Positions 1-64,000 of a DNA stretch of 64,000 bases are shown here, piece by piece. A model generated the notes under the pieces. It did not search any database. It was given only the letters and a program-made list of their open reading frames with translations, and was not told where the DNA came from. The position numbers and the translations under genes were made by a program. The number at the start of each line of letters is the position of its first letter. The first letter of the stretch is position 1. Source of the DNA: Terriglobia bacterium (GTDB lineage Bacteria; Acidobacteriota; Terriglobia; Acidiferrales; UBA7541); assembly GCA_963695545.1 (NCBI GenBank), contig OY968796.1:2752001-2816000 (forward strand), read 5' to 3'.

Positions 1-194
1 TTGCGCCGCGCGCCGCGCTCAAAGTCACCGAGTATCAGGCGGCGCGCACAATCGCATTGCCCTTTTTCAATCGATTGCAAGAATGGCAGATCGACGAAGT
101 GTGTAAGAACTTGAGCCAGCTGACGGATCAAGCCAGGAGAATAATTTCTTTGGACGAACCGGTTCTCAAATCAAGCGGTGCGTCGTTCGAGTGA
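1..194 (+). CDS. 3' end of a DegT/DnrJ/EryC1/StrS-family PLP aminotransferase (partial, 5' truncated)
   Basis: Frame from nt 3 reads ...LKVTEYQAARTIALPFFNRLQEWQIDEVCKNL...FE*, matching the family C-terminal pattern; TGA at 192-194. Not in the ORF track. Confidence 0.7.
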   Translation, partial: APRAALKVTEYQAARTIALPFFNRLQEWQIDEVCKNLSQLTDQARRIISLDEPVLKSSGASFE

Positions 195-384
195 TTCTCG
201 GCGGGTGGCGCCGCGGTGGAGAGACTGGGCCAGCGCGCTACAATGGCCCGCCATTTGCCCTGCACCGCCGGGCGAGCAAAACGTGCTGGCGGGCGCCGCA
301 AGCCGCTCGCTTGCCAACTGGCGACGTTTCGCGCGCCGATGTATATTCTGATTGAGCTGGAAGCGATCAGAATCCCTATCATTC

Positions 385-1473
385 ATGCGAATCCTCGCGG
401 CCATTGTCGGATGCTTCTTGCTCGTCACGGTTATCGTCGATTCGTTCCAGACCGTGATTCTCGCGCGGCGCGCGAATCGCAAGTGGCGCATCACGCGCGC
501 TTTTTATCTCTCCACGTGGACGATTTTTTCCGCCATCGCGCGGCGCATCAAGCTCGACCGGCGCCGCGAGACCTACCTGGGCGTTTTCGGCGCGCTCTCG
601 CTGGTCTCTCTATTCGCACTTTGGGCGTGCGGGCTGATTCTCGCGTTTGCGCTGATGCAGTGGGCTGCGCACGGGCAATTGCTCGACGCCTCCACCAGTT
701 TTGGAAATGCTTTGTACTTCAGCGCGGCGACGTTTTTCACTCTGGGGTCGCCCGTGTCCGGAAGTTTCTGGGTGAAACTCCTGACGGTTTCCGAGGTCGG
801 CCTCGGATATAGCTTCCTTGCACTGGTGATCAGCTACCTCCCGGTGTTCTACGGTTCGTTTTCGCAGCGCGAGCTGCGCATTTCGCTTCTCGATGCGCGC
901 GCCGGCTCGCCTCCCGTGACGAGCGAGCTCTTGCTTCGGCAAGGCGTCAACCCCGACAAGTTCGAGCGGCAGCTTGCCGATTGGGAGGAGTGGGGCGCGG
1001 AGCTTCTCGAAAGCCATCTTTCCTACCCGGTGCTGGCTTATTTTCGCTCGCAGCACTCGAACCAATCCTGGCTAGCCACGCTGACCACAATTGTCGACGC
1101 GAGCGCCGTGGTCATGATCACGGCCAAAGGCGATTTGCGTCAGCAGGCCGAGGTCACGTTCGCCATCGGGCAGCACGCCCTGAAGGATTTGACGGCCGTC
1201 TTCCGCAAGACGCCGCGAGCGCCGCATTCCGATCGCTTGCCAGAGGAGGATTTCGCGCGGCTGCGGACCGCGCTGGCCGCGGGACCCGTTCCTTTGCAGT
1301 TCGACGACACCTCCGAAGACAAATTGCGAAATCTGAGAGCGGCTTATGAGCCGTACGCATACACTCTCTCTCTCCATTTTATGATGTTGCTTCCGAGCTG
1401 GGTTCCGGGCGGCGTGGTTCATCACAATTGGCAAATAGACTCCCCGGCGCGGCCGGCGCTGTTCCGGGCGTAA
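385..1473 (+). CDS. Potassium-channel-family (Ion_trans_2-like) membrane protein
   Basis: Hydrophobic helices, pore-helix motif ALYFSAATFFTLG, and the tail SHLSYPVLAYFRSQH typical of this bacterial family. ATG 385 preferred over TTG 352. Confidence 0.75.
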   Translation: MRILAAIVGCFLLVTVIVDSFQTVILARRANRKWRITRAFYLSTWTIFSAIARRIKLDRRRETYLGVFGALSLVSLFALWACGLILAFALMQWAAHGQLLDASTSFGNALYFSAATFFTLGSPVSGSFWVKLLTVSEVGLGYSFLALVISYLPVFYGSFSQRELRISLLDARAGSPPVTSELLLRQGVNPDKFERQLADWEEWGAELLESHLSYPVLAYFRSQHSNQSWLATLTTIVDASAVVMITAKGDLRQQAEVTFAIGQHALKDLTAVFRKTPRAPHSDRLPEEDFARLRTALAAGPVPLQFDDTSEDKLRNLRAAYEPYAYTLSLHFMMLLPSWVPGGVVHHNWQIDSPARPALFRA

Positions 1474-1490
1474 ATCGAATCGAGCGCATC

Positions 1491-2228
1491 GTGGCCGAAG
1501 CTACAGAAAATAATCCCACGGCGGATAATCCGCCAATCGATCAGTTGAAGCTGGCCGCCGCTAACGCGGCCGTCGCGCAACTCGAAAGCGGCATGATCGT
1601 CGGCCTCGGATCGGGGTCGACCGCGACGCTGGCCATCGGCGCGATGGGCAAGCGCGTTGCGGAAGAAGGTCTGCGAATCATTGGAATTCCCACGTCAGAG
1701 AAATCGGCCGCGCTAGCGCGTCGCGTGGATATTCCTTTGACCACGTTGGGCGAACATCCGCGAATCGACGTGACCATCGACGGCGCAGACGAAGTCGAGG
1801 TGGGCGCGCTCAATTTGATCAAAGGCGGTGGCGGAGATCTTCTGCGCGAAAAAATTGTGGCGAGTGCGAGCGCGCGATTGGTGATTATCGTCGACGAGAC
1901 AAAATTGGTCGATCGGCTGGGCCGGCGCTTCGCGGTGCCGGTTGAAGTCGAACCATTTGGTTGGCAATCCACGGCCATCCATTTGAAGCGATTGCGCGCG
2001 GATCCCACGCTGCGCCTCGCGCCCGATGGCCGAACCTTCGTGACCGATGGCGGTCACTACATTCTGGACATGGCGTTTGGACCGATCGAATCGCCAGCGA
2101 CCCTCGATGAAAGCTTGAACAACATCGTCGGCGTCATGGAGCACGGCCTGTTCATCGGCCTGGCATCGCAAGTGATCGTCGGCAGCTCGAAGGGCGTCCG
2201 AATGTTGTTTCGCTCGGGCGCGAAGTAA
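1491..2228 (+). CDS. rpiA: Ribose-5-phosphate isomerase A
   Basis: GLGSGST, DGADEV, IKGGGG.LLREKIV, VTDGGHYILD, GVMEHGLF. Start at GTG 1491 is inferred. Confidence 0.95.
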   Translation: MAEATENNPTADNPPIDQLKLAAANAAVAQLESGMIVGLGSGSTATLAIGAMGKRVAEEGLRIIGIPTSEKSAALARRVDIPLTTLGEHPRIDVTIDGADEVEVGALNLIKGGGGDLLREKIVASASARLVIIVDETKLVDRLGRRFAVPVEVEPFGWQSTAIHLKRLRADPTLRLAPDGRTFVTDGGHYILDMAFGPIESPATLDESLNNIVGVMEHGLFIGLASQVIVGSSKGVRMLFRSGAK

Positions 2229-2294
2229 TGAGAAGCGCTCCCTCGCCCAGTGCGATCATCAGAGAAATGTTGCGCGCGGACGTTCGCAGCAGAG

Positions 2295-3272
2295 CTATGC
2301 GCCAGCCTCGCTCGCATTTGCTTCCGCTTCTTCCTCCTGCTTGGGCGCCTCGAGTGGAAAGCCCCGCCGACGCCACGCGTCCAAGCCGTCGGCCAGCGGA
2401 CGAATCTGCGTGATTCCCAGCGCGCGGAGCCGAAGCGCGACGCGGGCGGACGTCGCTTCATTCGGGCAGCTGCAAAACACCACGATCTCGCGATCGCGCG
2501 GAATCACTTCAAAGGCTTCCTCGAGATCCGCTGCGTCCATCTGTACAGCGCCCGGAATTGTCAGCGGTTCGGCCTCAACTTCTAGCGCGGATCGCAGATC
2601 CACGATCACCACGTCCTCGCCCGAATCCATTCGATGCTTTAGTTCGTCCGCGGTGATCCGCGCGATCCGCAAGTTGTTCAGAAACCGCTGACGGTTGAAA
2701 TATTTAAATCCGATGTATCCGCCCAGCGCGGCAAGCAGCAGCACAAATAGCCCGCTGCCCAGGAACGCGAGATGAACCGCAACCCGTTCGAGTTCGCCGC
2801 TGAACAAGTAACCCGTGCCGATATACGCGGTCGCCCAGAGAATGGCCCCAAGCCCCTGGAACACCACGAATCGCTGCCAGCGCATGTGACTGATCCCCGA
2901 CAGCGGTGCCGCCACCGAGTTCAGTCCCGGAACAAATTTGGCGACGAGCAATGCCCGCGCGCCGCGGCGGGCGAACGTCGTCTGTGTTTTGCGCACGCAC
3001 GAGTCCGGTTCCAGGGAAATCCGGCAGATCAGCTTAAGAACGCCCACACCACGCCTGCGTCCAAGCACGTACCAACCGTAGTCGGCCGTCGTTGCGGCCA
3101 CTATCGCCAGGGCCGCGACGGCGTACACATTCATGCGATGAGTTCCCGCGAGCGCGCCGGCAGCGAGCAATAGGGGACCGGCGGGTATCGGCAAACCCGC
3201 TTGCTCGACGAATACCCACACAAAAAGAAGCCAGTAGCCGTGCCGAACCAGAAATTCGAGTATTTCGTTCAT
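2295..3272 (-). CDS. DedA/VTT-family membrane protein with C-terminal rhodanese domain
   Basis: EQAGLPIPA..LL.AG, AKFVPGL (DedA), then IVDLR...IPGA...VVFCSCPNEATSA (rhodanese). Confidence 0.9.
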   Translation of the reverse strand: MNEILEFLVRHGYWLLFVWVFVEQAGLPIPAGPLLLAAGALAGTHRMNVYAVAALAIVAATTADYGWYVLGRRRGVGVLKLICRISLEPDSCVRKTQTTFARRGARALLVAKFVPGLNSVAAPLSGISHMRWQRFVVFQGLGAILWATAYIGTGYLFSGELERVAVHLAFLGSGLFVLLLAALGGYIGFKYFNRQRFLNNLRIARITADELKHRMDSGEDVVIVDLRSALEVEAEPLTIPGAVQMDAADLEEAFEVIPRDREIVVFCSCPNEATSARVALRLRALGITQIRPLADGLDAWRRRGFPLEAPKQEEEAEANASEAGA

Positions 3273-3601
3273 TTGCGATGAAGCCTTTCTTGCTCCGTCG
3301 CGTTTCCTTCGCTGCTACCGCCATCGCCGCGATACGTACGCGGAAATCCGCGCGCGCGATGAGCAAGCGCCGGACTAATCAGGCTTTCGACAGATAGCAT
3401 ATTCTTCCAAGGAAGACGAGCGATTGACGAACGTCCGCGATGCGGCAGCCCAGGTGGGTTCGCGGGGCCGCAACTTTTCGGCAAATTACGGACCGCGACA
3501 TTCACGCCCGAAACAGATACCCAGTTTCCTGCCAGATGCAGGATAATGGAAGCAGCCGCGGCAATTCTGATTTGCGCGCGTGAGCAGACCTACTAAACCG
3601 C

Positions 3602-5377
3602 ATGCCACCCAAAGATAAACCGGAACAATTACGCAGCTTTCGCTGGTTCGGCGGCAAGTCGATGACCGACTTCATGCATCGTTCTCGGATGCAGCAACTA
3701 GGATTTCGCCCGGAAGATTTTGTCGGCAAGCCACTGATCGCGATCATCAACACCTGGAGCGAAATGAATCCGTGCAACGCGCATCTGCGCGAGCGCGCGG
3801 AAGCGGTGAAGCGCGGCGTCTGGCAGGCGGGCGGCTTTCCGGTGGAAATTCCGGCGTTCTCGATTCCCGAACCCTACATGAAGCCGAGTCCCATGATGTA
3901 CCGCAATCTTCTGGCGATGGAGACCGAGGAAGCGTTGCGTAGCCAGCCGGTGGACGGCGCAGTGCTCATGGGCGGTTGCGATAAAACGACGCCGGGTTTG
4001 CTGATGGGCGCGATCAGCGTGAATTTGCCTGCCATTTATTTGCCCGGCGGACCGATGCTTCGCGGCAATTGGGAAGGTCAGCCGCTCGGCAGCGGAACCG
4101 ATCTCCGCAAATTCTGGACCGAGCGCTGCGCCGGCACGATCAGCGAGCAACAATGGAACGATATGGAGGCCGGCATCGCGCGCTCGCCCGGCTTTTGCAT
4201 GACCATGGGCACTGCGTCGACGATGACGGCGCTCGCCGAAGCGCTGGGCGTCACGCTGCCTGGCGCATCCTCGATTCCCGCGCCCGACTCGAATCACACG
4301 CGCATGGCCATGAATTGCGGCCAGCGCATCGTCGAAATGGTTTGGGCCGACGCGCTGCCGAAAGATATTCTTACGCGGAAAGCATTCGAGAACGCCATCA
4401 CCGTGGATATGGCCATCGGCGGATCGACGAACGCCATCATTCATCTTGTCGCCATGGCAGGCCGTTGCGGATTGCCGCTCGAGTTGTCTCTGTTCGATCG
4501 CATCTCGCAGCGCGTTCCCGTGCTCGCCAACATTCGCCCGTCCGGCGCGTTCCTGATGGAGGATTTCTACTACGCCGGCGGCCTTCGCGCGTTGATGTCC
4601 GAGATAGAAGACCTGCTGCATCTTGACTGCATGACGGTGAACGGCAAAACGCTGGGCGAAAATCTCGCCGGTGCGAAAGTGATCAATCGCGAAGTCATTC
4701 GGCCGCGCGGCAATCCGCTTTCGCCGACCGGCGGCACGGCGATTCTTTACGGCAGCCTGGCTCCAGACGGCGCCGTGCTGAAAACTTCCGCAGCCACGCC
4801 GCGCTTGCTGAAACATACCGGACCCGCCGTGGTGTTCAAGAATTACAATGACTTGGAAGCGCGCATCGACTGCGAAGATCTCGACGTGACTGAAGATTCT
4901 GTGCTCGTGTTGCAGAGCGCCGGTCCGTTGGGTGGACCGGGGATGCCGGAATGGGGCATGCTGCCGATCCCCAAGAAGCTTTTACTCAAAGGCGTGCGCG
5001 ATATGGTGCGCATTTCCGATGCGCGCATGAGCGGCACGGCTTACGGTACCTGCGTTCTGCACGTCTCGCCGGAAAGTTTCATCGGCGGGCCGCTGGCGTT
5101 TGTGCAAGATGGTGATCTCATCTCGCTCGACGCCGACGCGCGACGCCTCGATCTGCTTGTCGCCGAAAAGGAATTGGCGGCTCGCCGCGCGAAATGGGTC
5201 AAGCCTCAAGCCAGGTTCGGTCGCGGCTATGGCGCGTTGTACGCGGAGCGCGTTACGCAGGCCAACCTGGGCTGCGATTTCGATTTCCTCGAGGCGGGCG
5301 CCGAACCGAGCGCGGAGATGGACGACGACCAGCCCGTAAGCCGACGCACCGACACGCGCGAACCCGAGATCCACTAG
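3602..5377 (+). CDS. IlvD/Edd-family dehydratase, probably the L-arabinonate/sugar-acid dehydratase subgroup
   Basis: NPCNAHL, GCDKTTP, CMTMGTASTM, GGSTNA, GPGMPEWG, SDARMSGT; C-terminal EPEIH. Confidence 0.9.
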   Translation: MPPKDKPEQLRSFRWFGGKSMTDFMHRSRMQQLGFRPEDFVGKPLIAIINTWSEMNPCNAHLRERAEAVKRGVWQAGGFPVEIPAFSIPEPYMKPSPMMYRNLLAMETEEALRSQPVDGAVLMGGCDKTTPGLLMGAISVNLPAIYLPGGPMLRGNWEGQPLGSGTDLRKFWTERCAGTISEQQWNDMEAGIARSPGFCMTMGTASTMTALAEALGVTLPGASSIPAPDSNHTRMAMNCGQRIVEMVWADALPKDILTRKAFENAITVDMAIGGSTNAIIHLVAMAGRCGLPLELSLFDRISQRVPVLANIRPSGAFLMEDFYYAGGLRALMSEIEDLLHLDCMTVNGKTLGENLAGAKVINREVIRPRGNPLSPTGGTAILYGSLAPDGAVLKTSAATPRLLKHTGPAVVFKNYNDLEARIDCEDLDVTEDSVLVLQSAGPLGGPGMPEWGMLPIPKKLLLKGVRDMVRISDARMSGTAYGTCVLHVSPESFIGGPLAFVQDGDLISLDADARRLDLLVAEKELAARRAKWVKPQARFGRGYGALYAERVTQANLGCDFDFLEAGAEPSAEMDDDQPVSRRTDTREPEIH

Positions 5378-5457
5378 GCCGCAGGACTATGCGCAGCGCG
5401 TTGCCCCAACGCGCGCGGCACCGTGATTGCCTCAACGGCTCTGGGCTTGATATCGGC

Positions 5458-5487
5458 GGTGCGATTTGGTGCAGAGTGGTGTATACT
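5458..5487 (+). promoter_or_regulatory. Putative promoter (TATACT -10) with three phased GGTG(C/T) direct repeats
   Basis: GGTGC 5458, GGTGC 5468, GGTGT 5478; TATACT 5482-5487; ATG at 5494. Confidence 0.5.
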
Positions 5488-5493
5488 TGCTCC

Positions 5494-5751
5494 ATGAACG
5501 CTTCGCAGAAATCTGTACGCCAGAGCATTTCACTTCCTTCGGATCTGGCCACGAAGGTACGCAAGCTGGCGAAAAATCAGCGAACCAGCACCAATCATGT
5601 GCTTGTGGACCTTATTGAGACCGGCATCGACTCCAAAGAAAACCAGCGGCGCAGATTCTTCGATCTCGCCGATCGGTTGAGCGCGTCATCCGATCCGGCT
5701 GAGCGAAAACGCATTAAGAAAGACTTGGCGCGCCTGACGTTCGGGGAATAG
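5494..5751 (+). CDS. Ribbon-helix-helix (CopG/Arc-like) protein, putative antitoxin
   Basis: VRQSISLPSDLATKVRKLAK.QRTSTNHVLVDLIETGI fits the RHH strand-helix-helix pattern; 85 aa from ATG 5494. Confidence 0.7.
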   Translation: MNASQKSVRQSISLPSDLATKVRKLAKNQRTSTNHVLVDLIETGIDSKENQRRRFFDLADRLSASSDPAERKRIKKDLARLTFGE

Positions 5752-5994
5752 ATGCCCCGGATTCAGTGGACCGATTTGCCGCCAGCGCTGCGCGATCATC
5801 TCTTTGAGCGTCTTCGCGAGCGCAAGATAACCGCGGCGGATTTGTACCAACTGAGACTTTGGCGCGAATCGGAACCTGAGGCGCCGGAAGGCCCGTGGTT
5901 CAAGGACTTCGGTTCGTTCAAGATTTGCGGCTACGGGAAATATCCGAAAACCTTCCTCCTGCGCGGCCAACCGGCTAAAGGTCAGAAACTCTAA
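5752..5994 (+). CDS. Small basic hypothetical protein (80 aa), putative toxin partner
   Basis: ATG immediately follows the RHH stop (TAG-ATG); no family recognised. Confidence 0.6.
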   Translation: MPRIQWTDLPPALRDHLFERLRERKITAADLYQLRLWRESEPEAPEGPWFKDFGSFKICGYGKYPKTFLLRGQPAKGQKL

Positions 5995-6052
5995 GCGCGG
6001 CCGGGAAATCGCGTTGTGGTGTTGTAGGGAATGACTTCAATATTCGGCGTGT

Positions 6053-7396
6053 TCACGATATCCCCATGCGCTCCTGCAATTGCTCGAGCGAGGCTTGCTT
6101 GGTTTCGGGAAACAAAAACAGAACCACGAAGAATTGCACCACCATCATCGCCGCGAAAAACACGAACGGGTATGCGCCCGATCGTTGCGCAACGATCGGA
6201 AACCCGAACGATAGCAGCGCGTTCATCACCCAATGTGCGCCGGCGCCAAGGCTCTGGCCCTTGCCGCGCACGCGCGTGGGAAAAATCTCGCTGAGGTAAA
6301 CCCAAATCACCGATCCCTGTGAGATCGCGAAGAACGCGATGTAGATTACCAGCAGCCACACCAAATATTGCGCGTGACGATGCGTGAAAAATACCGCCGC
6401 CACTCCGCCGAGACACGCTGCCGTGCCCACCGAGCCAACCAGCAGAAGACGCTTCCGGCCAACGCGATCGATCAGCGTCATGGCGAAAAGCGTGGCGAGC
6501 AGATTCATGCCGCCGATAGCGACGGCCTGCAAATTGCTCGAGACGCGGCTAAAACCCGCGGCCGCGAAAATGTCGTTGAGGTAGTACAGAATCGCGTTGA
6601 TGCCGGTGAATTGATTGAACACGCCGATCGTGATGGCCAGGAAAATCGGCGTGCCGTATTTCAGTTTGCCGCCAACGCGCCTGAACAGCGGCTCGTTGCG
6701 CGTGATGCGTTCCGCTTCGATCGATTCGCGAATCTCCGCAAGCTCAGCGTGCGCGTCGGGCGAACCCATCAGTTCAAGCACAGCCAGCGCCTCGGCCATG
6801 CGGTCCTGTGTGGCGAGCCATCGCGAGCTGCGCGGAATGCCAAACAAGAGCAGAAGAAAAAGCAGAGAAGGGATCGCCGCCACGCCGAGTTCCCATCTCC
6901 ACTCGACGGCGCCAAGATGCGCGAGGCCGATCAAATAGTTGGAAAAATAGGCGAGCAGAATCCCAACCACGATGTTGATTTGAAATGTGCCGACCAGTCT
7001 CCCGCGCAGTCGCGGCGGCGCGAGTTCCGCGATGTACACCGGACACAGAACCGACGATCCTCCGATTCCCAGGCCGCCGAGAAAGCGCGCGGCGAGAAAT
7101 GCGTGCCAACTCCACGCGAACGCGCAGCCGAGCGAGCACACCAGATAAAGCACCGCCATCCATCGCATCATCTCGCGCGAGCCGTATCTCTGCGCCAGCG
7201 TACCCACGCATAGGCAGCCGATTACAGTTCCCCAAAGCGCGATGGAGACCGTGAATCCAAGTTGCGCGGGACTGAGGCGATAAACGCGAGTGAGTGCCGC
7301 GGTTGTGCCGGAGATCACGGCGGTGTCGAAGCCGAAAAGCAGGCCGCCGAGCGCGCCTACGAACGTGCTTCTAACAACGTAACGGTTCAACGCCAC
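6053..7396 (-). CDS. Sugar porter family MFS transporter
   Basis: GGLLFGFDTAVISG, YIAELAP..LRG.L, QFTGINAILYY, SEIFPT..RG, PETK. GTG 7396 is the likely start. Confidence 0.95.
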   Translation of the reverse strand: MALNRYVVRSTFVGALGGLLFGFDTAVISGTTAALTRVYRLSPAQLGFTVSIALWGTVIGCLCVGTLAQRYGSREMMRWMAVLYLVCSLGCAFAWSWHAFLAARFLGGLGIGGSSVLCPVYIAELAPPRLRGRLVGTFQINIVVGILLAYFSNYLIGLAHLGAVEWRWELGVAAIPSLLFLLLLFGIPRSSRWLATQDRMAEALAVLELMGSPDAHAELAEIRESIEAERITRNEPLFRRVGGKLKYGTPIFLAITIGVFNQFTGINAILYYLNDIFAAAGFSRVSSNLQAVAIGGMNLLATLFAMTLIDRVGRKRLLLVGSVGTAACLGGVAAVFFTHRHAQYLVWLLVIYIAFFAISQGSVIWVYLSEIFPTRVRGKGQSLGAGAHWVMNALLSFGFPIVAQRSGAYPFVFFAAMMVVQFFVVLFLFPETKQASLEQLQERMGIS

Positions 7397-7412
7397 TCGC
7401 TCGTCTCCCGTT

Positions 7413-10400
7413 TCACTGCGCTGGTTTGGCCGTCGCGCTGCCGTGCGCTGCGTATCGAGCAGGTGAATCCGGCGAAAAAACAATTTTCACCGTCTCGATC
7501 GAAAACGGAGCCGTGTGAATCGTCACGCGATTTCCGTCGAGCGGAAGCGGCTCGCCGGGCTGCTCCAGCAAGTTCGCGCGGTACGCTTCCTGCGCGCCTG
7601 GCGGCAATTCCAGGGTGACGTCGGTTGCGCGCCCCGCCCATTCGTAGAACCGCGCGATCAGCGCGTCGTCGTCCTCGTCCTTCTTGAGCGCGGTGAGCAC
7701 TACGTTGTCGGGCGTGACGCGCAGAAACGAATGCACGCTGCCGAGCGCGCCGTCGTGGCTGGCCAATTGCGATGCGATCAACTTGTAGTTGAGCTCGTAG
7801 CCCTGCCGCACGGTGTCGGCCTTTCGCCAGTCTTGATCGTGCGGATAGAGCGAGTACGTGAAGTGGTGGCGGCCCTGGTCAGCCTGCGGATCCGGATACG
7901 TCGGCGAACGCAAAAGCGAAATGCGCAACACGTTGTCCTTCCCGTCGTAGCCGTACTTGCAATCGTTCAGCAGGCTGAAGCCGTGCGCGGCGTCGCCGAG
8001 ATCGGCCCATTGCAGTGCGGGCACCTCGAACATGGCTTGTTCCTGCGGCGTGCGGCGCGTCGTCGGCCGCTCGATCGAGCCGAAGGGGATTTCATACGTC
8101 GCAACGTCGGAGTGCGCCGCGAGCGTGAATCCGGCTTTGAGCAAAATATGTTGCTCGTGCCAATCGGCGTCGGTGACCACATCGACGCGCGGAATCCCGG
8201 CGGACACCGTGATGTCCTGCACGAACGTCGAGCTCTGAAATTTCTTGGTCACGCGAATCACGGCGCACAGAGGCCCGCGCTCGACGAGTTGCACGCTTTC
8301 GGCCTGCGTCAGGTCCCAATGCACTTTCTCGAAATCGGCGTCGATATTCCACGCGTCGTATTCTTTCGGCTTGTCGACAAAAGTCTGCAGCAGATTGCCG
8401 CAACTGCCGGGTACGAGCGCCTCGTAGTTGCTGGATTTCAACACAAGGCTGGTGATGCAGCCTGTCTTCGCATCCACGCGCACGCGAAGAAACTCATTCT
8501 CGAGCGCGCCTTCGCTCGCACGCAGCGTTGTCGGCGCCACGCGCGGCTTCGCCGCAGGAACCACGCGAAACACTTCGTAACCGAGCGAAGGCACCGCGCG
8601 CGCGAGGAAACGCACGCGAAACGTATTCGTCTCGGGGTGCCGCTCGACGATTTCGGACAGTACGAGCCGGCCCGTCGCGTCCAGCACTTCGACTCCGGGC
8701 GTTGCGTGTGGCATCTGAACCGTCGCTTCCGTGACGTCGGTTCTGTCCCATGCAAGCGGATTCATCACGAGAACTGCGACGCCCGGTCCGTTTGTGTCGG
8801 CATACGCGGCCAGCGTTCCGAGCGAATCGCGCAAGCTTTCGTCGCCCACGTGGCGCACCTCGGCGTAGTCGCGGGCCGCATCCTTATATATGGCGGGGAT
8901 GCCCGATCCCGCCGCGACGTCATGAAATTGGTTGAAGAGCACTTTTTTCCACGCGTCGTTCAATTGCTGGCCCGGATATGTCGCGCCGGCCAGCGATGCA
9001 AGCGAGGCGAATTTCTCCGCGTTCAAGAGCAGTTCTTCGCTCTCGCGATTGCGGCGCTTCGTTTCGGCTTGCGTAGTGAAAACGCCGCGATGATATTCCA
9101 GATACAGCTCGTTTTTCCAAGTGGGCAAATCCAGTGCAGGTAGCTCCCGCTCGACGTCCTGGAAGTAGCCGAGTGCGGTGCCATCGAAAATGCGCGGGAA
9201 CGGCATTTTGGGATTCATCCATTGCTGTCCTTCCTCGAGCATCGCGCGTGTTGGCCCGCCGCCATGATCGCCGATGCCGTAAAGGTGCATCATTTCGTCA
9301 AGGCCCGGCGTCTTCGACTCGAGATCGGCGAAATCGCCCGCGATTTTCACCGGATCCATGGTGTTCACATAGCTGTGAGGAAAATACGCCAGGACTCGGC
9401 TTCCATCCGGCGCCTGCCACCAGAACAAGTTGTATGGAAATTTCCACGTGTCGTTCCACGAGATTTTTTGCGTCACGAAATAATCCACGCCGGCCTTCTT
9501 GTAAATTTGCGGAAGCTGCCAGTTGTAACCGAACGAATCCGGATTCCAGCCCACGCGCACGTCCACGCCGAACGCATCTTTAAAATAGCGCTTTCCAATC
9601 AGCAATTGCCGCACTTGCGATTCGCCCGTGGGCATGTTCAGATCGGGCTCGTTCCACATTCCTCCGACGATCTCCCAGCGGCCTTCGGCGACGCGTTTCT
9701 GAATTTCCGCGAATAGATCGGGATATTTCTCCTGGAGCCAGACGTCCATCTGCGCCGACGATTGCGTGTAGATGTAGTTGGGATATTCCTGCATCAGTTG
9801 CAGCGCCGTGCTGAATGTGTTGCGCACCACTTCCATCGCTTCCGAACTCGGCCACAGCCACGCGAGGTCGATGTGCGAATTGCCCACCGCGCGCACCGAA
9901 TATTTTTTCAGCGCGGGGTCGAGCGCGCCGAGTTGCGCGACCGCCCCGGTCAAAGACGCATCGAAGGTTTTCTGATCGCCCCTCGCCAGCGCTGCTGAAT
10001 CCACGGCCGCGTTTGCCGAGTCGATAATCGCCGTGGCCTCGGTCTTCGTCGGTTGCGTCGTGTCGGAAAAGAAGCCCAGCAATTCCCGGTCGGCCTCGAG
10101 CGCGTCTGCCACCATCCCGGCATCGGGCCGGCCCGCGGCGGCGTGCACGGAAATCGTCGCGCTGCGGAAATGATTTTCGACGGGCATGCACAGCACCTTC
10201 ACCGCAATCACAATCTTCTGGCCCGGCTGCACGTTCGTGCCGATCGGGATCGGTTCAAGGTCGGTGCCCATCGCGGCGCGCACGCCATTCACATAGATGA
10301 TGTTCGGATAACTGCGCGTCGTGTCCGATGAAAACGAGAACGTCAGCGTCGCGCCGGTGAAATCGTAGCCCGCGCCGGCCGGCGGCACGTCGATCTCTCG

Positions 10401-10667
10401 CCGGAACCACGCCGCGCCCGATGACCACTCAAACCCCGAGCTGACTTGTTGCCACGTGGAATCATCGAGCGCTGGATCTTGCCCTTCCGGCAGATCGGCC
10501 GCGTGGAATCGCCATGGCCCATCGGGAAAACGCGCGATGCCGCGCAATACATCGATTGCGGGACTTTGAACCGGAGCCTCGGGCGAAGCATTCTGCGCGC
10601 CGGCGCGCCCACTCGCGAAAACTAAAATCCCCAGCGCCAAACCGACGATTCCGAATCGTGATCGCAT
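7413..10667 (-). CDS. Secreted GH38 alpha-mannosidase
   Basis: SHIDLAWLW (Zn HxD), WNPDSFG nucleophile, GDHGGGPT, ELYLEYHRG, QFHD; N-terminal signal peptide and extra beta-sandwich. ATG 10667 is inferred. Confidence 0.93.
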   Translation of the reverse strand: MRSRFGIVGLALGILVFASGRAGAQNASPEAPVQSPAIDVLRGIARFPDGPWRFHAADLPEGQDPALDDSTWQQVSSGFEWSSGAAWFRREIDVPPAGAGYDFTGATLTFSFSSDTTRSYPNIIYVNGVRAAMGTDLEPIPIGTNVQPGQKIVIAVKVLCMPVENHFRSATISVHAAAGRPDAGMVADALEADRELLGFFSDTTQPTKTEATAIIDSANAAVDSAALARGDQKTFDASLTGAVAQLGALDPALKKYSVRAVGNSHIDLAWLWPSSEAMEVVRNTFSTALQLMQEYPNYIYTQSSAQMDVWLQEKYPDLFAEIQKRVAEGRWEIVGGMWNEPDLNMPTGESQVRQLLIGKRYFKDAFGVDVRVGWNPDSFGYNWQLPQIYKKAGVDYFVTQKISWNDTWKFPYNLFWWQAPDGSRVLAYFPHSYVNTMDPVKIAGDFADLESKTPGLDEMMHLYGIGDHGGGPTRAMLEEGQQWMNPKMPFPRIFDGTALGYFQDVERELPALDLPTWKNELYLEYHRGVFTTQAETKRRNRESEELLLNAEKFASLASLAGATYPGQQLNDAWKKVLFNQFHDVAAGSGIPAIYKDAARDYAEVRHVGDESLRDSLGTLAAYADTNGPGVAVLVMNPLAWDRTDVTEATVQMPHATPGVEVLDATGRLVLSEIVERHPETNTFRVRFLARAVPSLGYEVFRVVPAAKPRVAPTTLRASEGALENEFLRVRVDAKTGCITSLVLKSSNYEALVPGSCGNLLQTFVDKPKEYDAWNIDADFEKVHWDLTQAESVQLVERGPLCAVIRVTKKFQSSTFVQDITVSAGIPRVDVVTDADWHEQHILLKAGFTLAAHSDVATYEIPFGSIERPTTRRTPQEQAMFEVPALQWADLGDAAHGFSLLNDCKYGYDGKDNVLRISLLRSPTYPDPQADQGRHHFTYSLYPHDQDWRKADTVRQGYELNYKLIASQLASHDGALGSVHSFLRVTPDNVVLTALKKDEDDDALIARFYEWAGRATDVTLELPPGAQEAYRANLLEQPGEPLPLDGNRVTIHTAPFSIETVKIVFSPDSPARYAAHGSATAKPAQ

Positions 10668-10843
10668 CGCTCCCTCCGAGTGCGGGCCCAATGGCCGCAT
10701 CGTGGACAATCCAATAGCGCGCCCGTTATATCACGTCACAGCGCTGAAGAATTTCGATCTTTCATGGTTGAATGTACGGGGCGTCGTTGGGTCGAGCGGA
10801 CGGTGATATTATCCGCCGGGCGTTCAATTTGGCGCGACAACCA

Positions 10844-11836
10844 ATGGCCACACAAGACGCGTTGCATCTCGGAGTGGATATCGGCGGCACGAAAGTGGCC
10901 GCGGGTCTCGTGGATTCCTCCGGCGAAATTGCTTTCCGCACGCGTGTTCCGATGAATGCGCGCGGGACCGCTGCGGAAGGATTGGACGCCGTGCAGCGCG
11001 CCATCGAGCAAGTACGCGCCGCAAGGCCCGACGTCTCGCTCGATTTTGTGGGCATCACCTCGCCGGGCCCGCTCGATCCTGGCGCGGGCGTCGTGCTAAA
11101 TCCGCCGAACGTTCCGTGCTGGCGCAATTTCCCGTTGGCCCGCGAAGTCGAGCGCGTTACCGGTTTGCACGTCCGCCTCGATAACGACGCCAACGCCGCC
11201 GGCTTGGCCGAAGCTTTCTGGGGAGCTGGGCGCGCGTACCGCAATGTTTTCTACACGACGCTGGGCACAGGCATCGGCACGGGAATTATTTTGGACGGGC
11301 AAATCTATCATGGGCGAACCGGCGCCGCAGGCGAAGGTGGTCACACGACGATTGACTACCGTGGGCCGCGCTGCGCCTGCGGGAAGCGCGGTTGCATCGA
11401 AACGCTCGCCGCGGGCCCGGCGATCGCCGCGCGCGCCAGGGAAAAAGTCGCGCACGACGCGGCGCGCGGCGCGCGATTGCTGGTGCTGGCCGGCGGCGCT
11501 CCCGAAAAACTGTCCGCGGAGATCGTGGCGGAGGCCTGGCGCGAAGGCGATACGCTGGCGCGCGAGGTTCTCGAGGAAACCTGGGATCTACTCGCCATAT
11601 GGCTCGGCAACATCGTGGACCTGCTCGAGCCGGACGTATTCATTTTCGGCGGCGGCATCGGCGAACTGGCAAGTCACGGCTTCGGGCGCATTCGAGAGGT
11701 AATGCAGCGGTGGTCGATCAATTCCCGGAGCGGCGAAATTCCATTATTGCTCGCGCGCTATGGAGCTGACGCCGGTATTCCGGGCGCCGCGGCGCTGGGC
11801 TTCGCTCCCGGAACGATTCCAAGTTCCCATAGCTGA
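10844..11836 (+). CDS. ROK-family sugar kinase (glucokinase-like)
   Basis: GVDIGGTK, DNDANAA.LAE, GTGIG.G, GEGGH, CACGKRGCIE. Confidence 0.93.
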   Translation: MATQDALHLGVDIGGTKVAAGLVDSSGEIAFRTRVPMNARGTAAEGLDAVQRAIEQVRAARPDVSLDFVGITSPGPLDPGAGVVLNPPNVPCWRNFPLAREVERVTGLHVRLDNDANAAGLAEAFWGAGRAYRNVFYTTLGTGIGTGIILDGQIYHGRTGAAGEGGHTTIDYRGPRCACGKRGCIETLAAGPAIAARAREKVAHDAARGARLLVLAGGAPEKLSAEIVAEAWREGDTLAREVLEETWDLLAIWLGNIVDLLEPDVFIFGGGIGELASHGFGRIREVMQRWSINSRSGEIPLLLARYGADAGIPGAAALGFAPGTIPSSHS

Positions 11837-11857
11837 GCGAGGCCGATCGTCGCGGCA

Positions 11858-13174
11858 TCATTTGTAGAGAGCGCCGACGATGAAGCCGAGCGACGCGACG
11901 AGCATTACCACGGTCGCGGCCCAGCCCACGATCGTGACGTAGAGCGGCGGTTTGAAGTCTCCGGTGATTTTTGGGTTCGACGACATGTGCATAAGCATGA
12001 TCATCAGCGGAACGGCCACGATGCCGTTGATCACCGCGGACCAGAACAGCGCGCGAATAGGGTTCATGCCCAGAAAATTCAGCGAAATTCCGATCAGCAT
12101 CGCGACGGCAAGAACGCCGTAAAATTTCGGCGCTTCTCGCGGTTTGCTTTCAAGATGCGCGCGCCAGCGGAAAGCTCCCGCTACGGCGTATGCCGCGGAA
12201 CCCGCGAGGACCGGCACGGCGAGCAGTCCCGTTCCGACGATTCCCAGCGCAAACAGGAGAAACGCAAAATGTCCGGCGAGCGGCCGCAGCGCTTTCGCCG
12301 CATCCGCGGCGCTTTCGATATTATTTCCGGCGGCCGAGCCGTGCAGTGTCATGGCGGTGGTGAGGATGATGAAGAACGCGACCAGGTTCGAGAAAGCCAT
12401 ACCCACTCGCGTGTCGATTGCGATGCGGTGGAACTGCGCGGCGGCCTGAGAAGGCTGTTTATTGAGAGGATGATCACTTCTTTTGAGGCGCTCGTCTTCA
12501 GCTTCCTCGGACGCCTGCCAGAAAAACAGATACGGGCTGATGGTGGTGCCGAGTACGGCCACGAGCGCCATCCAGTACGCGGCGGTCCACGAAATCGACG
12601 GCATCAGCGTCGCGCGAAGCGCCGCGAGCCACGGAACGTGTACCACGAACGCTGTGGCCACATAGGCGAATAGCGCGAGCGTCAGACCCTTCAAGAAGCG
12701 AACATACCTTTTGTACGGCACAAAGATCTGCAGCAGAAGCGACACGAAGCCAAACGCGAGCGCGTAGGCGTTCAGCGATCCGCCGAACACCAGTTGCGCC
12801 GCGGCGCCCATCGCCGTGACGTCGGCTCCGAGATTGAAAATATTCGCCACGCACAGCAGCCCAACCAGTCCGTAAAGCAACGGCTTCGGATAATTTTTGC
12901 GGATGTTTTCGGCGATGCCTTGGCCCGTAATTCGGCCCAGGCGTGCGCAGATCTCCTGGATTGCGGACATGAGCGGAAACGAAAACAGCATGGTCCACAG
13001 CATACCCATGCCGAATTGCGCGCCCACTTGGGAGTACGTTGCGATCCCGCTCGGATCGTCGTCGGCCGCGCCGGTGATCAAGCCTGGGCCGAGGCGGCGA
13101 AGAAAACTCACGCGACGCGCGCGCGGAACGGACGCGTGAGCGGCCACTTTCGGATTTGCAGGCAGCTTCGGCAT
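11858..13174 (-). CDS. NRAMP-family divalent metal transporter
   Basis: LGPGLITGAADDDPSGIATYSQ.GA.FG, GTTISPYLFFWQ; multiple TM segments. ATG 13174 is inferred. Confidence 0.9.
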   Translation of the reverse strand: MPKLPANPKVAAHASVPRARRVSFLRRLGPGLITGAADDDPSGIATYSQVGAQFGMGMLWTMLFSFPLMSAIQEICARLGRITGQGIAENIRKNYPKPLLYGLVGLLCVANIFNLGADVTAMGAAAQLVFGGSLNAYALAFGFVSLLLQIFVPYKRYVRFLKGLTLALFAYVATAFVVHVPWLAALRATLMPSISWTAAYWMALVAVLGTTISPYLFFWQASEEAEDERLKRSDHPLNKQPSQAAAQFHRIAIDTRVGMAFSNLVAFFIILTTAMTLHGSAAGNNIESAADAAKALRPLAGHFAFLLFALGIVGTGLLAVPVLAGSAAYAVAGAFRWRAHLESKPREAPKFYGVLAVAMLIGISLNFLGMNPIRALFWSAVINGIVAVPLMIMLMHMSSNPKITGDFKPPLYVTIVGWAATVVMLVASLGFIVGALYK

Positions 13175-13509
13175 CCGAATCGGACTCTTCCTATTGCCGG
13201 CGGACAGGAAACACGAACACTTTCGTGAACGGACTGCGCAATCCGGCTTCATCGTCTCATTATTTGTGTGGGCCGGACAGTCCAATCGAGCCGACGAATC
13301 GTGTGGCGATGCACACGCATGTCCTCGGGCAAACACGTATCGCGGGCGCTACAGATAGCTCGGCCCGACCAACGATTGCCTCGCGGCGCTGCGATCGCGA
13401 TGCTCAACGTTGGCATTCCGCTTGCATCAACCCGCATTTGGAGAGATTGTTGTGCGCGGTCAGGGCGCGAATGTGAATTCGATCTTCATTCCACGCTGAG
13501 TTTCCAACG

Positions 13510-14412
13510 GTGTTTCGATTTCTTGACAAGATGATGACTGCGCGCGCGGCAAGGCTCGGAATCATGGCTAGCGGAATCGCGGTTCTGGCTCTCGGAGTGC
13601 TGGGGAGCGCGCAATACGCGCGTTTGTGCGCGCGCGCGAAAATTGCGGCAACTGCTTCAGTCCCTTCGGCCGCAGCCCGAATTTCAATCGATTGGCAGGA
13701 CCGCTTTGCGGATGGGACGCCGGATTTCTTGCGGCTTGATTCGCCGGCGGATCAGGAGGCGTTTCGGCGCTGGTTCACGCTGATCGCGGAATATCAGGCG
13801 CTGCGGCCGCCCGCGGATGTGCCGGCCGAGATCGACGATTGCGCCGCGCTGCTGCGCTATTCGTATCGCAACGCGTTGCGTGAACACGATGCCGAGTGGG
13901 TTCGTGAAAATAGCATTGTGCCGCCATCGGCGCTGCCGTCGATTGAAAAGTACAACTATCCGATGACGGCGCTGGGCGCGGAGCTGTTCCGTGTGCGGCC
14001 CGGGCCGTTTCGCGCGGAAGATCTGAAGAACGGCGCTTTCGCGGAATTCGCCGATGCCAAAACGCTGAAGGATTTCAACACCTACTTTCTCTCGCGCGAT
14101 GTGCGCGTCGCGCGGCCGGGCGATATTTTGTTTTTCCGCCAACTCGAACAGAACTCGCCATTCCACTCGATGATCTTCGTCGGCCGCAGCCAGTGGTTGT
14201 TTGGCGCTGGTCCCGATCGCGGGCGGCCCGAAAGCGGAGCCGACGATTTCCTCGTGTACGACACCGGTCCGATTGGCAAGGCTCGCGGCCAAATGAGGCG
14301 GATGCGTTTGACGGAGTTATTGCGGTATCCTTCGCCGCGCTGGCGCCCATTGGCCGGCAATAGCAATTTCCTCGGAGTCTATCGGTGGAACATTTTGAGA
14401 GGACCGGAGTGA
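13510..14412 (+). CDS. DUF1175 (YfaT/MagC-like) protein
   Basis: FRRWF..IAE.Q, DCAALLRY.YR.AL..HD, RPGDILFF, HSMIFVG, W.P...N.NFLGVYR. Start may be ATG 13531. Confidence 0.85.
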   Translation: MFRFLDKMMTARAARLGIMASGIAVLALGVLGSAQYARLCARAKIAATASVPSAAARISIDWQDRFADGTPDFLRLDSPADQEAFRRWFTLIAEYQALRPPADVPAEIDDCAALLRYSYRNALREHDAEWVRENSIVPPSALPSIEKYNYPMTALGAELFRVRPGPFRAEDLKNGAFAEFADAKTLKDFNTYFLSRDVRVARPGDILFFRQLEQNSPFHSMIFVGRSQWLFGAGPDRGRPESGADDFLVYDTGPIGKARGQMRRMRLTELLRYPSPRWRPLAGNSNFLGVYRWNILRGPE

Positions 14413-17400
14413 TGCAACGCGCACCACTGTGGCGGAATTTTCTGCGCTGGAATCCGGCGTTCTGGAGAATGTCGGGCCGCAGAGCGCTGCTCCTGCTCTC
14501 TCTCGTTCTTTTCGCCGGCATCGTTCCCGCCGGCGTGCGCGGCGCTGACGAAGCCTACTTCTCGATCTCCACCAGCAAAACATTTCTTCCGGGCGAACAA
14601 ATCGGCATTCATCTGTACGCCTCCGGCGTGGACGCGCTGGAATTCCGTATTTACAAAGTCAAAGATCCGGTTGCGTTTTTCGAGGGTCTGGACGATCCGC
14701 ACCAATTTGGTCACGTCTCCGAAAACGAAGAAATCGAAACGCCGAGCCGCCTCGAGCTCTTCTACGATTGGAAACAGGAACTGTGGGGCGAGATTCGCGA
14801 ATTCCTCCGCATGCAATTTTCGTGGCGTTCGCGCGCCGCGATTCGCGCCGAAGAGTTGCGCGCAAACGGCACGAAGATCGGCAGCGCGGCCGTGTTCGCG
14901 CAGGCGCCCGTGCTGAACAGTTCGCAACTCGTCGCGCGCTGGCGGCAAGCGCTGCCTCCGCGATTTATTTCTGAGTCGGAGGATGTGCCCGTTAACTCGC
15001 TGCCGAAGGGCGCGTATCTGGTCGAAGCGACCGACGGCACGCTGCGCGCCTACACCATCGTGATCGTCAGCGATCTGGGCGTGCTCACCAAGTCCGCGCC
15101 CGGGCAAGTCGTAGCGTTCGCAGCGGATCGGCAAACCGGCGTGCCGGTGGCCGGCGCGGACGTGCGCGTTTGGGCGGACAAGAAAGAAGACGCCCACGTG
15201 CAGACCGACGCGACCGGAATCACAGAAGCTCAATTGCCGGCCGGCCAGTTCAACGACGTGCGCGTCCTCGCCGTGCACGGTGACGACGTTGCCGTGGTGA
15301 TGCCTTATTCTTACAACGTCAGCAGCGATCCCACGCAGGACTGGACCGGATACGTCTACACCGATCGGCCGGTTTATCGCCCCGGCGACACCACGCATTT
15401 CAAAGTCGTTCTGCGATCGCGCAAACAAGTGGGCTTTCAATCCATCTATCAAGTTCCCGCCGGGCAGAACTTGCAGGTGCTGATCGAAGACCCCGCGAGC
15501 AAAGCGGTTTTGCAATCGAACTTTACGGTTTCGTCGTTCGGCACGCTGCACGGCGATCTCGATCTTCCAGCCGGCGCCGCGCTCGGTTACTACTCGATCG
15601 CGGTCAATAGCGCTGGCGGCCAATCGTATCCGATCTCCGGCGGATTCTACGTTGAGGACTACAAGAAGCCGGAGTACGCCGTGAAGGTCACGCCGGCTAT
15701 GCCGCGCGTTCTGCAAGGTGGATTTATCGAGGCCACTATCGACGCCGAGTATTACTACGGCGAGCCGGTGGCCGGAGCGGCCGTCACTTACGACGTGCAC
15801 ACGTCTCCGTATTATTCGCCGTTCATCGATCGCAATTCGGACGACGATTCCGACGCGGACGCCGGGCCAGCGGACTCCGACGATAGCGCGAGCGACGACA
15901 GCGACGATCAGGATTATTCGGGCGATGAAATTTCGGAGCAGACCGGTCAATTGGATGCAAACGGACAATTGCAGATTCGCATTCCGACTCGTGCGGACAA
16001 AGACCACCAGGATATGGTGTACAGAATCGAGGCGCGCGTCACCGACGCCGCCAATCGCGAAATCGACGGGCACACCGCCGTCATCGCTACCTACGGAAGT
16101 TTCCAGGTGGGCATTTCGCCCGAGAATTACGTGTACAAGGCCGGCGATACCATTCGCGCGACCGCCGTGGCCAAAGACTATGACGGAAACCCGATTCAAA
16201 CCGCCGTCCACGTCGTACTCGTGACGCAGAGTTCCACGGATCCGCAGAACCCTGGAGTTACGGTCGAATCGCACGACGCGCAAACGGCAGCGGACGGCAC
16301 AGCCGTCGTCACCTTTGCGGCGCGCGACGCGGGAGATTTTGTTCTGCGCGTCTCGGCGCGCACACCCGAAAAGCGCACGGTGAACGGTGATTCGTGGCTT
16401 TGGATCACGGGCGCCGCCGAAAATTGGTGGAGCGGAGACACCAAGGGATTCCGAATCATCCCGGACAAGAAATCGTACAAAGTGGGCGACACCGCGCACT
16501 TGCTTGTGCTCACCGGCGTGCCCGATGCCTATTTGTTCGTGAACAAGGAAGCCAGAACGGTTCAAGGCCGATGGGTGGTTCACGGAACATCGCCGGCCGT
16601 AACCGTGAACGTGACCTTCGAGGCCGCGCAGCAACCGAACGTATACATTTCGATTTCGTTTTTCCACGGCAACACGCTCTATCAGGCCAGCAAGAATTTC
16701 AATTTGCCCGCCGTCCAGCAAAAACTGCAAGTCGCGATCCAACCATCGGCAACGCAGTTCGAGCCGGGTCAGAAAGCTACCTACACGATCCAGGCGCACG
16801 ATTCCGATGGAAAACCCGTTGTGGGTGAATTCAGTCTCGGCATCGTGGATGAAGCCATCTACGCCATTCATCCCGATGCGAGCGGCGACATCAGCAACGC
16901 GTTTTTCGGACCGGCCTACGACAACGTTTCGTCCGATTCGTCGCTCAATTTTTATTTCAGCGGAGAAGCTGGCGCGAAAGAGATGTTCCTCGCGTACGAC
17001 AGCGCAAATCGCCCGCGCCCGCTCGCGCAATTGAAGCCGACGGAAACGCTGGTGCAGCCGAAGGTGCGAAAGGTGTTTCCGGATACCGCGCTGTGGATGG
17101 CGGACATCGATACCGACGCGAAAGGGCAAGCCATCGCGCAGCTCGAGTTTCCGGACTCGCTCACGAGCTGGCGCGCCACGGTGCGCGGCGTCACCGTGGA
17201 CACCAAAGTCGGTAGCGCGACCAACAACGTGATCGTGCGCAAGAATTTGATCGTGCGCCTGGTGGTGCCGCGATTCCTCCGGCAGGGCGACGAAGTCGTG
17301 GTGTCGGCGATCGTGGACAATTATCTGCCGACCGCGAAGATGGCCCAGGTATCTCTCGACGTGAAAGGCTTGGACGTGTTGAGTGGCGCGACGACGCAAG

Positions 17401-19163
17401 TGCAAGTCGCAAGCAAAGGTGAAGCGAAAATCGATTGGCGCGTGCGCGCACAGTCGGTGCCGTCGGCGGACATTATCGGCAAAGCACTGACCGATCAGGA
17501 ATCCGACGCGATGGAGCTCACGCTGCCCATACTGCCGGTGGGCGTGAAGCAGACCGATGCGAAATCGGGCTCGCTGGCCGCGGCCGAACAGGATGAAACA
17601 ACTACGGTGACTCTACCCGGCGATCCGGCTCTCGCGGCGCCGGCGCTGGATATTAATCTCAGTCCCTCGATTGCCGGCAGTATTTTTGCGGCGCTCGATT
17701 ACCTGACGAGCTATCCATATGGCTGCACCGAGCAAACCATGTCGAGCTTCTTGCCGGATATTGTCGTCGCCCAAGCGATGAAAGATTTGCAACTCACGAC
17801 GACTGTAGACACGCCGGAACTCGAACAACAAATCCAAGCCGGAATGGCGCGTCTGAAAGATTTCCAGCATGCGGACGGCGGTTGGGGCTGGTGGAAAGAC
17901 GACGATAGTCTCGTATTCATGACGGCCTACGTCGTGAGCGGTTACGGGCAGGCGCACGCCGCCGGTTACGACGTCGATTCCGATTCGCTCGCGAACGCGG
18001 AAGGTTATCTGCATACCGCGCTGCAAAACAATCCGGACATGCGCGCGGATTTGCGCGCGTACGTGGTGTACGCGCTCGAGCTGAATGGCGCGGCGCAGAG
18101 CGATGAACTCGCAGCGGCTTGGGATGCGCGCGGTTCGATGACCACGCAGGGTCTTGCCATGCTGGGTCTCGCGTTCCAAGGCACGGGCGATTCTGCGAAG
18201 GCGCAGGAAATGGCGGCGAAAATCGAATCTCTCGCCACGGTTGACAATCAGGAAGCGTACTGGGCCTCGGATTATGATTCGTTCATGGAATTCGAGATCG
18301 AAGATTCCGCGGAAACCACGGCGTACGCGGTGCGCTTGCTGAGTGTGGCGAAACCTTCGAGCGCACTGCTGCCGAAGGCCGCGTTCTGGCTGGTCAATAA
18401 TCGCAACGGCGGATATTTCTGGGACAGCACGAAGCAAACCGCGATGGTTGTTTTCGGCCTCACCGAATATTTGAAAGCCAGCCACGAACTCGGCGCCAAT
18501 TTCCGCGCCGACGTGTACGTCAACGGCAAGCAGGTGACTTCCAAACAATTCACCGCAGCGGACGCGTTCAATCCGGCGCAGCCGGTGATTCATCTCGATT
18601 CTTCGCAGCTGCAGTCCGGAGTGAACCAAATCCGCATCCACAAAACGGGCGCAGGGCGACTTTATTGGTCGGCGAGCGGATCCTATTATTCGACGGACAA
18701 GCATCTGGTGCAGAACAACAAGCTTTCGCTGAACATCACGCGCGATTATTTCAAGATGGTTCCGGAACAAACCGGCGGAAAGATTGTGTACGACCTCGAT
18801 CCGCTCGCGGGCGATTTGCAGGTGGGCGATGTCGTAGCCGTGCGCATCACGCTGAGCGGCAGTGAATGGCGTTATCTGCTGATGGAAGATCCGATTCCCG
18901 CGGGAGCGGAATTCATCACCAGCGACAATCTCTACGAATTGAAACAGCCGCCTTCGTGGTGGGAATCCGATTATACCAGCCGCGAATTTCACGACGATCA
19001 TGCCGCCATCTTCCAGGATTATTTCACCGGGCAGCGCGAGTACGTGTATCTGCTGAAAATTGTGAATCCCGGGAAATTCCAGGTGAGTCCGGCTGAAGTG
19101 CAGCCGATGTACCAGCCGTCGATTTTCGCGACGAGTGACGCGACCACCGTGGAGGTGAAGTGA
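14412..19163 (+). CDS. Bacterial alpha-2-macroglobulin with intact thioester motif
   Basis: YTDRPVYRPGD, VEDYKKPEY, VRKVFPDTALW, FPDSLTSWRAT, YPYGCTEQ (CTEQ at 17724-17735), QHADGGWGWW, EDPIPAG, PMYQP. TGATG overlap with the upstream gene. Confidence 0.95.
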   Translation: MQRAPLWRNFLRWNPAFWRMSGRRALLLLSLVLFAGIVPAGVRGADEAYFSISTSKTFLPGEQIGIHLYASGVDALEFRIYKVKDPVAFFEGLDDPHQFGHVSENEEIETPSRLELFYDWKQELWGEIREFLRMQFSWRSRAAIRAEELRANGTKIGSAAVFAQAPVLNSSQLVARWRQALPPRFISESEDVPVNSLPKGAYLVEATDGTLRAYTIVIVSDLGVLTKSAPGQVVAFAADRQTGVPVAGADVRVWADKKEDAHVQTDATGITEAQLPAGQFNDVRVLAVHGDDVAVVMPYSYNVSSDPTQDWTGYVYTDRPVYRPGDTTHFKVVLRSRKQVGFQSIYQVPAGQNLQVLIEDPASKAVLQSNFTVSSFGTLHGDLDLPAGAALGYYSIAVNSAGGQSYPISGGFYVEDYKKPEYAVKVTPAMPRVLQGGFIEATIDAEYYYGEPVAGAAVTYDVHTSPYYSPFIDRNSDDDSDADAGPADSDDSASDDSDDQDYSGDEISEQTGQLDANGQLQIRIPTRADKDHQDMVYRIEARVTDAANREIDGHTAVIATYGSFQVGISPENYVYKAGDTIRATAVAKDYDGNPIQTAVHVVLVTQSSTDPQNPGVTVESHDAQTAADGTAVVTFAARDAGDFVLRVSARTPEKRTVNGDSWLWITGAAENWWSGDTKGFRIIPDKKSYKVGDTAHLLVLTGVPDAYLFVNKEARTVQGRWVVHGTSPAVTVNVTFEAAQQPNVYISISFFHGNTLYQASKNFNLPAVQQKLQVAIQPSATQFEPGQKATYTIQAHDSDGKPVVGEFSLGIVDEAIYAIHPDASGDISNAFFGPAYDNVSSDSSLNFYFSGEAGAKEMFLAYDSANRPRPLAQLKPTETLVQPKVRKVFPDTALWMADIDTDAKGQAIAQLEFPDSLTSWRATVRGVTVDTKVGSATNNVIVRKNLIVRLVVPRFLRQGDEVVVSAIVDNYLPTAKMAQVSLDVKGLDVLSGATTQVQVASKGEAKIDWRVRAQSVPSADIIGKALTDQESDAMELTLPILPVGVKQTDAKSGSLAAAEQDETTTVTLPGDPALAAPALDINLSPSIAGSIFAALDYLTSYPYGCTEQTMSSFLPDIVVAQAMKDLQLTTTVDTPELEQQIQAGMARLKDFQHADGGWGWWKDDDSLVFMTAYVVSGYGQAHAAGYDVDSDSLANAEGYLHTALQNNPDMRADLRAYVVYALELNGAAQSDELAAAWDARGSMTTQGLAMLGLAFQGTGDSAKAQEMAAKIESLATVDNQEAYWASDYDSFMEFEIEDSAETTAYAVRLLSVAKPSSALLPKAAFWLVNNRNGGYFWDSTKQTAMVVFGLTEYLKASHELGANFRADVYVNGKQVTSKQFTAADAFNPAQPVIHLDSSQLQSGVNQIRIHKTGAGRLYWSASGSYYSTDKHLVQNNKLSLNITRDYFKMVPEQTGGKIVYDLDPLAGDLQVGDVVAVRITLSGSEWRYLLMEDPIPAGAEFITSDNLYELKQPPSWWESDYTSREFHDDHAAIFQDYFTGQREYVYLLKIVNPGKFQVSPAEVQPMYQPSIFATSDATTVEVK

Positions 19164-19969
19164 TGGCGCGGCGGGGAATCGTGCGCGGCGCGCTGGTCGG
19201 CACGCTGCGCGATCGTCGGCTGTGGCTCCTGCAGTTTTTCGCGAATCCAGTTCTGGCGGTGCTGTTTGCAGTTTGGCTGCTGATTCCGGTGGCGAATGCT
19301 TGGTACGTCGTTTTGAACGTGCTCGTGGCGCTGGTGATTGCGGCGTCGGTGGTCGTTCTGCATGGAGGCACGCTCGATTATTTTCGCGATCGTGAACGGG
19401 ACGACAGCGCGCCCTTGAAGCCCGCATTTGTTCGGGCGCTGCGACATGTGCTCGCGATCGCTGTATGTGTGGCCGTGTTTTATTTGTTCTGGCGGCTCAT
19501 GGATCGTGTGGACGCGTATCAGGATTCGTTGCCGGCGTATTTGCGATCGATCATGCCGGTTTTCTTGCGGCGGCACATCACATTGGGATTTCTGGAATCC
19601 GCGTATGGCTGGAAGGTTTTTGCATTGCGCTGGTTGATTGTTCCTGGATTGATCTTGCCATTCGTGATTGCCGCTGCGGATCGAGGTTTTAGCGGCTTCG
19701 GCGGCGCGGGCTTCGCCGCTTGGAAACGCGCAGTGTGGTGCTTGTCGTATTGGGTTCTGCTGGTGGTGGCAGTCATCGTGGGAGTTTTGGCAACGCAGGC
19801 GGTCATGGCTTGGACGCCGAATCTCGCGGCTTCGACATTTCGGTTTGAAACAATCAGTTTGGTTGTACGCGCGATTTGCGCTTACGATCTCGGCCTGTGG
19901 GCTTGGGTGCTCGCGTGTTACGCGGTCGCGCACGCGTCGTCTGCTCCGGTTGACGAGGCGGCTCATTGA
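19163..19969 (+). CDS. Uncharacterised multi-pass membrane protein
   Basis: Several hydrophobic segments; TGATG-coupled to the macroglobulin gene. Confidence 0.7.
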   Translation: MARRGIVRGALVGTLRDRRLWLLQFFANPVLAVLFAVWLLIPVANAWYVVLNVLVALVIAASVVVLHGGTLDYFRDRERDDSAPLKPAFVRALRHVLAIAVCVAVFYLFWRLMDRVDAYQDSLPAYLRSIMPVFLRRHITLGFLESAYGWKVFALRWLIVPGLILPFVIAAADRGFSGFGGAGFAAWKRAVWCLSYWVLLVVAVIVGVLATQAVMAWTPNLAASTFRFETISLVVRAICAYDLGLWAWVLACYAVAHASSAPVDEAAH

Positions 19970-21708
19970 GGCGCGCAGGTTGAAGCGTCAGCGGGAATGC
20001 CGGACGCGAGCCATTCGATCACTGTTTGCCTTCCGTGCAGTTTGACCAGCGACGCGACGCGGTTTTGTGCCGCGGCATAGGCTTTTTCCTCGTCATTGCG
20101 GTTGGCAGCGTCTAGAAGGCCGGCTTCCATCTGCTGGTCCGTCATGGCGGAAGCATTCGCCGGCTGCGCGTCGGGATTCGCGAGATAGAGGACGATCCCT
20201 TCGCGAAACCAGAGCGGCGTGTTCGGTTTTGCGCGCGACTCCACCAGAAGATGAAAGAATTCATGGCGCAGCGTGGATTCGACGATGGAGCGGCGCTGCA
20301 ATTCAATGAGCGGCTGCAGTCGAATGACGTGGCCGCGCACGGAGGCGGCGATCCAGCCGGGCTCGCCGGTGGTATCGCGATAAGAATCCATCGTCGGAAA
20401 CAATTGGAGTTGCGGGCGGAAAGCGAGTTGCCAGCCGATGGCGCGCTCGTCGTCCTCGAGGATGCGGTCGGCGATGGACAAGATTGCGGCATCGGCCTGT
20501 GGATTCGTGCTGAGGAGATCGAGGCGTTCGCTCGATTGTTTCTGCCAGATTTCGGCGCGAGCCGAGACGAGTTCGGTGTCGGGATAATAGAAGTTCAGGA
20601 TGTCGCGATAGGTTTTTCTCTCGCGCGCCATTTCTTCCGCGCCGGCCTGGCAGAGGCCGACGCCGTGGCCCGATCCGCGGCCTGAGAAAACAATCTGGCC
20701 GCCGGTGCTGTTGACGTCGTAGAGATCGCTGCGAATTTTGTTCCAGCCCAGGGCTCGATCAACCGCAAAACGAAACGTGGAAGCGGCAAGCGGAACATTC
20801 GCGGGAGTTCCGCCGGTGAAATTCAAGCGTTGCGCGCGGCCGCTCGCGGTGCGTGAGGCGACTTCGAGATTTGTCCAGTGCGCTGGGAGCAAGAGGCCGG
20901 CGGCACGCAGGGCGTGATCGATATCGGCGATGGAGATCGTGGTCTCCCACTTAAGAGTGCCGGCGGCGAGGCAGTATGGATCGGCATGCGCGACGAGATA
21001 GGGCTCGTGATTCGTGGGCCACTCCTCGGAGCTGGCCGCGATGGCACCGCCGCAATTCTGATGGTAGTAAGTTTCGGCGGGAGCGCCGGCGTAGGACAAG
21101 GTTTGGCCGCGCGTGTCGTCTACTGCGGCGGCGATTCGCGGGGCAACCGCATCGAGGCTCATGGCCTGGCAATGCGTAGTGTCGCAGAAATCGAACCCCT
21201 GCTTCGCGTGCCTGCCGCGAAAACGCAGAGCGTAAGTGCGGATTGCGACCGCCATGGCTTTCAAGGATTCCGATTGCTTGAAATCGCCGCTTTCGGCAGC
21301 GAGGACGGCCTTGACGTAATCTTCGATCGGCATATTGACCGTGATCAGAAGCTGGCCGCCGAGCGTGCGGATGCGCAGTGGGAACTCCGATGAGAATGGC
21401 GGCGCATCCGCGCTGGCCGGCGGATGGAGTTGGTAGTTTCCCGCGATGTAAAGGTCCGGCGTTGTTTGCTCGGCGGTGGATTGCGAGGGTTCGAGCGTTA
21501 GTCCGGAAATTGTGGCCGCAACGGAGAGGCTCGCGCCGGTTTTGGCGGGACACGTAGGGCAGGTTCGCCAGGTGATCGCGTCGTCTGTGGCGGCAATGGT
21601 GATGTTTGCTGGCGGGTGCGCGGCGTAGAGGCGCACATCGAAGCTCTGCGCGCGCAGCGCGCACGCGGGAGCGACGCAGAGAATTGCGGCGATGAGTTTC
21701 CATTTCAT
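19963..21708 (-). CDS. SpoIID/LytB-domain protein (YfaQ-like) with C-terminal HExxH peptidase-like domain
   Basis: IEDYV..VL.AE, LKAMAVA.RTYA, DFCDTTHCQ, G.GHGVGLCQ.GA..MA, IL.FYYP; then LRHEFFH...PLWFREG; signal peptide. Confidence 0.88.
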   Translation of the reverse strand: MKWKLIAAILCVAPACALRAQSFDVRLYAAHPPANITIAATDDAITWRTCPTCPAKTGASLSVAATISGLTLEPSQSTAEQTTPDLYIAGNYQLHPPASADAPPFSSEFPLRIRTLGGQLLITVNMPIEDYVKAVLAAESGDFKQSESLKAMAVAIRTYALRFRGRHAKQGFDFCDTTHCQAMSLDAVAPRIAAAVDDTRGQTLSYAGAPAETYYHQNCGGAIAASSEEWPTNHEPYLVAHADPYCLAAGTLKWETTISIADIDHALRAAGLLLPAHWTNLEVASRTASGRAQRLNFTGGTPANVPLAASTFRFAVDRALGWNKIRSDLYDVNSTGGQIVFSGRGSGHGVGLCQAGAEEMARERKTYRDILNFYYPDTELVSARAEIWQKQSSERLDLLSTNPQADAAILSIADRILEDDERAIGWQLAFRPQLQLFPTMDSYRDTTGEPGWIAASVRGHVIRLQPLIELQRRSIVESTLRHEFFHLLVESRAKPNTPLWFREGIVLYLANPDAQPANASAMTDQQMEAGLLDAANRNDEEKAYAAAQNRVASLVKLHGRQTVIEWLASGIPADASTCAPQ

Positions 21709-22631
21709 TGTGGCCGCCGATTTTTTGCAAACGCGGCGAAGACCGATTGAGCGACGGCGGCGGCATCCATCCCGCGGCCTTGTTCTAGAAAGACGACCAT
21801 CACGATTTCCGGATGGTCGGCTGGCGCGTAGCCGACGAAAAAGCCGTGCGTGCGCGGCGTGTTCGCGGATGCGGCGGTTCCGGTTTTGCCGGCGATCTTC
21901 ATGCTGTCTACAAATGCAGCATGCGCCATGCCAAATGCGACGGAGTCCTCAAGGCCCGCGAAGACGGGAGCGTCGGCGCCGAGATCGCCGGTGCGCTTTC
22001 GTAGCGCGAGCTGGCGATAGGCTTCGAGGAGACTTATCGGCGTGACTTCGATTCCTCGGGCGCCGAGAGCTTCGAGCTGCAAATCCTGCTGATTCGCTGG
22101 GACGGAGATGTGGCCGACGGATTCGTTGTCCGCGAGGCCGCTTGGGGAGTCGAGGCCAGCGCGACGGAAGGCGGTGACCAGTTCGAGAGCGCTGAGTCGT
22201 CGCGCGACCGTTGCGACGTAGGTGTTGCAGGAATAGGCGATGGCGTTTTCGGCGTTCAGTTCGGTGATGGATGCGGGGTGTGTGCAGTCCATTTCGATTG
22301 AGCCGATGCGGAATTTGCGCCGGCAAAAAATGCGCTGAGCGGGATCGAGTTTCCCGGATTCGAGAAGCGCGTCCAGGACGAAGGGCTTGAGAGTGGAGCC
22401 GGGTCGCTCGAGACTCTTTTCGGCGGATTCGAGATTGTGCGCGGCGAGGATCGCGCCGGAGGAGACATCCATCACCACGAGCGCGCCGGAGTGCGCGGCC
22501 ATGGCTCGGTCGGCGGCTTGCTGGAGGATGGCATCGCGCGCGGGCGCGGCGGCGGAGGGAGAAACGGCCAGGGCTGCGGCGAGGAACATCGTGGCCGAGC
22601 GGGAACTGAGTTGTGGTTGCACGATTTTCAC
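21705..22631 (-). CDS. Penicillin-binding protein consisting of a transpeptidase domain only
   Basis: SxxK (PGSTLKP), SxN (YSCN), KTG (AGKTGTA); ATGA overlap with the SpoIID gene. Start GTG 22631 or ATG 22589. Confidence 0.85.
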   Translation of the reverse strand: MKIVQPQLSSRSATMFLAAALAVSPSAAAPARDAILQQAADRAMAAHSGALVVMDVSSGAILAAHNLESAEKSLERPGSTLKPFVLDALLESGKLDPAQRIFCRRKFRIGSIEMDCTHPASITELNAENAIAYSCNTYVATVARRLSALELVTAFRRAGLDSPSGLADNESVGHISVPANQQDLQLEALGARGIEVTPISLLEAYRQLALRKRTGDLGADAPVFAGLEDSVAFGMAHAAFVDSMKIAGKTGTAASANTPRTHGFFVGYAPADHPEIVMVVFLEQGRGMDAAAVAQSVFAAFAKNRRPQ

Positions 22632-22765
22632 GGGCCTCAATATGCATCGGGGGCGGCGCGGTGTCCAAACTAAACGTCGCTGGCGAGGGAGCGGCCGCGC
22701 GCACTGCGGATTTTGCCGCGGCGAGTGAAGTCGTAAGTTGATGAAAAACAATCGGATGAATTCGA

Positions 22766-22950
22766 GGGGGGGTACACCCCCGGTATGTTTTGCGTAACGG
22801 ACTCATAAGGCAGGAGTTCCAGGAAAAGAGTGCAGATGTGTGCGCAATTGATTGCAAATAAAAGACTTAGCGACGGGCCTTTGTCCAGTGTTTTCAATGA
22901 TTTGCGCATTTTTTTGGAGGAGTGCGGAATCGATTGAAAATAAACGGGTT
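22766..22950. repeat. AT-rich non-coding element with G7-TACA-C5 end and three related 26-28 bp units; copy 1 of a dispersed family
   Basis: Units at 22841-22868, 22883-22908 (inverted) and 22923-22950; its reverse complement is colinear with 49510-49608. Confidence 0.6.
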
Positions 22951-23133
22951 GCTGGGGCAAGAAAAGAGGGGCGCGGATGAATGCAAATTGGCTAGACGCG
23001 CCGCGGGGAAAAGTCGAGGCAGCGAACAATTCGAATGGATTGCGCGTGAACATTCAGAAGCATAGCATGGATATATCTCAGCGTCAAGTAAAATATAAGT
23101 ATTCGATATAATACTCACAGGCCGGCTTGGAAC

Positions 23134-23161
23134 TGGCGAATGGCGAGTAGTTAGTGGCGAG
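23134..23161 (+). repeat. Short heptameric tandem repeat
   Basis: tggcgaa-tggcgag-tagttag-tggcgag. Confidence 0.45.
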
Positions 23162-23293
23162 CGCTTGCGGAGTGCCAAGCGGGAGATTGGCGTTCCCGGG
23201 AGAAAGCGGGGATTAATCGCGAAGGTGCGGATCCCCTGGAGAAACGATCCACTCGTGCATACTCGGGTCTCGTTTGCGATGGCAGTCAGTATC

Positions 23294-23322
23294 TTGACAG
23301 CGGCGGTAACACGGAATAGGCT
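23294..23322 (+). promoter_or_regulatory. Putative sigma70 promoter for the membrane hydrolase gene
   Basis: TTGACA, 17 bp, TAGGCT; about 30 bp upstream of ATG 23352. Confidence 0.55.
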
Positions 23323-23351
23323 CGCGCAAAGTTTTTCGGAGACGCAAACAC

Positions 23352-25370
23352 ATGACAGATTCCACTGAGCCAGAAGGAAAACGGGCGCCTGACGGAAGTG
23401 CCGCGCCCGACAGATACGAGATTGCGCAGCCGGAGTCTTATCCGGCGTTTTCGAGCCCAACCGTGACTCCGGAGACAGCAGCTCCGGGTGCGGCGCCGGC
23501 GGCAACCGCAATCGCGGAGACGGACTTTGCGCCGCGCATGTTGCCCGCTGAAGCAGAGCGCGGTCCATACGCGGAGTCTTGGGACGACGGTGACAAGACC
23601 GCGCCCGCGGCGGCGGACAAACCGAGTTTCTTCTCTTCGCACCTGAAGAGGACGAAAGAAAAAGAGGCGCACGGCGTTCGCGAAAAGCGCGCGGTCTGGA
23701 TCGTGCATGGCATGGGGCAACAAATTCCGTTTGAGACTGTCGACAACTTGACGCAGGGCCTGCTGAGCGTGGCTTCGCCCAAGGGAGTGACGCCGCGGCT
23801 GCGCACGGTGAAGCTGGGCAACCAAACGATGCAGCGCGTGGAATTGGATGTGGACGGCGTGGAGATGAAGGATGGCAAGCCGCTGCGCCAGTATGAATTG
23901 CATCTTTACGAGGCGTATTGGGCGCCGGAGACGGAGGGCGTGGCGAAACTGCAGGACGTCATGAGTTTTCTTTGGGATGGGGCTTTGCGCGGACTGCTGA
24001 ATTCTTTGGAGAGTTTCAGGCGAGCGATGTTCGGCGGAATGCAGACGTTTCGGATTCACAAGCGAACGGCGATCTGGATTTCGATAACGCTGTTGCTTCT
24101 GCTGGCCCTCGGAGTGATCAATGCAGTGGTGGTGGCAGCGGGGGCCGCGGCTGCGGCGGCGAAAATTGGCGTGTCTTCCCTGGGCTCTCTGCCGTTCGGT
24201 TCTTATTGGCCGCCGCTGACGGCGCTGGCGAGTTGGATGACGGCCGTCGCGTTTACGTTCGGGACGGTGCTTTATCTGGCGGAACTAAGCAGACCGGACA
24301 ATTTGCCGCACGTGATTCGCGTGGCGATTTCGGTTTTAGGCTGGGCGGCGACGGCCGCCACAGCGGCGACGATTCTGGCGACGGCGGGCGTGATGGCGCT
24401 GGCGACGGACACGGATTGGGCGCGCGGGTGGCTCGAACATTTGCCGCAAGCGAAACTGCAGGCGTTTGCGACGCTGCTGATATTGAGCTGCGCTGCGGTG
24501 GTGGCGGCGTCCATGGGGTGGCGCGGGCATTTGCGATCGTCGGAACAGGAATTGCGGGCGAATCCATTCTTGTTGTTCTTGTTTGCGCTGGCCTTCGCGA
24601 TTCATATCGTTGCCGTGGGCGCTCCGCTGATGCGTTTGGCGGGCCATCATTTCCATGTGACGTTGCCGGCGTATTTGAATTGGGCGTCGAACTCGATTTG
24701 GGTGTGGCCATTCCTGATCGCGCTGAGCACGAAGGTGCGCACGATCATGGTGGAGTATGTGGGCGACGTGGCGATCTATGTGCAGCCGAACAAAGTGGAT
24801 CGCTTCAGCAAGGTTCGCGACGAAATCAAGAAGACCGTGAGCGATGTGGCCTCGGCAATTTATCTGGCATGCGAGGCGGGCACGAACGATTTTCTGTATC
24901 ACGAGGTCGCGGCGGTGGGGCATTCGCTGGGATCGGTGATCGCCTACGACACGCTGAACCGGTTGATGCTGGACGATTGGCTCGGGCGGAATCATCTGGG
25001 GATTGCGGATCGGACGAATTCGCTGGTGACGTTCGGTTCGCCACTGGACAAGACCGCGTTTTTCTTTACCATCCAAGGCAAACAGACGCTGCATATCCGC
25101 GAGCGATTGGCCGCGACGGTGCAGCCGATCATCGAGAGCTACCGGAAATTCCGCAAATTCCGGTGGATCAACGTGTATTCGGGAAACGACGTGGTTTCAG
25201 GGAAACTGATTTTTTACGACCTGACGGATATGCAGACGCCGAAGGAAGTGCCGCCGCTGGCCGTGCACAATCTGATCGATCCGAATGCGTCGGTTCCACT
25301 CGTGGCCCACGTGGACTATTGGAAGAATGAACTCGTGTGGACGCAGCTGATGCAGCAGATCGCGCCGTAG
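23352..25370 (+). CDS. Alpha/beta-hydrolase (lipase-like) with a large multi-TM insertion
   Basis: IVHGMGQQ and YEAYWAP, then a hydrophobic block, then GHSLG, VTFGSPL, WINVY..NDVVSG, AHVDYW. Confidence 0.75.
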   Translation: MTDSTEPEGKRAPDGSAAPDRYEIAQPESYPAFSSPTVTPETAAPGAAPAATAIAETDFAPRMLPAEAERGPYAESWDDGDKTAPAAADKPSFFSSHLKRTKEKEAHGVREKRAVWIVHGMGQQIPFETVDNLTQGLLSVASPKGVTPRLRTVKLGNQTMQRVELDVDGVEMKDGKPLRQYELHLYEAYWAPETEGVAKLQDVMSFLWDGALRGLLNSLESFRRAMFGGMQTFRIHKRTAIWISITLLLLLALGVINAVVVAAGAAAAAAKIGVSSLGSLPFGSYWPPLTALASWMTAVAFTFGTVLYLAELSRPDNLPHVIRVAISVLGWAATAATAATILATAGVMALATDTDWARGWLEHLPQAKLQAFATLLILSCAAVVAASMGWRGHLRSSEQELRANPFLLFLFALAFAIHIVAVGAPLMRLAGHHFHVTLPAYLNWASNSIWVWPFLIALSTKVRTIMVEYVGDVAIYVQPNKVDRFSKVRDEIKKTVSDVASAIYLACEAGTNDFLYHEVAAVGHSLGSVIAYDTLNRLMLDDWLGRNHLGIADRTNSLVTFGSPLDKTAFFFTIQGKQTLHIRERLAATVQPIIESYRKFRKFRWINVYSGNDVVSGKLIFYDLTDMQTPKEVPPLAVHNLIDPNASVPLVAHVDYWKNELVWTQLMQQIAP

Positions 25371-25384
25371 GCCGCTGGAGGATA

Positions 25385-25419
25385 ACGCAGAGGCGCAGAG
25401 GACGCGGAGCCTAGCAGAG
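25385..25419 (+). repeat. Degenerate (C)GCAGAG short repeat between convergent genes
   Basis: acgcagag-gcgcagag-gacgcggag-cctagcagag. Confidence 0.5.
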
Positions 25420-25499
25420 ACGGAACGACAACCGAAAGCACTTCTTCTGCAAACCGTAAAGGCGTGCCCCGACGACGGCCATTTGCGCGGTGATTTCTG

Positions 25500-26585
25500 C
25501 TAGATGAGATGTTCGAGCTTTACGTGTTCCTGCGCGTAGGCGCGGCCAAGTTCGCGTAACTCCGGGATCATCTTCACGTCGTCTAGCTTCGACAATTTGG
25601 AATCCGCGAGCAGCAACGCCTGGGCTTCTTTTCCCAGAAACGACCGATTGTAGCGGACGTAACTGAACCATTTGCGGCCAGGGAGATCGAGGCCGACAAG
25701 GTCGCCGATTTCGGAATCGATGGTGTCGCCATGGAGGCATTCACCGAGGCAGCGGCAAAGATAATCCTGCTCGAGAGCGATGCCCTGAATCAACGCCGCG
25801 GGAATTCGAGGCAAATTGAAGCCCAGCCACATTTGCTTTGCGGTGGTGTCAAAGGCCGCGGTGGAGAAACGCATCGCGCCGATGGAAATCATGCGAATTT
25901 TGTCCGGGCCGGGCTCCCAGGCGATTTTGTAAGGTGGGAGCACAGCGGTGAGCGCGGCGATCAACGCGGGATTGTTATACGGCGTGATGCCGCCATCCAC
26001 AAAAACGTGAAGACGATCGCCAAGCATGATTTGTTCAGGATCGAAGTACGTGGGCGCGGCAGTGCTGGCGCGCACGAGCTTGAAAAGAGGAATATTCAGA
26101 TTGCAATCCGCGAGACTGGAATCGTTGTAGAGGGCTTTGGGATTGTTGGTGACGGGCCAGGCCGAACCGGTGGTCTGATTGCGGACTACCACGAGCAACA
26201 GGGTTTTTAGTTTCCTGGTACTCAAGAGGGCGGGGATTTTACCCGCGCCGTCTTCCGAAAAAGTGCGCTGGAGGAGTTCGGAGAGAGGCTTGGCTTCGTA
26301 GCGGGAGTGGATGTACTTCTTCGGGTTGTACCAGGGAACGGGCTCGAACATGGTTCTGCCGTGTTGAACGTAGACGTCCATGATGGTTTGCGCGTCCATC
26401 CCCCAACTGAGGGCCGTGGCGATCATCGCGCCGGTGCTGGTGCCAGCGATGAAATCGAAATGATCCGCGAGCATGAGTTTCGGATTGCCGTAATGTTCGC
26501 GAAGCAATTCCTGCATGCGGAGCAGAATCTCAAGCGTGAAAACGCCGCGAATTCCGCCGCCGTCGAGGGAGAGAATGTGTTTCAT
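25500..26585 (-). CDS. Patatin-like phospholipase
   Basis: LSLDGGGIRG, AGTSTG (catalytic Ser), RASTAAPTYF, FVDGG (catalytic Asp), NNPA. Confidence 0.93.
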   Translation of the reverse strand: MKHILSLDGGGIRGVFTLEILLRMQELLREHYGNPKLMLADHFDFIAGTSTGAMIATALSWGMDAQTIMDVYVQHGRTMFEPVPWYNPKKYIHSRYEAKPLSELLQRTFSEDGAGKIPALLSTRKLKTLLLVVVRNQTTGSAWPVTNNPKALYNDSSLADCNLNIPLFKLVRASTAAPTYFDPEQIMLGDRLHVFVDGGITPYNNPALIAALTAVLPPYKIAWEPGPDKIRMISIGAMRFSTAAFDTTAKQMWLGFNLPRIPAALIQGIALEQDYLCRCLGECLHGDTIDSEIGDLVGLDLPGRKWFSYVRYNRSFLGKEAQALLLADSKLSKLDDVKMIPELRELGRAYAQEHVKLEHLI

Positions 26586-26589
26586 GGGA

Positions 26590-28092
26590 TTATTTGCTCG
26601 GCAGCTTGCGATGCCGAATGACGGATCTCCACTCGATCACCTCGATCAGAAGAGCGCGCTCGATGCGATTGGCCACGTGTAGCACGCTGGACCAAGTGCG
26701 CAGGCGTTCGAGCTGTTTATCCCATTCGGCGAGCAGGTAGTACATTTCGCGATAGCGCTGCCGGCGCCGTTCACAATCATTCACCACAATCAGCGCGCCC
26801 GCAACCGTGGCGATCTCGAAAGCGACCGAGGCCGCGAGAGCGAGGCCGTGCTCCCAGGGTAGCAAATTGGCACTGTGGAAATGACGAGCGCCGGTGTAGA
26901 GCCAGACGTTTGCCAGAATCGCAAGAACGATTGAGATGCGGATCACGGCGTGATACGTCTCCGCCTCCGCGTTTGATTTCGCGGCGTGTCTTTTGAAGTA
27001 GGCAAGCTGGTCGGCCACGCGTTCATCGCGATAGTGTTGCTTGAATTCTTGGAGGGGCATTTTGGCTTGCGCGCGATCGCGCATTTTCAGGAGATTGAGC
27101 GAGATCAGCAAGCCGGAGAATTCGGGGATGACTTCCGGTCCGATGACTTGATAGGCAGTCGGCGCGTGCCAAAAAGCCAGAACGGAGCGGCACACTTCGG
27201 CCGCGGTGCGCGTGCGCGCCCACACATTTTGCCGCCCGTGCAAACGCAGCGCGATCGGAAGCACGGCGGCCGCGACGCCCAGCGCCGATCCGACGGAGAG
27301 CAATAGGCCCACGTTGTGGGCCCAGGAAGCGGCTCCAGTGAAGAGCGCGGCGGCCGCGGTACAGATAATGGGGATGGCCGCCAAGCGGCGGAGCTGCGGC
27401 GAGGATTGGTTCGCGCACTCGTCCATTTTGCGGAACCAGGCCCAGACCAAGCCCTGGGGCGTGTGAGTTTCGGCGTCCTCTTTCGGGTCGGGCAGATTGT
27501 TCAGGAAATCGAGCTCGGGATCGTGGAGCAGCTCCTGCTCGGATTTCTTATTGAAGGTGTGCGCTTCGCCGGTCGCACTGTGGAACCACACCACGGGTCT
27601 GCCGAGATCCTTGGCAAACGACACGATGTCTTCGGTGCCGCCCATGCCCTGCGACGCTTCGCCATTCCAGAGCGCGACGAGCAGCCGGCTTTGCTGCACG
27701 GTTTCGATGCCGCATTCGTAATAGAGCTCGTCGCGCGGCTGATTGCCCCCCGTGATCTCGACGGAGACGGCTTTCTTCATGATCTTCTCGGCGCGGGCCC
27801 AAGTGGGCTCGTCGAAATCTTCGCGGAATTGTTCGACGGGCATGGGCAGAAGAACCAGAAGGGGAATTTCCAATTCAATGCAACTTTCATCGAAGAGCAG
27901 ATCGGCGCCGGCGGCGACGGAGGCCACGCCGTAGATCATGCCCGGGGCGGCGGCCTTTCGCTCGCTGAGAAAGTCGTAGAGGAGCTTTCGGCACTTCGAT
28001 TCGTCGGGAAGGGTGCGGTGCCCAGTAAATCCGATGGCCAGCGTCGCCGGAAGCCGGATCGAAGAGGATGTCGCGCTCGGCTGTGGCGTCAT
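26590..28092 (-). CDS. SLOG-superfamily domain fused to two SLATT/DUF4231-like 2-TM modules
   Basis: IGFTGHR, A.GADLLF.E, LLP, LVALWNG...GGT.DIV..A...GRPV (SLOG); TM pair plus W.RTR.AAE..RS; R..DQ..YF, second TM pair, Y..M...E..L..E...W. Confidence 0.75.
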   Translation of the reverse strand: MTPQPSATSSSIRLPATLAIGFTGHRTLPDESKCRKLLYDFLSERKAAAPGMIYGVASVAAGADLLFDESCIELEIPLLVLLPMPVEQFREDFDEPTWARAEKIMKKAVSVEITGGNQPRDELYYECGIETVQQSRLLVALWNGEASQGMGGTEDIVSFAKDLGRPVVWFHSATGEAHTFNKKSEQELLHDPELDFLNNLPDPKEDAETHTPQGLVWAWFRKMDECANQSSPQLRRLAAIPIICTAAAALFTGAASWAHNVGLLLSVGSALGVAAAVLPIALRLHGRQNVWARTRTAAEVCRSVLAFWHAPTAYQVIGPEVIPEFSGLLISLNLLKMRDRAQAKMPLQEFKQHYRDERVADQLAYFKRHAAKSNAEAETYHAVIRISIVLAILANVWLYTGARHFHSANLLPWEHGLALAASVAFEIATVAGALIVVNDCERRRQRYREMYYLLAEWDKQLERLRTWSSVLHVANRIERALLIEVIEWRSVIRHRKLPSK

Positions 28093-28125
28093 GGTTCGGC
28101 CTGCTCGAGAGCGGGCACGGTCAGA

Positions 28126-29562
28126 CTATTGTGTGCTCAGCTGAAGAATCGACGGAAGCGGGAACTTGGAAATGTCGACGGTGACCTGCGCGGTAAGCTG
28201 AGTGAGCAGGCGAAAAACGTCGCGGTTCCAATCCAGGTCTGCGCTGGGATTCGCCGGCGGCGGCGCGCTGGCGTCAGTAACGGCGTACGATGCATTCCGG
28301 TAGGTCAATTGAACCAGTGGCGGAATGGTTGGCTGGGTAGCGTCCCACTTGAGATGCAAGATCGGCTGCTGCTCAACCGGAGGGACCACGTCGGTGAATG
28401 GCAAGGTGGCGTTCGGATCGGCCGCGGTGGGGGCGGGGATGGCAGGATTTGTCGACATGAAATCTTTGAAACTGTCCTGCTCCTGAGCTGCCGCGGCCAT
28501 CACGCCGATCAGAGAACGCATCACGATCTCGCACGAGAATTTTTTCTGGTCGGCCACGTCGGTCGCGTTGTAACTCTGCTGAACAGTGAATCCATCCTTA
28601 AGGACCTGGACAAAGATCTGTTGGACGGTTTGTCCTGCCAGTCCACCCTTGTTCAATTCCGGCATGTCGGCGTCGATCGTGGCGTTCAGAGCGGCATCAG
28701 CGGCAGCCTGCGTCTCGCCTGCGGCCGCGGGCTCGTTCAAAGTAAATACGCCGACGACGTTGTCCTGATTCAAATCCCATTGGCCCTTATCGTTCTGCCT
28801 CCAAACTAGCCCCTTGGATTGCGCGTCCATAATGTTTTGGGCGGTCGGTGGACCAACGATGGACGAGCCGGCAACGGGAACGAACATCTCCTTGCCTTGC
28901 AAGCGCAAAAAGCCGCGCTTCTGCATCTCGTAGGCGATCGCGCTGACTCGAAGGAAGCGCGCATAGTTTTCGGCATTATCGAGAGTGGCGGAATTGCGGA
29001 TCACTTCCCAATACTTTGTGCCGGGCTGGCGAAACTCGATGCGATCGACCATCAGGCGGAAAAGCTGGTCCACGCGCCAGCCTTGCTGATAAAGGTTGTA
29101 AAAAATCAGAGGATCGATCGGCTTCAATAATTGCTGGGCCGTTGTGTCGTCATTCACCGGAATGAACTGGAAGCTGGGATTTTTCTGGTAGAACAGGGTC
29201 GGCGTCCCGCCGCCGATCGCGTTGCCGGCGGAAGCGGTGCCCTGAATCACATAGTTTCCGGTGCCCTGGAGGCCCGCCGACATTTGGTACGACGTAGCGA
29301 TCTGTCCGAGCTTGAAGAAATACGTCGGGTCGTGCTGATCGAGGCGCGCCAAGTTCAAGAGCATCTCGCGGTTGGAAGTTAATGCGTAGATGTCCTCGTA
29401 GTCGGTGTAGTCCGCCTTCAGGCGTCCCGCGGCGGAGCATCCCGACACAAACATGACGAAGAGGCACACAGGAGCCAGAAGACTTCCGGTGCGCGGTCTC
29501 GGCTTTGGCAACGGCGTCTCGCTGATCCGGTGCCCAAGGGGGCATGAAGTTCCGGGTTTCAT
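28126..29562 (-). CDS. Uncharacterised lipoprotein, paralogue B (478 aa)
   Basis: Lipobox FVSGC; core EMLLNLARLDQHDP.FFKLGQI...P.FQFIPVND...LLKPIDP..FY.LYQQGWRVDQLFRLMVDRIE shared with the upstream gene. Confidence 0.8.
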   Translation of the reverse strand: MKPGTSCPLGHRISETPLPKPRPRTGSLLAPVCLFVMFVSGCSAAGRLKADYTDYEDIYALTSNREMLLNLARLDQHDPTYFFKLGQIATSYQMSAGLQGTGNYVIQGTASAGNAIGGGTPTLFYQKNPSFQFIPVNDDTTAQQLLKPIDPLIFYNLYQQGWRVDQLFRLMVDRIEFRQPGTKYWEVIRNSATLDNAENYARFLRVSAIAYEMQKRGFLRLQGKEMFVPVAGSSIVGPPTAQNIMDAQSKGLVWRQNDKGQWDLNQDNVVGVFTLNEPAAAGETQAAADAALNATIDADMPELNKGGLAGQTVQQIFVQVLKDGFTVQQSYNATDVADQKKFSCEIVMRSLIGVMAAAAQEQDSFKDFMSTNPAIPAPTAADPNATLPFTDVVPPVEQQPILHLKWDATQPTIPPLVQLTYRNASYAVTDASAPPPANPSADLDWNRDVFRLLTQLTAQVTVDISKFPLPSILQLSTQ

Positions 29563-29579
29563 GTCTATTGAATTGCGTA

Positions 29580-29618
29580 ATTCTATATACAGAGTGGGCG
29601 GTTGACAACATCAATGTT
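29580..29618 (-). promoter_or_regulatory. Sigma70-type promoter TTGTCA-17-TAGAAT with AACA-N4-TGTT inverted repeat (copy B)
   Basis: Plus strand ATTCTA 29580-29585, TGACAA 29603-29608, AACA-tcaa-TGTT 29607-29618; same hexamers and spacing as copy A. Confidence 0.7.
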
Positions 29619-29660
29619 TCTTGCTCGCGGCGATTGGCGGCCGGAAGGCGGGCGCGCAGC

Positions 29661-31556
29661 TTATTGAGCGGTCAACTGTAGGATTGTCGGAACGGGGAAC
29701 TTGGAAATGTCTACCGTAACCTGCGCGGCGAGTTGAGAGATGAGGCGAAAGGAATCACGGTTCCAGGCGGCGTTATCGTCGGGCAGCGCTGGCGCGCGCT
29801 GGCCGTTGGCGGGCGCGTTTGGGGCGCCCTTGCCCGCGGCTTTCACGTCCGTGACCAGGTATTGCTGATTGCGATAGGTGAGTTGAACCAGCGGCGCGAT
29901 GACCGAATCTTCGGGCTTCCACGTGAGGGTGATGATGGGCTGCTGCTCGATGCGCGGCACGACATCGGAGAAGGGCCGCATCTCCGTCGTGCCGGCTGCC
30001 GTGGGAGTGGGGATGTACGGATAATTTTTCAATTGATCGAATTCGTCCTGCTCCTCCGCGGCCGCGGACATCACGCCGATCAGAGAACGCATCACCAAGT
30101 GACAAGAGACGTTTCCCGAGTCGTCGCCGGAATCGGCTGAGTTCGACGCGGAAGCGGCGGAGTCTTTGGTCGAATTCGTTGAGCCTTGGGCCGAAGCCGT
30201 GGAGCTCTTGCCGGGAGTTGCGGAGTTCTTTGTCGAATGTGAGGACCCTCCGGCAGAAGAGCTTGTCGTCTCGTCGGTGGAATCCGAAGAGTCGTCCGGC
30301 GAGTCTGCTGAGTTGACGTTTCCTTCAACCGTGAATCCGCTCTCGAGAATGGCGAGAAACACCTGTTGAACGTTCTCACCGCCCCTTCCACCAACGGCCA
30401 GTTCGGGCATGTCCGCGTCGATTCTGACGATCATAGAATTCTGCGCCGAAGCGGCGGCAGTGGCAGCGGAGGTCTTAGCAGTGGCAGCGGCGGTCGCGTC
30501 AGCGGGATTTGCAGCCGCCGTTTTAGCATCGGTTGCGGCGGCGTCGGCGTCAGCGGCGGCTTTGTCGGCGGCGGCTTTGACACTCTCGGCGGCGATCTTA
30601 GCGGCAGCGGCGGCAGGATCGCCGGGATTGGAATTCGCCGTGGCCTCGGCGGCGAGAGCGGACGCATCGGCATCGTCAGCGGCATTTTGCAGCTCAGCCG
30701 GAGTGGTGGGCACGTTCAAGATAAACACGGGAATCAGCTTGCCCTTCTTTTCCAGCTCCCACTCGCCGGTGGTCGCGTCCTGCTTCCAATTGAGGCCTTG
30801 GGATTGCGCATCCAACATGTCTTTCGCGGAGGGCGGGTTCCACGATTCGGAGGTGCTCACGATGCGAGTGGGTTGCTGGCGGCCTTCCAGGCGCAAGTAT
30901 CCGAGCTTCTGCATTTCGTAGGCCACCGCGCTGACGCGAAGAAACCGCGCGTAGTTCTCGACATTATCCAGCGTGGGAGCATTGCGGATGACTTCCCAAT
31001 ACTTGCCGTTCGGCTCGCGAAATTCGATGCGATCCACCATCAACCGGAAGAGCTGATCGACGCGCCAGCCCTGCTGGTAGAGCGCATAAAAAATTTCAGG
31101 GTCGATGGGTTTCAATAAGAGTTGAGCCGTGGTGTCGTCATTCACCGGGATAAATTGAAACGTTGGGGTCTTCTGATATGAGACGGTTGGGGCCCCGCCG
31201 CCGCCCACGCCGTTCGCGTTGCTCGTGGGACTGAACATGCCGTTGCCGGTCAGCGAAGCGCCCATTTGATATTGCGTTCCAATCTGCCCGAGCTTGAAGA
31301 AAAATGTGGGATCGTGTTGATCGAGACGCGCGAGATTCAAGAGCATTTCCTGGTTCGAGGTCTGCGCGTAGGCAGCTTCGTAATCGGTGTAGTCGGCCTT
31401 CAATCGCGTCGCGGCGCAGCCGGATGAAAAAATCAAAGCGAGGCACAGGGGCGCGAAAGTCAGCAGGGCGATGATCCGACGAACCGCGTCCGACCGTTTT
31501 TGCGGCAACGTCGCACGCCTCCGGCGATTTCCGGTGCGATGTGGATTGGGCCCCAT
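29661..31556 (-). CDS. Uncharacterised lipoprotein, paralogue A, with Ala-rich and Ser/Thr/Asp-rich insertions
   Basis: Lipobox FSSGC; same conserved core as paralogue B. Start moved to ATG 31556 because the ORF-track start at 31607 lies upstream of the promoter. Confidence 0.8.
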   Translation of the reverse strand: MGPNPHRTGNRRRRATLPQKRSDAVRRIIALLTFAPLCLALIFSSGCAATRLKADYTDYEAAYAQTSNQEMLLNLARLDQHDPTFFFKLGQIGTQYQMGASLTGNGMFSPTSNANGVGGGGAPTVSYQKTPTFQFIPVNDDTTAQLLLKPIDPEIFYALYQQGWRVDQLFRLMVDRIEFREPNGKYWEVIRNAPTLDNVENYARFLRVSAVAYEMQKLGYLRLEGRQQPTRIVSTSESWNPPSAKDMLDAQSQGLNWKQDATTGEWELEKKGKLIPVFILNVPTTPAELQNAADDADASALAAEATANSNPGDPAAAAAKIAAESVKAAADKAAADADAAATDAKTAAANPADATAAATAKTSAATAAASAQNSMIVRIDADMPELAVGGRGGENVQQVFLAILESGFTVEGNVNSADSPDDSSDSTDETTSSSAGGSSHSTKNSATPGKSSTASAQGSTNSTKDSAASASNSADSGDDSGNVSCHLVMRSLIGVMSAAAEEQDEFDQLKNYPYIPTPTAAGTTEMRPFSDVVPRIEQQPIITLTWKPEDSVIAPLVQLTYRNQQYLVTDVKAAGKGAPNAPANGQRAPALPDDNAAWNRDSFRLISQLAAQVTVDISKFPVPTILQLTAQ

Positions 31557-31575
31557 ATCGAGCGATTTGCGCGCC

Positions 31576-31617
31576 ATTCTATATATGGTCCTCGCGGCTG
31601 ACAACACAAATGTTGTC
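31576..31617 (-). promoter_or_regulatory. Sigma70-type promoter TTGTCA-17-TAGAAT with GACAACA-N4-TGTTGTC palindrome (copy A)
   Basis: Plus strand ATTCTA 31576-31581, TGACAA 31599-31604, palindrome 31600-31617. Confidence 0.7.
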
Positions 31618-31765
31618 CACGCGCAGGCCTTTCGGAATGAATTCAGCAGGCGATTAAATAAATGCTAAGGGTGGCAGCGATCACGATCGCGGGGCCGTGC
31701 AGCAGCGCTCCGCCCCAAATGGCCAACGTGATTCACAGCGCGGGAAGGGAAGCGAACGCGCTCCG

Positions 31766-32176
31766 TCAGGATTGGTCTGGATCCTGGTATTCGAGAGGAA
31801 CATCATCCTCGGGAACTTCTCTGGTCGTCACTTCGCCCTGATCGGGATCCTTGGCGTTTTCCACGCCGCTGACGGCTTCGGCTTCGAAGTCCTGGCCCTC
31901 TTCGGCCAATTCCTCGACGCTTTCGGAATCGACGTCTTCCTTCTCGGACAATCCCTGAGTGTCGCCGGATTGCCCGCCGGATGCCGAGCCCGTGCCTCGG
32001 CGATCCCAGAGCCCGACCGGATTGGTGAGTTCGACCGTGCCTCGGCCAGCTGCTTTCTTCCGGCGAATCGGCTTCTTTTTGGAGGCTACCTTTTTTTTCG
32101 GAGCGAGTTTCTTTCTAGGAGCCGGTTTTTTCTTGCCGGCAGATTTCTTCTTGCGCGGTGCTTTTCTTTTGGCCAT
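31766..32176 (-). CDS. Small protein with Lys-rich (histone-H1-like) N-terminus and acidic C-terminus
   Basis: MAKRKAPRKKKSAGKKKPAPRKK... then GGQSGDTQGLS..EDVDSESVEELAEEGQ.FEAE... Confidence 0.75.
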   Translation of the reverse strand: MAKRKAPRKKKSAGKKKPAPRKKLAPKKKVASKKKPIRRKKAAGRGTVELTNPVGLWDRRGTGSASGGQSGDTQGLSEKEDVDSESVEELAEEGQDFEAEAVSGVENAKDPDQGEVTTREVPEDDVPLEYQDPDQS

Positions 32177-32448
32177 GAGCGAAGTCTATCAAACGCTTCT
32201 TGTCGCGACAACATGCGCCGAACGCGGCGTGCCCGGCGAGTTTTCCGGACGCCGCCATATTTTCGTGTCGAGCTCGCCCACTGTAGCACTGGCGACCCAC
32301 GGGCGGCGGCGGGTCACCGGCGAAGGGCAGCGCCGCTAGGAGGAACGGCCCCGCCCTGCCGGTGATTCTTGCGGCGATCCAAGGCGTCCGCGGGTTGCGT
32401 GCGTCGGGCGCGCGCCCGCGGACGAGCCATGGTTGGGGTGCTGCAAGC

Positions 32449-35400
32449 TCAAAAGGCGAACTTCAGGCCGAACTGCATTTGTCGCGGCGGGTTGGCGCCG
32501 GTGATTTGGCCGAAAGTGCTGCCAGTTATGGTGGTGCTGGGGTTCGAGTAATTGACGTGGTTGAAGGCGTTGTACGCGTCCCATTGGAACGTGACGAGCA
32601 TACTCTCTCGGATCGGGAAGTTCTTGCGCAGTGAGAGGTCCCACCCGTAATAGCCCGGTCCGAAGATGTTTCCGAGAGGCGCATTGCCCATCGAACCATC
32701 TATTCCCGCTGACGAGAATATTGTCTCCGCGCCAACTTTTGAGGACACTTCGCCCGTCGAGAATGCGGCGGGATTGACGTAGCAGATCTTGGATGCTGGG
32801 CACGTTCCGCTGCCGAATGAAGCACCGCCTTGAGCAACGCTGTCGACGAGCGCCGCGCCAGACACGAGTTCCGCCCTGTTGGTGAAAGTTGTGCCGCCGT
32901 TCAGCAGAAGTCCGGCGGAGTTCACAAGCCCCGCCGAGCCCGTAGCTGTCAAGGCTTGGCCGGATTGGAACCGAGTGACGCCGCTCAGTGTCCAGTGGGA
33001 GAGGAACGCGCCCCCGACGCCCCTGAGATTTTTCAGGAAAGGTTCATTCAAGGTGTAGGCAGCGACAAACACCTGCGGGATATCGAGGGTCGTCGGCCCA
33101 TACCAGTATCTTATCCACGATTCCGTCGCGCCGTTTGCGGTGGTGCATGAGAAGGCGCATTCAGGATATAGGTTGTCGCCGAGGCCCGTGCCGGTGGAGA
33201 GAGTCTTAGACCAGGTATAGGCGAGTTGGAAACTCGAGTCGCCCTTGGTTTTGGTGGCGGAAACCTGCAAGGAGTTATAGTTGCTGATTCCGTCGCTCTG
33301 ATACACCCCCGGATCCGTGTAACCGAGGTAGGGGCGGATTGAATTGATGAAACCCGCTGGATCGGCCGCTGTCCCACCCGCGGTGGCGTTTGGTATTGCC
33401 AGAGCAGCGGCGAACGTCGGCACGTTGATGTCGGGTTCTCTCAGCTCGTGCCAACCGTGATCGCCGACATAGGCCGCTTGGAAGAATATGCCGTCGGGCA
33501 GTTGCCTCTGGATGCTGAGACTGTATTGTTGGTCTCGCGCGACCCTGAGATTGGGATTGATGCCGGTGGTACTGCCAATCGTTGGGGTGGCTCCGCTCGC
33601 CGGCAGCGCTCCCAAGTTTCCGGCCGTGTACGTTACGGACTGCACGAACGGCACCACGCCCGTGTTACCGAAGACGAGGTTGCCTTCCGGCTTGTCGTAG
33701 AAAACGCCCCAGCCGGCGCGCACAACGGTTTTGTCATTAATCGCCCAGGCGATGCCGACGCGCGGACCGAACAGGCCCTCGGGTGCGAAGAAGCCGCGAT
33801 ACCCCGACGCGCCGACGGTGGTCACGAACGAACTATCGCCGTTCGGCACGCGCACCAACTGATCGGTTGGCACGTTTCCCGTGCGCAGGACGCCGTCAAC
33901 GACGTAACCTCCGGTGGCACACGGGCCTGCTGCGGCCACGCTGTTGGGTGGTCCCGGGCAATCGAGGTTCAATCCCGTGCCCACCGAGGTCGGGACGTTC
34001 GTATTGGAATTGGGAACGGAAACCAAGCCTGGGATGTAAGCGGCCGGGTCAAAGAAGGCGAGGTTATTTGCCTGTGTGTACGTCGGCACCGTGTAATCCC
34101 AGCGCAGGCCGAGATCCAGGCTCAAGCTGTGGGTGACTTTCCATGAATCGGCGGCGTACGTGCCGAAGTCATTGAACCGGTAATGGCCAACCGGGTCGGC
34201 GGAAAGCTGCGTATACGAGTTGTAGTTCCCCAGCAACTGGTCGGCGAACTGATCGCCCGTGAAATTGGCATTGGCGGAACTGAAGCCCACGTTGCCTTCG
34301 GGCGATTGTTGCCGGGAATTCTGATCCTTGCGATTCCTGGCATAGAGAGCTCCGAAGCGGAACGTGTGATTCCGCCACGAGTATGTAAGGTTGTCCGTGG
34401 GAGAGACGTCGGAAGTCGGCGCGAGCAGGTAGTTGTATGGCCCGTAGATTTCCGCGGGGCAATTGTTTCCGGAGCAAGTTCCGCCGCTTGAAATCGTAGG
34501 AATCCCGGTCGGATAGGGCCCGACGTTGCCAAACGGCTCGATGTAATTCGCGCCGGCGCCGGTGTTGGTGAATCCGTATGTAGCTTCCTGCCACAGATTG
34601 CCGGTCACCGGAATGCGCTGCTTGTTCCACGCGACGGTCAACTTCGCTTCGTTAATCAGGTGGCTATTGGCCGTCCACACGTCGGCAAGCTGGAAGTCGT
34701 ACCCCGGGCGGTTGCGCAGCGAGGGCGACGTCGGAAGCGCCGAGCCGTGGCCGGGTCCGAATATGCCAAACGGATCCACTAGCAGTAGGTGATCGTGGAT
34801 CGACCGGAAGTATAGGCTGTGGTTTTGTGTCGGATGATAATCCGCGCGAACCACGTCCTCTTCCCAGTTCTGCGGAGTCGAAGGCGTGAAGCTTGCGTTG
34901 TTGGTTGTCGGAGTATTGGCGAAACTCGCGGCGGATAGCGGCGTTGCTCCCGGCGTATCAAGCATGCTGTAGACTTTCGCGATGGCCTGCCCGGCGCCCG
35001 TGATGCAGCTTGGATTGATGGCGTTTCCGGATCCCGTGGCGCTCGCGGTGAACACCGTGCCGCCGTTGTAGCTGCCGATGCAGCTATCGGCGACTGTGCC
35101 TTTGGCTTGCAGCGTTTCTCCGGTGTCAGCAAAGTTGCCCATTAGTTCCGAGGTGGTGGGCACCGTCAGCGTGATCGTGCCGTCCCCGGGGATCACCAGG
35201 CGCTTCGCTTCCATTCCGAAAAAGATGAACAGCTTATGTTTGATGACGGGTCCGCCGACGTCGCCGCCGAAATCGTTGAAACGGATCTCGGGAATCTTGG
35301 TCGTGGGCAAGTTGCCGGTGGAAACCTGCAGGGCGTTCCTGGCATCGAAGACGTTGTTGCGCACGTATTCAAACACGCCCCCGTGCCAGGCGTCTCCGCC

Positions 35401-36165
35401 GCTCTTTGTGACCACGTTGATCGACGCACCGTTGCTGCGGCCGAATTCCGCGTCATAGTTCGACGTCTGGATGTTCACTTCCTGAACGAAGTCGATACCG
35501 ACGTTGTTGACCTGCGAGGCGTTCGAACCTGAGTCCATGTTGTAGCCGCCATCCACGGTCCACAGATTGCCGTCGCCGCGCTGGCCGTTTATGACCGAGG
35601 GATTAAGACCCTGGCCGGTCGTGAACGCAGTTTGATCGAAGTTTCCTTGGCTGATCGGCGCGCCAGGGATCAGAGTGGAGAGCTGAACGTAGTTCCGTTC
35701 GTTCAATGACATGTTGCCCAAAGTCCGGGCGTCCACAGTGGACGATATTTCAGAGGACGTTTGATTGACGGTCTGGCCTGTGGCGGTCACTTGGATCGTC
35801 TCGGTGGCTTGGCCGATTTGCAGCGTTAGGTCCACGGTGACGTGGGCGCCCGCGACCAAATCGTTTCCCGATTTCGTCGTGACCTTAAATCCCTTTAGCG
35901 TCGCCGCCACGGTATAGGTACCCACCGGGAGCTGGGCGGCGACAAAGTATCCGTCCTCGTTGGCGGTCACCGAGCGGGTTAATCCGGTTTGCTCGTTTGT
36001 AATTTTGACGCTCGCGTCCGGCACGGCCGCGCCGGTCGAGTCGGTCACCGTACCGTTGATTGTGCCGAAAACGTCTTGCGCTTGGGAAACCCGCGCCGTG
36101 AAAGCGATAGCCAACGCGGCCAGCAAAGCCGTCAGCATCCAGGCTGACAAAACACGAAATCGCAC
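32449..36165 (-). CDS. TonB-dependent receptor (Oar-like, N-terminal carboxypeptidase-regulatory-like domain)
   Basis: Signal peptide; GTVTDSTGA.VP.A.V; RNY.QL..L.PG; YDAEFGR..G..IN.VTKSG; LGLRWDY; PRVG.AW; ends RQMQFGLKFAF. AAGGAGG RBS before GTG 36165. Confidence 0.93.
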   Translation of the reverse strand: MRFRVLSAWMLTALLAALAIAFTARVSQAQDVFGTINGTVTDSTGAAVPDASVKITNEQTGLTRSVTANEDGYFVAAQLPVGTYTVAATLKGFKVTTKSGNDLVAGAHVTVDLTLQIGQATETIQVTATGQTVNQTSSEISSTVDARTLGNMSLNERNYVQLSTLIPGAPISQGNFDQTAFTTGQGLNPSVINGQRGDGNLWTVDGGYNMDSGSNASQVNNVGIDFVQEVNIQTSNYDAEFGRSNGASINVVTKSGGDAWHGGVFEYVRNNVFDARNALQVSTGNLPTTKIPEIRFNDFGGDVGGPVIKHKLFIFFGMEAKRLVIPGDGTITLTVPTTSELMGNFADTGETLQAKGTVADSCIGSYNGGTVFTASATGSGNAINPSCITGAGQAIAKVYSMLDTPGATPLSAASFANTPTTNNASFTPSTPQNWEEDVVRADYHPTQNHSLYFRSIHDHLLLVDPFGIFGPGHGSALPTSPSLRNRPGYDFQLADVWTANSHLINEAKLTVAWNKQRIPVTGNLWQEATYGFTNTGAGANYIEPFGNVGPYPTGIPTISSGGTCSGNNCPAEIYGPYNYLLAPTSDVSPTDNLTYSWRNHTFRFGALYARNRKDQNSRQQSPEGNVGFSSANANFTGDQFADQLLGNYNSYTQLSADPVGHYRFNDFGTYAADSWKVTHSLSLDLGLRWDYTVPTYTQANNLAFFDPAAYIPGLVSVPNSNTNVPTSVGTGLNLDCPGPPNSVAAAGPCATGGYVVDGVLRTGNVPTDQLVRVPNGDSSFVTTVGASGYRGFFAPEGLFGPRVGIAWAINDKTVVRAGWGVFYDKPEGNLVFGNTGVVPFVQSVTYTAGNLGALPASGATPTIGSTTGINPNLRVARDQQYSLSIQRQLPDGIFFQAAYVGDHGWHELREPDINVPTFAAALAIPNATAGGTAADPAGFINSIRPYLGYTDPGVYQSDGISNYNSLQVSATKTKGDSSFQLAYTWSKTLSTGTGLGDNLYPECAFSCTTANGATESWIRYWYGPTTLDIPQVFVAAYTLNEPFLKNLRGVGGAFLSHWTLSGVTRFQSGQALTATGSAGLVNSAGLLLNGGTTFTNRAELVSGAALVDSVAQGGASFGSGTCPASKICYVNPAAFSTGEVSSKVGAETIFSSAGIDGSMGNAPLGNIFGPGYYGWDLSLRKNFPIRESMLVTFQWDAYNAFNHVNYSNPSTTITGSTFGQITGANPPRQMQFGLKFAF

Positions 36166-36556
36166 AGTTGCCTCCTTGTTAGCGAATTCCAAAAGCTCGA
36201 TCCACCCCGTGAATCCAGACGCCCGTGGGAATGCGCCGGGCGCTTGGATCCGATCAAACGGAACCGCACTCTCTGGAACCCATGAGAAATATCGATTTGT
36301 CTAAACACCCCGAACCACTTGGCCAGGTGTTAATCCAAGTGCATAGGATCTGTCAATCGGCAACATCGATTTTCTATTGCTCTTTTGACACGGCTGGGCG
36401 AATACCGGCCTAGCAGCCGCGAAGAGCGACGCCGCGGCTCTCGGCGCGAGCCCGAATTCGCTACGAACCTTCTGCCACTCTACGATTTCGGTTCGTCCCA
36501 TGCCCTCCGCCCCGGTTGCGCCTTTCTGACAGTTTCAGGCGGCGGACGGAAGTTAG

Positions 36557-36578
36557 TTAACGGTGAATTCACGGTTAA
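36557..36578. promoter_or_regulatory. 22-bp near-perfect palindrome, candidate operator
   Basis: TTAAC-g-GTGAATTCAC-g-GTTAA in the divergent TonB/regulator spacer. Confidence 0.45.
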
Positions 36579-36837
36579 GAGTTCAAGATGTGAAATCAAT
36601 GTGGGACGTGCAACTCCTTAGGGTTGAGCAATTTACGTCGTACCGCTGCTGCCCCCCGTCGTCCCCAGCCGGTCCTATCACTTTGCCCGCCGGATGTAGT
36701 CCCCTCCGAGCCTCCGTACAAAAACCGTGCGTCTATGGACAGACTCGAAGGCGGCTTGGCGTTAAACGTTGCACTAAATTGCGCTATACTCACGCCAACT
36801 TGCGGACGTCGGGGTACGTTCGCGAAATCCTTCCGGG

Positions 36838-38460
36838 GTGGAACTTGTGGAATCGACAATTGCCAAGTTCGAGGCAGAACGCGCTGAATTGGATTCGCTC
36901 CTCGGCTCGGAGACGTTCGGTCGCGTTAGCAATCTGGCCAAAATTCTGAGCTTCATTTGCGATAAGTATTTTCAGGGAGCCACGGACGAACTGAAGGAAT
37001 ACGACATCGCGGTTCACGCCCTCGGACGTTCCAAGGATTTCGATCCTCAGATCGACACGATCGTACGAGTGACTGCTTACGCTCTTCGCAAACGACTGGA
37101 ACAGTACTATCGCACAGAGGGCGCGGACCATCCGGTCCAGATCTGTTTGCCTCCCGGCCGGTATGTCCCCAAGTTTGTACGCAGGACTGAGCTGTCGGCG
37201 GAAAAATTCCAACTCGAGTCTCGCGATGGAGCGGAGGTGGCCGACGGCAACGCGGCACCCGCATTTTCCACTTCGGCCTCGGAGTTTCAGCGAGCTCGGT
37301 TGGACAGTGAATTGAAAGTGATCGAGAAGGCCACTCAGGAGAGACCGGAGTCGGTCGCCTCTCGGCCGCGTCTCGTGTCAGATCGCCGATTCCGAATCTG
37401 GACCGCGCTTGCTGTGGCCTTGTTCAGTACGTCTGCGATCGTCGCCGTGGCGTTCTTCGCGTGGAAGCGCCCGCATATCGCGGGATTCGGAGCCGAATCG
37501 GCAGAGTTGTCTCCCCCTCTTCCGGTCGATGCCTCCGGAAACTCCGTCCGCGCCCTCGTAGGAGACGGCCGGGCGCCCTACGTGGATCGTGCCGGACAAT
37601 CCTGGAGCAGCGATTCTTCGTGCTCCGGCGGAACCACTTTCTCGGTTCCCGCCCGCGCGATTCAAGGAACGCGGGATCCGCAATTGTTTCTCGGCGGACG
37701 CAGCGGCCAGTTCCATTGCGCGTTTTCCCTCCCTGCGGGGATCTATGAAGTGCACCTCTTGTTCGCCGAGACCACCGGGCTTCAGGAGACCTCGCGCACC
37801 GTCGTTTACTCTTTAAACGGAGCGCCCTCGACAGAATTGGACGTTGTGGATGACACGGGTGGCGATGACATTGAGACTGAGAAGGTATTTGTTGACGTTC
37901 ATCCCGAACAGGATGGCAAAATCCATCTTGATTTCCCGTCTCCCGAGTCCTATCTGAACGCCATCGAAATTCTGCCCGGAATCCCGAAGCGCATGCTGCC
38001 GGTGAGAATCTATGCGGGAGAGGCTCCGTATCGCGGTTCCGACGGCCAGATTTGGCTCCCCAATCGATATTTCTTTGGCGGCCGGCCCAGCCATCTTGAG
38101 GTGGTGGATGCGGCCGGCGCCCCGGACGGCGCCCTTTTCTCGTCCCAATGGATCGGACACTTTCATTACGTGATCCCTGTCGCCCCGGGAGAGAAATACA
38201 CCGTGAAGCTTCATTTTCTGGAATCTTGGTTCGGCGGCCAACGCGGGGTTGACGGCGGAGCAGGCAGCAGGGTTTTCGACGTTTGGTGCAACGGAACCGT
38301 GATTTTGAACCATTTCGATATCTTCCGAGAATCGGGCACCGCGCCGCTGACGAAGACCTTTCAGCATATCGAGCCCACCGGACAGGACAAGATCCAGCTC
38401 GATTTCATGCCCGAGCGCAACTACCCGTCACTGAATGCCATCGAAGTCATTCCGGAGTAG
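36838..38460 (+). CDS. Membrane-anchored protein: N-terminal winged-helix-like domain, one TM, two malectin domains
   Basis: LKEYDIAV.ALGR..DFDP..D.IVRV.A..LRKRL..YY..EG...I.LP.G.Y.P.F; TM WTALAVALF...; malectin motifs YVD..G..W..D, Y.V.L.FAE, G.RVFDV..NG..IL..FDI, LNAIEV/I. Confidence 0.85.
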   Translation: MELVESTIAKFEAERAELDSLLGSETFGRVSNLAKILSFICDKYFQGATDELKEYDIAVHALGRSKDFDPQIDTIVRVTAYALRKRLEQYYRTEGADHPVQICLPPGRYVPKFVRRTELSAEKFQLESRDGAEVADGNAAPAFSTSASEFQRARLDSELKVIEKATQERPESVASRPRLVSDRRFRIWTALAVALFSTSAIVAVAFFAWKRPHIAGFGAESAELSPPLPVDASGNSVRALVGDGRAPYVDRAGQSWSSDSSCSGGTTFSVPARAIQGTRDPQLFLGGRSGQFHCAFSLPAGIYEVHLLFAETTGLQETSRTVVYSLNGAPSTELDVVDDTGGDDIETEKVFVDVHPEQDGKIHLDFPSPESYLNAIEILPGIPKRMLPVRIYAGEAPYRGSDGQIWLPNRYFFGGRPSHLEVVDAAGAPDGALFSSQWIGHFHYVIPVAPGEKYTVKLHFLESWFGGQRGVDGGAGSRVFDVWCNGTVILNHFDIFRESGTAPLTKTFQHIEPTGQDKIQLDFMPERNYPSLNAIEVIPE

Positions 38461-38637
38461 ATAGCGCCGCGCTTCGACGCGGAGTTTTGGCGCTCAACTG
38501 AGGCGGACGGTGCGCGAATCGGCCCATGCCCTCGTGAGCACACGTTCGAGAATCTGCAAGCCGCCTACTTCGCGTCTGCATGGATCACCACGCTTAGTGG
38601 ACGTTTGATTTTAACTGTGGGGCTTCGCTCCCTGCAC

Positions 38638-38649
38638 AATAACGTTATT
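38638..38649. promoter_or_regulatory. Perfect 12-bp palindrome AATAACGTTATT, candidate LacI-family operator
   Basis: CG-centred palindrome about 180 bp upstream of the LacI gene. Confidence 0.45.
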
Positions 38650-38826
38650 TCTGAGCGCAATGGGGGCGATCCCTCGCGGCCCGTGCGTTCTGGGCGCGTC
38701 TGCGATAGACTACCCGGGCTTTTCGAGTAAGCGTCACGACCCCGTCCGGCGGCGCGGGAGCGACCGTCATCGCGGATCTGTTTGGTGCCGCATGCCCGCA
38801 TTTTCTGAAATTGAGGACATCGCTGA

Positions 38827-39876
38827 ATGAAGCCGCGCGCGAAAACCGCCAGCATTCGAAAACACTCCCCGGTCACTCTCAAGGTCGTCGCCGAGCAAGT
38901 CGGCTTCACGCCGGGAACCGTTTCCGCGGTTTTGAACAATTCGGCCGCGGCCCGCTCTTTCCCGCAGCAGACCAAGAATCGCATTCTGGCTGCCGCGCGC
39001 GAACTCAATTACCGGCCCAATTTTCTGGCGCGTTCACTGCGCGTGAAGCGCACTTACACCATCGGCGTGATTACCGAGGAAATCGGCGATGCGTACGGCG
39101 CGATGGTTATCGGCGGAATCGAGCGGCATTTGGGACAGCACGGATATTTATTCCTGACCGTGGCACACCGGCACGATGCCAAGCTGCTCGACACGTACGC
39201 GCACCTTCTTCTGCAGCGCGGCGTCGAGGGCCTAATCACCGTGGACACGTCGATCGAGCAGGAATTGCCGCTGCCCATTATCGCCGTTGCCGGGCACCGC
39301 CGCGCGAAAGGCGTCACGAATCTTGTGCTCGATCATCACGCTGCCGCGCTGATGGCTCTGAAGCATTTGCAGGAACTCGGGCACACGGAGATTGCGTTTA
39401 TGCAGGGACCGAAGGTTAGCTCGGATACCGAAGACCGCTGGAAGGCTATCGTCGAAGTCAGCCGCAAGCTCGGCATCGCCGTCCGGCAGGCGTTGATCGT
39501 ACGCCTGAAAAACGAATCGGCGGCTCCGCATCTGGGCTACCCATCTGCGAAGCAACTGCTCTCTCGCGGCAAGCGATTCACTGCGCTCTTCGCTTACAAC
39601 GACAATTCCGCGATTGGCGCGATTCGGGCGTTCCAGGATGCGGGCCTGCGCGTCCCAGAGGATATCTCCGTCGTGGGCTTCGACGATATCGAGAGCGCGG
39701 CGTACGGCAATCCGAGCGTGACGACCGTGCGCCAGCCACTTCACAAAATGGGCGACCTTGCGGCGCGCACGCTGCTCGACCGCATCGAGAAGCGCGGCAC
39801 ATTCCTTTCCGAAATCACGGTCGAGCCGGAATTTGTGGTGCGCCAATCGACGGCTCGCGCGCCTTCCGCTAAGTAA
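38827..39876 (+). CDS. LacI-family transcriptional regulator
   Basis: [32 protein letters not shown] hinge; [21 protein letters not shown]. Confidence 0.95.
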
Positions 39877-39942
39877 AGCGCGAAGGGGTTCCGCTGGCCG
39901 CAATTCGCGGAGTCCGAAATTTTCGCCTGGCATGGTTCCCTG

Positions 39943-41139
39943 ATGACCGCCATCGAGTCTCGCAGTGCCACTCACGCCGTCTCTCTCCGCCGCGATTTTT
40001 CGAGCGGGGCGGCGAATGTTGTGGTGCATGCGGGTTTCGTCGTCTCCGGCGTCGTCACGATTCTACTCGGCCCGATTCTGCCCATCTTGATCGCGCGGTG
40101 GGCGCTGAGCGACGAGCGCGCCGGTTTATTTTTCACCGTGCAGTTTGTAGGCAATCTGATGGGAGTCGCTTCCCTGGGCGCGCTGCTTTCCCGCCGTGGC
40201 TACGGGACGACGCTCATCGCCGGTTACGTTCTGATGGCGCTGGGCGTCGCGGGTCTCGCGCTTCGCAGTGAAGACCTCGGCTTGCTCGCGACCGCGATGT
40301 TCGGCTACGGCCTCGGCCTGGTTCTCTCTGCGTCGAACTTGTGGGTTGCCGAGGTTGCCGGCGCGCGACGCGCCGCTGCAGTGAGCATTCTGAATGTGGT
40401 CTGGGGCATCGGAGCGATCGCGTGTGCGCCGCTTGTGATGTTTGCCTACAGGGCCCACAGGCTTTCGCCGCTTCTCTATTGTGTCTCGGCATTGTCGATT
40501 CTGGTTGCGCTCGCGCTGGCATCGATGGACATCGAACCTCCCTCGCGAAAAAGCGCGGATCCCGCTGCGCCCGCGCCCCACGTCGGCAAGCGAACTGCCC
40601 TGGCGTTAGGCTGCCTTTTTTTTCTGTATGTTGGTACCGAGAATTCCATCGGCGGCTGGGGCGCTGCGTTTGCCAAGCGCGTTGGCGGCGGCAGCGGCAA
40701 TGTGTGGGAGCTCGCGCCGATGTTTTTCTGGGTCGGATTAATTGCCGGGAGATCGCTGGTGTCTGTGACTCTTCCTCGAATCAGCGAGAAGGCCTTTGTC
40801 GTTGGAGGATTGATCGTCGCCGGACTCGGCAACGCGGCGCTGCTCGGGGTTTCGGGATTTCGCGCCGCTCTAGCCTGCCTGATTGTCACCGGCGCTGGAT
40901 TGGCGGCGGTTTATCCGTCGCTCATCGCCTCGATGGTCGGATACTACGGCACGCGCTCCAGACGCACGGGCAACATTTTGTTTGCGCTGGCGTCGTGCGG
41001 CGGCGCGTCGATGCCGTGGCTCGTCGGCTTTATCTCGACCCACGCCGCCAGTCTTCGCGCGGGCCTATTCGCGCCGCTGGTCGCGTGTGCAATGATGCTG
41101 GGCCTGCAGTTCGTATTGCCGGCGCCGGCTCCGATATGA
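39943..41139 (+). CDS. MFS transporter (FucP/TsgA-like)
   Basis: About 12 hydrophobic segments; LGPILP, FLYVGTE.SIGGW. Confidence 0.85.
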   Translation: MTAIESRSATHAVSLRRDFSSGAANVVVHAGFVVSGVVTILLGPILPILIARWALSDERAGLFFTVQFVGNLMGVASLGALLSRRGYGTTLIAGYVLMALGVAGLALRSEDLGLLATAMFGYGLGLVLSASNLWVAEVAGARRAAAVSILNVVWGIGAIACAPLVMFAYRAHRLSPLLYCVSALSILVALALASMDIEPPSRKSADPAAPAPHVGKRTALALGCLFFLYVGTENSIGGWGAAFAKRVGGGSGNVWELAPMFFWVGLIAGRSLVSVTLPRISEKAFVVGGLIVAGLGNAALLGVSGFRAALACLIVTGAGLAAVYPSLIASMVGYYGTRSRRTGNILFALASCGGASMPWLVGFISTHAASLRAGLFAPLVACAMMLGLQFVLPAPAPI

Positions 41140-41206
41140 AATTTCGCTGACGCGCGCTGCCGGCTGCCGCCGTGTCGATCTCGAGAATATGCACATGAGG
41201 ATTGCG

Positions 41207-43057
41207 ATGAATAGAACCGTACGTATCGCTGTGATCTGCGCCGTAATTGCCGTTTGCGCGTGCGGGATTTCAAGCTTCGCTTCCACGGCCACGGCTCCGT
41301 CGAACGTGATCGCCAACGTCTCGGCCCGTACAACGATAAGCCTCGATGGAACTTGGAATGCAATCGTCGACCCGATGGGAACCGGCGCGGGCGGCGCGAT
41401 GTGTAAGAACGCCAAGCCCAAAGACTCGCGCGACCTCGTCGAATACGATTTCGACACGGCCGGAACCTTGAAAGTTCCGGGCGATTGGAACACCCAGCGC
41501 GACAACTTGATGTTCTACGAAGGCTCGGTCTGGTACGAGAAATCCTTTTCCTACAAGATGCGCGAGCACACGCGGGTCTTCGCCTATTTCGGCGCGGCCA
41601 ATTACCGCGCGTCGGTCTGCGTGAACGGCGAAAAGGTCGGCGAACATCAGGGCGGATTCACGCCGTTTAATTTCGAGGTCACCAGTAATCTTCACGACGG
41701 CGAGAATTTCATCGTGGTCGAGGTCAACGATCAGCGCGCCGCGAACGGCGTTCCCGGCCCTTCGACCGATTTTTGGAATTATGGCGGCTTGACGCGCGGC
41801 GTTTCGCTCGTAGAAGTGCCCGACGCGTTCATTCAGGATTACTTCGTCCAATTGGCGAAGGGTTCCCAAAGCGAAATCTCCGGCTGGGTGAAATTGAACG
41901 GCGCCGCGGGCACTGCGCAGCAGGTTACGCTCGAAATTCCCGATGCGGGGATCAAGCAAGTCGTCACCACGGATGCTGAAGGCTACGGAGAATTCCATTT
42001 CTCCGCGAAGCTCGACCTTTGGTCGCCCGAGCATCCGAAACTCTACGAAGTAAAGCTCTCGACGAGCGGCGATTCCGTGACCGACCAAATCGGGTTCCGC
42101 ACCATCGAAACGAGTGGGACGCAAATTCTGCTCAACGGGAAACCGATTTTCCTCCGTGGCGTTTCCATGCACGAGGAAGCCCCGTTCAAAGGCGGCAGGA
42201 TTTTTACGCCGGAAGACGACGCGATTCTTCTCGGATGGGCTAAGGAACTCGGCTGCAATTACGTGCGCATGGCCCACTATCCATACAACGAAGCCATGAA
42301 TCGCCTGGCGGATAAAATGGGAATTCTCGTTTGGTCCGAGATTCCCGTTTGGCAGCGCGTGGCGTTTGACGACCCCGCAACGCTCGAGAACGCCGAAGAT
42401 CAGTTGCGCGACATGATCGCCCGCGACCACAATCGCGCCTCTGTGATTTTCTGGTCCGTCTCGAACGAAACTCCGGTCACACCGGAGCGCCTCGTGTTTC
42501 TGAAAACGCTCATTGATGATGCGCGAGCCGAAGATCCGACGCGTTTGATCACTTCAGCCACCAATCACGCGATCTTCACGCCGCCCGACACGATGTCCGT
42601 GCCCGATCCGCTGGCCGATTTTCTCGACGTCGTCGGCGTGAACGAATACATCGGCTGGTATGCCACTTCAACGGCCGAGGGCCCAGGCCATCAGCAGATG
42701 ATGACCCCTGAGGATTGTGATCACTTGCATTGGAACTTGCCGCCCAACAAGCTAATCATCATCAGCGAATTCGGCGCCGAAGCGCCGTACGGCAATCACG
42801 GCGATGCCGCCACGCGCTGGACCGAGGAGTTTCAGGCGAATTTCTTCGTGCATCAACTCGCCATGCTCAATCGCATTCCGTCGCTTGCGGGAATGTCTCC
42901 CTGGGTGCTGATGGATTTTCGTTCCCCGCGCCGTTATCTCGCGGGAATTCAGGATTTCCATAATCGAAAGGGACTTATTTCCGATCGCGGCCAGCGCAAA
43001 GAGGCGTTCTACGTTTTGCAGAAGTTCTACCAGCAGAAGGCGCAAAGCCCCAACTGA
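41207..43057 (+). CDS. Secreted GH2 glycosidase, probably beta-glucuronidase
   Basis: VPGDWN, H.GGFTPF, DFWNYGG, GFRTIE, RMAHYP, WSVSNE, ISEFG and the NxKG motif (HNRKG). GAGGA RBS before ATG 41207. Confidence 0.92.
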   Translation: MNRTVRIAVICAVIAVCACGISSFASTATAPSNVIANVSARTTISLDGTWNAIVDPMGTGAGGAMCKNAKPKDSRDLVEYDFDTAGTLKVPGDWNTQRDNLMFYEGSVWYEKSFSYKMREHTRVFAYFGAANYRASVCVNGEKVGEHQGGFTPFNFEVTSNLHDGENFIVVEVNDQRAANGVPGPSTDFWNYGGLTRGVSLVEVPDAFIQDYFVQLAKGSQSEISGWVKLNGAAGTAQQVTLEIPDAGIKQVVTTDAEGYGEFHFSAKLDLWSPEHPKLYEVKLSTSGDSVTDQIGFRTIETSGTQILLNGKPIFLRGVSMHEEAPFKGGRIFTPEDDAILLGWAKELGCNYVRMAHYPYNEAMNRLADKMGILVWSEIPVWQRVAFDDPATLENAEDQLRDMIARDHNRASVIFWSVSNETPVTPERLVFLKTLIDDARAEDPTRLITSATNHAIFTPPDTMSVPDPLADFLDVVGVNEYIGWYATSTAEGPGHQQMMTPEDCDHLHWNLPPNKLIIISEFGAEAPYGNHGDAATRWTEEFQANFFVHQLAMLNRIPSLAGMSPWVLMDFRSPRRYLAGIQDFHNRKGLISDRGQRKEAFYVLQKFYQQKAQSPN

Positions 43058-43168
43058 CGGTTTTGTCGGTCGCGAAATTCGCAAGGCCCCGGCGGGCTTC
43101 ACGCCCTGGCGTTTTTTTGATCGTATTTCTGCGCAATAATAATGTTGGCTAGCTCGAGGAGGTTTCCC

Positions 43169-43960
43169 ATGAACACCTGGCGCGGCAAATGGGCGCTCGT
43201 CACCGGCGCGAGCGCGGGAATCGGCAAAGCGCTCGCCACCGAGCTAGCCGCCGGCGGCGCGAACTTGGTGCTCACCGCGCGACGTCGCGATCGCCTCGAG
43301 CAATTGGCGGCGGAATTGTCAGCCAAGCACGGTGTGCGCGCCGAAGTGTGCGCAGCCGATCTCGGAACGCCCGCCGCCCCGCGTGAGATTTTTCATTTCA
43401 CCGCGAGTCGCGGCATCGACGTCGACGTGCTCATCAACAACGCCGGCTTCGGCGCCACCGGAGAATTCACCGCCATCCCCATCGAGCGCCAGCTCGAGAT
43501 GGTGCAAGTGAACTGCGCCGCAGTGACGCACCTCACGCAGTTGTATCTCGGCGGAATGGTCGCGCGCCGTCGTGGCTACGTGATGATCCTCGCGTCGACC
43601 GCCGCGTTTCAAGGCGTGCCGTACCTTTCGGTTTACGCCGCGACGAAGGGTTTCGATTTGCTTCTCGCCGAAGGACTCGCCGAGGAAATGCGGCCATACG
43701 GCGTGCGCGTCTGCGCGCTCTGTCCCGGCCAGACTGAATCCGAATTCTTCCAGGTCGCCGGCACCAGCGCGAACAAACGCTCCGGCAAACAAACGGCGGA
43801 AAAAGTTGCGCGCACTGGCCTCGTCGCGCTGGCCAAAGGAAAAAGCTTCGTAATCTCCGGCGTGATGAATAAACTCATGGCCGAATCCGAGCGCCTCATG
43901 CCGCGAAGGATTGTCGCGAGCGTCGCGGGCAGCATGTACCGGCCGAAGGGGCACGTCTGA
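43169..43960 (+). CDS. Short-chain dehydrogenase/reductase (DltE-like)
   Basis: TGASAGIG, NNAG, YAATK; GGAGG RBS. Confidence 0.92.
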   Translation: MNTWRGKWALVTGASAGIGKALATELAAGGANLVLTARRRDRLEQLAAELSAKHGVRAEVCAADLGTPAAPREIFHFTASRGIDVDVLINNAGFGATGEFTAIPIERQLEMVQVNCAAVTHLTQLYLGGMVARRRGYVMILASTAAFQGVPYLSVYAATKGFDLLLAEGLAEEMRPYGVRVCALCPGQTESEFFQVAGTSANKRSGKQTAEKVARTGLVALAKGKSFVISGVMNKLMAESERLMPRRIVASVAGSMYRPKGHV

Positions 43961-43963
43961 GCG

Positions 43964-44230
43964 ATGGATCTCGCGGGGCTAGAGCGCCAGTTGCACGCGG
44001 AAGGTTTCCGCCACACATTCGTTTGGCAAGATGGAGCGCAGGCGAATTATCCCGATCACACCCACGCTACGGAAACCGCGCACGTGATTCTGGAAGGCGA
44101 GATGACGCTCACCACCGGCGGCGAGACCCGCACGTTCCGTGTCGGCGAGCGCTGTGATGTTCCGGCCGGAGCGGTGCACTCGGCGCGCATGGGCCCGCGC
44201 GGTTGCCGATATCTCATCGGAGAGAAGTAG
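43964..44230 (+). CDS. Small cupin-domain protein
   Basis: PDHTH..E..HVILEGEM...VPAGAVH. Confidence 0.85.
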   Translation: MDLAGLERQLHAEGFRHTFVWQDGAQANYPDHTHATETAHVILEGEMTLTTGGETRTFRVGERCDVPAGAVHSARMGPRGCRYLIGEK

Positions 44231-44247
44231 TCGAGCGTAGGCGCGCG

Positions 44248-45627
44248 CTAAGAAGACACTTCGCTTTGACGTGTTGTGCTCGCGTCGGCCGCGATCGCGC
44301 GATCGAGCAGCTCGATCACATGTATCACCTGTTGCCCCGTTGAATGAATTGCGGCGCCCGCGCGCAGTTGCAATAAGCAGCCCGGATTGGCAGTGACGAT
44401 CGTCGGCGCGCCGGTAGCCGCCGCGTGTTTCATCTTCTCCGTCAACAATTCGAGCGAGGCCTTCGTTTCCGTGACGTTATAAACTCCCGCCGAGCCGCAA
44501 CAAAAATCCGCCATTTTCATTTCCACGAGCTCCACGCCCGGCACTGCGCGCATCAAACGTCGCGGCGCGTCATGAATTTTCTGGCCGTGGAGAAGATGGC
44601 ACGAATCCTGATACGTCACGCGCATCGGCGCCGCGTGCAGCGGTGCGCTTAGCCCCAATTCCGCCAGAAACTCCGTGACGTCGCGCATGCGCCGCGAGAA
44701 CGTGTGCGCTCGATCGTGCGCCGCGTCGCCCTCCGCCAAAAGTTGATCGTATTCCTTCAGCGTCGAGCCGCATCCCGCGGCATTCGTCAGGATCGCGTCA
44801 AATGGCTCGGCCAGAAACGCATCAAGATTTGTTCGCGCCAGATCGCGCGCGACGTCGCGCACGCCCGCATGCGCCGCCAAAGCGCCGCAGCAAGTTTGAT
44901 TCGCCGGCACCACCACTTCGCAGCCGTTCGCCGTGAGCACGCGAATCGTGGCGCGATTGAGTTCTGCGAAACTTACTTCTGCGATGCATCCCGCAAAAAA
45001 CGCCACGCGCGCCCGACGTGGACCCTTCGCCGGAAACGTCTTGCCCAGCGCCGAATAGAAAAATTCGGAATCGATCGTCGGCATCAGCCGCTCGCGTTCA
45101 GCCAGACCAAAAAGCCGCAGCACACCGCTGGCCCTCGCCACGCGCTGCAATCCCGACCGCTGATAAAACCGCACCAGCCGAGCCGCCGCCGCGATGCGTC
45201 GCGGGTACGGCAGCAAATGCCGAAACACCAGGCTGCGCGCCGCACGCGAAGACAACGGACGCCGGTAATGCATCTCGATCTGCGCGCGCGCATCTTCCAC
45301 CAATTTCCCGTATTCGACGCCCGACGGGCACGCCGTCTCGCACGCCCGGCAATCAAGACACTGATCGATGTGCTTCACGAACGACGCGCCCAGCTCGAGC
45401 GCGCCCTGATCCACCAGCAACATCTGTCGAATGCGCCCGCGCGGAGAATCGGCTTCCAGTCCCCAAAGTTTGTAGGTGGGACAATGATTCAGGCACAGAC
45501 CGCAGTGAATGCAGCGCGCGTAATCTTCATACTGCGGCGCGTCCGGACCCGAAAATCCGCTGCGCGCCGGTTGGTTCAGCGCAACAGCCTCGGCATCCGC
45601 GTCGCCGCCGGTCGCCGCGTTATGCAT
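44248..45627 (-). CDS. glcF: Glycolate oxidase iron-sulfur subunit
   Basis: CIHCGLCLNHCP, SPRGRI, CLDCRACETACP, two CCG domains, NPGC. Confidence 0.9.
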   Translation of the reverse strand: MHNAATGGDADAEAVALNQPARSGFSGPDAPQYEDYARCIHCGLCLNHCPTYKLWGLEADSPRGRIRQMLLVDQGALELGASFVKHIDQCLDCRACETACPSGVEYGKLVEDARAQIEMHYRRPLSSRAARSLVFRHLLPYPRRIAAAARLVRFYQRSGLQRVARASGVLRLFGLAERERLMPTIDSEFFYSALGKTFPAKGPRRARVAFFAGCIAEVSFAELNRATIRVLTANGCEVVVPANQTCCGALAAHAGVRDVARDLARTNLDAFLAEPFDAILTNAAGCGSTLKEYDQLLAEGDAAHDRAHTFSRRMRDVTEFLAELGLSAPLHAAPMRVTYQDSCHLLHGQKIHDAPRRLMRAVPGVELVEMKMADFCCGSAGVYNVTETKASLELLTEKMKHAAATGAPTIVTANPGCLLQLRAGAAIHSTGQQVIHVIELLDRAIAADASTTRQSEVSS

Positions 45628-46210
45628 GCGCTGCCATCCGCGCTTCCAGATTGGCTTTCACGTCAGGCCATTCCTCTTCGATGATGCTGAACCACACGCT
45701 GTGCCGGAAACTGCCGTCGTGCGTAATCATATGGTTGCGAAACACGCCTTCGGGCTGCGCACCCAGAGCGGCGATCGCGGTTTGCGATTGAGAATTTCTG
45801 TGGTGCGTCTTGAACGAGACCCGGATCGCGCCCAGCACTTCAAACGCGTGCCGCAGTTGCAGATATTTCGCATCCACGTTTATTCCCGAGCGCTGCCACG
45901 CCGGCGCGATCCAGGTGCCGCCGATCTCGAGGCCGCGATTGCGCGCGTCGATATCCATGTAGCGCGTCGAACCAATAATTTTTCCGCTGTCGACGCTCCT
46001 CGTCACCCACGGCAGCGCCTTGCCCAGCGCCGCGTGCTCGAGAGCCTCTTGCATCCACGCCCGCAGGTCTGCCTCGGATGTCACGCGCGTCCGCGTCCAT
46101 CGCCAAATTTCCGGAGCTAACGCCACCTCGGCCAGCGCCGGCAGGTGGTCCATGCGCATCGGCTCGAGCCGTACGAGTCGCCCTTCGAGCACCACCGGCT
46201 CGACCACCAT
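45620..46210 (-). CDS. GNAT (RimJ/RimL-like) N-acetyltransferase
   Basis: G..VRLEP, IGSTRY, EIGGTW, N..S..AI..LGA..EG..R.H, R.SV.FSI...EWP. Confidence 0.88.
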   Translation of the reverse strand: MVVEPVVLEGRLVRLEPMRMDHLPALAEVALAPEIWRWTRTRVTSEADLRAWMQEALEHAALGKALPWVTRSVDSGKIIGSTRYMDIDARNRGLEIGGTWIAPAWQRSGINVDAKYLQLRHAFEVLGAIRVSFKTHHRNSQSQTAIAALGAQPEGVFRNHMITHDGSFRHSVWFSIIEEEWPDVKANLEARMAAHA

Positions 46211-46298
46211 CGGTTTTCGTTCGCTCACAAAATTGAGTCTATCAAATTCCCGGCGGGCTCGAGGCGGAGCCCGCACCCGTGTGGAAGGCGCGATCTCA

Positions 46299-47696
46299 CT
46301 ACAACCCTCCGCAGTATCGGCCCGGAGCCAGAGCGCCGTGCGGATCGAAGATATTTTTCACACGTTGCATCAAAACGAAATCCTCGCGCGCATCGCCCCA
46401 AAGCGAAATGCGCCGCTTCAGCGCTGTAGGGCACCATTCGACGAATCCTCGCGCCGCCCCCGCTCCGTTCGATGCGGCCTCGAGTATCTCCTTGATCGCC
46501 GCCGCGAGAGACGCTTGCGCCTGATCGTTCGCAGCACCGGGCGAGCGCGGCCACAGCGCAACGTAACCTGTTCCCGCCGAACCCGCCGCTCCCAACGCCA
46601 GCGCTGCCTCCAGGTTGTGCGCGTCCGCAATCGCCGCAAGCCGCCCCGCGACCGCTGCGGCCGCGGCTGGCAGTAGCGCGATCCGTGTGATCGTCGCCGC
46701 GGCGGAATGCTCGCGTGCAAGTCTCGCGAATTCCCGAACCGCGCGCAGACAGCGCGCCGCGTCCGCGCCGCTCCACGCCTCAAATCGCGCGGCGCGCGCC
46801 TCTCGCGCCATGCGTTCAAGCTCCCGCGCGTGCCGCTCGACGATCGCCGCGCTCCCCGCCGCGGCAATCACCACGCGCCACGCGCGCGCATCGGCAGGAA
46901 ATTGCGCCGCAAGACCGGAAATTTCCGCGGCGCTCGGATCGAGCATCTCAATCGCGCGCGGCTCGAGCGCCGATGCCGCGACACCGCGGCAAAATTCGAG
47001 CGCCGCGCCCGCCGCGCCAAACGCCGCGGTGAAAACCCGCCCCTCGGCCGGCCGGGGAAAAGTACGGAAATGCACACGCGTAATCACCGCAAGCGTCCCC
47101 AGCGAGCCGATCAACAATTTATGCAAATCGTACCCCGTCACGTTCTTCACCACGCGCCCGCCGCTCTTCGCAATCTCGCCGAGCCCGGTGACGAATTCCA
47201 TCCCCAGCACGAAATCGCGCGCCGAACCGAAATGTGCGCGCAGCGGCGAATAAGCGTTCGTCGCGATGGCTCCCCCGACCGTGGCGCGCTCGGCGAACGC
47301 AACCTCGAGCGGCAAAAATTGCCCGTGCTCGCCCAGCTCGCGTTGCAATTCTTCGATGCGCACGCCCGGCTCGACGCTGAGCGTCAGATCGCCCGGATCG
47401 TAAGAGATCACGTGATTCATCGCGGAGAGGTCGAGCGCCACGTCGTAGCGCGCCGGCACGCCCCCAATCGCGAGCTTGCTGCGCCCGGAGCAGGGAATTA
47501 CGGCGAGCGCTTCGGCCGCGGCCAGCCGCACAAGTTCCGCGACGTCGCCGGCGCCGGTGGGCCGCACAACTGCCGCGGGCCGCATCCCGTCGATTTCGTA
47601 TGCCGCAAGTGACGCGTGATCGGTAAACGTGCGAGACGCGCCCAGCGATTTCTCCAGGCGCGCGATTTGCGTATCTGAAAGGAGACCTTGCTTCAT
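46299..47696 (-). CDS. glcE: Glycolate oxidase FAD-binding subunit
   Basis: DLTL.VE.G, ATVGG, GGRVVKNVTGYDL.KL.IGS.GTL, K..FDP. ATG 47696 overlaps the glcD stop (ATGA). Confidence 0.88.
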   Translation of the reverse strand: MKQGLLSDTQIARLEKSLGASRTFTDHASLAAYEIDGMRPAAVVRPTGAGDVAELVRLAAAEALAVIPCSGRSKLAIGGVPARYDVALDLSAMNHVISYDPGDLTLSVEPGVRIEELQRELGEHGQFLPLEVAFAERATVGGAIATNAYSPLRAHFGSARDFVLGMEFVTGLGEIAKSGGRVVKNVTGYDLHKLLIGSLGTLAVITRVHFRTFPRPAEGRVFTAAFGAAGAALEFCRGVAASALEPRAIEMLDPSAAEISGLAAQFPADARAWRVVIAAAGSAAIVERHARELERMAREARAARFEAWSGADAARCLRAVREFARLAREHSAAATITRIALLPAAAAAVAGRLAAIADAHNLEAALALGAAGSAGTGYVALWPRSPGAANDQAQASLAAAIKEILEAASNGAGAARGFVEWCPTALKRRISLWGDAREDFVLMQRVKNIFDPHGALAPGRYCGGL

Positions 47697-49129
47697 GCCG
47701 GAAGCGCCGACCCAACCGACTGCGGCAGCACGCGCAGTTCGCCGCATCCCTTCCCGAGCGGCAAAATTTTCTGCGGGTTCAGCAAACCGTCGGGGTTGAA
47801 CGCCGCGCGCACCCGCCCCATCAGCGCCAGATCTTCCGGCGTGAACATCAACGGCATGAGCTCGTTTTTCTCCATGCCCACGCCGTGTTCGCCGGTCAGC
47901 GCCCCGCCCATCGCGATGCAATGCTCGATTATTTCGCGCGACGCCGCAACCACGCGCTCGAACTCTCCCGCATTCCGCGGATCGAACAAGATCAGCGGAT
48001 GCAAGTTGCCGTCGCCCGCGTGAAAAACATTGCCGATGCGGAAACCAGAGGCGCGGCCGATCTCCTCGATACGCCGCAGCGTTTCCGGCAGCCGCGTTCG
48101 CGGGATCACGCCGTCCAGCACGTAATAGCTCGGCGAAAGCCGGCCGATCGCGCCGAAAGCGTTCTTGCGCCCCTTCCAAAGCAGATCGCGTTCGTGCGCA
48201 TCGCGAGCCACGCGCACTTCGCGCGCGCCCCGCGCGCTGCACACCGCGGAAATTTCCGCGGCTTGCTCTTCCACCGCCTCCGACAATCCTTCCACTTCCA
48301 GCAGCAGCACCGCCGCGCAATCGCGTGGAAATCCGGCATGCACGAAATCTTCCACCGTGCGCAGCGTCCAGCCATCAAGCATTTCGCATGCCGCGGGCGT
48401 GATCCCGCGCCGTGTGATCTCAACCACCGATTCCGTCGCGTCGTCCACGCGATCGTAAACCGCCAGCAGCGTCTTCACCGCTTCCGGCACGCGCGAAAGC
48501 CGCACGGTGATTTCCGTGACCATCGCCAGCGTTCCTTCCGATCCCACCATCAGCCCCGTCAAATCGTATCCCAGCGGCTCCGCCGTTTTCCCGCCGATGC
48601 GCACCACGCGCCCGTCTTCCGGCAGCACAATCTCGAGACCCGTCACGTGATTCGTGGTCACGCCGTAAGCCAGCGTGTGCGGTCCGCCCGCGTTCTCCGA
48701 AACATTTCCGCCGATCGTGCACGATTTTTGGCTCGAAGGGTCGGGCGCGAAGTAAAGTCCCAGGTGTTCAACGGCGCGCGTGATATCCAAGTTCACCACG
48801 CCCGGTTGCACCGCGGCGCGCCGGCTCTCCGCGTCAATTTCAAGAATGCGATTCATCCGCGCGAACACCACAACGATTCCGCCCTCACGAGGCAACGCTC
48901 CACCCGAAAGGCCGGTCCCGGCGCCGCGGCCGACCAGCGGCGTCTCAAATCGCTTCGCGAGCCGCATAATTTCCGCCACGTCGCGCGTCGAACTTGGAAA
49001 GACCACGCAATCCGGCCGCGCCCGCTCGACCGATCCGTCGTATTCGTACATCAACAGGTCTTCGCGCGTGGCGAGCACCGCGTCGCGTCCCAAAAGATTC
49101 TGCAATTCGCGAATAAGTTTCGGATTCAA
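47693..49129 (-). CDS. glcD: Glycolate oxidase FAD-linked subunit
   Basis: RGAGTGLSGG, PDPSS...CTIGGN, GSEGTL, FHAGDGNLHP, TGEHGVG.EK, LNP.KI. Confidence 0.92.
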   Translation of the reverse strand: MNPKLIRELQNLLGRDAVLATREDLLMYEYDGSVERARPDCVVFPSSTRDVAEIMRLAKRFETPLVGRGAGTGLSGGALPREGGIVVVFARMNRILEIDAESRRAAVQPGVVNLDITRAVEHLGLYFAPDPSSQKSCTIGGNVSENAGGPHTLAYGVTTNHVTGLEIVLPEDGRVVRIGGKTAEPLGYDLTGLMVGSEGTLAMVTEITVRLSRVPEAVKTLLAVYDRVDDATESVVEITRRGITPAACEMLDGWTLRTVEDFVHAGFPRDCAAVLLLEVEGLSEAVEEQAAEISAVCSARGAREVRVARDAHERDLLWKGRKNAFGAIGRLSPSYYVLDGVIPRTRLPETLRRIEEIGRASGFRIGNVFHAGDGNLHPLILFDPRNAGEFERVVAASREIIEHCIAMGGALTGEHGVGMEKNELMPLMFTPEDLALMGRVRAAFNPDGLLNPQKILPLGKGCGELRVLPQSVGSALPA

Positions 49130-49509
49130 GGAATGTCGCGTTCGATCGATCCTGCGCTCGACAAATTTCGCACTCGTCGAGGCTGGAATCGCGCCCTCGC
49201 GCCACTATAGTCTTCGCCCCGCGGCTGCGTCAACGCAGCGCCCGCGGTCACGGTAGCGTTCCGCCGCGCTCCATCTCTCGTCAGCGTGTTAGGGCGATGA
49301 TCGCCGGGCTTGCCGTTGCCGTCCCGCCACAGCAATATTGTTTCGAATACTCATCTTTTACTTGACATTTGCTTTTACATTTGCTAATCTTCTTTATGTT
49401 CGCTCTCCGCAATTCGAATGGCACCGGGCCCTCACTTTTCCTTGGCTCGCGCCTGCGAGTGCCCAAGTCCGGCTCCATCGGCGACCGTTCCGCTTTTTGC
49501 CCACATCCC

Positions 49510-49608
49510 TCGTCTTTTCAATCAATTACGAACTGCTCGTGCACACATTTCCCGCAAGTCCCGTGTTCACATCATTTTATGAACTGCGTACCCGGGGGTG
49601 TCCCCCCC
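49510..49608. repeat. Copy 2 of the dispersed non-coding element
   Basis: caatcaatt...tgcac...tttcc...ccgggggtgtccccccc, colinear with the reverse complement of 22766-22870. Confidence 0.55.
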
Positions 49609-49841
49609 ACCGCTTCCGGCCTCGCCCGCTCCGCGCGAGACACGCACACTCCTGCGCCGGCTATCCTGCTCGTCCTATTGCGCTTACCGATTTTCGAGCG
49701 ACGCCCACAAAAACCCACTCGCCAGTGCTTCCTGCATGGTGCTGTGCAATTATGCTACTCTCCGTTTTCGCCGCGCATGCGGCACAGGAATCTCGAGATT
49801 CATTTCAAGGTGCGGGCTTCACTGCGAACCCGCCAGGAAAA

Positions 49842-50843
49842 ATGCCCCGACCTCGCGTCTACGTCACACATGCGCTCTTTGAAGCCCCGCGCGCGCAGCT
49901 CGTCGCGTCTTGCGATGCCGAGTTCTGGTCCGGCTCAAGCCGCCCGACGCGCGAAGAATTGCAACGCGCCGTGGCCGCAGCCGACGGCCTCGTCTCTCTC
50001 CTCACCGACCGCATCGATGACGCGCTCCTCGCCGCCGCCCCGCGCCTGCGCATCGTCGCCAACGTCGCCGTCGGTTACGACAATCTCGATCTCGCCGCAC
50101 TTAGTCGTCGCAAAATCGCGGCGACCAACACTCCCGGCGTGCTCGACGAAACCACGGCGGATCTGGCTTGGGCGCTGCTGCTCGCCGTCGCGCGGCGCAT
50201 CGTTGAAGCCGACGCACTCGCGCGCTCCGGAAAATGGCAAATGTGGGATCTCGATCAATTCTGCGGCGCCGACGTTTGGGGCAAAACTCTCGGCGTCGTC
50301 GGATTCGGACGCATCGGCCAGGCCGTGGCGCGCCGCGCGCAAGGTTTCCGTATGCGCGTGATTTATGCCAACGGTCACCGCGTCTCCGCCGACGTCGAAA
50401 AAGAATTGCGCGCGGAATATCGCACGCTCGACGCTCTCGTCGCCGAATCCGATTTCATCTCGCTTCACGTTCCGCTGAACGACACAACGCGCCACATGAT
50501 ATCCGCTCCGCAGTTCGCCGCCATGAAGCCAGCGGCCTATCTCATCAACACCTCGCGCGGCCCCGTAATCGATGAAGCCGCGCTGATCGCCGCGCTCGCC
50601 ACCGGACGCATCGCCGGAGCCGCGCTCGACGTTTACGAGCATGAACCCAAAATTCCCGACGGCCTGCGCCGCCCCAACGTGGTGATGACGCCGCACATCG
50701 GCTCGGCCTCAATCGAGACGCGCACAAAAATGGCCATGATCGCGGTGGAAAACGTAATCGAATTTTTCGCGGGCCGCCGTCCGCCCACGATCCTGAATCC
50801 TGAGGTTTTGCCGGAAAGCACGACCAGCGCCAAGCAGCCGTAG
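49842..50843 (+). CDS. D-2-hydroxyacid dehydrogenase (glyoxylate/hydroxypyruvate reductase-like)
   Basis: AVGYDN, NTPGVL, G.G.IG, SLHVPL, INTSRG, LDVYE.EP, PHIGSA. ATG 49842 after AGGA. Confidence 0.92.
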   Translation: MPRPRVYVTHALFEAPRAQLVASCDAEFWSGSSRPTREELQRAVAAADGLVSLLTDRIDDALLAAAPRLRIVANVAVGYDNLDLAALSRRKIAATNTPGVLDETTADLAWALLLAVARRIVEADALARSGKWQMWDLDQFCGADVWGKTLGVVGFGRIGQAVARRAQGFRMRVIYANGHRVSADVEKELRAEYRTLDALVAESDFISLHVPLNDTTRHMISAPQFAAMKPAAYLINTSRGPVIDEAALIAALATGRIAGAALDVYEHEPKIPDGLRRPNVVMTPHIGSASIETRTKMAMIAVENVIEFFAGRRPPTILNPEVLPESTTSAKQP

Positions 50844-50909
50844 AATCGGCGAAGCGAGATTTATCCACCTGCGGGCTCGACATCGAGCCCGCCAGAAAAG
50901 AGGATTCCA

Positions 50910-51341
50910 ATGCCCCACGTCACGCACAATCATCCGAAACTCACGCTCGACGGCGCCAAAGCCGTTCTCGCCGCCGCCGAGCGCCGCGCCGCCGAAATCG
51001 GCGTGCCCATGAACATAGCGATCGTTGATGACGGCGGTCATCTCGCCGCCTTCAGCCGCATGGACGGCGCGAAACTTTCCTCCGCGCGCATCTCGATCGC
51101 CAAGGCGCACGCCTCCGCGATCCGGCGCATGCCCACGGGCCCCGCCAACGACGATCCGTCGAGCGTCTTGATGTCGCTCAGCCTCGCGATCACCAGCCGC
51201 GCCCACCAGACGCCCATGCGCGGCGGCCTGCCGCTCCTCGCTGACGGGCAATGCATCGGCGCCATCGGCGTCAGCAACGGTTCCGAAGAACAAGACCTCG
51301 ACGTCGCGCGCGCCGGCGTGGCCGCGCTCGCGACTCGCTAG
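50910..51341 (+). CDS. glcG: GlcG/HbpS-family heme-binding protein
   Basis: IAIVDDGG.L..F.RMDGA, KA..SA, GGLP, GAIGVS.G..EQD. Confidence 0.85.
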   Translation: MPHVTHNHPKLTLDGAKAVLAAAERRAAEIGVPMNIAIVDDGGHLAAFSRMDGAKLSSARISIAKAHASAIRRMPTGPANDDPSSVLMSLSLAITSRAHQTPMRGGLPLLADGQCIGAIGVSNGSEEQDLDVARAGVAALATR

Positions 51342-51377
51342 CGCGCCGCGAAGTATTCGCATTCGCGCGCAATCAAA

Positions 51378-52715
51378 ATGTCCGAGCTCAAACATCTCGC
51401 GCGCACCATCTTCGATCGAACGCTCTGCGCCATCGACATTCCCGCGGCGTTCGCGCGCAAACTCTCTCGCTCCGCCACCGCGCTCGCTTGCGGCGATGAT
51501 GTTTTCGACCTCGCGCAATTCGAGCGCATTCGCGCCATCGCGTTCGGTAAAGCCGCGGTTGACATGGCGCGCAGTCTGCTTGCAACTCTCTCGTTCGATT
51601 CGTCCGGCGCTGCGCACAGAGCGCCTCACGTGGAGGGAATTCTCGTCGCCCCGTCGTTGCCGGCTGAGCCCGTGCCCGGCTTTCGCGCCATCGCCGCTGG
51701 CCATCCGCTGCCGGACGACGGCAGTCTCGAGGCCGGCCGCGCAATTCTCGATCTGCTGGCCGGCTGCGATCGTTTGACGCTCGTCTTCTTTTTACTCTCA
51801 GGCGGTGGCTCGTCGCTCGTCGAATTGCCGCTCGATTCCCGCGTCACACTGGCTGACGTGCAATCCCTGCATCGCGCTCTCGTCACCTGCGGCGCGTCCA
51901 TCGAAGAAATCAACGTCGTCAGGAAGCACGTTTCGGCCGTGAAAGGAGGCAGACTGGCCGCCGCCGCGCCCCACGCCACGAAGATCACTCTCGGCATCAG
52001 CGACGTTCCCGACGGCAGGGAATCGGCGCTCGCTTCCGGACCCACGCTCCCCGATCCTTCCACCGTTGTTGATGCGCGCCGCATCGTGCGCCGGTATGGC
52101 CTCGCCGAAAAATTGCCCGCGTCGCTCGCGCAAAAGTTTGCGCCGGGCGGCGACCTGCCAGAAACTCCGAAGCCCGGCGATCCCGCATTTCGCCGTGCGC
52201 ATTTCGCGCTCGTCCTCGGAATGCACGATTTGATTCATCCTGCGCATTGCGCCGCCGAGTCCTGCGGTTGCATCACGATCTGCGACAATTCCACCGACGA
52301 CTGGCCCGTCGCGCGCGCCGCCGATCATCTTTTGCTCCAACTCGCGCGAATTCGCGATGCGAATCCCGGTCGCCGCGTCGCGGTGATCGCCGACGGAGAA
52401 ATCTCCTCGCCGGTCACTGGCGACGGCGTCGGAGGACGCAACTCCGCGTTCGTTCTCGATTGCGTCTCGAAAATCGCGGGTCAGCCGATCGCCGTGCTGA
52501 GCGCCGGAACAGACGGCATCGACGGTTCAAGCCCCGCTGCCGGAGGCGTGGCCGACGGCGAATCGCTCGAGCGTGCGCGCGCGCTAGGCCTCGATCCAGC
52601 CGATTTCCAGCGCCGCAGCGATTCCTATTCTTTTTTTAACGCGCTGGGCGACGCGATCGAAACCGGTCCCACGGGGAATAATCTGCGCGATCTGAGGATT
52701 TTAATTGCGGAATAA
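51378..52715 (+). CDS. Glycerate kinase, DUF4147/MOFRL (TtuD/GckA-like) family
   Basis: FGKAA..MA, GHPLPD, LLSGGGS.L, RKH.S.VKGG.LA, SGPT, GGRN, GTDGIDG, TGPTGNN..D. Confidence 0.92.
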   Translation: MSELKHLARTIFDRTLCAIDIPAAFARKLSRSATALACGDDVFDLAQFERIRAIAFGKAAVDMARSLLATLSFDSSGAAHRAPHVEGILVAPSLPAEPVPGFRAIAAGHPLPDDGSLEAGRAILDLLAGCDRLTLVFFLLSGGGSSLVELPLDSRVTLADVQSLHRALVTCGASIEEINVVRKHVSAVKGGRLAAAAPHATKITLGISDVPDGRESALASGPTLPDPSTVVDARRIVRRYGLAEKLPASLAQKFAPGGDLPETPKPGDPAFRRAHFALVLGMHDLIHPAHCAAESCGCITICDNSTDDWPVARAADHLLLQLARIRDANPGRRVAVIADGEISSPVTGDGVGGRNSAFVLDCVSKIAGQPIAVLSAGTDGIDGSSPAAGGVADGESLERARALGLDPADFQRRSDSYSFFNALGDAIETGPTGNNLRDLRILIAE

Positions 52716-52800
52716 TCGAGATCGGCGAAGCGCAGCGCGGCGGCTCGAAAACTTGCCGCCCCAGTGCGCTTATCTCGAAAAGTTCGAGGGCCTGAGAAAT

Positions 52801-53592
52801 CTAAAGAATGAATCGCACCGCGCCGCCATCCACCGCCACGCTCACGCCATTCACGAAACTCGCGCGCTCGGAAACCAGAAACGCCACCACCGCGGCGAAT
52901 TCTTCCGGCTGCCCCACGCGTCCCAGCGGAATTTGCGCGGCCCAGCGCTCGAAAATCTTGTCGCGCGTTTCACCCGACGCCGCGGCTCGCGTATCGGCGA
53001 GCTCGCCGAGGCGATCGGTTTGCGTGAAGCCCGGGCAAACATTGTTCACGGTGATGCCGTGCGGTCCAAATTCATTCGCCAGCGTCTTCGCGAGCCCCGT
53101 GACCGCCGCGCGAATCGAATTCGAGAGCATCATGTTATCCAGCGGTTGCTTCACCGAATTCGACGTAATCGTCACCAACCGGCCCCAGCGATTCTTCTGC
53201 ATTCGCGGCAAAACTTCGCGTGCGAAATACACAGCGCTGAGAAGCGTCAAATCGACTGCCGTGCGCCACTCCTCGATCGTAACGTTAAGAAACGGTTTCG
53301 CCGGCGGACCGCCCGCGTTCGTCACGCAAATATCCACGCGTCCAAATCGTTTTTCGACCGCCGCAACGAATTGCGCCACACGATCGGCTTGCGTCACGTC
53401 GAACGCTTCGGAATACGCGGTGCGCCCCGACGCTTCGCGAATCGCCTGCGTCGCCTGTTCCAATCGCTCCGCGCTCCGCGCGCAAATCGCGACTTCGGCC
53501 CCTTCCTTCGCCAATTCGGTCGCCACGGCGAGGCCGAGCCCTTTGCTCGCCGCCGCCACGATCGCCACGCGCCCCTTCAGTCCCAGGTCCAT
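52801..53592 (-). CDS. Short-chain dehydrogenase/reductase
   Basis: MDLGLKG, AASKGLG, NAGGPP, IPLGR.G.PEE. Confidence 0.9.
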   Translation of the reverse strand: MDLGLKGRVAIVAAASKGLGLAVATELAKEGAEVAICARSAERLEQATQAIREASGRTAYSEAFDVTQADRVAQFVAAVEKRFGRVDICVTNAGGPPAKPFLNVTIEEWRTAVDLTLLSAVYFAREVLPRMQKNRWGRLVTITSNSVKQPLDNMMLSNSIRAAVTGLAKTLANEFGPHGITVNNVCPGFTQTDRLGELADTRAAASGETRDKIFERWAAQIPLGRVGQPEEFAAVVAFLVSERASFVNGVSVAVDGGAVRFIL

Positions 53593-53610
53593 CGTGCTCC
53601 TTGCGTCGCG

Positions 53611-53967
53611 CTATTTCGTGCCGCGCAGATAGCCGTCGTTTTTCGAGATCCAATCCTCGCGTCGCGGCGCGAAGATCTCCAGCGTTTCCGTCTCTTCCAG
53701 CGCCACGGCGCCGTGCGCAACGTTGCCCGGAATCAGCATCATCTCGCCTTTTGCGAGCGTAATCTCCCGGTCATCCATGATCATCAGCAGCGTGCCTTCC
53801 GTGACGATCGTGATTTGTTCGTTTGCGTGCTGATGCCGCGGCACTTTTGTCCCCGGCTCGAAGCGCATTCGCCCCAGCGAGATTTTTTCGCCGTTCAGCA
53901 TTTGCCGGTTCAGTCCGGCGGTCATCGGTTCGCTTTCGATCATTTCCCACGAAGTTTTTGTCGCCAA
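53611..53967 (-). CDS. Cupin-domain protein (KdgF-like)
   Basis: PRHQHANEQ, IPGNVAH, FAP.REDW; TTG 53967 after AAGAGGA. Confidence 0.85.
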   Translation of the reverse strand: MATKTSWEMIESEPMTAGLNRQMLNGEKISLGRMRFEPGTKVPRHQHANEQITIVTEGTLLMIMDDREITLAKGEMMLIPGNVAHGAVALEETETLEIFAPRREDWISKNDGYLRGTK

Positions 53968-54164
53968 GGTCGATTCCTCTTTTATGCCGTCTCCATGGCG
54001 CACAGGGCATGCGCTCTTCGGCATTGTGATCGTCCAATGAAAATCGCCGCGCGTCAACTCCTGCCGTTTACCGTCGCCGAGAGAAAGTCTCAGCAGGTGA
54101 AACCCCTCCTCCGAAATCGCCGAAACTCTTCGGCAAGGGAAACTTTCGCGGTAAAGTTGCCTCG

Positions 54165-54755
54165 ATGTTTTTTCTACGCCTCCTGGCCGGTCTGGTGCTC
54201 TTCGCCGAACTCCCGGTTCCGATCTACTGGCTCATTCTTCACCCCGGTCATCGTTTCTGGCGCACGCGCATTCGCACAGCCTTCTGGACCGCCGGCCTGA
54301 CCGCGTGGACACTCGGCGGCGTGCTCCTCTTTTATTTTCGCGCGCAGCTTCTGGCCGTCGCGCGCCCGCCCGCATGGATGATCGTCGCCGGCCTCGTGTT
54401 GATCGCGGTCGAGCCGATCATGTTGCGGCGCGTCGGGCGGGAACTGGGCCACATGCGTCTGGTCGGTCATGCCGAGCTGACCGGCGGCGGTGCGCTTGAA
54501 ACCTCTGGCCTTTACGCGCGCATGCGCCATCCGCGCTACAGTGCGATGTTCTGCGCCGTGCTCGGCGCGTGCCTCATCGCCGGCACCCCGCGACTCTGGA
54601 TCGTCGCCGCCGTGTGGTGGATTGTCGAACGCTTCACGATCGCGCTCGAGGAGCGCGAACTCCTCGCGCGTTTCGGTGAACCCTACGCCGCCTATCGCCG
54701 CCGCGTCCCTGGGTTTCTGCCGTTCCGCCTCTGGCCGCGTCCTCGCGAGCAATGA
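54165..54755 (+). CDS. Isoprenylcysteine carboxylmethyltransferase / phospholipid methyltransferase family membrane protein
   Basis: L.TSGLY..MRHPRY, EE..L..RFG..Y..Y...VP.F.P. Confidence 0.85.
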   Translation: MFFLRLLAGLVLFAELPVPIYWLILHPGHRFWRTRIRTAFWTAGLTAWTLGGVLLFYFRAQLLAVARPPAWMIVAGLVLIAVEPIMLRRVGRELGHMRLVGHAELTGGGALETSGLYARMRHPRYSAMFCAVLGACLIAGTPRLWIVAAVWWIVERFTIALEERELLARFGEPYAAYRRRVPGFLPFRLWPRPREQ

Positions 54756-54862
54756 TCCGCTCCGGCGCTTGACCTGCCCGGCGATCTTGATATGCTTCCG
54801 GGCGTCGCAGCCTAATGGTGGCGCCTGGCGGCTTCCTGAGGCGGCGACGCAGGAGGAAAACG

Positions 54863-56044
54863 ATGCGGCGTCTCTTCAGTCTCTCGGTCGTTTCCCCACT
54901 ACTTCTCGCGTTCCTCGTCGCCGCGCCGCGTACAGCGCGCGCGCAAATCACGCAACATGTCGGCATCCCCGCCGGCAGTGACCAAGACAAAGCGATCGCT
55001 GCTATCAACGCCGCGACCGATCCGACGCAAAAACTCGCGCTCATCGATAAATTCGGATCCGATAATCCTACCGGCGATTTGGCGCGCTTGGCCGACGAAC
55101 TCTACGTCGATTATTACGTCGCGCAGAAAGATAGCGCGAAGGTCTACGAATATGGCGAGAAAGCTCTGGCGCTCGATCCCGACGATTTCGACATCGCCGT
55201 CACGCTGGTTCGCACGGCGAACGACGCCGGGGATACCGATCGTATGTCCGGTTATGCGGAAAAGGCCGGCGCGATCGTCCAGCGCTACTTGCAACAGCCC
55301 GCTCCCACCGGCACCGACGCCGACACCTGGGGCAAGATGCGCAAGCAGGCCGTCGCCGGCGACCAGGACACTATCAACTACGTCGAGTACACTTTTTTCA
55401 GCGCGGCGTTCAAGGTCACCGACCCAAACGCGAAAGCCGCGCTGATGCTGCGTTACGCCGCCGCGTTTCCCGATTCACAATACACCGCGAAAGCCGAATT
55501 CCTAGCGCCGTTGTCCTATCAGCAGGCCAAAAATTATCCGAAGATGATTGAGGCCGCTAACGCCGCGCTGGTCCTCGAGCCCAACAACGTCGACGTCTTA
55601 CTGCTCCTCGCCGATTATTACAGCGAAAACGGAGTGCATCTCGATCTCGCCCAGGCCGACGCGAAAACGGCGCTCGCCGCGCTCGGCACGGCGAAAAAGC
55701 CGGACGATGTGACCGACGCCGATTGGCAGAAGCAGGTCGCGCTGCAGACGGGTCTCGCGTGGACGGCGATCGGCCAGGTGTACATCACGCAGAAAAACGA
55801 AGCCCAGGCGCTCACCGCGTTTCAAACTGCCGCGCCGCTGCTCAAAGGCAATCCAACCGTCTACGCGCGCAACGAGTACCGATTGGGATTCGCGCTGCTC
55901 AATCTAAAGCGCAATGCCGACGCCTATCAGGCGTTCACCGCGGCCGCATCCGTCGATAGCCCGTATCGCGCGCCGGCGCAGGAAAAAATCGCCGAGTTGC
56001 AGCACGCCGGCGTCGGCGCGCACACCACGCAGAAATCGCAGTAG
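54863..56044 (+). CDS. Secreted tetratricopeptide-repeat protein
   Basis: AGGAGG RBS, signal peptide, TPR-like units (ALALDP, ALVLEP, YRLG.AL). Confidence 0.8.
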   Translation: MRRLFSLSVVSPLLLAFLVAAPRTARAQITQHVGIPAGSDQDKAIAAINAATDPTQKLALIDKFGSDNPTGDLARLADELYVDYYVAQKDSAKVYEYGEKALALDPDDFDIAVTLVRTANDAGDTDRMSGYAEKAGAIVQRYLQQPAPTGTDADTWGKMRKQAVAGDQDTINYVEYTFFSAAFKVTDPNAKAALMLRYAAAFPDSQYTAKAEFLAPLSYQQAKNYPKMIEAANAALVLEPNNVDVLLLLADYYSENGVHLDLAQADAKTALAALGTAKKPDDVTDADWQKQVALQTGLAWTAIGQVYITQKNEAQALTAFQTAAPLLKGNPTVYARNEYRLGFALLNLKRNADAYQAFTAAASVDSPYRAPAQEKIAELQHAGVGAHTTQKSQ

Positions 56045-56071
56045 CCTCGATCAGAATTGGGATTGACGCAC

Positions 56072-56530
56072 ATGACTACGCCCGCGAGCGACGCCGACTT
56101 CATGCGCCTGGCACTTGAAGAGGCGCGCGCCGCGGCCGCGGCCGGAGAAGTTCCCGTCGGCGCGGTGCTCGCGATCGAAGGGCGGGTCGTGGCGCGCGCC
56201 GCCAATCGCACTATCGCCGATTGCGATCCCACCGCGCACGCCGAAATCCTTGCCCTGCGCGCCGCCGCGCGCGCGATCGGCAATCATCGCCTCCTCGGCT
56301 CTGCGCTCTACGTCACAATCGAACCGTGCGCCATGTGCGCCGGGGCAATGGTGCAAGCCCGCATCGCGCGCTTGATCTACGGAGCCGACGATCCTAAGGG
56401 CGGCGCGGTGCGCTCCAGTTTTCAAATCCTCGATCATCCCGCGCTCAACCATCGCATCGAAGTCGTCTCCGGCGTGCTCGCAGCCGAATGCGCCGCCGAG
56501 TTGCAGGCGTTTTTCGCCGCGCGCCGCTAA
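56072..56530 (+). CDS. tadA: tRNA adenosine(34) deaminase
   Basis: GEVPVGAV, DPTAHAE, LYVT.EPCAMCAGA, D.KGGA, LNH, FF..RR. Confidence 0.93.
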   Translation: MTTPASDADFMRLALEEARAAAAAGEVPVGAVLAIEGRVVARAANRTIADCDPTAHAEILALRAAARAIGNHRLLGSALYVTIEPCAMCAGAMVQARIARLIYGADDPKGGAVRSSFQILDHPALNHRIEVVSGVLAAECAAELQAFFAARR

Positions 56531-56609
56531 CGCCCGCCAATTTCCGATCGCCGCGATTTGCGAGCGCACACGCTTGTTCGCCGCCCGCGCACGCGATCTT
56601 GTTGCCGCA

Positions 56610-56638
56610 TTGCCGCGTTTTGCCGTGTCGGCTAGAAT
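56610..56638 (+). promoter_or_regulatory. Sigma70 promoter of tRNA-Ser
   Basis: TTGCCG (56610-56615), 17 bp, TAGAAT (56633-56638); tRNA begins at 56646. Confidence 0.6.
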
Positions 56639-56645
56639 AAAAAGC

Positions 56646-56734
56646 GGAGAGGTGTCTGAGCGGTTGAAAGAGCTCGCCTCGAAAGCGAGTAGCCTCAAAA
56701 GGGCTCGTGGGTTCAAATCCCACCCTCTCCGCCA
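56646..56734 (+). tRNA. tRNA-Ser(CGA)
   Basis: Acceptor GGAGAGG/CCTCTCC, discriminator G plus CCA; anticodon arm CTCGC-CTCGAAA-GCGAG; long variable arm; GGTTCAAATCC T-loop. Confidence 0.96.
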
Positions 56735-56907
56735 CTTTCGCAAGAATCCCCGTTTCGCGCTTACCGGCCGATGCTAGAAGCCCGCACCGTTTTTCTGGCG
56801 TCAGCCGAAGGCAAACCAGCGTGCTCGTCCCGTTGGAGACTTGGACATGCTCCCGCAAACGTCGGGCAGCGCATATGCGCGCAAAGTTACAATGTACGAA
56901 TTCGCTC

Positions 56908-58110
56908 ATGGCCGCCAAGCCCACAACCTACGTAGTGATTCTCGCGCTCCTATGCGCTGGAGCCGCGATCAGACTCGGCATGGTCTACTGGCAGAGCGCT
57001 CACGCGAATCAGGAAGCGGATGAAGCTGATCTGGCGAGATCGCAGCGCGTACCAGATTGGGCGGCACAATTTCTGGCGATCGATGCGGCCCCGGCGCGCA
57101 TGAGCGATCAGCACCCATGTGTTTACGAATCGATGGAGCAGGCAAAGCCAGCGCCGCAAAGAGGGCAGTGCGGAACCGCGACGTCGTTGTTCACACAGCC
57201 CGTCGATCAATTTGAGGTCGATCTGCGCTACGGCAATTTCGTGCTGCGTCAGACCGATCTTTTCTTGAGCGATGGCCTCGCGGTCCCTTTTACACGGGCC
57301 TACACCTCGCAGGACTGGTTCTATCCAAATCACGTCCACGCCTTCGGCAAAAACACGAACCAGACTTACGACATAGCCCCAATCGGCACAAGGAATCCGT
57401 ACACTTGGATGGCGATCGCGCTCGAAGACGGCGACTTTCTTTACTTCGATCGCATCTCCACCGGCACCAGCTATTCCGACGCTCTGTATCGGCACACGGA
57501 AACCGGTGGGCGTTTCTACAAAGCGATCATCTACTGGAATGGCGGCAGCTGGACCGCGAGATTGGATGACGGTTCCCTGATCGCCTTTCCCGAATCCTCG
57601 CAAGCGCAGAAAATTGCGGACGGCGCTCCCACTTGGGTCGAGGACTCCATGGGAAATAAATTGCGCCTTGCGCGCGACGCAGAACACAAACTACAGGAAA
57701 TCCGCACTCCCCGCGGCCACATAATCCGTCTCACCTATAACGACGAGGGCCTGATCTCGCGCGCGGACGACGATCAGAACAATTGGGCGACCTACCTCTA
57801 CAACCTCGACGGGATGCTGATGACGGTGACATTTTCTTCGGGTAAGAAACGCCAATATGAATACGACGGCACTCAAATGACGGTGGTTCGCGACGAGAAC
57901 AACAACGTCCTGGTACGCAATACCTACGATCCGGGCGGACGCGTTGTCACGCAGCAATTCGCCGATGGCGAGGTCTATCACTACTCCTACCGCGCGGTAC
58001 CTGGCGCCACATACGCAGAATCCGCGATCGTGCGACTCGCGGACGGCACCGAGCAAACCGTCGAAACTGCGGACACGGTGCCCGAGTTCGTGAAAAGCGC
58101 GCCACAATAG
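56908..58110 (+). CDS. DUF6531-like plus YD/RHS-repeat protein with N-terminal membrane anchor; no toxin domain
   Basis: VDL..GNF....TDL.L.....F.R.Y.S; repeats D..GN..., Y..DG.L, YD..GRV; ends without an RHS core motif. Confidence 0.75.
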   Translation: MAAKPTTYVVILALLCAGAAIRLGMVYWQSAHANQEADEADLARSQRVPDWAAQFLAIDAAPARMSDQHPCVYESMEQAKPAPQRGQCGTATSLFTQPVDQFEVDLRYGNFVLRQTDLFLSDGLAVPFTRAYTSQDWFYPNHVHAFGKNTNQTYDIAPIGTRNPYTWMAIALEDGDFLYFDRISTGTSYSDALYRHTETGGRFYKAIIYWNGGSWTARLDDGSLIAFPESSQAQKIADGAPTWVEDSMGNKLRLARDAEHKLQEIRTPRGHIIRLTYNDEGLISRADDDQNNWATYLYNLDGMLMTVTFSSGKKRQYEYDGTQMTVVRDENNNVLVRNTYDPGGRVVTQQFADGEVYHYSYRAVPGATYAESAIVRLADGTEQTVETADTVPEFVKSAPQ

Positions 58111-58180
58111 CGCCCCCGCGCAGCCAAATGGTATTTGAATCGACAACGCAGGGCCATCCCGCGCGCATTCGAGTATCGAG

Positions 58181-60514
58181 ATGCCGCATAATCGCAGAAT
58201 GTTTGTGACGCGCGCCCGACCCGCGCCAAGCGCGATACTCCGACCGATTCGCTTCGGGGCGCTCTGCGTCCTCGCGGCAAGCCTGCTTCTCGGCTGTTCG
58301 CGCGATCCCAACGTCCGAAAGCAAAAGTACTTCAAGCGCGGCGTGCAGTACCTCGAAGTCAGAAAAGTTCAAGAAGCCGCCATCGAGTTTGAAGACGCGA
58401 TTCAGATCGACCCGAAATTCGGCGACGCGCACTACCAACTCGCGCAATGTTTCTTGCGAGAATCGAACTTCATCGGCGCGTATCAGGAACTTCTCTACAC
58501 CGTCGACCTCGAACCCAAAAATGCAGACGCGTTGACTGACCTCGCAAAAATTCTCCTCGCCGGCGGGAAAATGCAGGACGCCCATGACCGCGCCGCCGCG
58601 GCTCTCGCTCTCAAGCCACAGGACTTCGACGCCCAGCTCCTGCTCGCCGATGCCGATGCCAGTCTCGGAAACATCGATCTGGCGGCGCGGGAAGTGCACG
58701 GCGCAATTCAAATAGACCCCGCGCGCCCGGAAGCATACGTGGTCCTCGCCGCCCTTGACGCCAAGCAGCAAAAATTGGGCGACGCCGAAGCCAGCCTGCA
58801 GAAGGCGATTTCCGTCAATCCCAAGTTTGTGCCGGCGCGCCTGGTGCTCGCGGAATTTTACGTGCAGCAGAAGCGCCTTCCGGAAGCCGAGCAGCAACTC
58901 CTCTCGGCCGTGGCCGCGGCCCCGGACAATCCCGCCGCTCCCGCCGCGCTCGCTCGATTCTATCTGGCGCAGGGTCGCAAGGACGATGCCGAGCGTGTTC
59001 TGGCGAACGCCAAGAGCGCGATGACCGACGATCCCCGCGGCTATCGCCTGCTTGGCGACTTCTACATCGGCGTCGGTGATTCGGCCAGGGCGCTCGCGGA
59101 ATTCGCATCACTCTACAAGGCGCATCCTGAAGACCTCGGCGTGAAGAGAACCTACATCGAGCTTCTGCTCCAGGCGGGGCATGCGGACCAAGCCGAAAAG
59201 CTAAACGACGAGATTCTCAAGGACACGCCCAAAGATGTCGACGCGGGAATTACGCGCGGGGAAATCCTCAGCCGCACTGGTCATCCCGACCAGGCCGTCA
59301 GCGCCTTGCAAGACGTCGTAAAAAATAATCCTGAGAACGCCGTCGCCCATTTCAATCTCGGCCTCGCCTATAACGACAACGGCGCTCCGGAACGCGCCGA
59401 GAGCGAATGGCAGGCCGCCGTCAAATTGGCGCCCTCCATGGTGGAGGCGCAGCGCGCGCTGGCTAGCATGGCCATCGAACATCGCGATTGGGGCGCCCTG
59501 GCCGCCATTGCCAATCAATTGATCCAGACGCAGCCGCGCTCGCCGCTCGGCTACAACTATCTTGGAATCGAGCGCGTTGCGAACGGCGATCAGGTTGTCG
59601 CGGAGATGAATTTCGCGAAGGCCATCGAGGTGGCTCCGGGCGACTCCACCGCCTACATCGAGATGGCGAAATTGCGCATGCTCCAAAAACGCCCCGCGGA
59701 CGCGCAAAAGCTGTTTCAACAGGTTCTCGATCACGATCCCAATTCGTTCGAGGCGCTGAGCGGCATCGCGCTCGTCGACATGCAGCAGAAACAGCCCGCG
59801 CAGGCTTTGTCCGCGGTCCGCGCGCAGATCGTCATATCGCCGAATAACGGTGGGTTCTACTTCCTGCTAGGGCAGTTGCTTCTGGCCACCAAAGATGAGT
59901 CCGGCGCGGAGGCGGCGTTGCAAAAAGCCGCCGACCTCAATCCCAGCAACGACGATGCGATTCTCTTGCTCGCTACGCTCGAAGTGCAGCGCGGCGCGCT
60001 GGATCAGGCCGCCGGTCTGTACACCCGAGCCATGCAGAGGAATCCGCGCGATATTCGTCTGTACGTCGGCCTCGCCGAACTCGAGGATAGCCGCGGAAAC
60101 TGGCAGCAGGCGGAAAAGCTCTATCAACAGGCATTGCTGATCAAGCCCGATGACCCCAACGTATCGAACAATTTGGCCTACGAAATGATCCAACACGGCG
60201 GCGATAAAGACGAAGCCATGACCTTGGCGCAAACCGCCCGCCGCGGCCTCCCGAACGTCGCGAACACCGCGGACACGCTCGGCGAAGCCTACTACTACCA
60301 GGGTTGGTTCCCCTCGGCTGTCGGCATCCTGCAAACTGCCGTCCAAGCTGCGCCCACCGATCCCACTTATCACTACCACCTGGGCCTCGCATACCAAAAA
60401 ACAGGCGATTCCGCCCACGCCAAACAGGAATTCGTTCGCGCCCTGGATCTACACCCCTCCGCCGATCAAGCCGGCGAAATCCGCAAAGCCCTAAGCGCTA
60501 ATTCCGGAAGTTGA
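58181..60514 (+). CDS. Long TPR lipoprotein (PrsT-like)
   Basis: Lipobox LLLGC, many TPRs, NNLAY, DTLG..YY..G, YHYHLGLAY. Start may be 58199. Confidence 0.88.
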   Translation: MPHNRRMFVTRARPAPSAILRPIRFGALCVLAASLLLGCSRDPNVRKQKYFKRGVQYLEVRKVQEAAIEFEDAIQIDPKFGDAHYQLAQCFLRESNFIGAYQELLYTVDLEPKNADALTDLAKILLAGGKMQDAHDRAAAALALKPQDFDAQLLLADADASLGNIDLAAREVHGAIQIDPARPEAYVVLAALDAKQQKLGDAEASLQKAISVNPKFVPARLVLAEFYVQQKRLPEAEQQLLSAVAAAPDNPAAPAALARFYLAQGRKDDAERVLANAKSAMTDDPRGYRLLGDFYIGVGDSARALAEFASLYKAHPEDLGVKRTYIELLLQAGHADQAEKLNDEILKDTPKDVDAGITRGEILSRTGHPDQAVSALQDVVKNNPENAVAHFNLGLAYNDNGAPERAESEWQAAVKLAPSMVEAQRALASMAIEHRDWGALAAIANQLIQTQPRSPLGYNYLGIERVANGDQVVAEMNFAKAIEVAPGDSTAYIEMAKLRMLQKRPADAQKLFQQVLDHDPNSFEALSGIALVDMQQKQPAQALSAVRAQIVISPNNGGFYFLLGQLLLATKDESGAEAALQKAADLNPSNDDAILLLATLEVQRGALDQAAGLYTRAMQRNPRDIRLYVGLAELEDSRGNWQQAEKLYQQALLIKPDDPNVSNNLAYEMIQHGGDKDEAMTLAQTARRGLPNVANTADTLGEAYYYQGWFPSAVGILQTAVQAAPTDPTYHYHLGLAYQKTGDSAHAKQEFVRALDLHPSADQAGEIRKALSANSGS

Positions 60515-60630
60515 ACGGTCCAGGGGCCAAGTCAGGCCGGCGCGGGACGGGCGCGCGGAACGTCTTGACGGCCAATGCGGCTCCGAGGAGCACCGTGCGA
60601 GGCCACTCTTCAGGCGAACCGCGTGGCCGT

Positions 60631-61194
60631 CTAGGATTCGCGCGTCGGCGCGTTTTCTTGCGGCGAGCCAGGATCGGGGACCAGGTATTCGACCAACACG
60701 ACGTCGCGCAGGGAATCGCGATGGCGGGCGTGCGCGCGGTGGCGGCCGACTTCGCGCCAGCCGGTGGCGAGGCAAAGGCGCAGGCTATCGCGATTGTCCG
60801 CGAGCACGCGGCCGATCAACTTTCGGTAACCGAGGCGCGGCGCGTCGGCTTGCACGGCGCGCATCAATTGCCGGCCGATGCCGTAACTGCGAAACGACCG
60901 GCGCACGAAAATGAAAACTTCGCCGATGTCGTCGAGCGTGAGACGAAAATCGTATTCTTCGATGGCCGCCCAGCCCGCCACCCAATTGCGCACTTCGGCC
61001 ACGATCAGCGGATGTTTGGGATCTTGTTCGGCGTTGGCGATGCGATAGCGTTGCTCTTCGATCGAGCGCGGTTCGTAGTCGAACGTGGCCATGCCGTCGC
61101 TCACGGCGTCGTTGAAAATTTCGCGCAGCGCGGTGGCGTCGTCGGATTGTGCGGGGCGAATCCCGAGCTTCGGTCCGCCCTCAGGTGTAGCCAT
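60631..61194 (-). CDS. GNAT N-acetyltransferase (Pat/MddA-like)
   Basis: IRPA...D, IFN.AV....ATFD.EP, R..GIGR.L, N..SL.L...G...VG. Confidence 0.85.
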   Translation of the reverse strand: MATPEGGPKLGIRPAQSDDATALREIFNDAVSDGMATFDYEPRSIEEQRYRIANAEQDPKHPLIVAEVRNWVAGWAAIEEYDFRLTLDDIGEVFIFVRRSFRSYGIGRQLMRAVQADAPRLGYRKLIGRVLADNRDSLRLCLATGWREVGRHRAHARHRDSLRDVVLVEYLVPDPGSPQENAPTRES

Positions 61195-61332
61195 GTTGAG
61201 ATTCTACCATCGAAGAAATGGATTGCGGGTCGCCGCCACGCAATGAAATTGAAAAGTTTGCGGCCGCGGCCGAACGGTGCGTTTGGAGCTGTGCTTGACA
61301 ATTTCTCGGTTGGCCGACAAACTAGCGACCAA

Positions 61333-61788
61333 ATGAGCGAACTTTGGCAGCGAATGACGCTCGGGGATTTCTGGAAGGGTTTGTGGCTGACGTTTACGTC
61401 GCAGAATCCGAAGAAAATTTACACCGAGCAGTATCCGCTCGAGCGGCCCATGGTGGCCGAGCGCTATCGCGGCGCGCCGCGCCTGAATATCAATCCTGAG
61501 ACCGGCGAAACGCTCTGCATCGCCTGCAATTTGTGCGCTTTGGCGTGCCCGGAGAATTTAATTGTTGTCGGCTGGCACCGCGACGACGCAACGCGCCGCA
61601 AGGTGCTGACGCATTTCACCTACGATACCTCGCGCTGCATGTTTTGCGGCTTGTGCGAGGATGCCTGCCCCACCGATTGCCTGGAACTGACGCAAGATTT
61701 CGAGATGGCCGCCTACAGCCGCGAAGGCGCCATCTGGGATCGACATCGCCTCGAAGAAGGCCCAACTCCGGCGCGATACACCCGGTAA
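61333..61788 (+). CDS. nuoI: NADH-quinone oxidoreductase subunit I-like 2x[4Fe-4S] protein (stand-alone)
   Basis: T.QYP.E.......RYRG, CIACNLCALACP, CMFCGLCEDACP.D.L.LT.DFE; ATG 61333. Confidence 0.88.
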   Translation: MSELWQRMTLGDFWKGLWLTFTSQNPKKIYTEQYPLERPMVAERYRGAPRLNINPETGETLCIACNLCALACPENLIVVGWHRDDATRRKVLTHFTYDTSRCMFCGLCEDACPTDCLELTQDFEMAAYSREGAIWDRHRLEEGPTPARYTR

Positions 61789-61798
61789 CACGCCGCGC

Positions 61799-62776
61799 AT
61801 GGAACTCCGCAAAGACCCGATCACCAATAGCTGGATTGTCGTGGGCCACAGAGAAAGCGTCAGCGCGGCCTCCGCTGAGTGCCCGTTGTGCCCAACGGCG
61901 TCGTCGCCCGCGCCGCTGCTGCAGATTCCGGGCGATGGCCCGTGGAGCGTTTGCGTGCGGCCCCACCCGGATGGGCTCTATCACGTTGAAGGCGAAGCGG
62001 GCCGCGAGGCGGAAGGCATCTACGACAAAATGAATTCCGTCGGTAAGCACGAGCTGATCGCCGAGACTCCCGCGCACGACGGCACGCTCGCTTACTTACC
62101 GGACAGCCAGATCGACGCCGTGCTCGAAGCGTATCGGCAACGCATTGTCGAACTGAAGAAAGACAAGCGATTCAAATACGTGACGGTGTTCCGCAATCGC
62201 GGTCTTTCCGCGGGCGAGGAGTTCAGCCATCCGCATTCGGAAATCACGGCGACGTCGTTCGTGCCGCGCCGCATCGTCTATGAGTTGCGCGCCGCACGGA
62301 CCTGGTACGAAGAAAAAGAGCGCTGCGTATTCTGCGACATCGTGCGCCAGGAAGAGCGCCGCGGACGGCGGTTGGTCGATACGCAGGGAGACTATTTCGC
62401 GCTGTGCCCGTACGCCTCGCGTGTGCCATTCGAGGTTTGGGTGATGAGCCGGCGGCACAATCATCTGTTCGAGCAGCCGGCGCCGAAAACGAACACACGC
62501 GACCTTTCCATGCTGCTAGGCAGAACACTGCGCCGCATTGGGCGCGTAACGGGCAGCTACCACATGGTGCTGCATACGGCCCCGAACACTTCCGATAAGC
62601 GCGGCGACATCAAGCAGTACTGGAAGACGATCGCCGAAGATTATCACTGGCACATCGAGATTTTGCCGATCCTCGAAAAGGTCAAAAAGTCCTACAGCAT
62701 CAAGGAAGTTTATTTCAATTCGTTGCTGCCGGAAGAAGCTGCCGAGCGGCTTCGGCAGATCGATCCCGCGCCCTGA
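61799..62776 (+). CDS. galT: Galactose-1-phosphate uridylyltransferase-like HIT-superfamily protein (divergent)
   Basis: ELRKDP....W, CP.CP, G.HE.I.ETP.H, F.N.G..AG...HPHS, C.FCDI, P.ASR.PFE, YHWHIE, PEEAA..LR. Confidence 0.8.
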   Translation: MELRKDPITNSWIVVGHRESVSAASAECPLCPTASSPAPLLQIPGDGPWSVCVRPHPDGLYHVEGEAGREAEGIYDKMNSVGKHELIAETPAHDGTLAYLPDSQIDAVLEAYRQRIVELKKDKRFKYVTVFRNRGLSAGEEFSHPHSEITATSFVPRRIVYELRAARTWYEEKERCVFCDIVRQEERRGRRLVDTQGDYFALCPYASRVPFEVWVMSRRHNHLFEQPAPKTNTRDLSMLLGRTLRRIGRVTGSYHMVLHTAPNTSDKRGDIKQYWKTIAEDYHWHIEILPILEKVKKSYSIKEVYFNSLLPEEAAERLRQIDPAP

Positions 62777-62786
62777 GCTGCTTCGC

Positions 62787-63428
62787 ATGGGTATAAGACG
62801 CAGGGAACACGGCGGAATCCTCGCAAAACTTCTCGCACTGCTGTTGCTAGTTTGCGTGGCGGGCGGGATTTACCTGCTGCGCCATCCCATCTTGCGCGAG
62901 GCCGGAGATTTCTGGGTGGTCGAAGATCCGATCGAGCACTCCGACGCGATCGTGGTGCTTGGCGACGACGATTATTCGGGAGATCGCGCGGCGCGCGCAG
63001 CCGAGTTGTATCGAGAGGGATGGGCGCCGGTCGTTGTCGCGAGCGGCCGTATGCTGCGTCCGTATGCGGGCATCGCGGAGCTTGAGGCGCACGATCTCGA
63101 GGCCGACGGGGTGCCGCAGAATTCAGTCGTGCAATTCGCACACCGCGCGGAGAACACGCGCGAGGAAGCGCTCGCGCTGCGCGGGCTGTTGGCACAACGC
63201 GGCTGGCACAATGTGGTAATCGTGACGTCGAATTACCATACGCGCCGCGCGCGGTTCATCTTTAGCCGCGTGCTGCCAGAGGACGTGACCGCGCACGTAG
63301 CTTCGGCACCAGATGCCAACTACGACCCGGGCGGCTGGTGGTACTCGAGACAAGGGATAAAACTTTTCTCTTTCGAGTGCGTGGGTTATTTGGTCGCGCG
63401 CTGGGAATTACGCGATAAGGCCTTGTAG
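62787..63428 (+). CDS. YdcF/DUF218 (ElyC/SanA-like) family protein
   Basis: N-terminal TM, DAIVVLG, R...AAELY..G, NT.EEA, IVTSNYHTRRA. Confidence 0.88.
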   Translation: MGIRRREHGGILAKLLALLLLVCVAGGIYLLRHPILREAGDFWVVEDPIEHSDAIVVLGDDDYSGDRAARAAELYREGWAPVVVASGRMLRPYAGIAELEAHDLEADGVPQNSVVQFAHRAENTREEALALRGLLAQRGWHNVVIVTSNYHTRRARFIFSRVLPEDVTAHVASAPDANYDPGGWWYSRQGIKLFSFECVGYLVARWELRDKAL

Positions 63429-63782
63429 CAGAATCATTTAGGCGCTGTTTTGGGCTTCGGACTCCCCGGGGAGCGGACCCGAGGCTTATCGTGGGGCAGC
63501 GGCCGCCTGCCAGCGGAAGTCCCCCGCAAAGCTAGAATTTGCCGTAGGAAGCGGGCGCCGACAGGCAATTCGAGTGCCGCGCAGAAGATAATGGTTATCT
63601 GGGAACTTGTGACCCATAGACCGCAACTTTTTTCAGTTTACTTCCACTCAATGTGTGTACTATATTGCGCGACATAGTTGCTCTCTCCCAGCGTTCTGCT
63701 CGGGCAGTACCCGCCGCAGCTTAGGGAGCACAGGCCCAGAAGCGCGCAATATTGAAGAAGGTAAGTTGTCGGAGGTAGTGCG

Positions 63783-64000
63783 ATGTGGCGCAAGCCAGAT
63801 GAGCCGAAGGTTTCTTCTCCCTCTGCCGCACCCACGTTTCCGCAAGCCGCCGCGCCACGCACCGAAACGCTGTCCGCGACTTCAGCGCCCGCAGGAACTG
63901 CCGCGGCGACTCCCGCAAATCGAACTGTGAGTGCGCCTCCATCGGGCGGAGCACTGCTCACGCCCTCGATCATCGTGAAGGGAGAAATCTCCGGACGCGA
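63783..64000 (+). CDS. Bactofilin (polymer-forming cytoskeletal protein), 5' part, truncated by the window edge
   Basis: GGAGG RBS; MWRKPDEP, Pro/Ala-rich linker, then LLTPSIIVKGEISGR, the start of the beta-helix. Not in the ORF track. Confidence 0.75.
   Translation, partial: MWRKPDEPKVSSPSAAPTFPQAAAPRTETLSATSAPAGTAAATPANRTVSAPPSGGALLTPSIIVKGEISGR

Follow-up and report, generated by a model that had tools for sequence, protein, structure and literature searches.

In soil Acidobacteria, a lipoprotein, a protein that joins a YpsA-like SLOG domain to two predicted SLATT domains, and a patatin-like phospholipase form a conserved unit, and this triad appears to be a variant of TIR-signalling conflict systems without a named match. 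Judging from the sequences, the triad is probably the effector arm of a Thoeris-like system whose TIR and nSTAND1 receptors would be encoded elsewhere in the genome. The locus was analysed in a 64,000-nucleotide stretch of a Terriglobia bacterium genome (the window), and its features, followed by the receptor genes of the same genome, are as follows.

25500..26585, minus strand: patatin-like phospholipase, 361 aa, with an intact S50/D197 dyad
26590..28092, minus strand: SLOG-SLATT-SLATT protein, 500 aa, with a YpsA-like SLOG domain (residues ~16-190) and two predicted SLATT-type 2-TM domains
28126..29562, minus strand: lipoprotein B (predicted), 478 aa, core member, lipobox VSGC with Cys42
29158..29316, minus strand: predicted long beta-hairpin of lipoprotein B (residues 83-135), a candidate membrane-spanning barrel element
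29580..29608, minus strand: sigma-70-like promoter copy B, TTGTCA-N17-TAGAAT, by sequence pattern
29661..31556, minus strand: lipoprotein A (predicted), 631 aa from its likely start, paralogue of B; the open frame reaches 31607
31576..31604, minus strand: sigma-70-like promoter copy A, TTGTCA-N17-TAGAAT, by sequence pattern
G000:C1 1,028,029-1,034,099 and 3,239,059-3,243,171: unlinked predicted receptor genes

ORF calling placed four ORFs in positions 25500-31607 (29661-31607, 28126-29562, 26590-28092 and 25500-26585), all on the minus strand and separated along the direction of the operon by 98, 33 and 4 bp, in agreement with the four co-oriented genes of the first-pass annotation. That annotation also proposed one promoter; a promoter-like site is present, but the pattern occurs twice, once ahead of each lipoprotein gene. 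The exact pattern occurs three times in the 4.16-Mb genome, twice at this locus, and was found 5' of 9 of the 112 lipoprotein homologues, mainly close relatives, where 0.04 would be expected. An AACA-N4-TGTT inverted repeat abuts the -35 box of copy A on its upstream side. Since the -10 box overlaps the upstream start codons, lipoprotein A probably starts at 31556. Many mobile anti-phage systems differ from their host in composition or lack genus-wide synteny. Counting against such a role, GC and GC3 at this locus equal the genome average, and recent horizontal arrival was rejected because neither is shifted; its position, which adjoins an alpha-2-macroglobulin/SpoIID/PBP cluster, is syntenic within the genus.

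The triad was found at 36 of 65 SLOG-SLATT loci. The set includes near-duplicate metagenome loci, and clustering at 90% identity reduces the 36 triad loci to 33 groups, of which 22 have a TIR gene in cis. In the reverse search from the lipoprotein, SLOG-SLATT was present at 64 of 80 loci; where both flanks were at least 9 kb (n=16), SLOG and patatin accompanied the lipoprotein at 15 loci, and TIR and STAND at 12. Gene order varies (lipoprotein-SLOG-patatin, SLOG-patatin-lipoprotein, or convergent). The lipoprotein is dispensable in relatives: it is missing at 28 of the 65 SLOG loci, SLOG is missing from some long-flanked lipoprotein loci (L154 and L158), and only 1 of 11 loci retrieved through distant lipoproteins has module partners. 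Outside Acidobacteria, the parts of the module are found again in Verrucomicrobiota, at L187 and L195, and at L209, which lies on a Caballeronia plasmid, and TPR-S is present at L038, L195 and L209. A quick tree was used, from which 9 of 66 rows were excluded as partial or frameshifted. Co-occurrence of lipoprotein, SLOG-SLATT and patatin in other genomes, on which the first-pass annotation had staked its conflict or cell-death reading, was thus observed from both directions of search, and that reading is favoured.

The SLOG domain belongs to the SLOG superfamily and, as judged from its structural model, to the YpsA-like clade. The top structural match of the model was YpsA 2nx2 (Z 18.3, rmsd 2.6, 155 residues aligned; E 4e-4 by Foldseek), and the match to the cADPR-binding SLOG of ThsA was lower (Z 8.3); therefore, the ligand may differ, and the domain could be an enzyme. 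Across 118 homologues, FTGHR and GxD show little or no variation, and G62 and D64 of the latter motif are invariant; a GxD/E motif is carried by the SLOG Rossmannoid fold (PMC6459960). In the SLATT region, hydropathy indicates four hydrophobic helices in two pairs. The window protein matched SLATT_3 weakly (E 0.0026, below the cut-off), and SLATT_3 plus SLATT_1 matched in all five close homologues tested, SLATT_1 being above the cut-off in two and near it in three; the region is thus predicted to be a SLATT_3 and SLATT_1 tandem of two 2-TM domains. These results bear out the domain assignment of the first-pass annotation, and the protein is a predicted signal-gated inner-membrane effector. A search for longer fused forms of SLOG-SLATT (969-2765 aa) gave none, a negative result that carries little weight, and no phage matches to the protein were found.

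The patatin assignment was likewise upheld by a Pfam match (PF01734, E 4e-24) and the complete catalytic motifs GGGIRG, GTSTG (S50) and DGG (D197), and every one of the 93 locus homologues that align over at least 300 residues keeps S50 and D197. The protein has no signal peptide by hydropathy, matches the PADLOC phospholipase (E 1e-44), and has cytoplasmic CapV-type effectors as its best solved relatives (E about 1e-18). Its gene lies immediately 3' of SLOG-SLATT in 42 of 65 loci. One SLOG-patatin fusion was found, beside a TIR-TM gene (L074); it has no SLATT, and the lipoprotein is missing from that locus. Another locus (L072) has a stand-alone SLOG plus patatin. The Ser-Asp dyad and the phospholipase match are shared with CapV of CBASS (PMC12480259); the present patatin differs in being coupled or fused to SLOG and in scoring 129 bits against the CBASS_lipase profile, the cut-off of which is 200 bits. 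No CD-NTase was found in the operon, and SMODS (PF18144), the one family searched, had no match in this 93.8% complete genome. CBASS was rejected on the grounds of the missing SMODS match and the sub-threshold patatin score.

Lipoproteins A and B are paralogues (E 5e-155), with Ala-rich and Ser/Asp-rich inserts in A. By hydropathy, the N-terminus of B is a hydrophobic segment followed by VSGC; the lipobox of A reads SSGC, which departs from the consensus. Both are predicted bacterial lipoproteins, and the lipobox Cys recurs in nearly all homologues, 101 of 105 close ones and 46 of 46 diverse ones. Lipoprotein A is an accessory copy that does not occur at the two same-genus loci, and one other tandem pair (L073) was found in 65 loci; tandem lipoproteins, the "twin" feature of the first-pass annotation, were therefore rejected as a hallmark of the system. 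An alpha/beta-hydrolase-like gene at 23352-25370, which that annotation had considered as an optional part, was rejected as a member, since neither set of related loci contains it (0 of 65 and 0 of 80) and it is missing at both same-genus loci. Lipoprotein A and the hydrolase are local additions to the triad. The hydrolase gene faces the triad, and in the Atlas its product falls in an Acidobacteriota family without a common Pfam domain.

No match to the lipoprotein was found in Pfam, NCBIfam, PADLOC, PDB sequences, Foldseek (PDB and viral) or VIA, and the ESM Atlas search returned unnamed clusters only. With the whole 478-residue model of B as the query, the best structural match had Z 4.1; the missing fold match is no proof of a new fold. 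The predicted hairpin of B is Gly/Ser/Thr-rich, has few charges and is amphipathic, with alternating hydrophobic residues. Because of this long hairpin and the missing fold match, the lipoprotein may be an outer-membrane pore rather than a sensor. CsgG is a beta-hairpin outer-membrane lipoprotein channel, and lipoprotein B resembles it, by analogy only, in having a lipobox and a long hairpin of this kind, and differs in having no sequence or fold match to solved chains and one predicted hairpin per chain.

A Pfam scan of 35 ORFs of the window gave no TIR, STAND or CD-NTase match, as the first-pass annotation had stated for the window. However, its inference of a module independent of TIR and STAND proteins did not hold, since most relatives carry such partners in cis and the present genome carries them in trans. 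A TIR gene was present within 10 kb at 24 of the 36 triad loci, and the background chance of a TIR in such a stretch of the present genome is about 3%. This genome has orthologues of the partners SIR2-like-TIR (65% identity), nSTAND1-TPR (42-43%) and TIR-nSTAND1-WD40 (68%); the nearest TIR_2 matches lie hundreds of kb from the triad and share no operon with it. Among 201 family genomes, in which kin are not independent, the SIR2-like-TIR or the TIR-nSTAND1-WD40 partner occurred in 13/13 genomes with the lipoprotein versus 2/188 others, and nSTAND1 in 13/13 versus 13/188. Both exceptions with a TIR partner (L197 and L198) carry patatin and a SLOG-type gene or fragment. Generic TIR genes occur in 98 of the 201 genomes. 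In the genus itself, an unlinked TIR-nSTAND1-WD40 gene was found in 3/3 genomes with the triad and 0/3 without (Fisher p 0.1), and of nine Acidobacteriaceae genomes, six have nSTAND1 elsewhere and three have generic TIR genes only. Most of the co-occurrence is cis linkage among kin, and support for action in trans comes from the three same-genus genomes and six of the nine Acidobacteriaceae genomes.

The TIR Glu, which we take to be the catalytic residue, is conserved in all 22 rows of the alignment. Kyte-Doolittle hydropathy, the only basis for topology, places a membrane helix after the domain in all 24 long STAND proteins and in 27 of the 36 proteins with an N-terminal TIR, and most partners have one predicted membrane helix and then WD40, TPR or propeller repeats, which are highly variable. 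The TIR and nSTAND1 proteins are predicted membrane-spanning receptors and, as such, appear better sensor candidates than the lipoproteins. The first-pass annotation had suggested that the lipoproteins act as sensor or pore; of these two roles, that of a pore is the more likely. The SIR2-like domain of the adaptor was rejected as an active NADase; active sirtuins carry HG, and it reads STTFD without HG.

No named system matched the triad in PADLOC, NCBIfam or literature searches, as the first-pass annotation had anticipated, and the literature search found no paper that combined SLOG, SLATT and patatin or described the triad. SLOG-SLATT-TIR and patatin-TPR-S-SLOG links were reportedly predicted in general terms by Burroughs et al. 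2015 and Burroughs and Aravind 2020. Predictions of SLOG/SLATT/TPR-S nucleotide-centric conflict systems are cited in PMC6459960, PMC7159879 and 10.1101/2023.05.26.542521, and in the accessible parts of the literature on these systems or on BcTir/Tpr we found no mention of the lipoprotein or the triad. The triad was compared with Thoeris types I, III and VII; 10.64898/2025.12.03.692087 shows 29 putative effectors in its Fig. 1C. As in these types, a Glu-bearing TIR is associated with an effector (10.64898/2025.12.03.692087, PMC13276650), here in cis at the 24 triad loci and in trans in the present genome; the effectors also share SLOG with types I and III and SLATT helices with type VII. In type I, SLOG reads the TIR signal, and in type VII, SLATT is the effector (10.64898/2025.12.03.692087). 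However, the present system combines SLOG and two predicted SLATT domains in a single protein, its SLOG is YpsA-like and not ThsA-like, two extra conserved genes (patatin and lipoprotein) are added, the TIRs are predicted single-pass receptors or coupled to nSTAND1, and in this genome the TIR genes are unlinked from the effector operon. The effectors described for these types are SIR2-SLOG, SLOG-type III and the SLATT-only ThsH. Thoeris effector profiles of PADLOC and NCBIfam, which may not include ThsH or all type III models, gave no match, and no SIR2 domain was found. The partners resemble Avs in having a STAND NTPase, C-terminal repeat sensors and a TIR that is either N-terminal or supplied by a linked adaptor, and sensing in the periplasm or the cytoplasm has been predicted for nSTAND1 systems (PMC8195603, PMC10907252). 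They differ in the predicted membrane helix between NTPase and repeats (24 of 24 long proteins) and in the separate three-gene effector arm attached. There is no STAND gene at the present locus, and none of the 24 partner proteins scanned, including nSTAND1 proteins, matched Avs profiles.

One alternative is that the system serves non-lethal envelope-stress or cell-contact signalling unrelated to phages, in which TIR receptors would respond to a signal in the periplasm and the triad would remodel lipids or ion flux. The stable chromosomal site by the alpha-2-macroglobulin/SpoIID/PBP cluster fits this explanation, as do the flanks: defence-island linkage, a check proposed in the first-pass annotation, was not seen, with 6 of 133 flanking proteins at 20 triad loci matching PADLOC at 1e-10, all of them partially and to accessory or generic domains, and this also counts against the Thoeris-like reading. 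Furthermore, the consensus promoter suggests steady expression, genes for a secreted dienelactone-hydrolase-like protein and an outer-membrane barrel accompany some loci, and B. subtilis YpsA has a housekeeping-like role (PMC6459960). However, the TIR, nSTAND1, SLATT, patatin, TPR-S and cyclase partners are all conflict-system domains in the literature, the distribution is patchy (lipoprotein in 13 of 201 family genomes), and the sensor repeats are highly variable; we consider the signalling explanation unlikely. A self-contained module as originally annotated, with lipoprotein sensors, no TIR input to SLOG-SLATT and patatin, and a SLOG that makes or processes its own signal, could explain the 12 of 36 triad loci without a TIR in the stretch examined and the three Acidobacteriaceae genomes without an nSTAND1 match, and SLOG domains can act as enzymes (PMC9503650). 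It is quite improbable, with TIR-nSTAND1-WD40 retained in trans in this and both same-genus triad genomes, 18 loci having SLOG-SLATT and a TIR-TM gene and neither lipoprotein nor patatin, and tandem lipoproteins being rare. Least probable of all is an offensive or export system in which channels formed by SLATT and the lipoprotein would cross both membranes and, upon TIR firing, let out patatin or some other cargo to harm competitors or predators: the enzyme, which has no signal peptide, does share an operon with a predicted channel of the inner membrane and a candidate hairpin barrel of the outer membrane, but the triad has no conserved immunity gene or ATPase, the patatin resembles cytoplasmic effectors, and the SLOG-patatin fusion has neither SLATT nor a lipoprotein at its locus.

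For the Thoeris-like effector arm, we propose the following mechanism. A receptor whose TIR and/or nSTAND1 lies in the cytoplasm and whose WD40, TPR or propeller repeats, beyond a single membrane helix, lie in the periplasm (an architecture predicted by hydropathy, with sidedness and sensing presumed) would bind an invader or damage cue and oligomerise; in a variant, a separate SIR2-like-TIR adaptor would be coupled to an nSTAND1-TPR protein. The TIR, in which the conserved Glu is observed, would convert NAD+ to an ADP-ribose derivative. Such a signal would diffuse, and therefore the receptors can be unlinked, as in the present genome. The YpsA-like SLOG, fused to the tandem SLATT, would bind the signal and open an inner-membrane pore that the SLATT helices form. 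As gene coupling and the one SLOG-patatin fusion suggest, SLOG may also license patatin for phospholipid hydrolysis. In the weakest step, which we put forward tentatively, the lipoprotein would oligomerise through its beta-hairpin and open the outer membrane, completing lysis or releasing material. The attacked cell would die or become dormant. A more speculative extension, on balance doubtful, is a Toll-like genome-wide immune network in which the periplasm would be watched by several single-pass receptors, TIR and TIR/nSTAND1 proteins from unlinked loci, all acting through one effector operon that breaches both membranes, the inner by a SLOG-gated SLATT pore and SLOG-licensed patatin and the outer by a pore-forming lipoprotein with an undescribed fold; it may target predators or competitors besides phages.

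If the Thoeris-like reading is true, TIR second-messenger immunity would extend to receptors that span the inner membrane, like Toll-like receptors, with sensor genes that lie megabases from the effector genes and an effector of three proteins, one of them an exported lipoprotein. Surveys based on defence-island enrichment, or those that drop STAND-fused TIRs, as 10.64898/2025.12.03.692087 did where these were Avs-type, would tend to miss such a system. The system also offers a direct test of the ligand of YpsA-clade SLOG domains, left open by PMC6459960, and a first hint at the function of an unannotated lipoprotein family of 2,698 clusters at 50% identity without a fold match.

Re-reading of the window confirmed the four co-oriented open reading frames of the first-pass annotation, with gaps of 98, 33 and 4 bp, and the domain labels on which it had based a candidate defence module of twin lipoproteins, SLOG-SLATT-SLATT and patatin were upheld on re-analysis. 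The genes, with the hydrolase gene facing them, are as follows.

23352-25370, facing hydrolase: alpha/beta-hydrolase-like, GHSLG motif, four membrane helices, unnamed Acidobacteriota family
25500..26585, minus strand, patatin (triad)
26590..28092, minus strand, SLOG-SLATT-SLATT protein, 500 aa (triad)
28126..29562, minus strand, lipoprotein B (triad)
29661..31556 (likely start at 31556), minus strand, lipoprotein A, paralogue of B

Close homologues carry the label Candidatus Acidiferrales, and the GC and GC3 of the locus are the same as those of neighbouring genes. Each lipoprotein gene has one copy of a TTGTCA-N17-TAGAAT site. An AACA-N4-TGTT inverted repeat, possibly an operator, touches both -35 boxes (31603-31614 and 29607-29618); it was found upstream of 4 of 112 homologues, close relatives only, versus 0.46 expected. 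Two same-genus loci (L011 and L049) share flanks with the window, have one lipoprotein gene only and lack the facing hydrolase, the gene of which is an insertion relative to them. The envelope-protection cluster at 13510-22751 (DUF1175, alpha-2-macroglobulin, membrane protein, and convergent SpoIID/LytB and transpeptidase genes) is syntenic with the triad in the genus, and an RHS-repeat/DUF6531 protein is encoded amid TPR genes at 56707-58110.

The module is real and conserved. When genomes were scanned with an alignment of SLOG-SLATT, at least 65 loci were found, which are a sample; among the matches listed, patatin directly follows SLOG-SLATT in 42 of 65, the lipoprotein is present at 37, the full triad at 36, TIR at 48 and nSTAND1 at 25. 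The 36 listed triad loci, 24 of them with TIR, form 33 clusters at 90% identity (22 with TIR in cis). In the reverse scan with the lipoprotein, the best 80 of 238 metagenome loci, many on short contigs and some near-duplicates, contained SLOG-SLATT (64), patatin (58), TIR (28) and STAND (24); where both flanks were at least 9 kb (16 of the best 80), SLOG and patatin were found at 15 and TIR and STAND at 12. Among 201 family genomes, all 13 with the lipoprotein have it directly 5' of SLOG-SLATT. The recurrent layouts were as follows.

Layout A: triad alone, as in the window
Layout B: SIR2-like-TIR, nSTAND1-TPR, then triad
Layout C: secreted hydrolase, TIR-nSTAND1-WD40, SLOG-SLATT, patatin, lipoprotein
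Layout D: TIR-TM (TIR, then a membrane helix)-DUF4185 and SLOG-SLATT only, without patatin or lipoprotein; 18 loci among the matches listed, e.g. L034:8003-11494

In a quick tree, layout A is scattered over several branches (at least five changes), and the 14 of 18 layout D loci that entered it form one clade; layout D thus reflects roughly one event. A Caballeronia plasmid (L209) carries cyclase-TPR-S, a distant lipoprotein, SLOG-SLATT-SLATT, TIR and nSTAND1-WD40 together, and a Verrucomicrobiota locus (L195) has the order TIR, TIR, lipoprotein, patatin, TPR-S-like, TIR. Type C loci are bordered by genes for secreted dienelactone-hydrolase-like proteins (L017:5034-5771, 14298-15140), one with a 62% orthologue in the own genome (C1 3,507,002-3,507,736). 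A Phenol_MetA_deg-like gene, presumably for an outer-membrane barrel, follows nSTAND1-TPR in three loci (e.g. L013:17281-18468, L038:12806-13957). In L092 (G110) and L082 (G054), the genes for lipoprotein, SLOG-SLATT and STAND contain frameshifts or a stop, which may reflect assembly error or decay.

The SLOG-SLATT-SLATT model (pLDDT 86.8) has an N-terminal SLOG domain, for which YpsA was the top structural match (Z 18.3; DprA 15.1, ThsA SLOG 8.3), followed by two helix pairs; in homologues these pairs score as SLATT_3 and SLATT_1. The SLOG domain retains the GxD motif, linked to substrate binding in PMC6459960. A second, divergent family of about 600 aa (L076:4807-6639, L091:5198-7030, L013:18481-20241, L038:18879-20678) is often encoded divergently from the SIR2-like-TIR gene of the same locus; several TIR-led genes arrayed beside it (L203:5718-19334 in G157, L204:4968-11103 in G130) suggest receptor expansion.

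The Ser-Asp dyad of the patatin is intact and retained in 93/93 locus homologues; the protein resembles CapV, with a score below the CBASS cut-off; SMODS had no match in the own genome. A single fusion was found, in a metagenome-assembled Vicinamibacterales genome: one 631-aa frame joins SLOG (Pfam YAcAr, E 1e-5) to patatin and is followed by a TIR-TM gene (L074:9755-13016). At L072 a stand-alone SLOG gene lies 5' of patatin, SIR2-like-TIR and nSTAND1.

The lipoprotein matched neither family nor fold in sequence-profile and structure searches. Its family is large (2,698 clusters) and, because only 1 of 11 distant loci fetched with it has module partners, is not defence-specific as a whole. The model (pLDDT 82.9) contains a hairpin at residues 83-135; positions 84-128 are rich in Gly/Ser/Thr (41-42% vs 17-20% elsewhere in the protein) and poor in charge (8-10% vs 22%), with alternating hydrophobic positions. 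The invariant C-terminal TVDISxFP is a low-confidence region of the monomer model, which would fit ordering inside an oligomer. An outer-membrane pore is a tentative suggestion for its role.

Orthologues of the TIR and STAND partners are encoded elsewhere in the own genome (G000, contig C1).

1,028,029-1,034,099, type B pair (SIR2-like-TIR adaptor and nSTAND1-TPR), identity 65% and 42-43%
3,239,059-3,243,171, type C receptor (TIR-nSTAND1-WD40), identity 68%

Additional TIR-TM proteins are present, and a further candidate receptor pair (1,343,798-1,349,051) consists of a double-TIR protein and, after it, a probable P-loop NTPase that has a membrane helix. A type B adaptor or type C receptor occurs in 13/13 lipoprotein genomes versus 2/188 others, an association that Fisher values overstate because the linkage is mostly in cis and between related genomes. 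One exception (G135) encodes patatin plus, where a contig ends, a fragment of SLOG-SLATT; the other (G153) has patatin and, beside the sensor, a short protein that is SLOG-like by eye, without a profile match. Partners in trans occur in G000, G007 and G033, versus 0/3 congeners (66-92% complete). Among lone-triad Acidobacteriaceae genomes, 6/9 encode nSTAND1 elsewhere, and the other three have only generic TIRs, which are common (98/201 genomes). In 24/24 long STAND proteins the NTPase, and in 27/36 N-terminal TIR proteins the TIR, is followed by a hydrophobic helix that usually has basic residues in front of it; of the 49 loci at which TIR or STAND occurs, 47 encode at least one such protein. 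Hydropathy would place the downstream WD40, TPR, BNR, Sel1 or DUF4185 domains in the periplasm. The TIR Glu is retained in 22/22 aligned rows.

Parts of the module may already have been predicted by Burroughs in 2015 and by Burroughs and Aravind in 2020. No paper combining SLOG, SLATT and patatin was found in the literature searched, and the accessible parts of PMC7159879, PMC8195603, PMC9503650, PMC13276650, PMC12480259, PMC13434031, PMC10907252, 10.1101/2023.05.26.542521 and PMC6459960 describe neither the triad nor the lipoprotein. Nor does the accessible text of a 2025 TIR survey (10.64898/2025.12.03.692087), the figures or supplements of which could include the effector; the survey removed Avs-type TIRs, names untested phospholipase and membrane effectors, and places SLOG in Thoeris types I and III and SLATT in type VII. 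The module is apparently without a name so far; it likely works as Thoeris does, yet we do not class it as a Thoeris member.

Domains, motifs, linkage, the SLOG-patatin fusion and hydropathy are the observed part of a signalling-effector model that we consider rather probable. The receptor would oligomerise and its TIR would produce an NAD-derived signal; SLOG would gate the SLATT pore, the patatin would be activated, and the lipoprotein would possibly form an outer-membrane pore. Sidedness, signal, gating, killing, lipoprotein role and invader are what we infer. The expected linkage to defence islands was not borne out: among 133 of 157 picked flanking proteins, from 20 of the 36 listed triad loci, PADLOC matched six; these matches are all partial and make up no system, and therefore the trigger may not be phage. 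The two-gene operon of layout D is a minimal Toll-like receptor/effector pair, and thus a simple test system.
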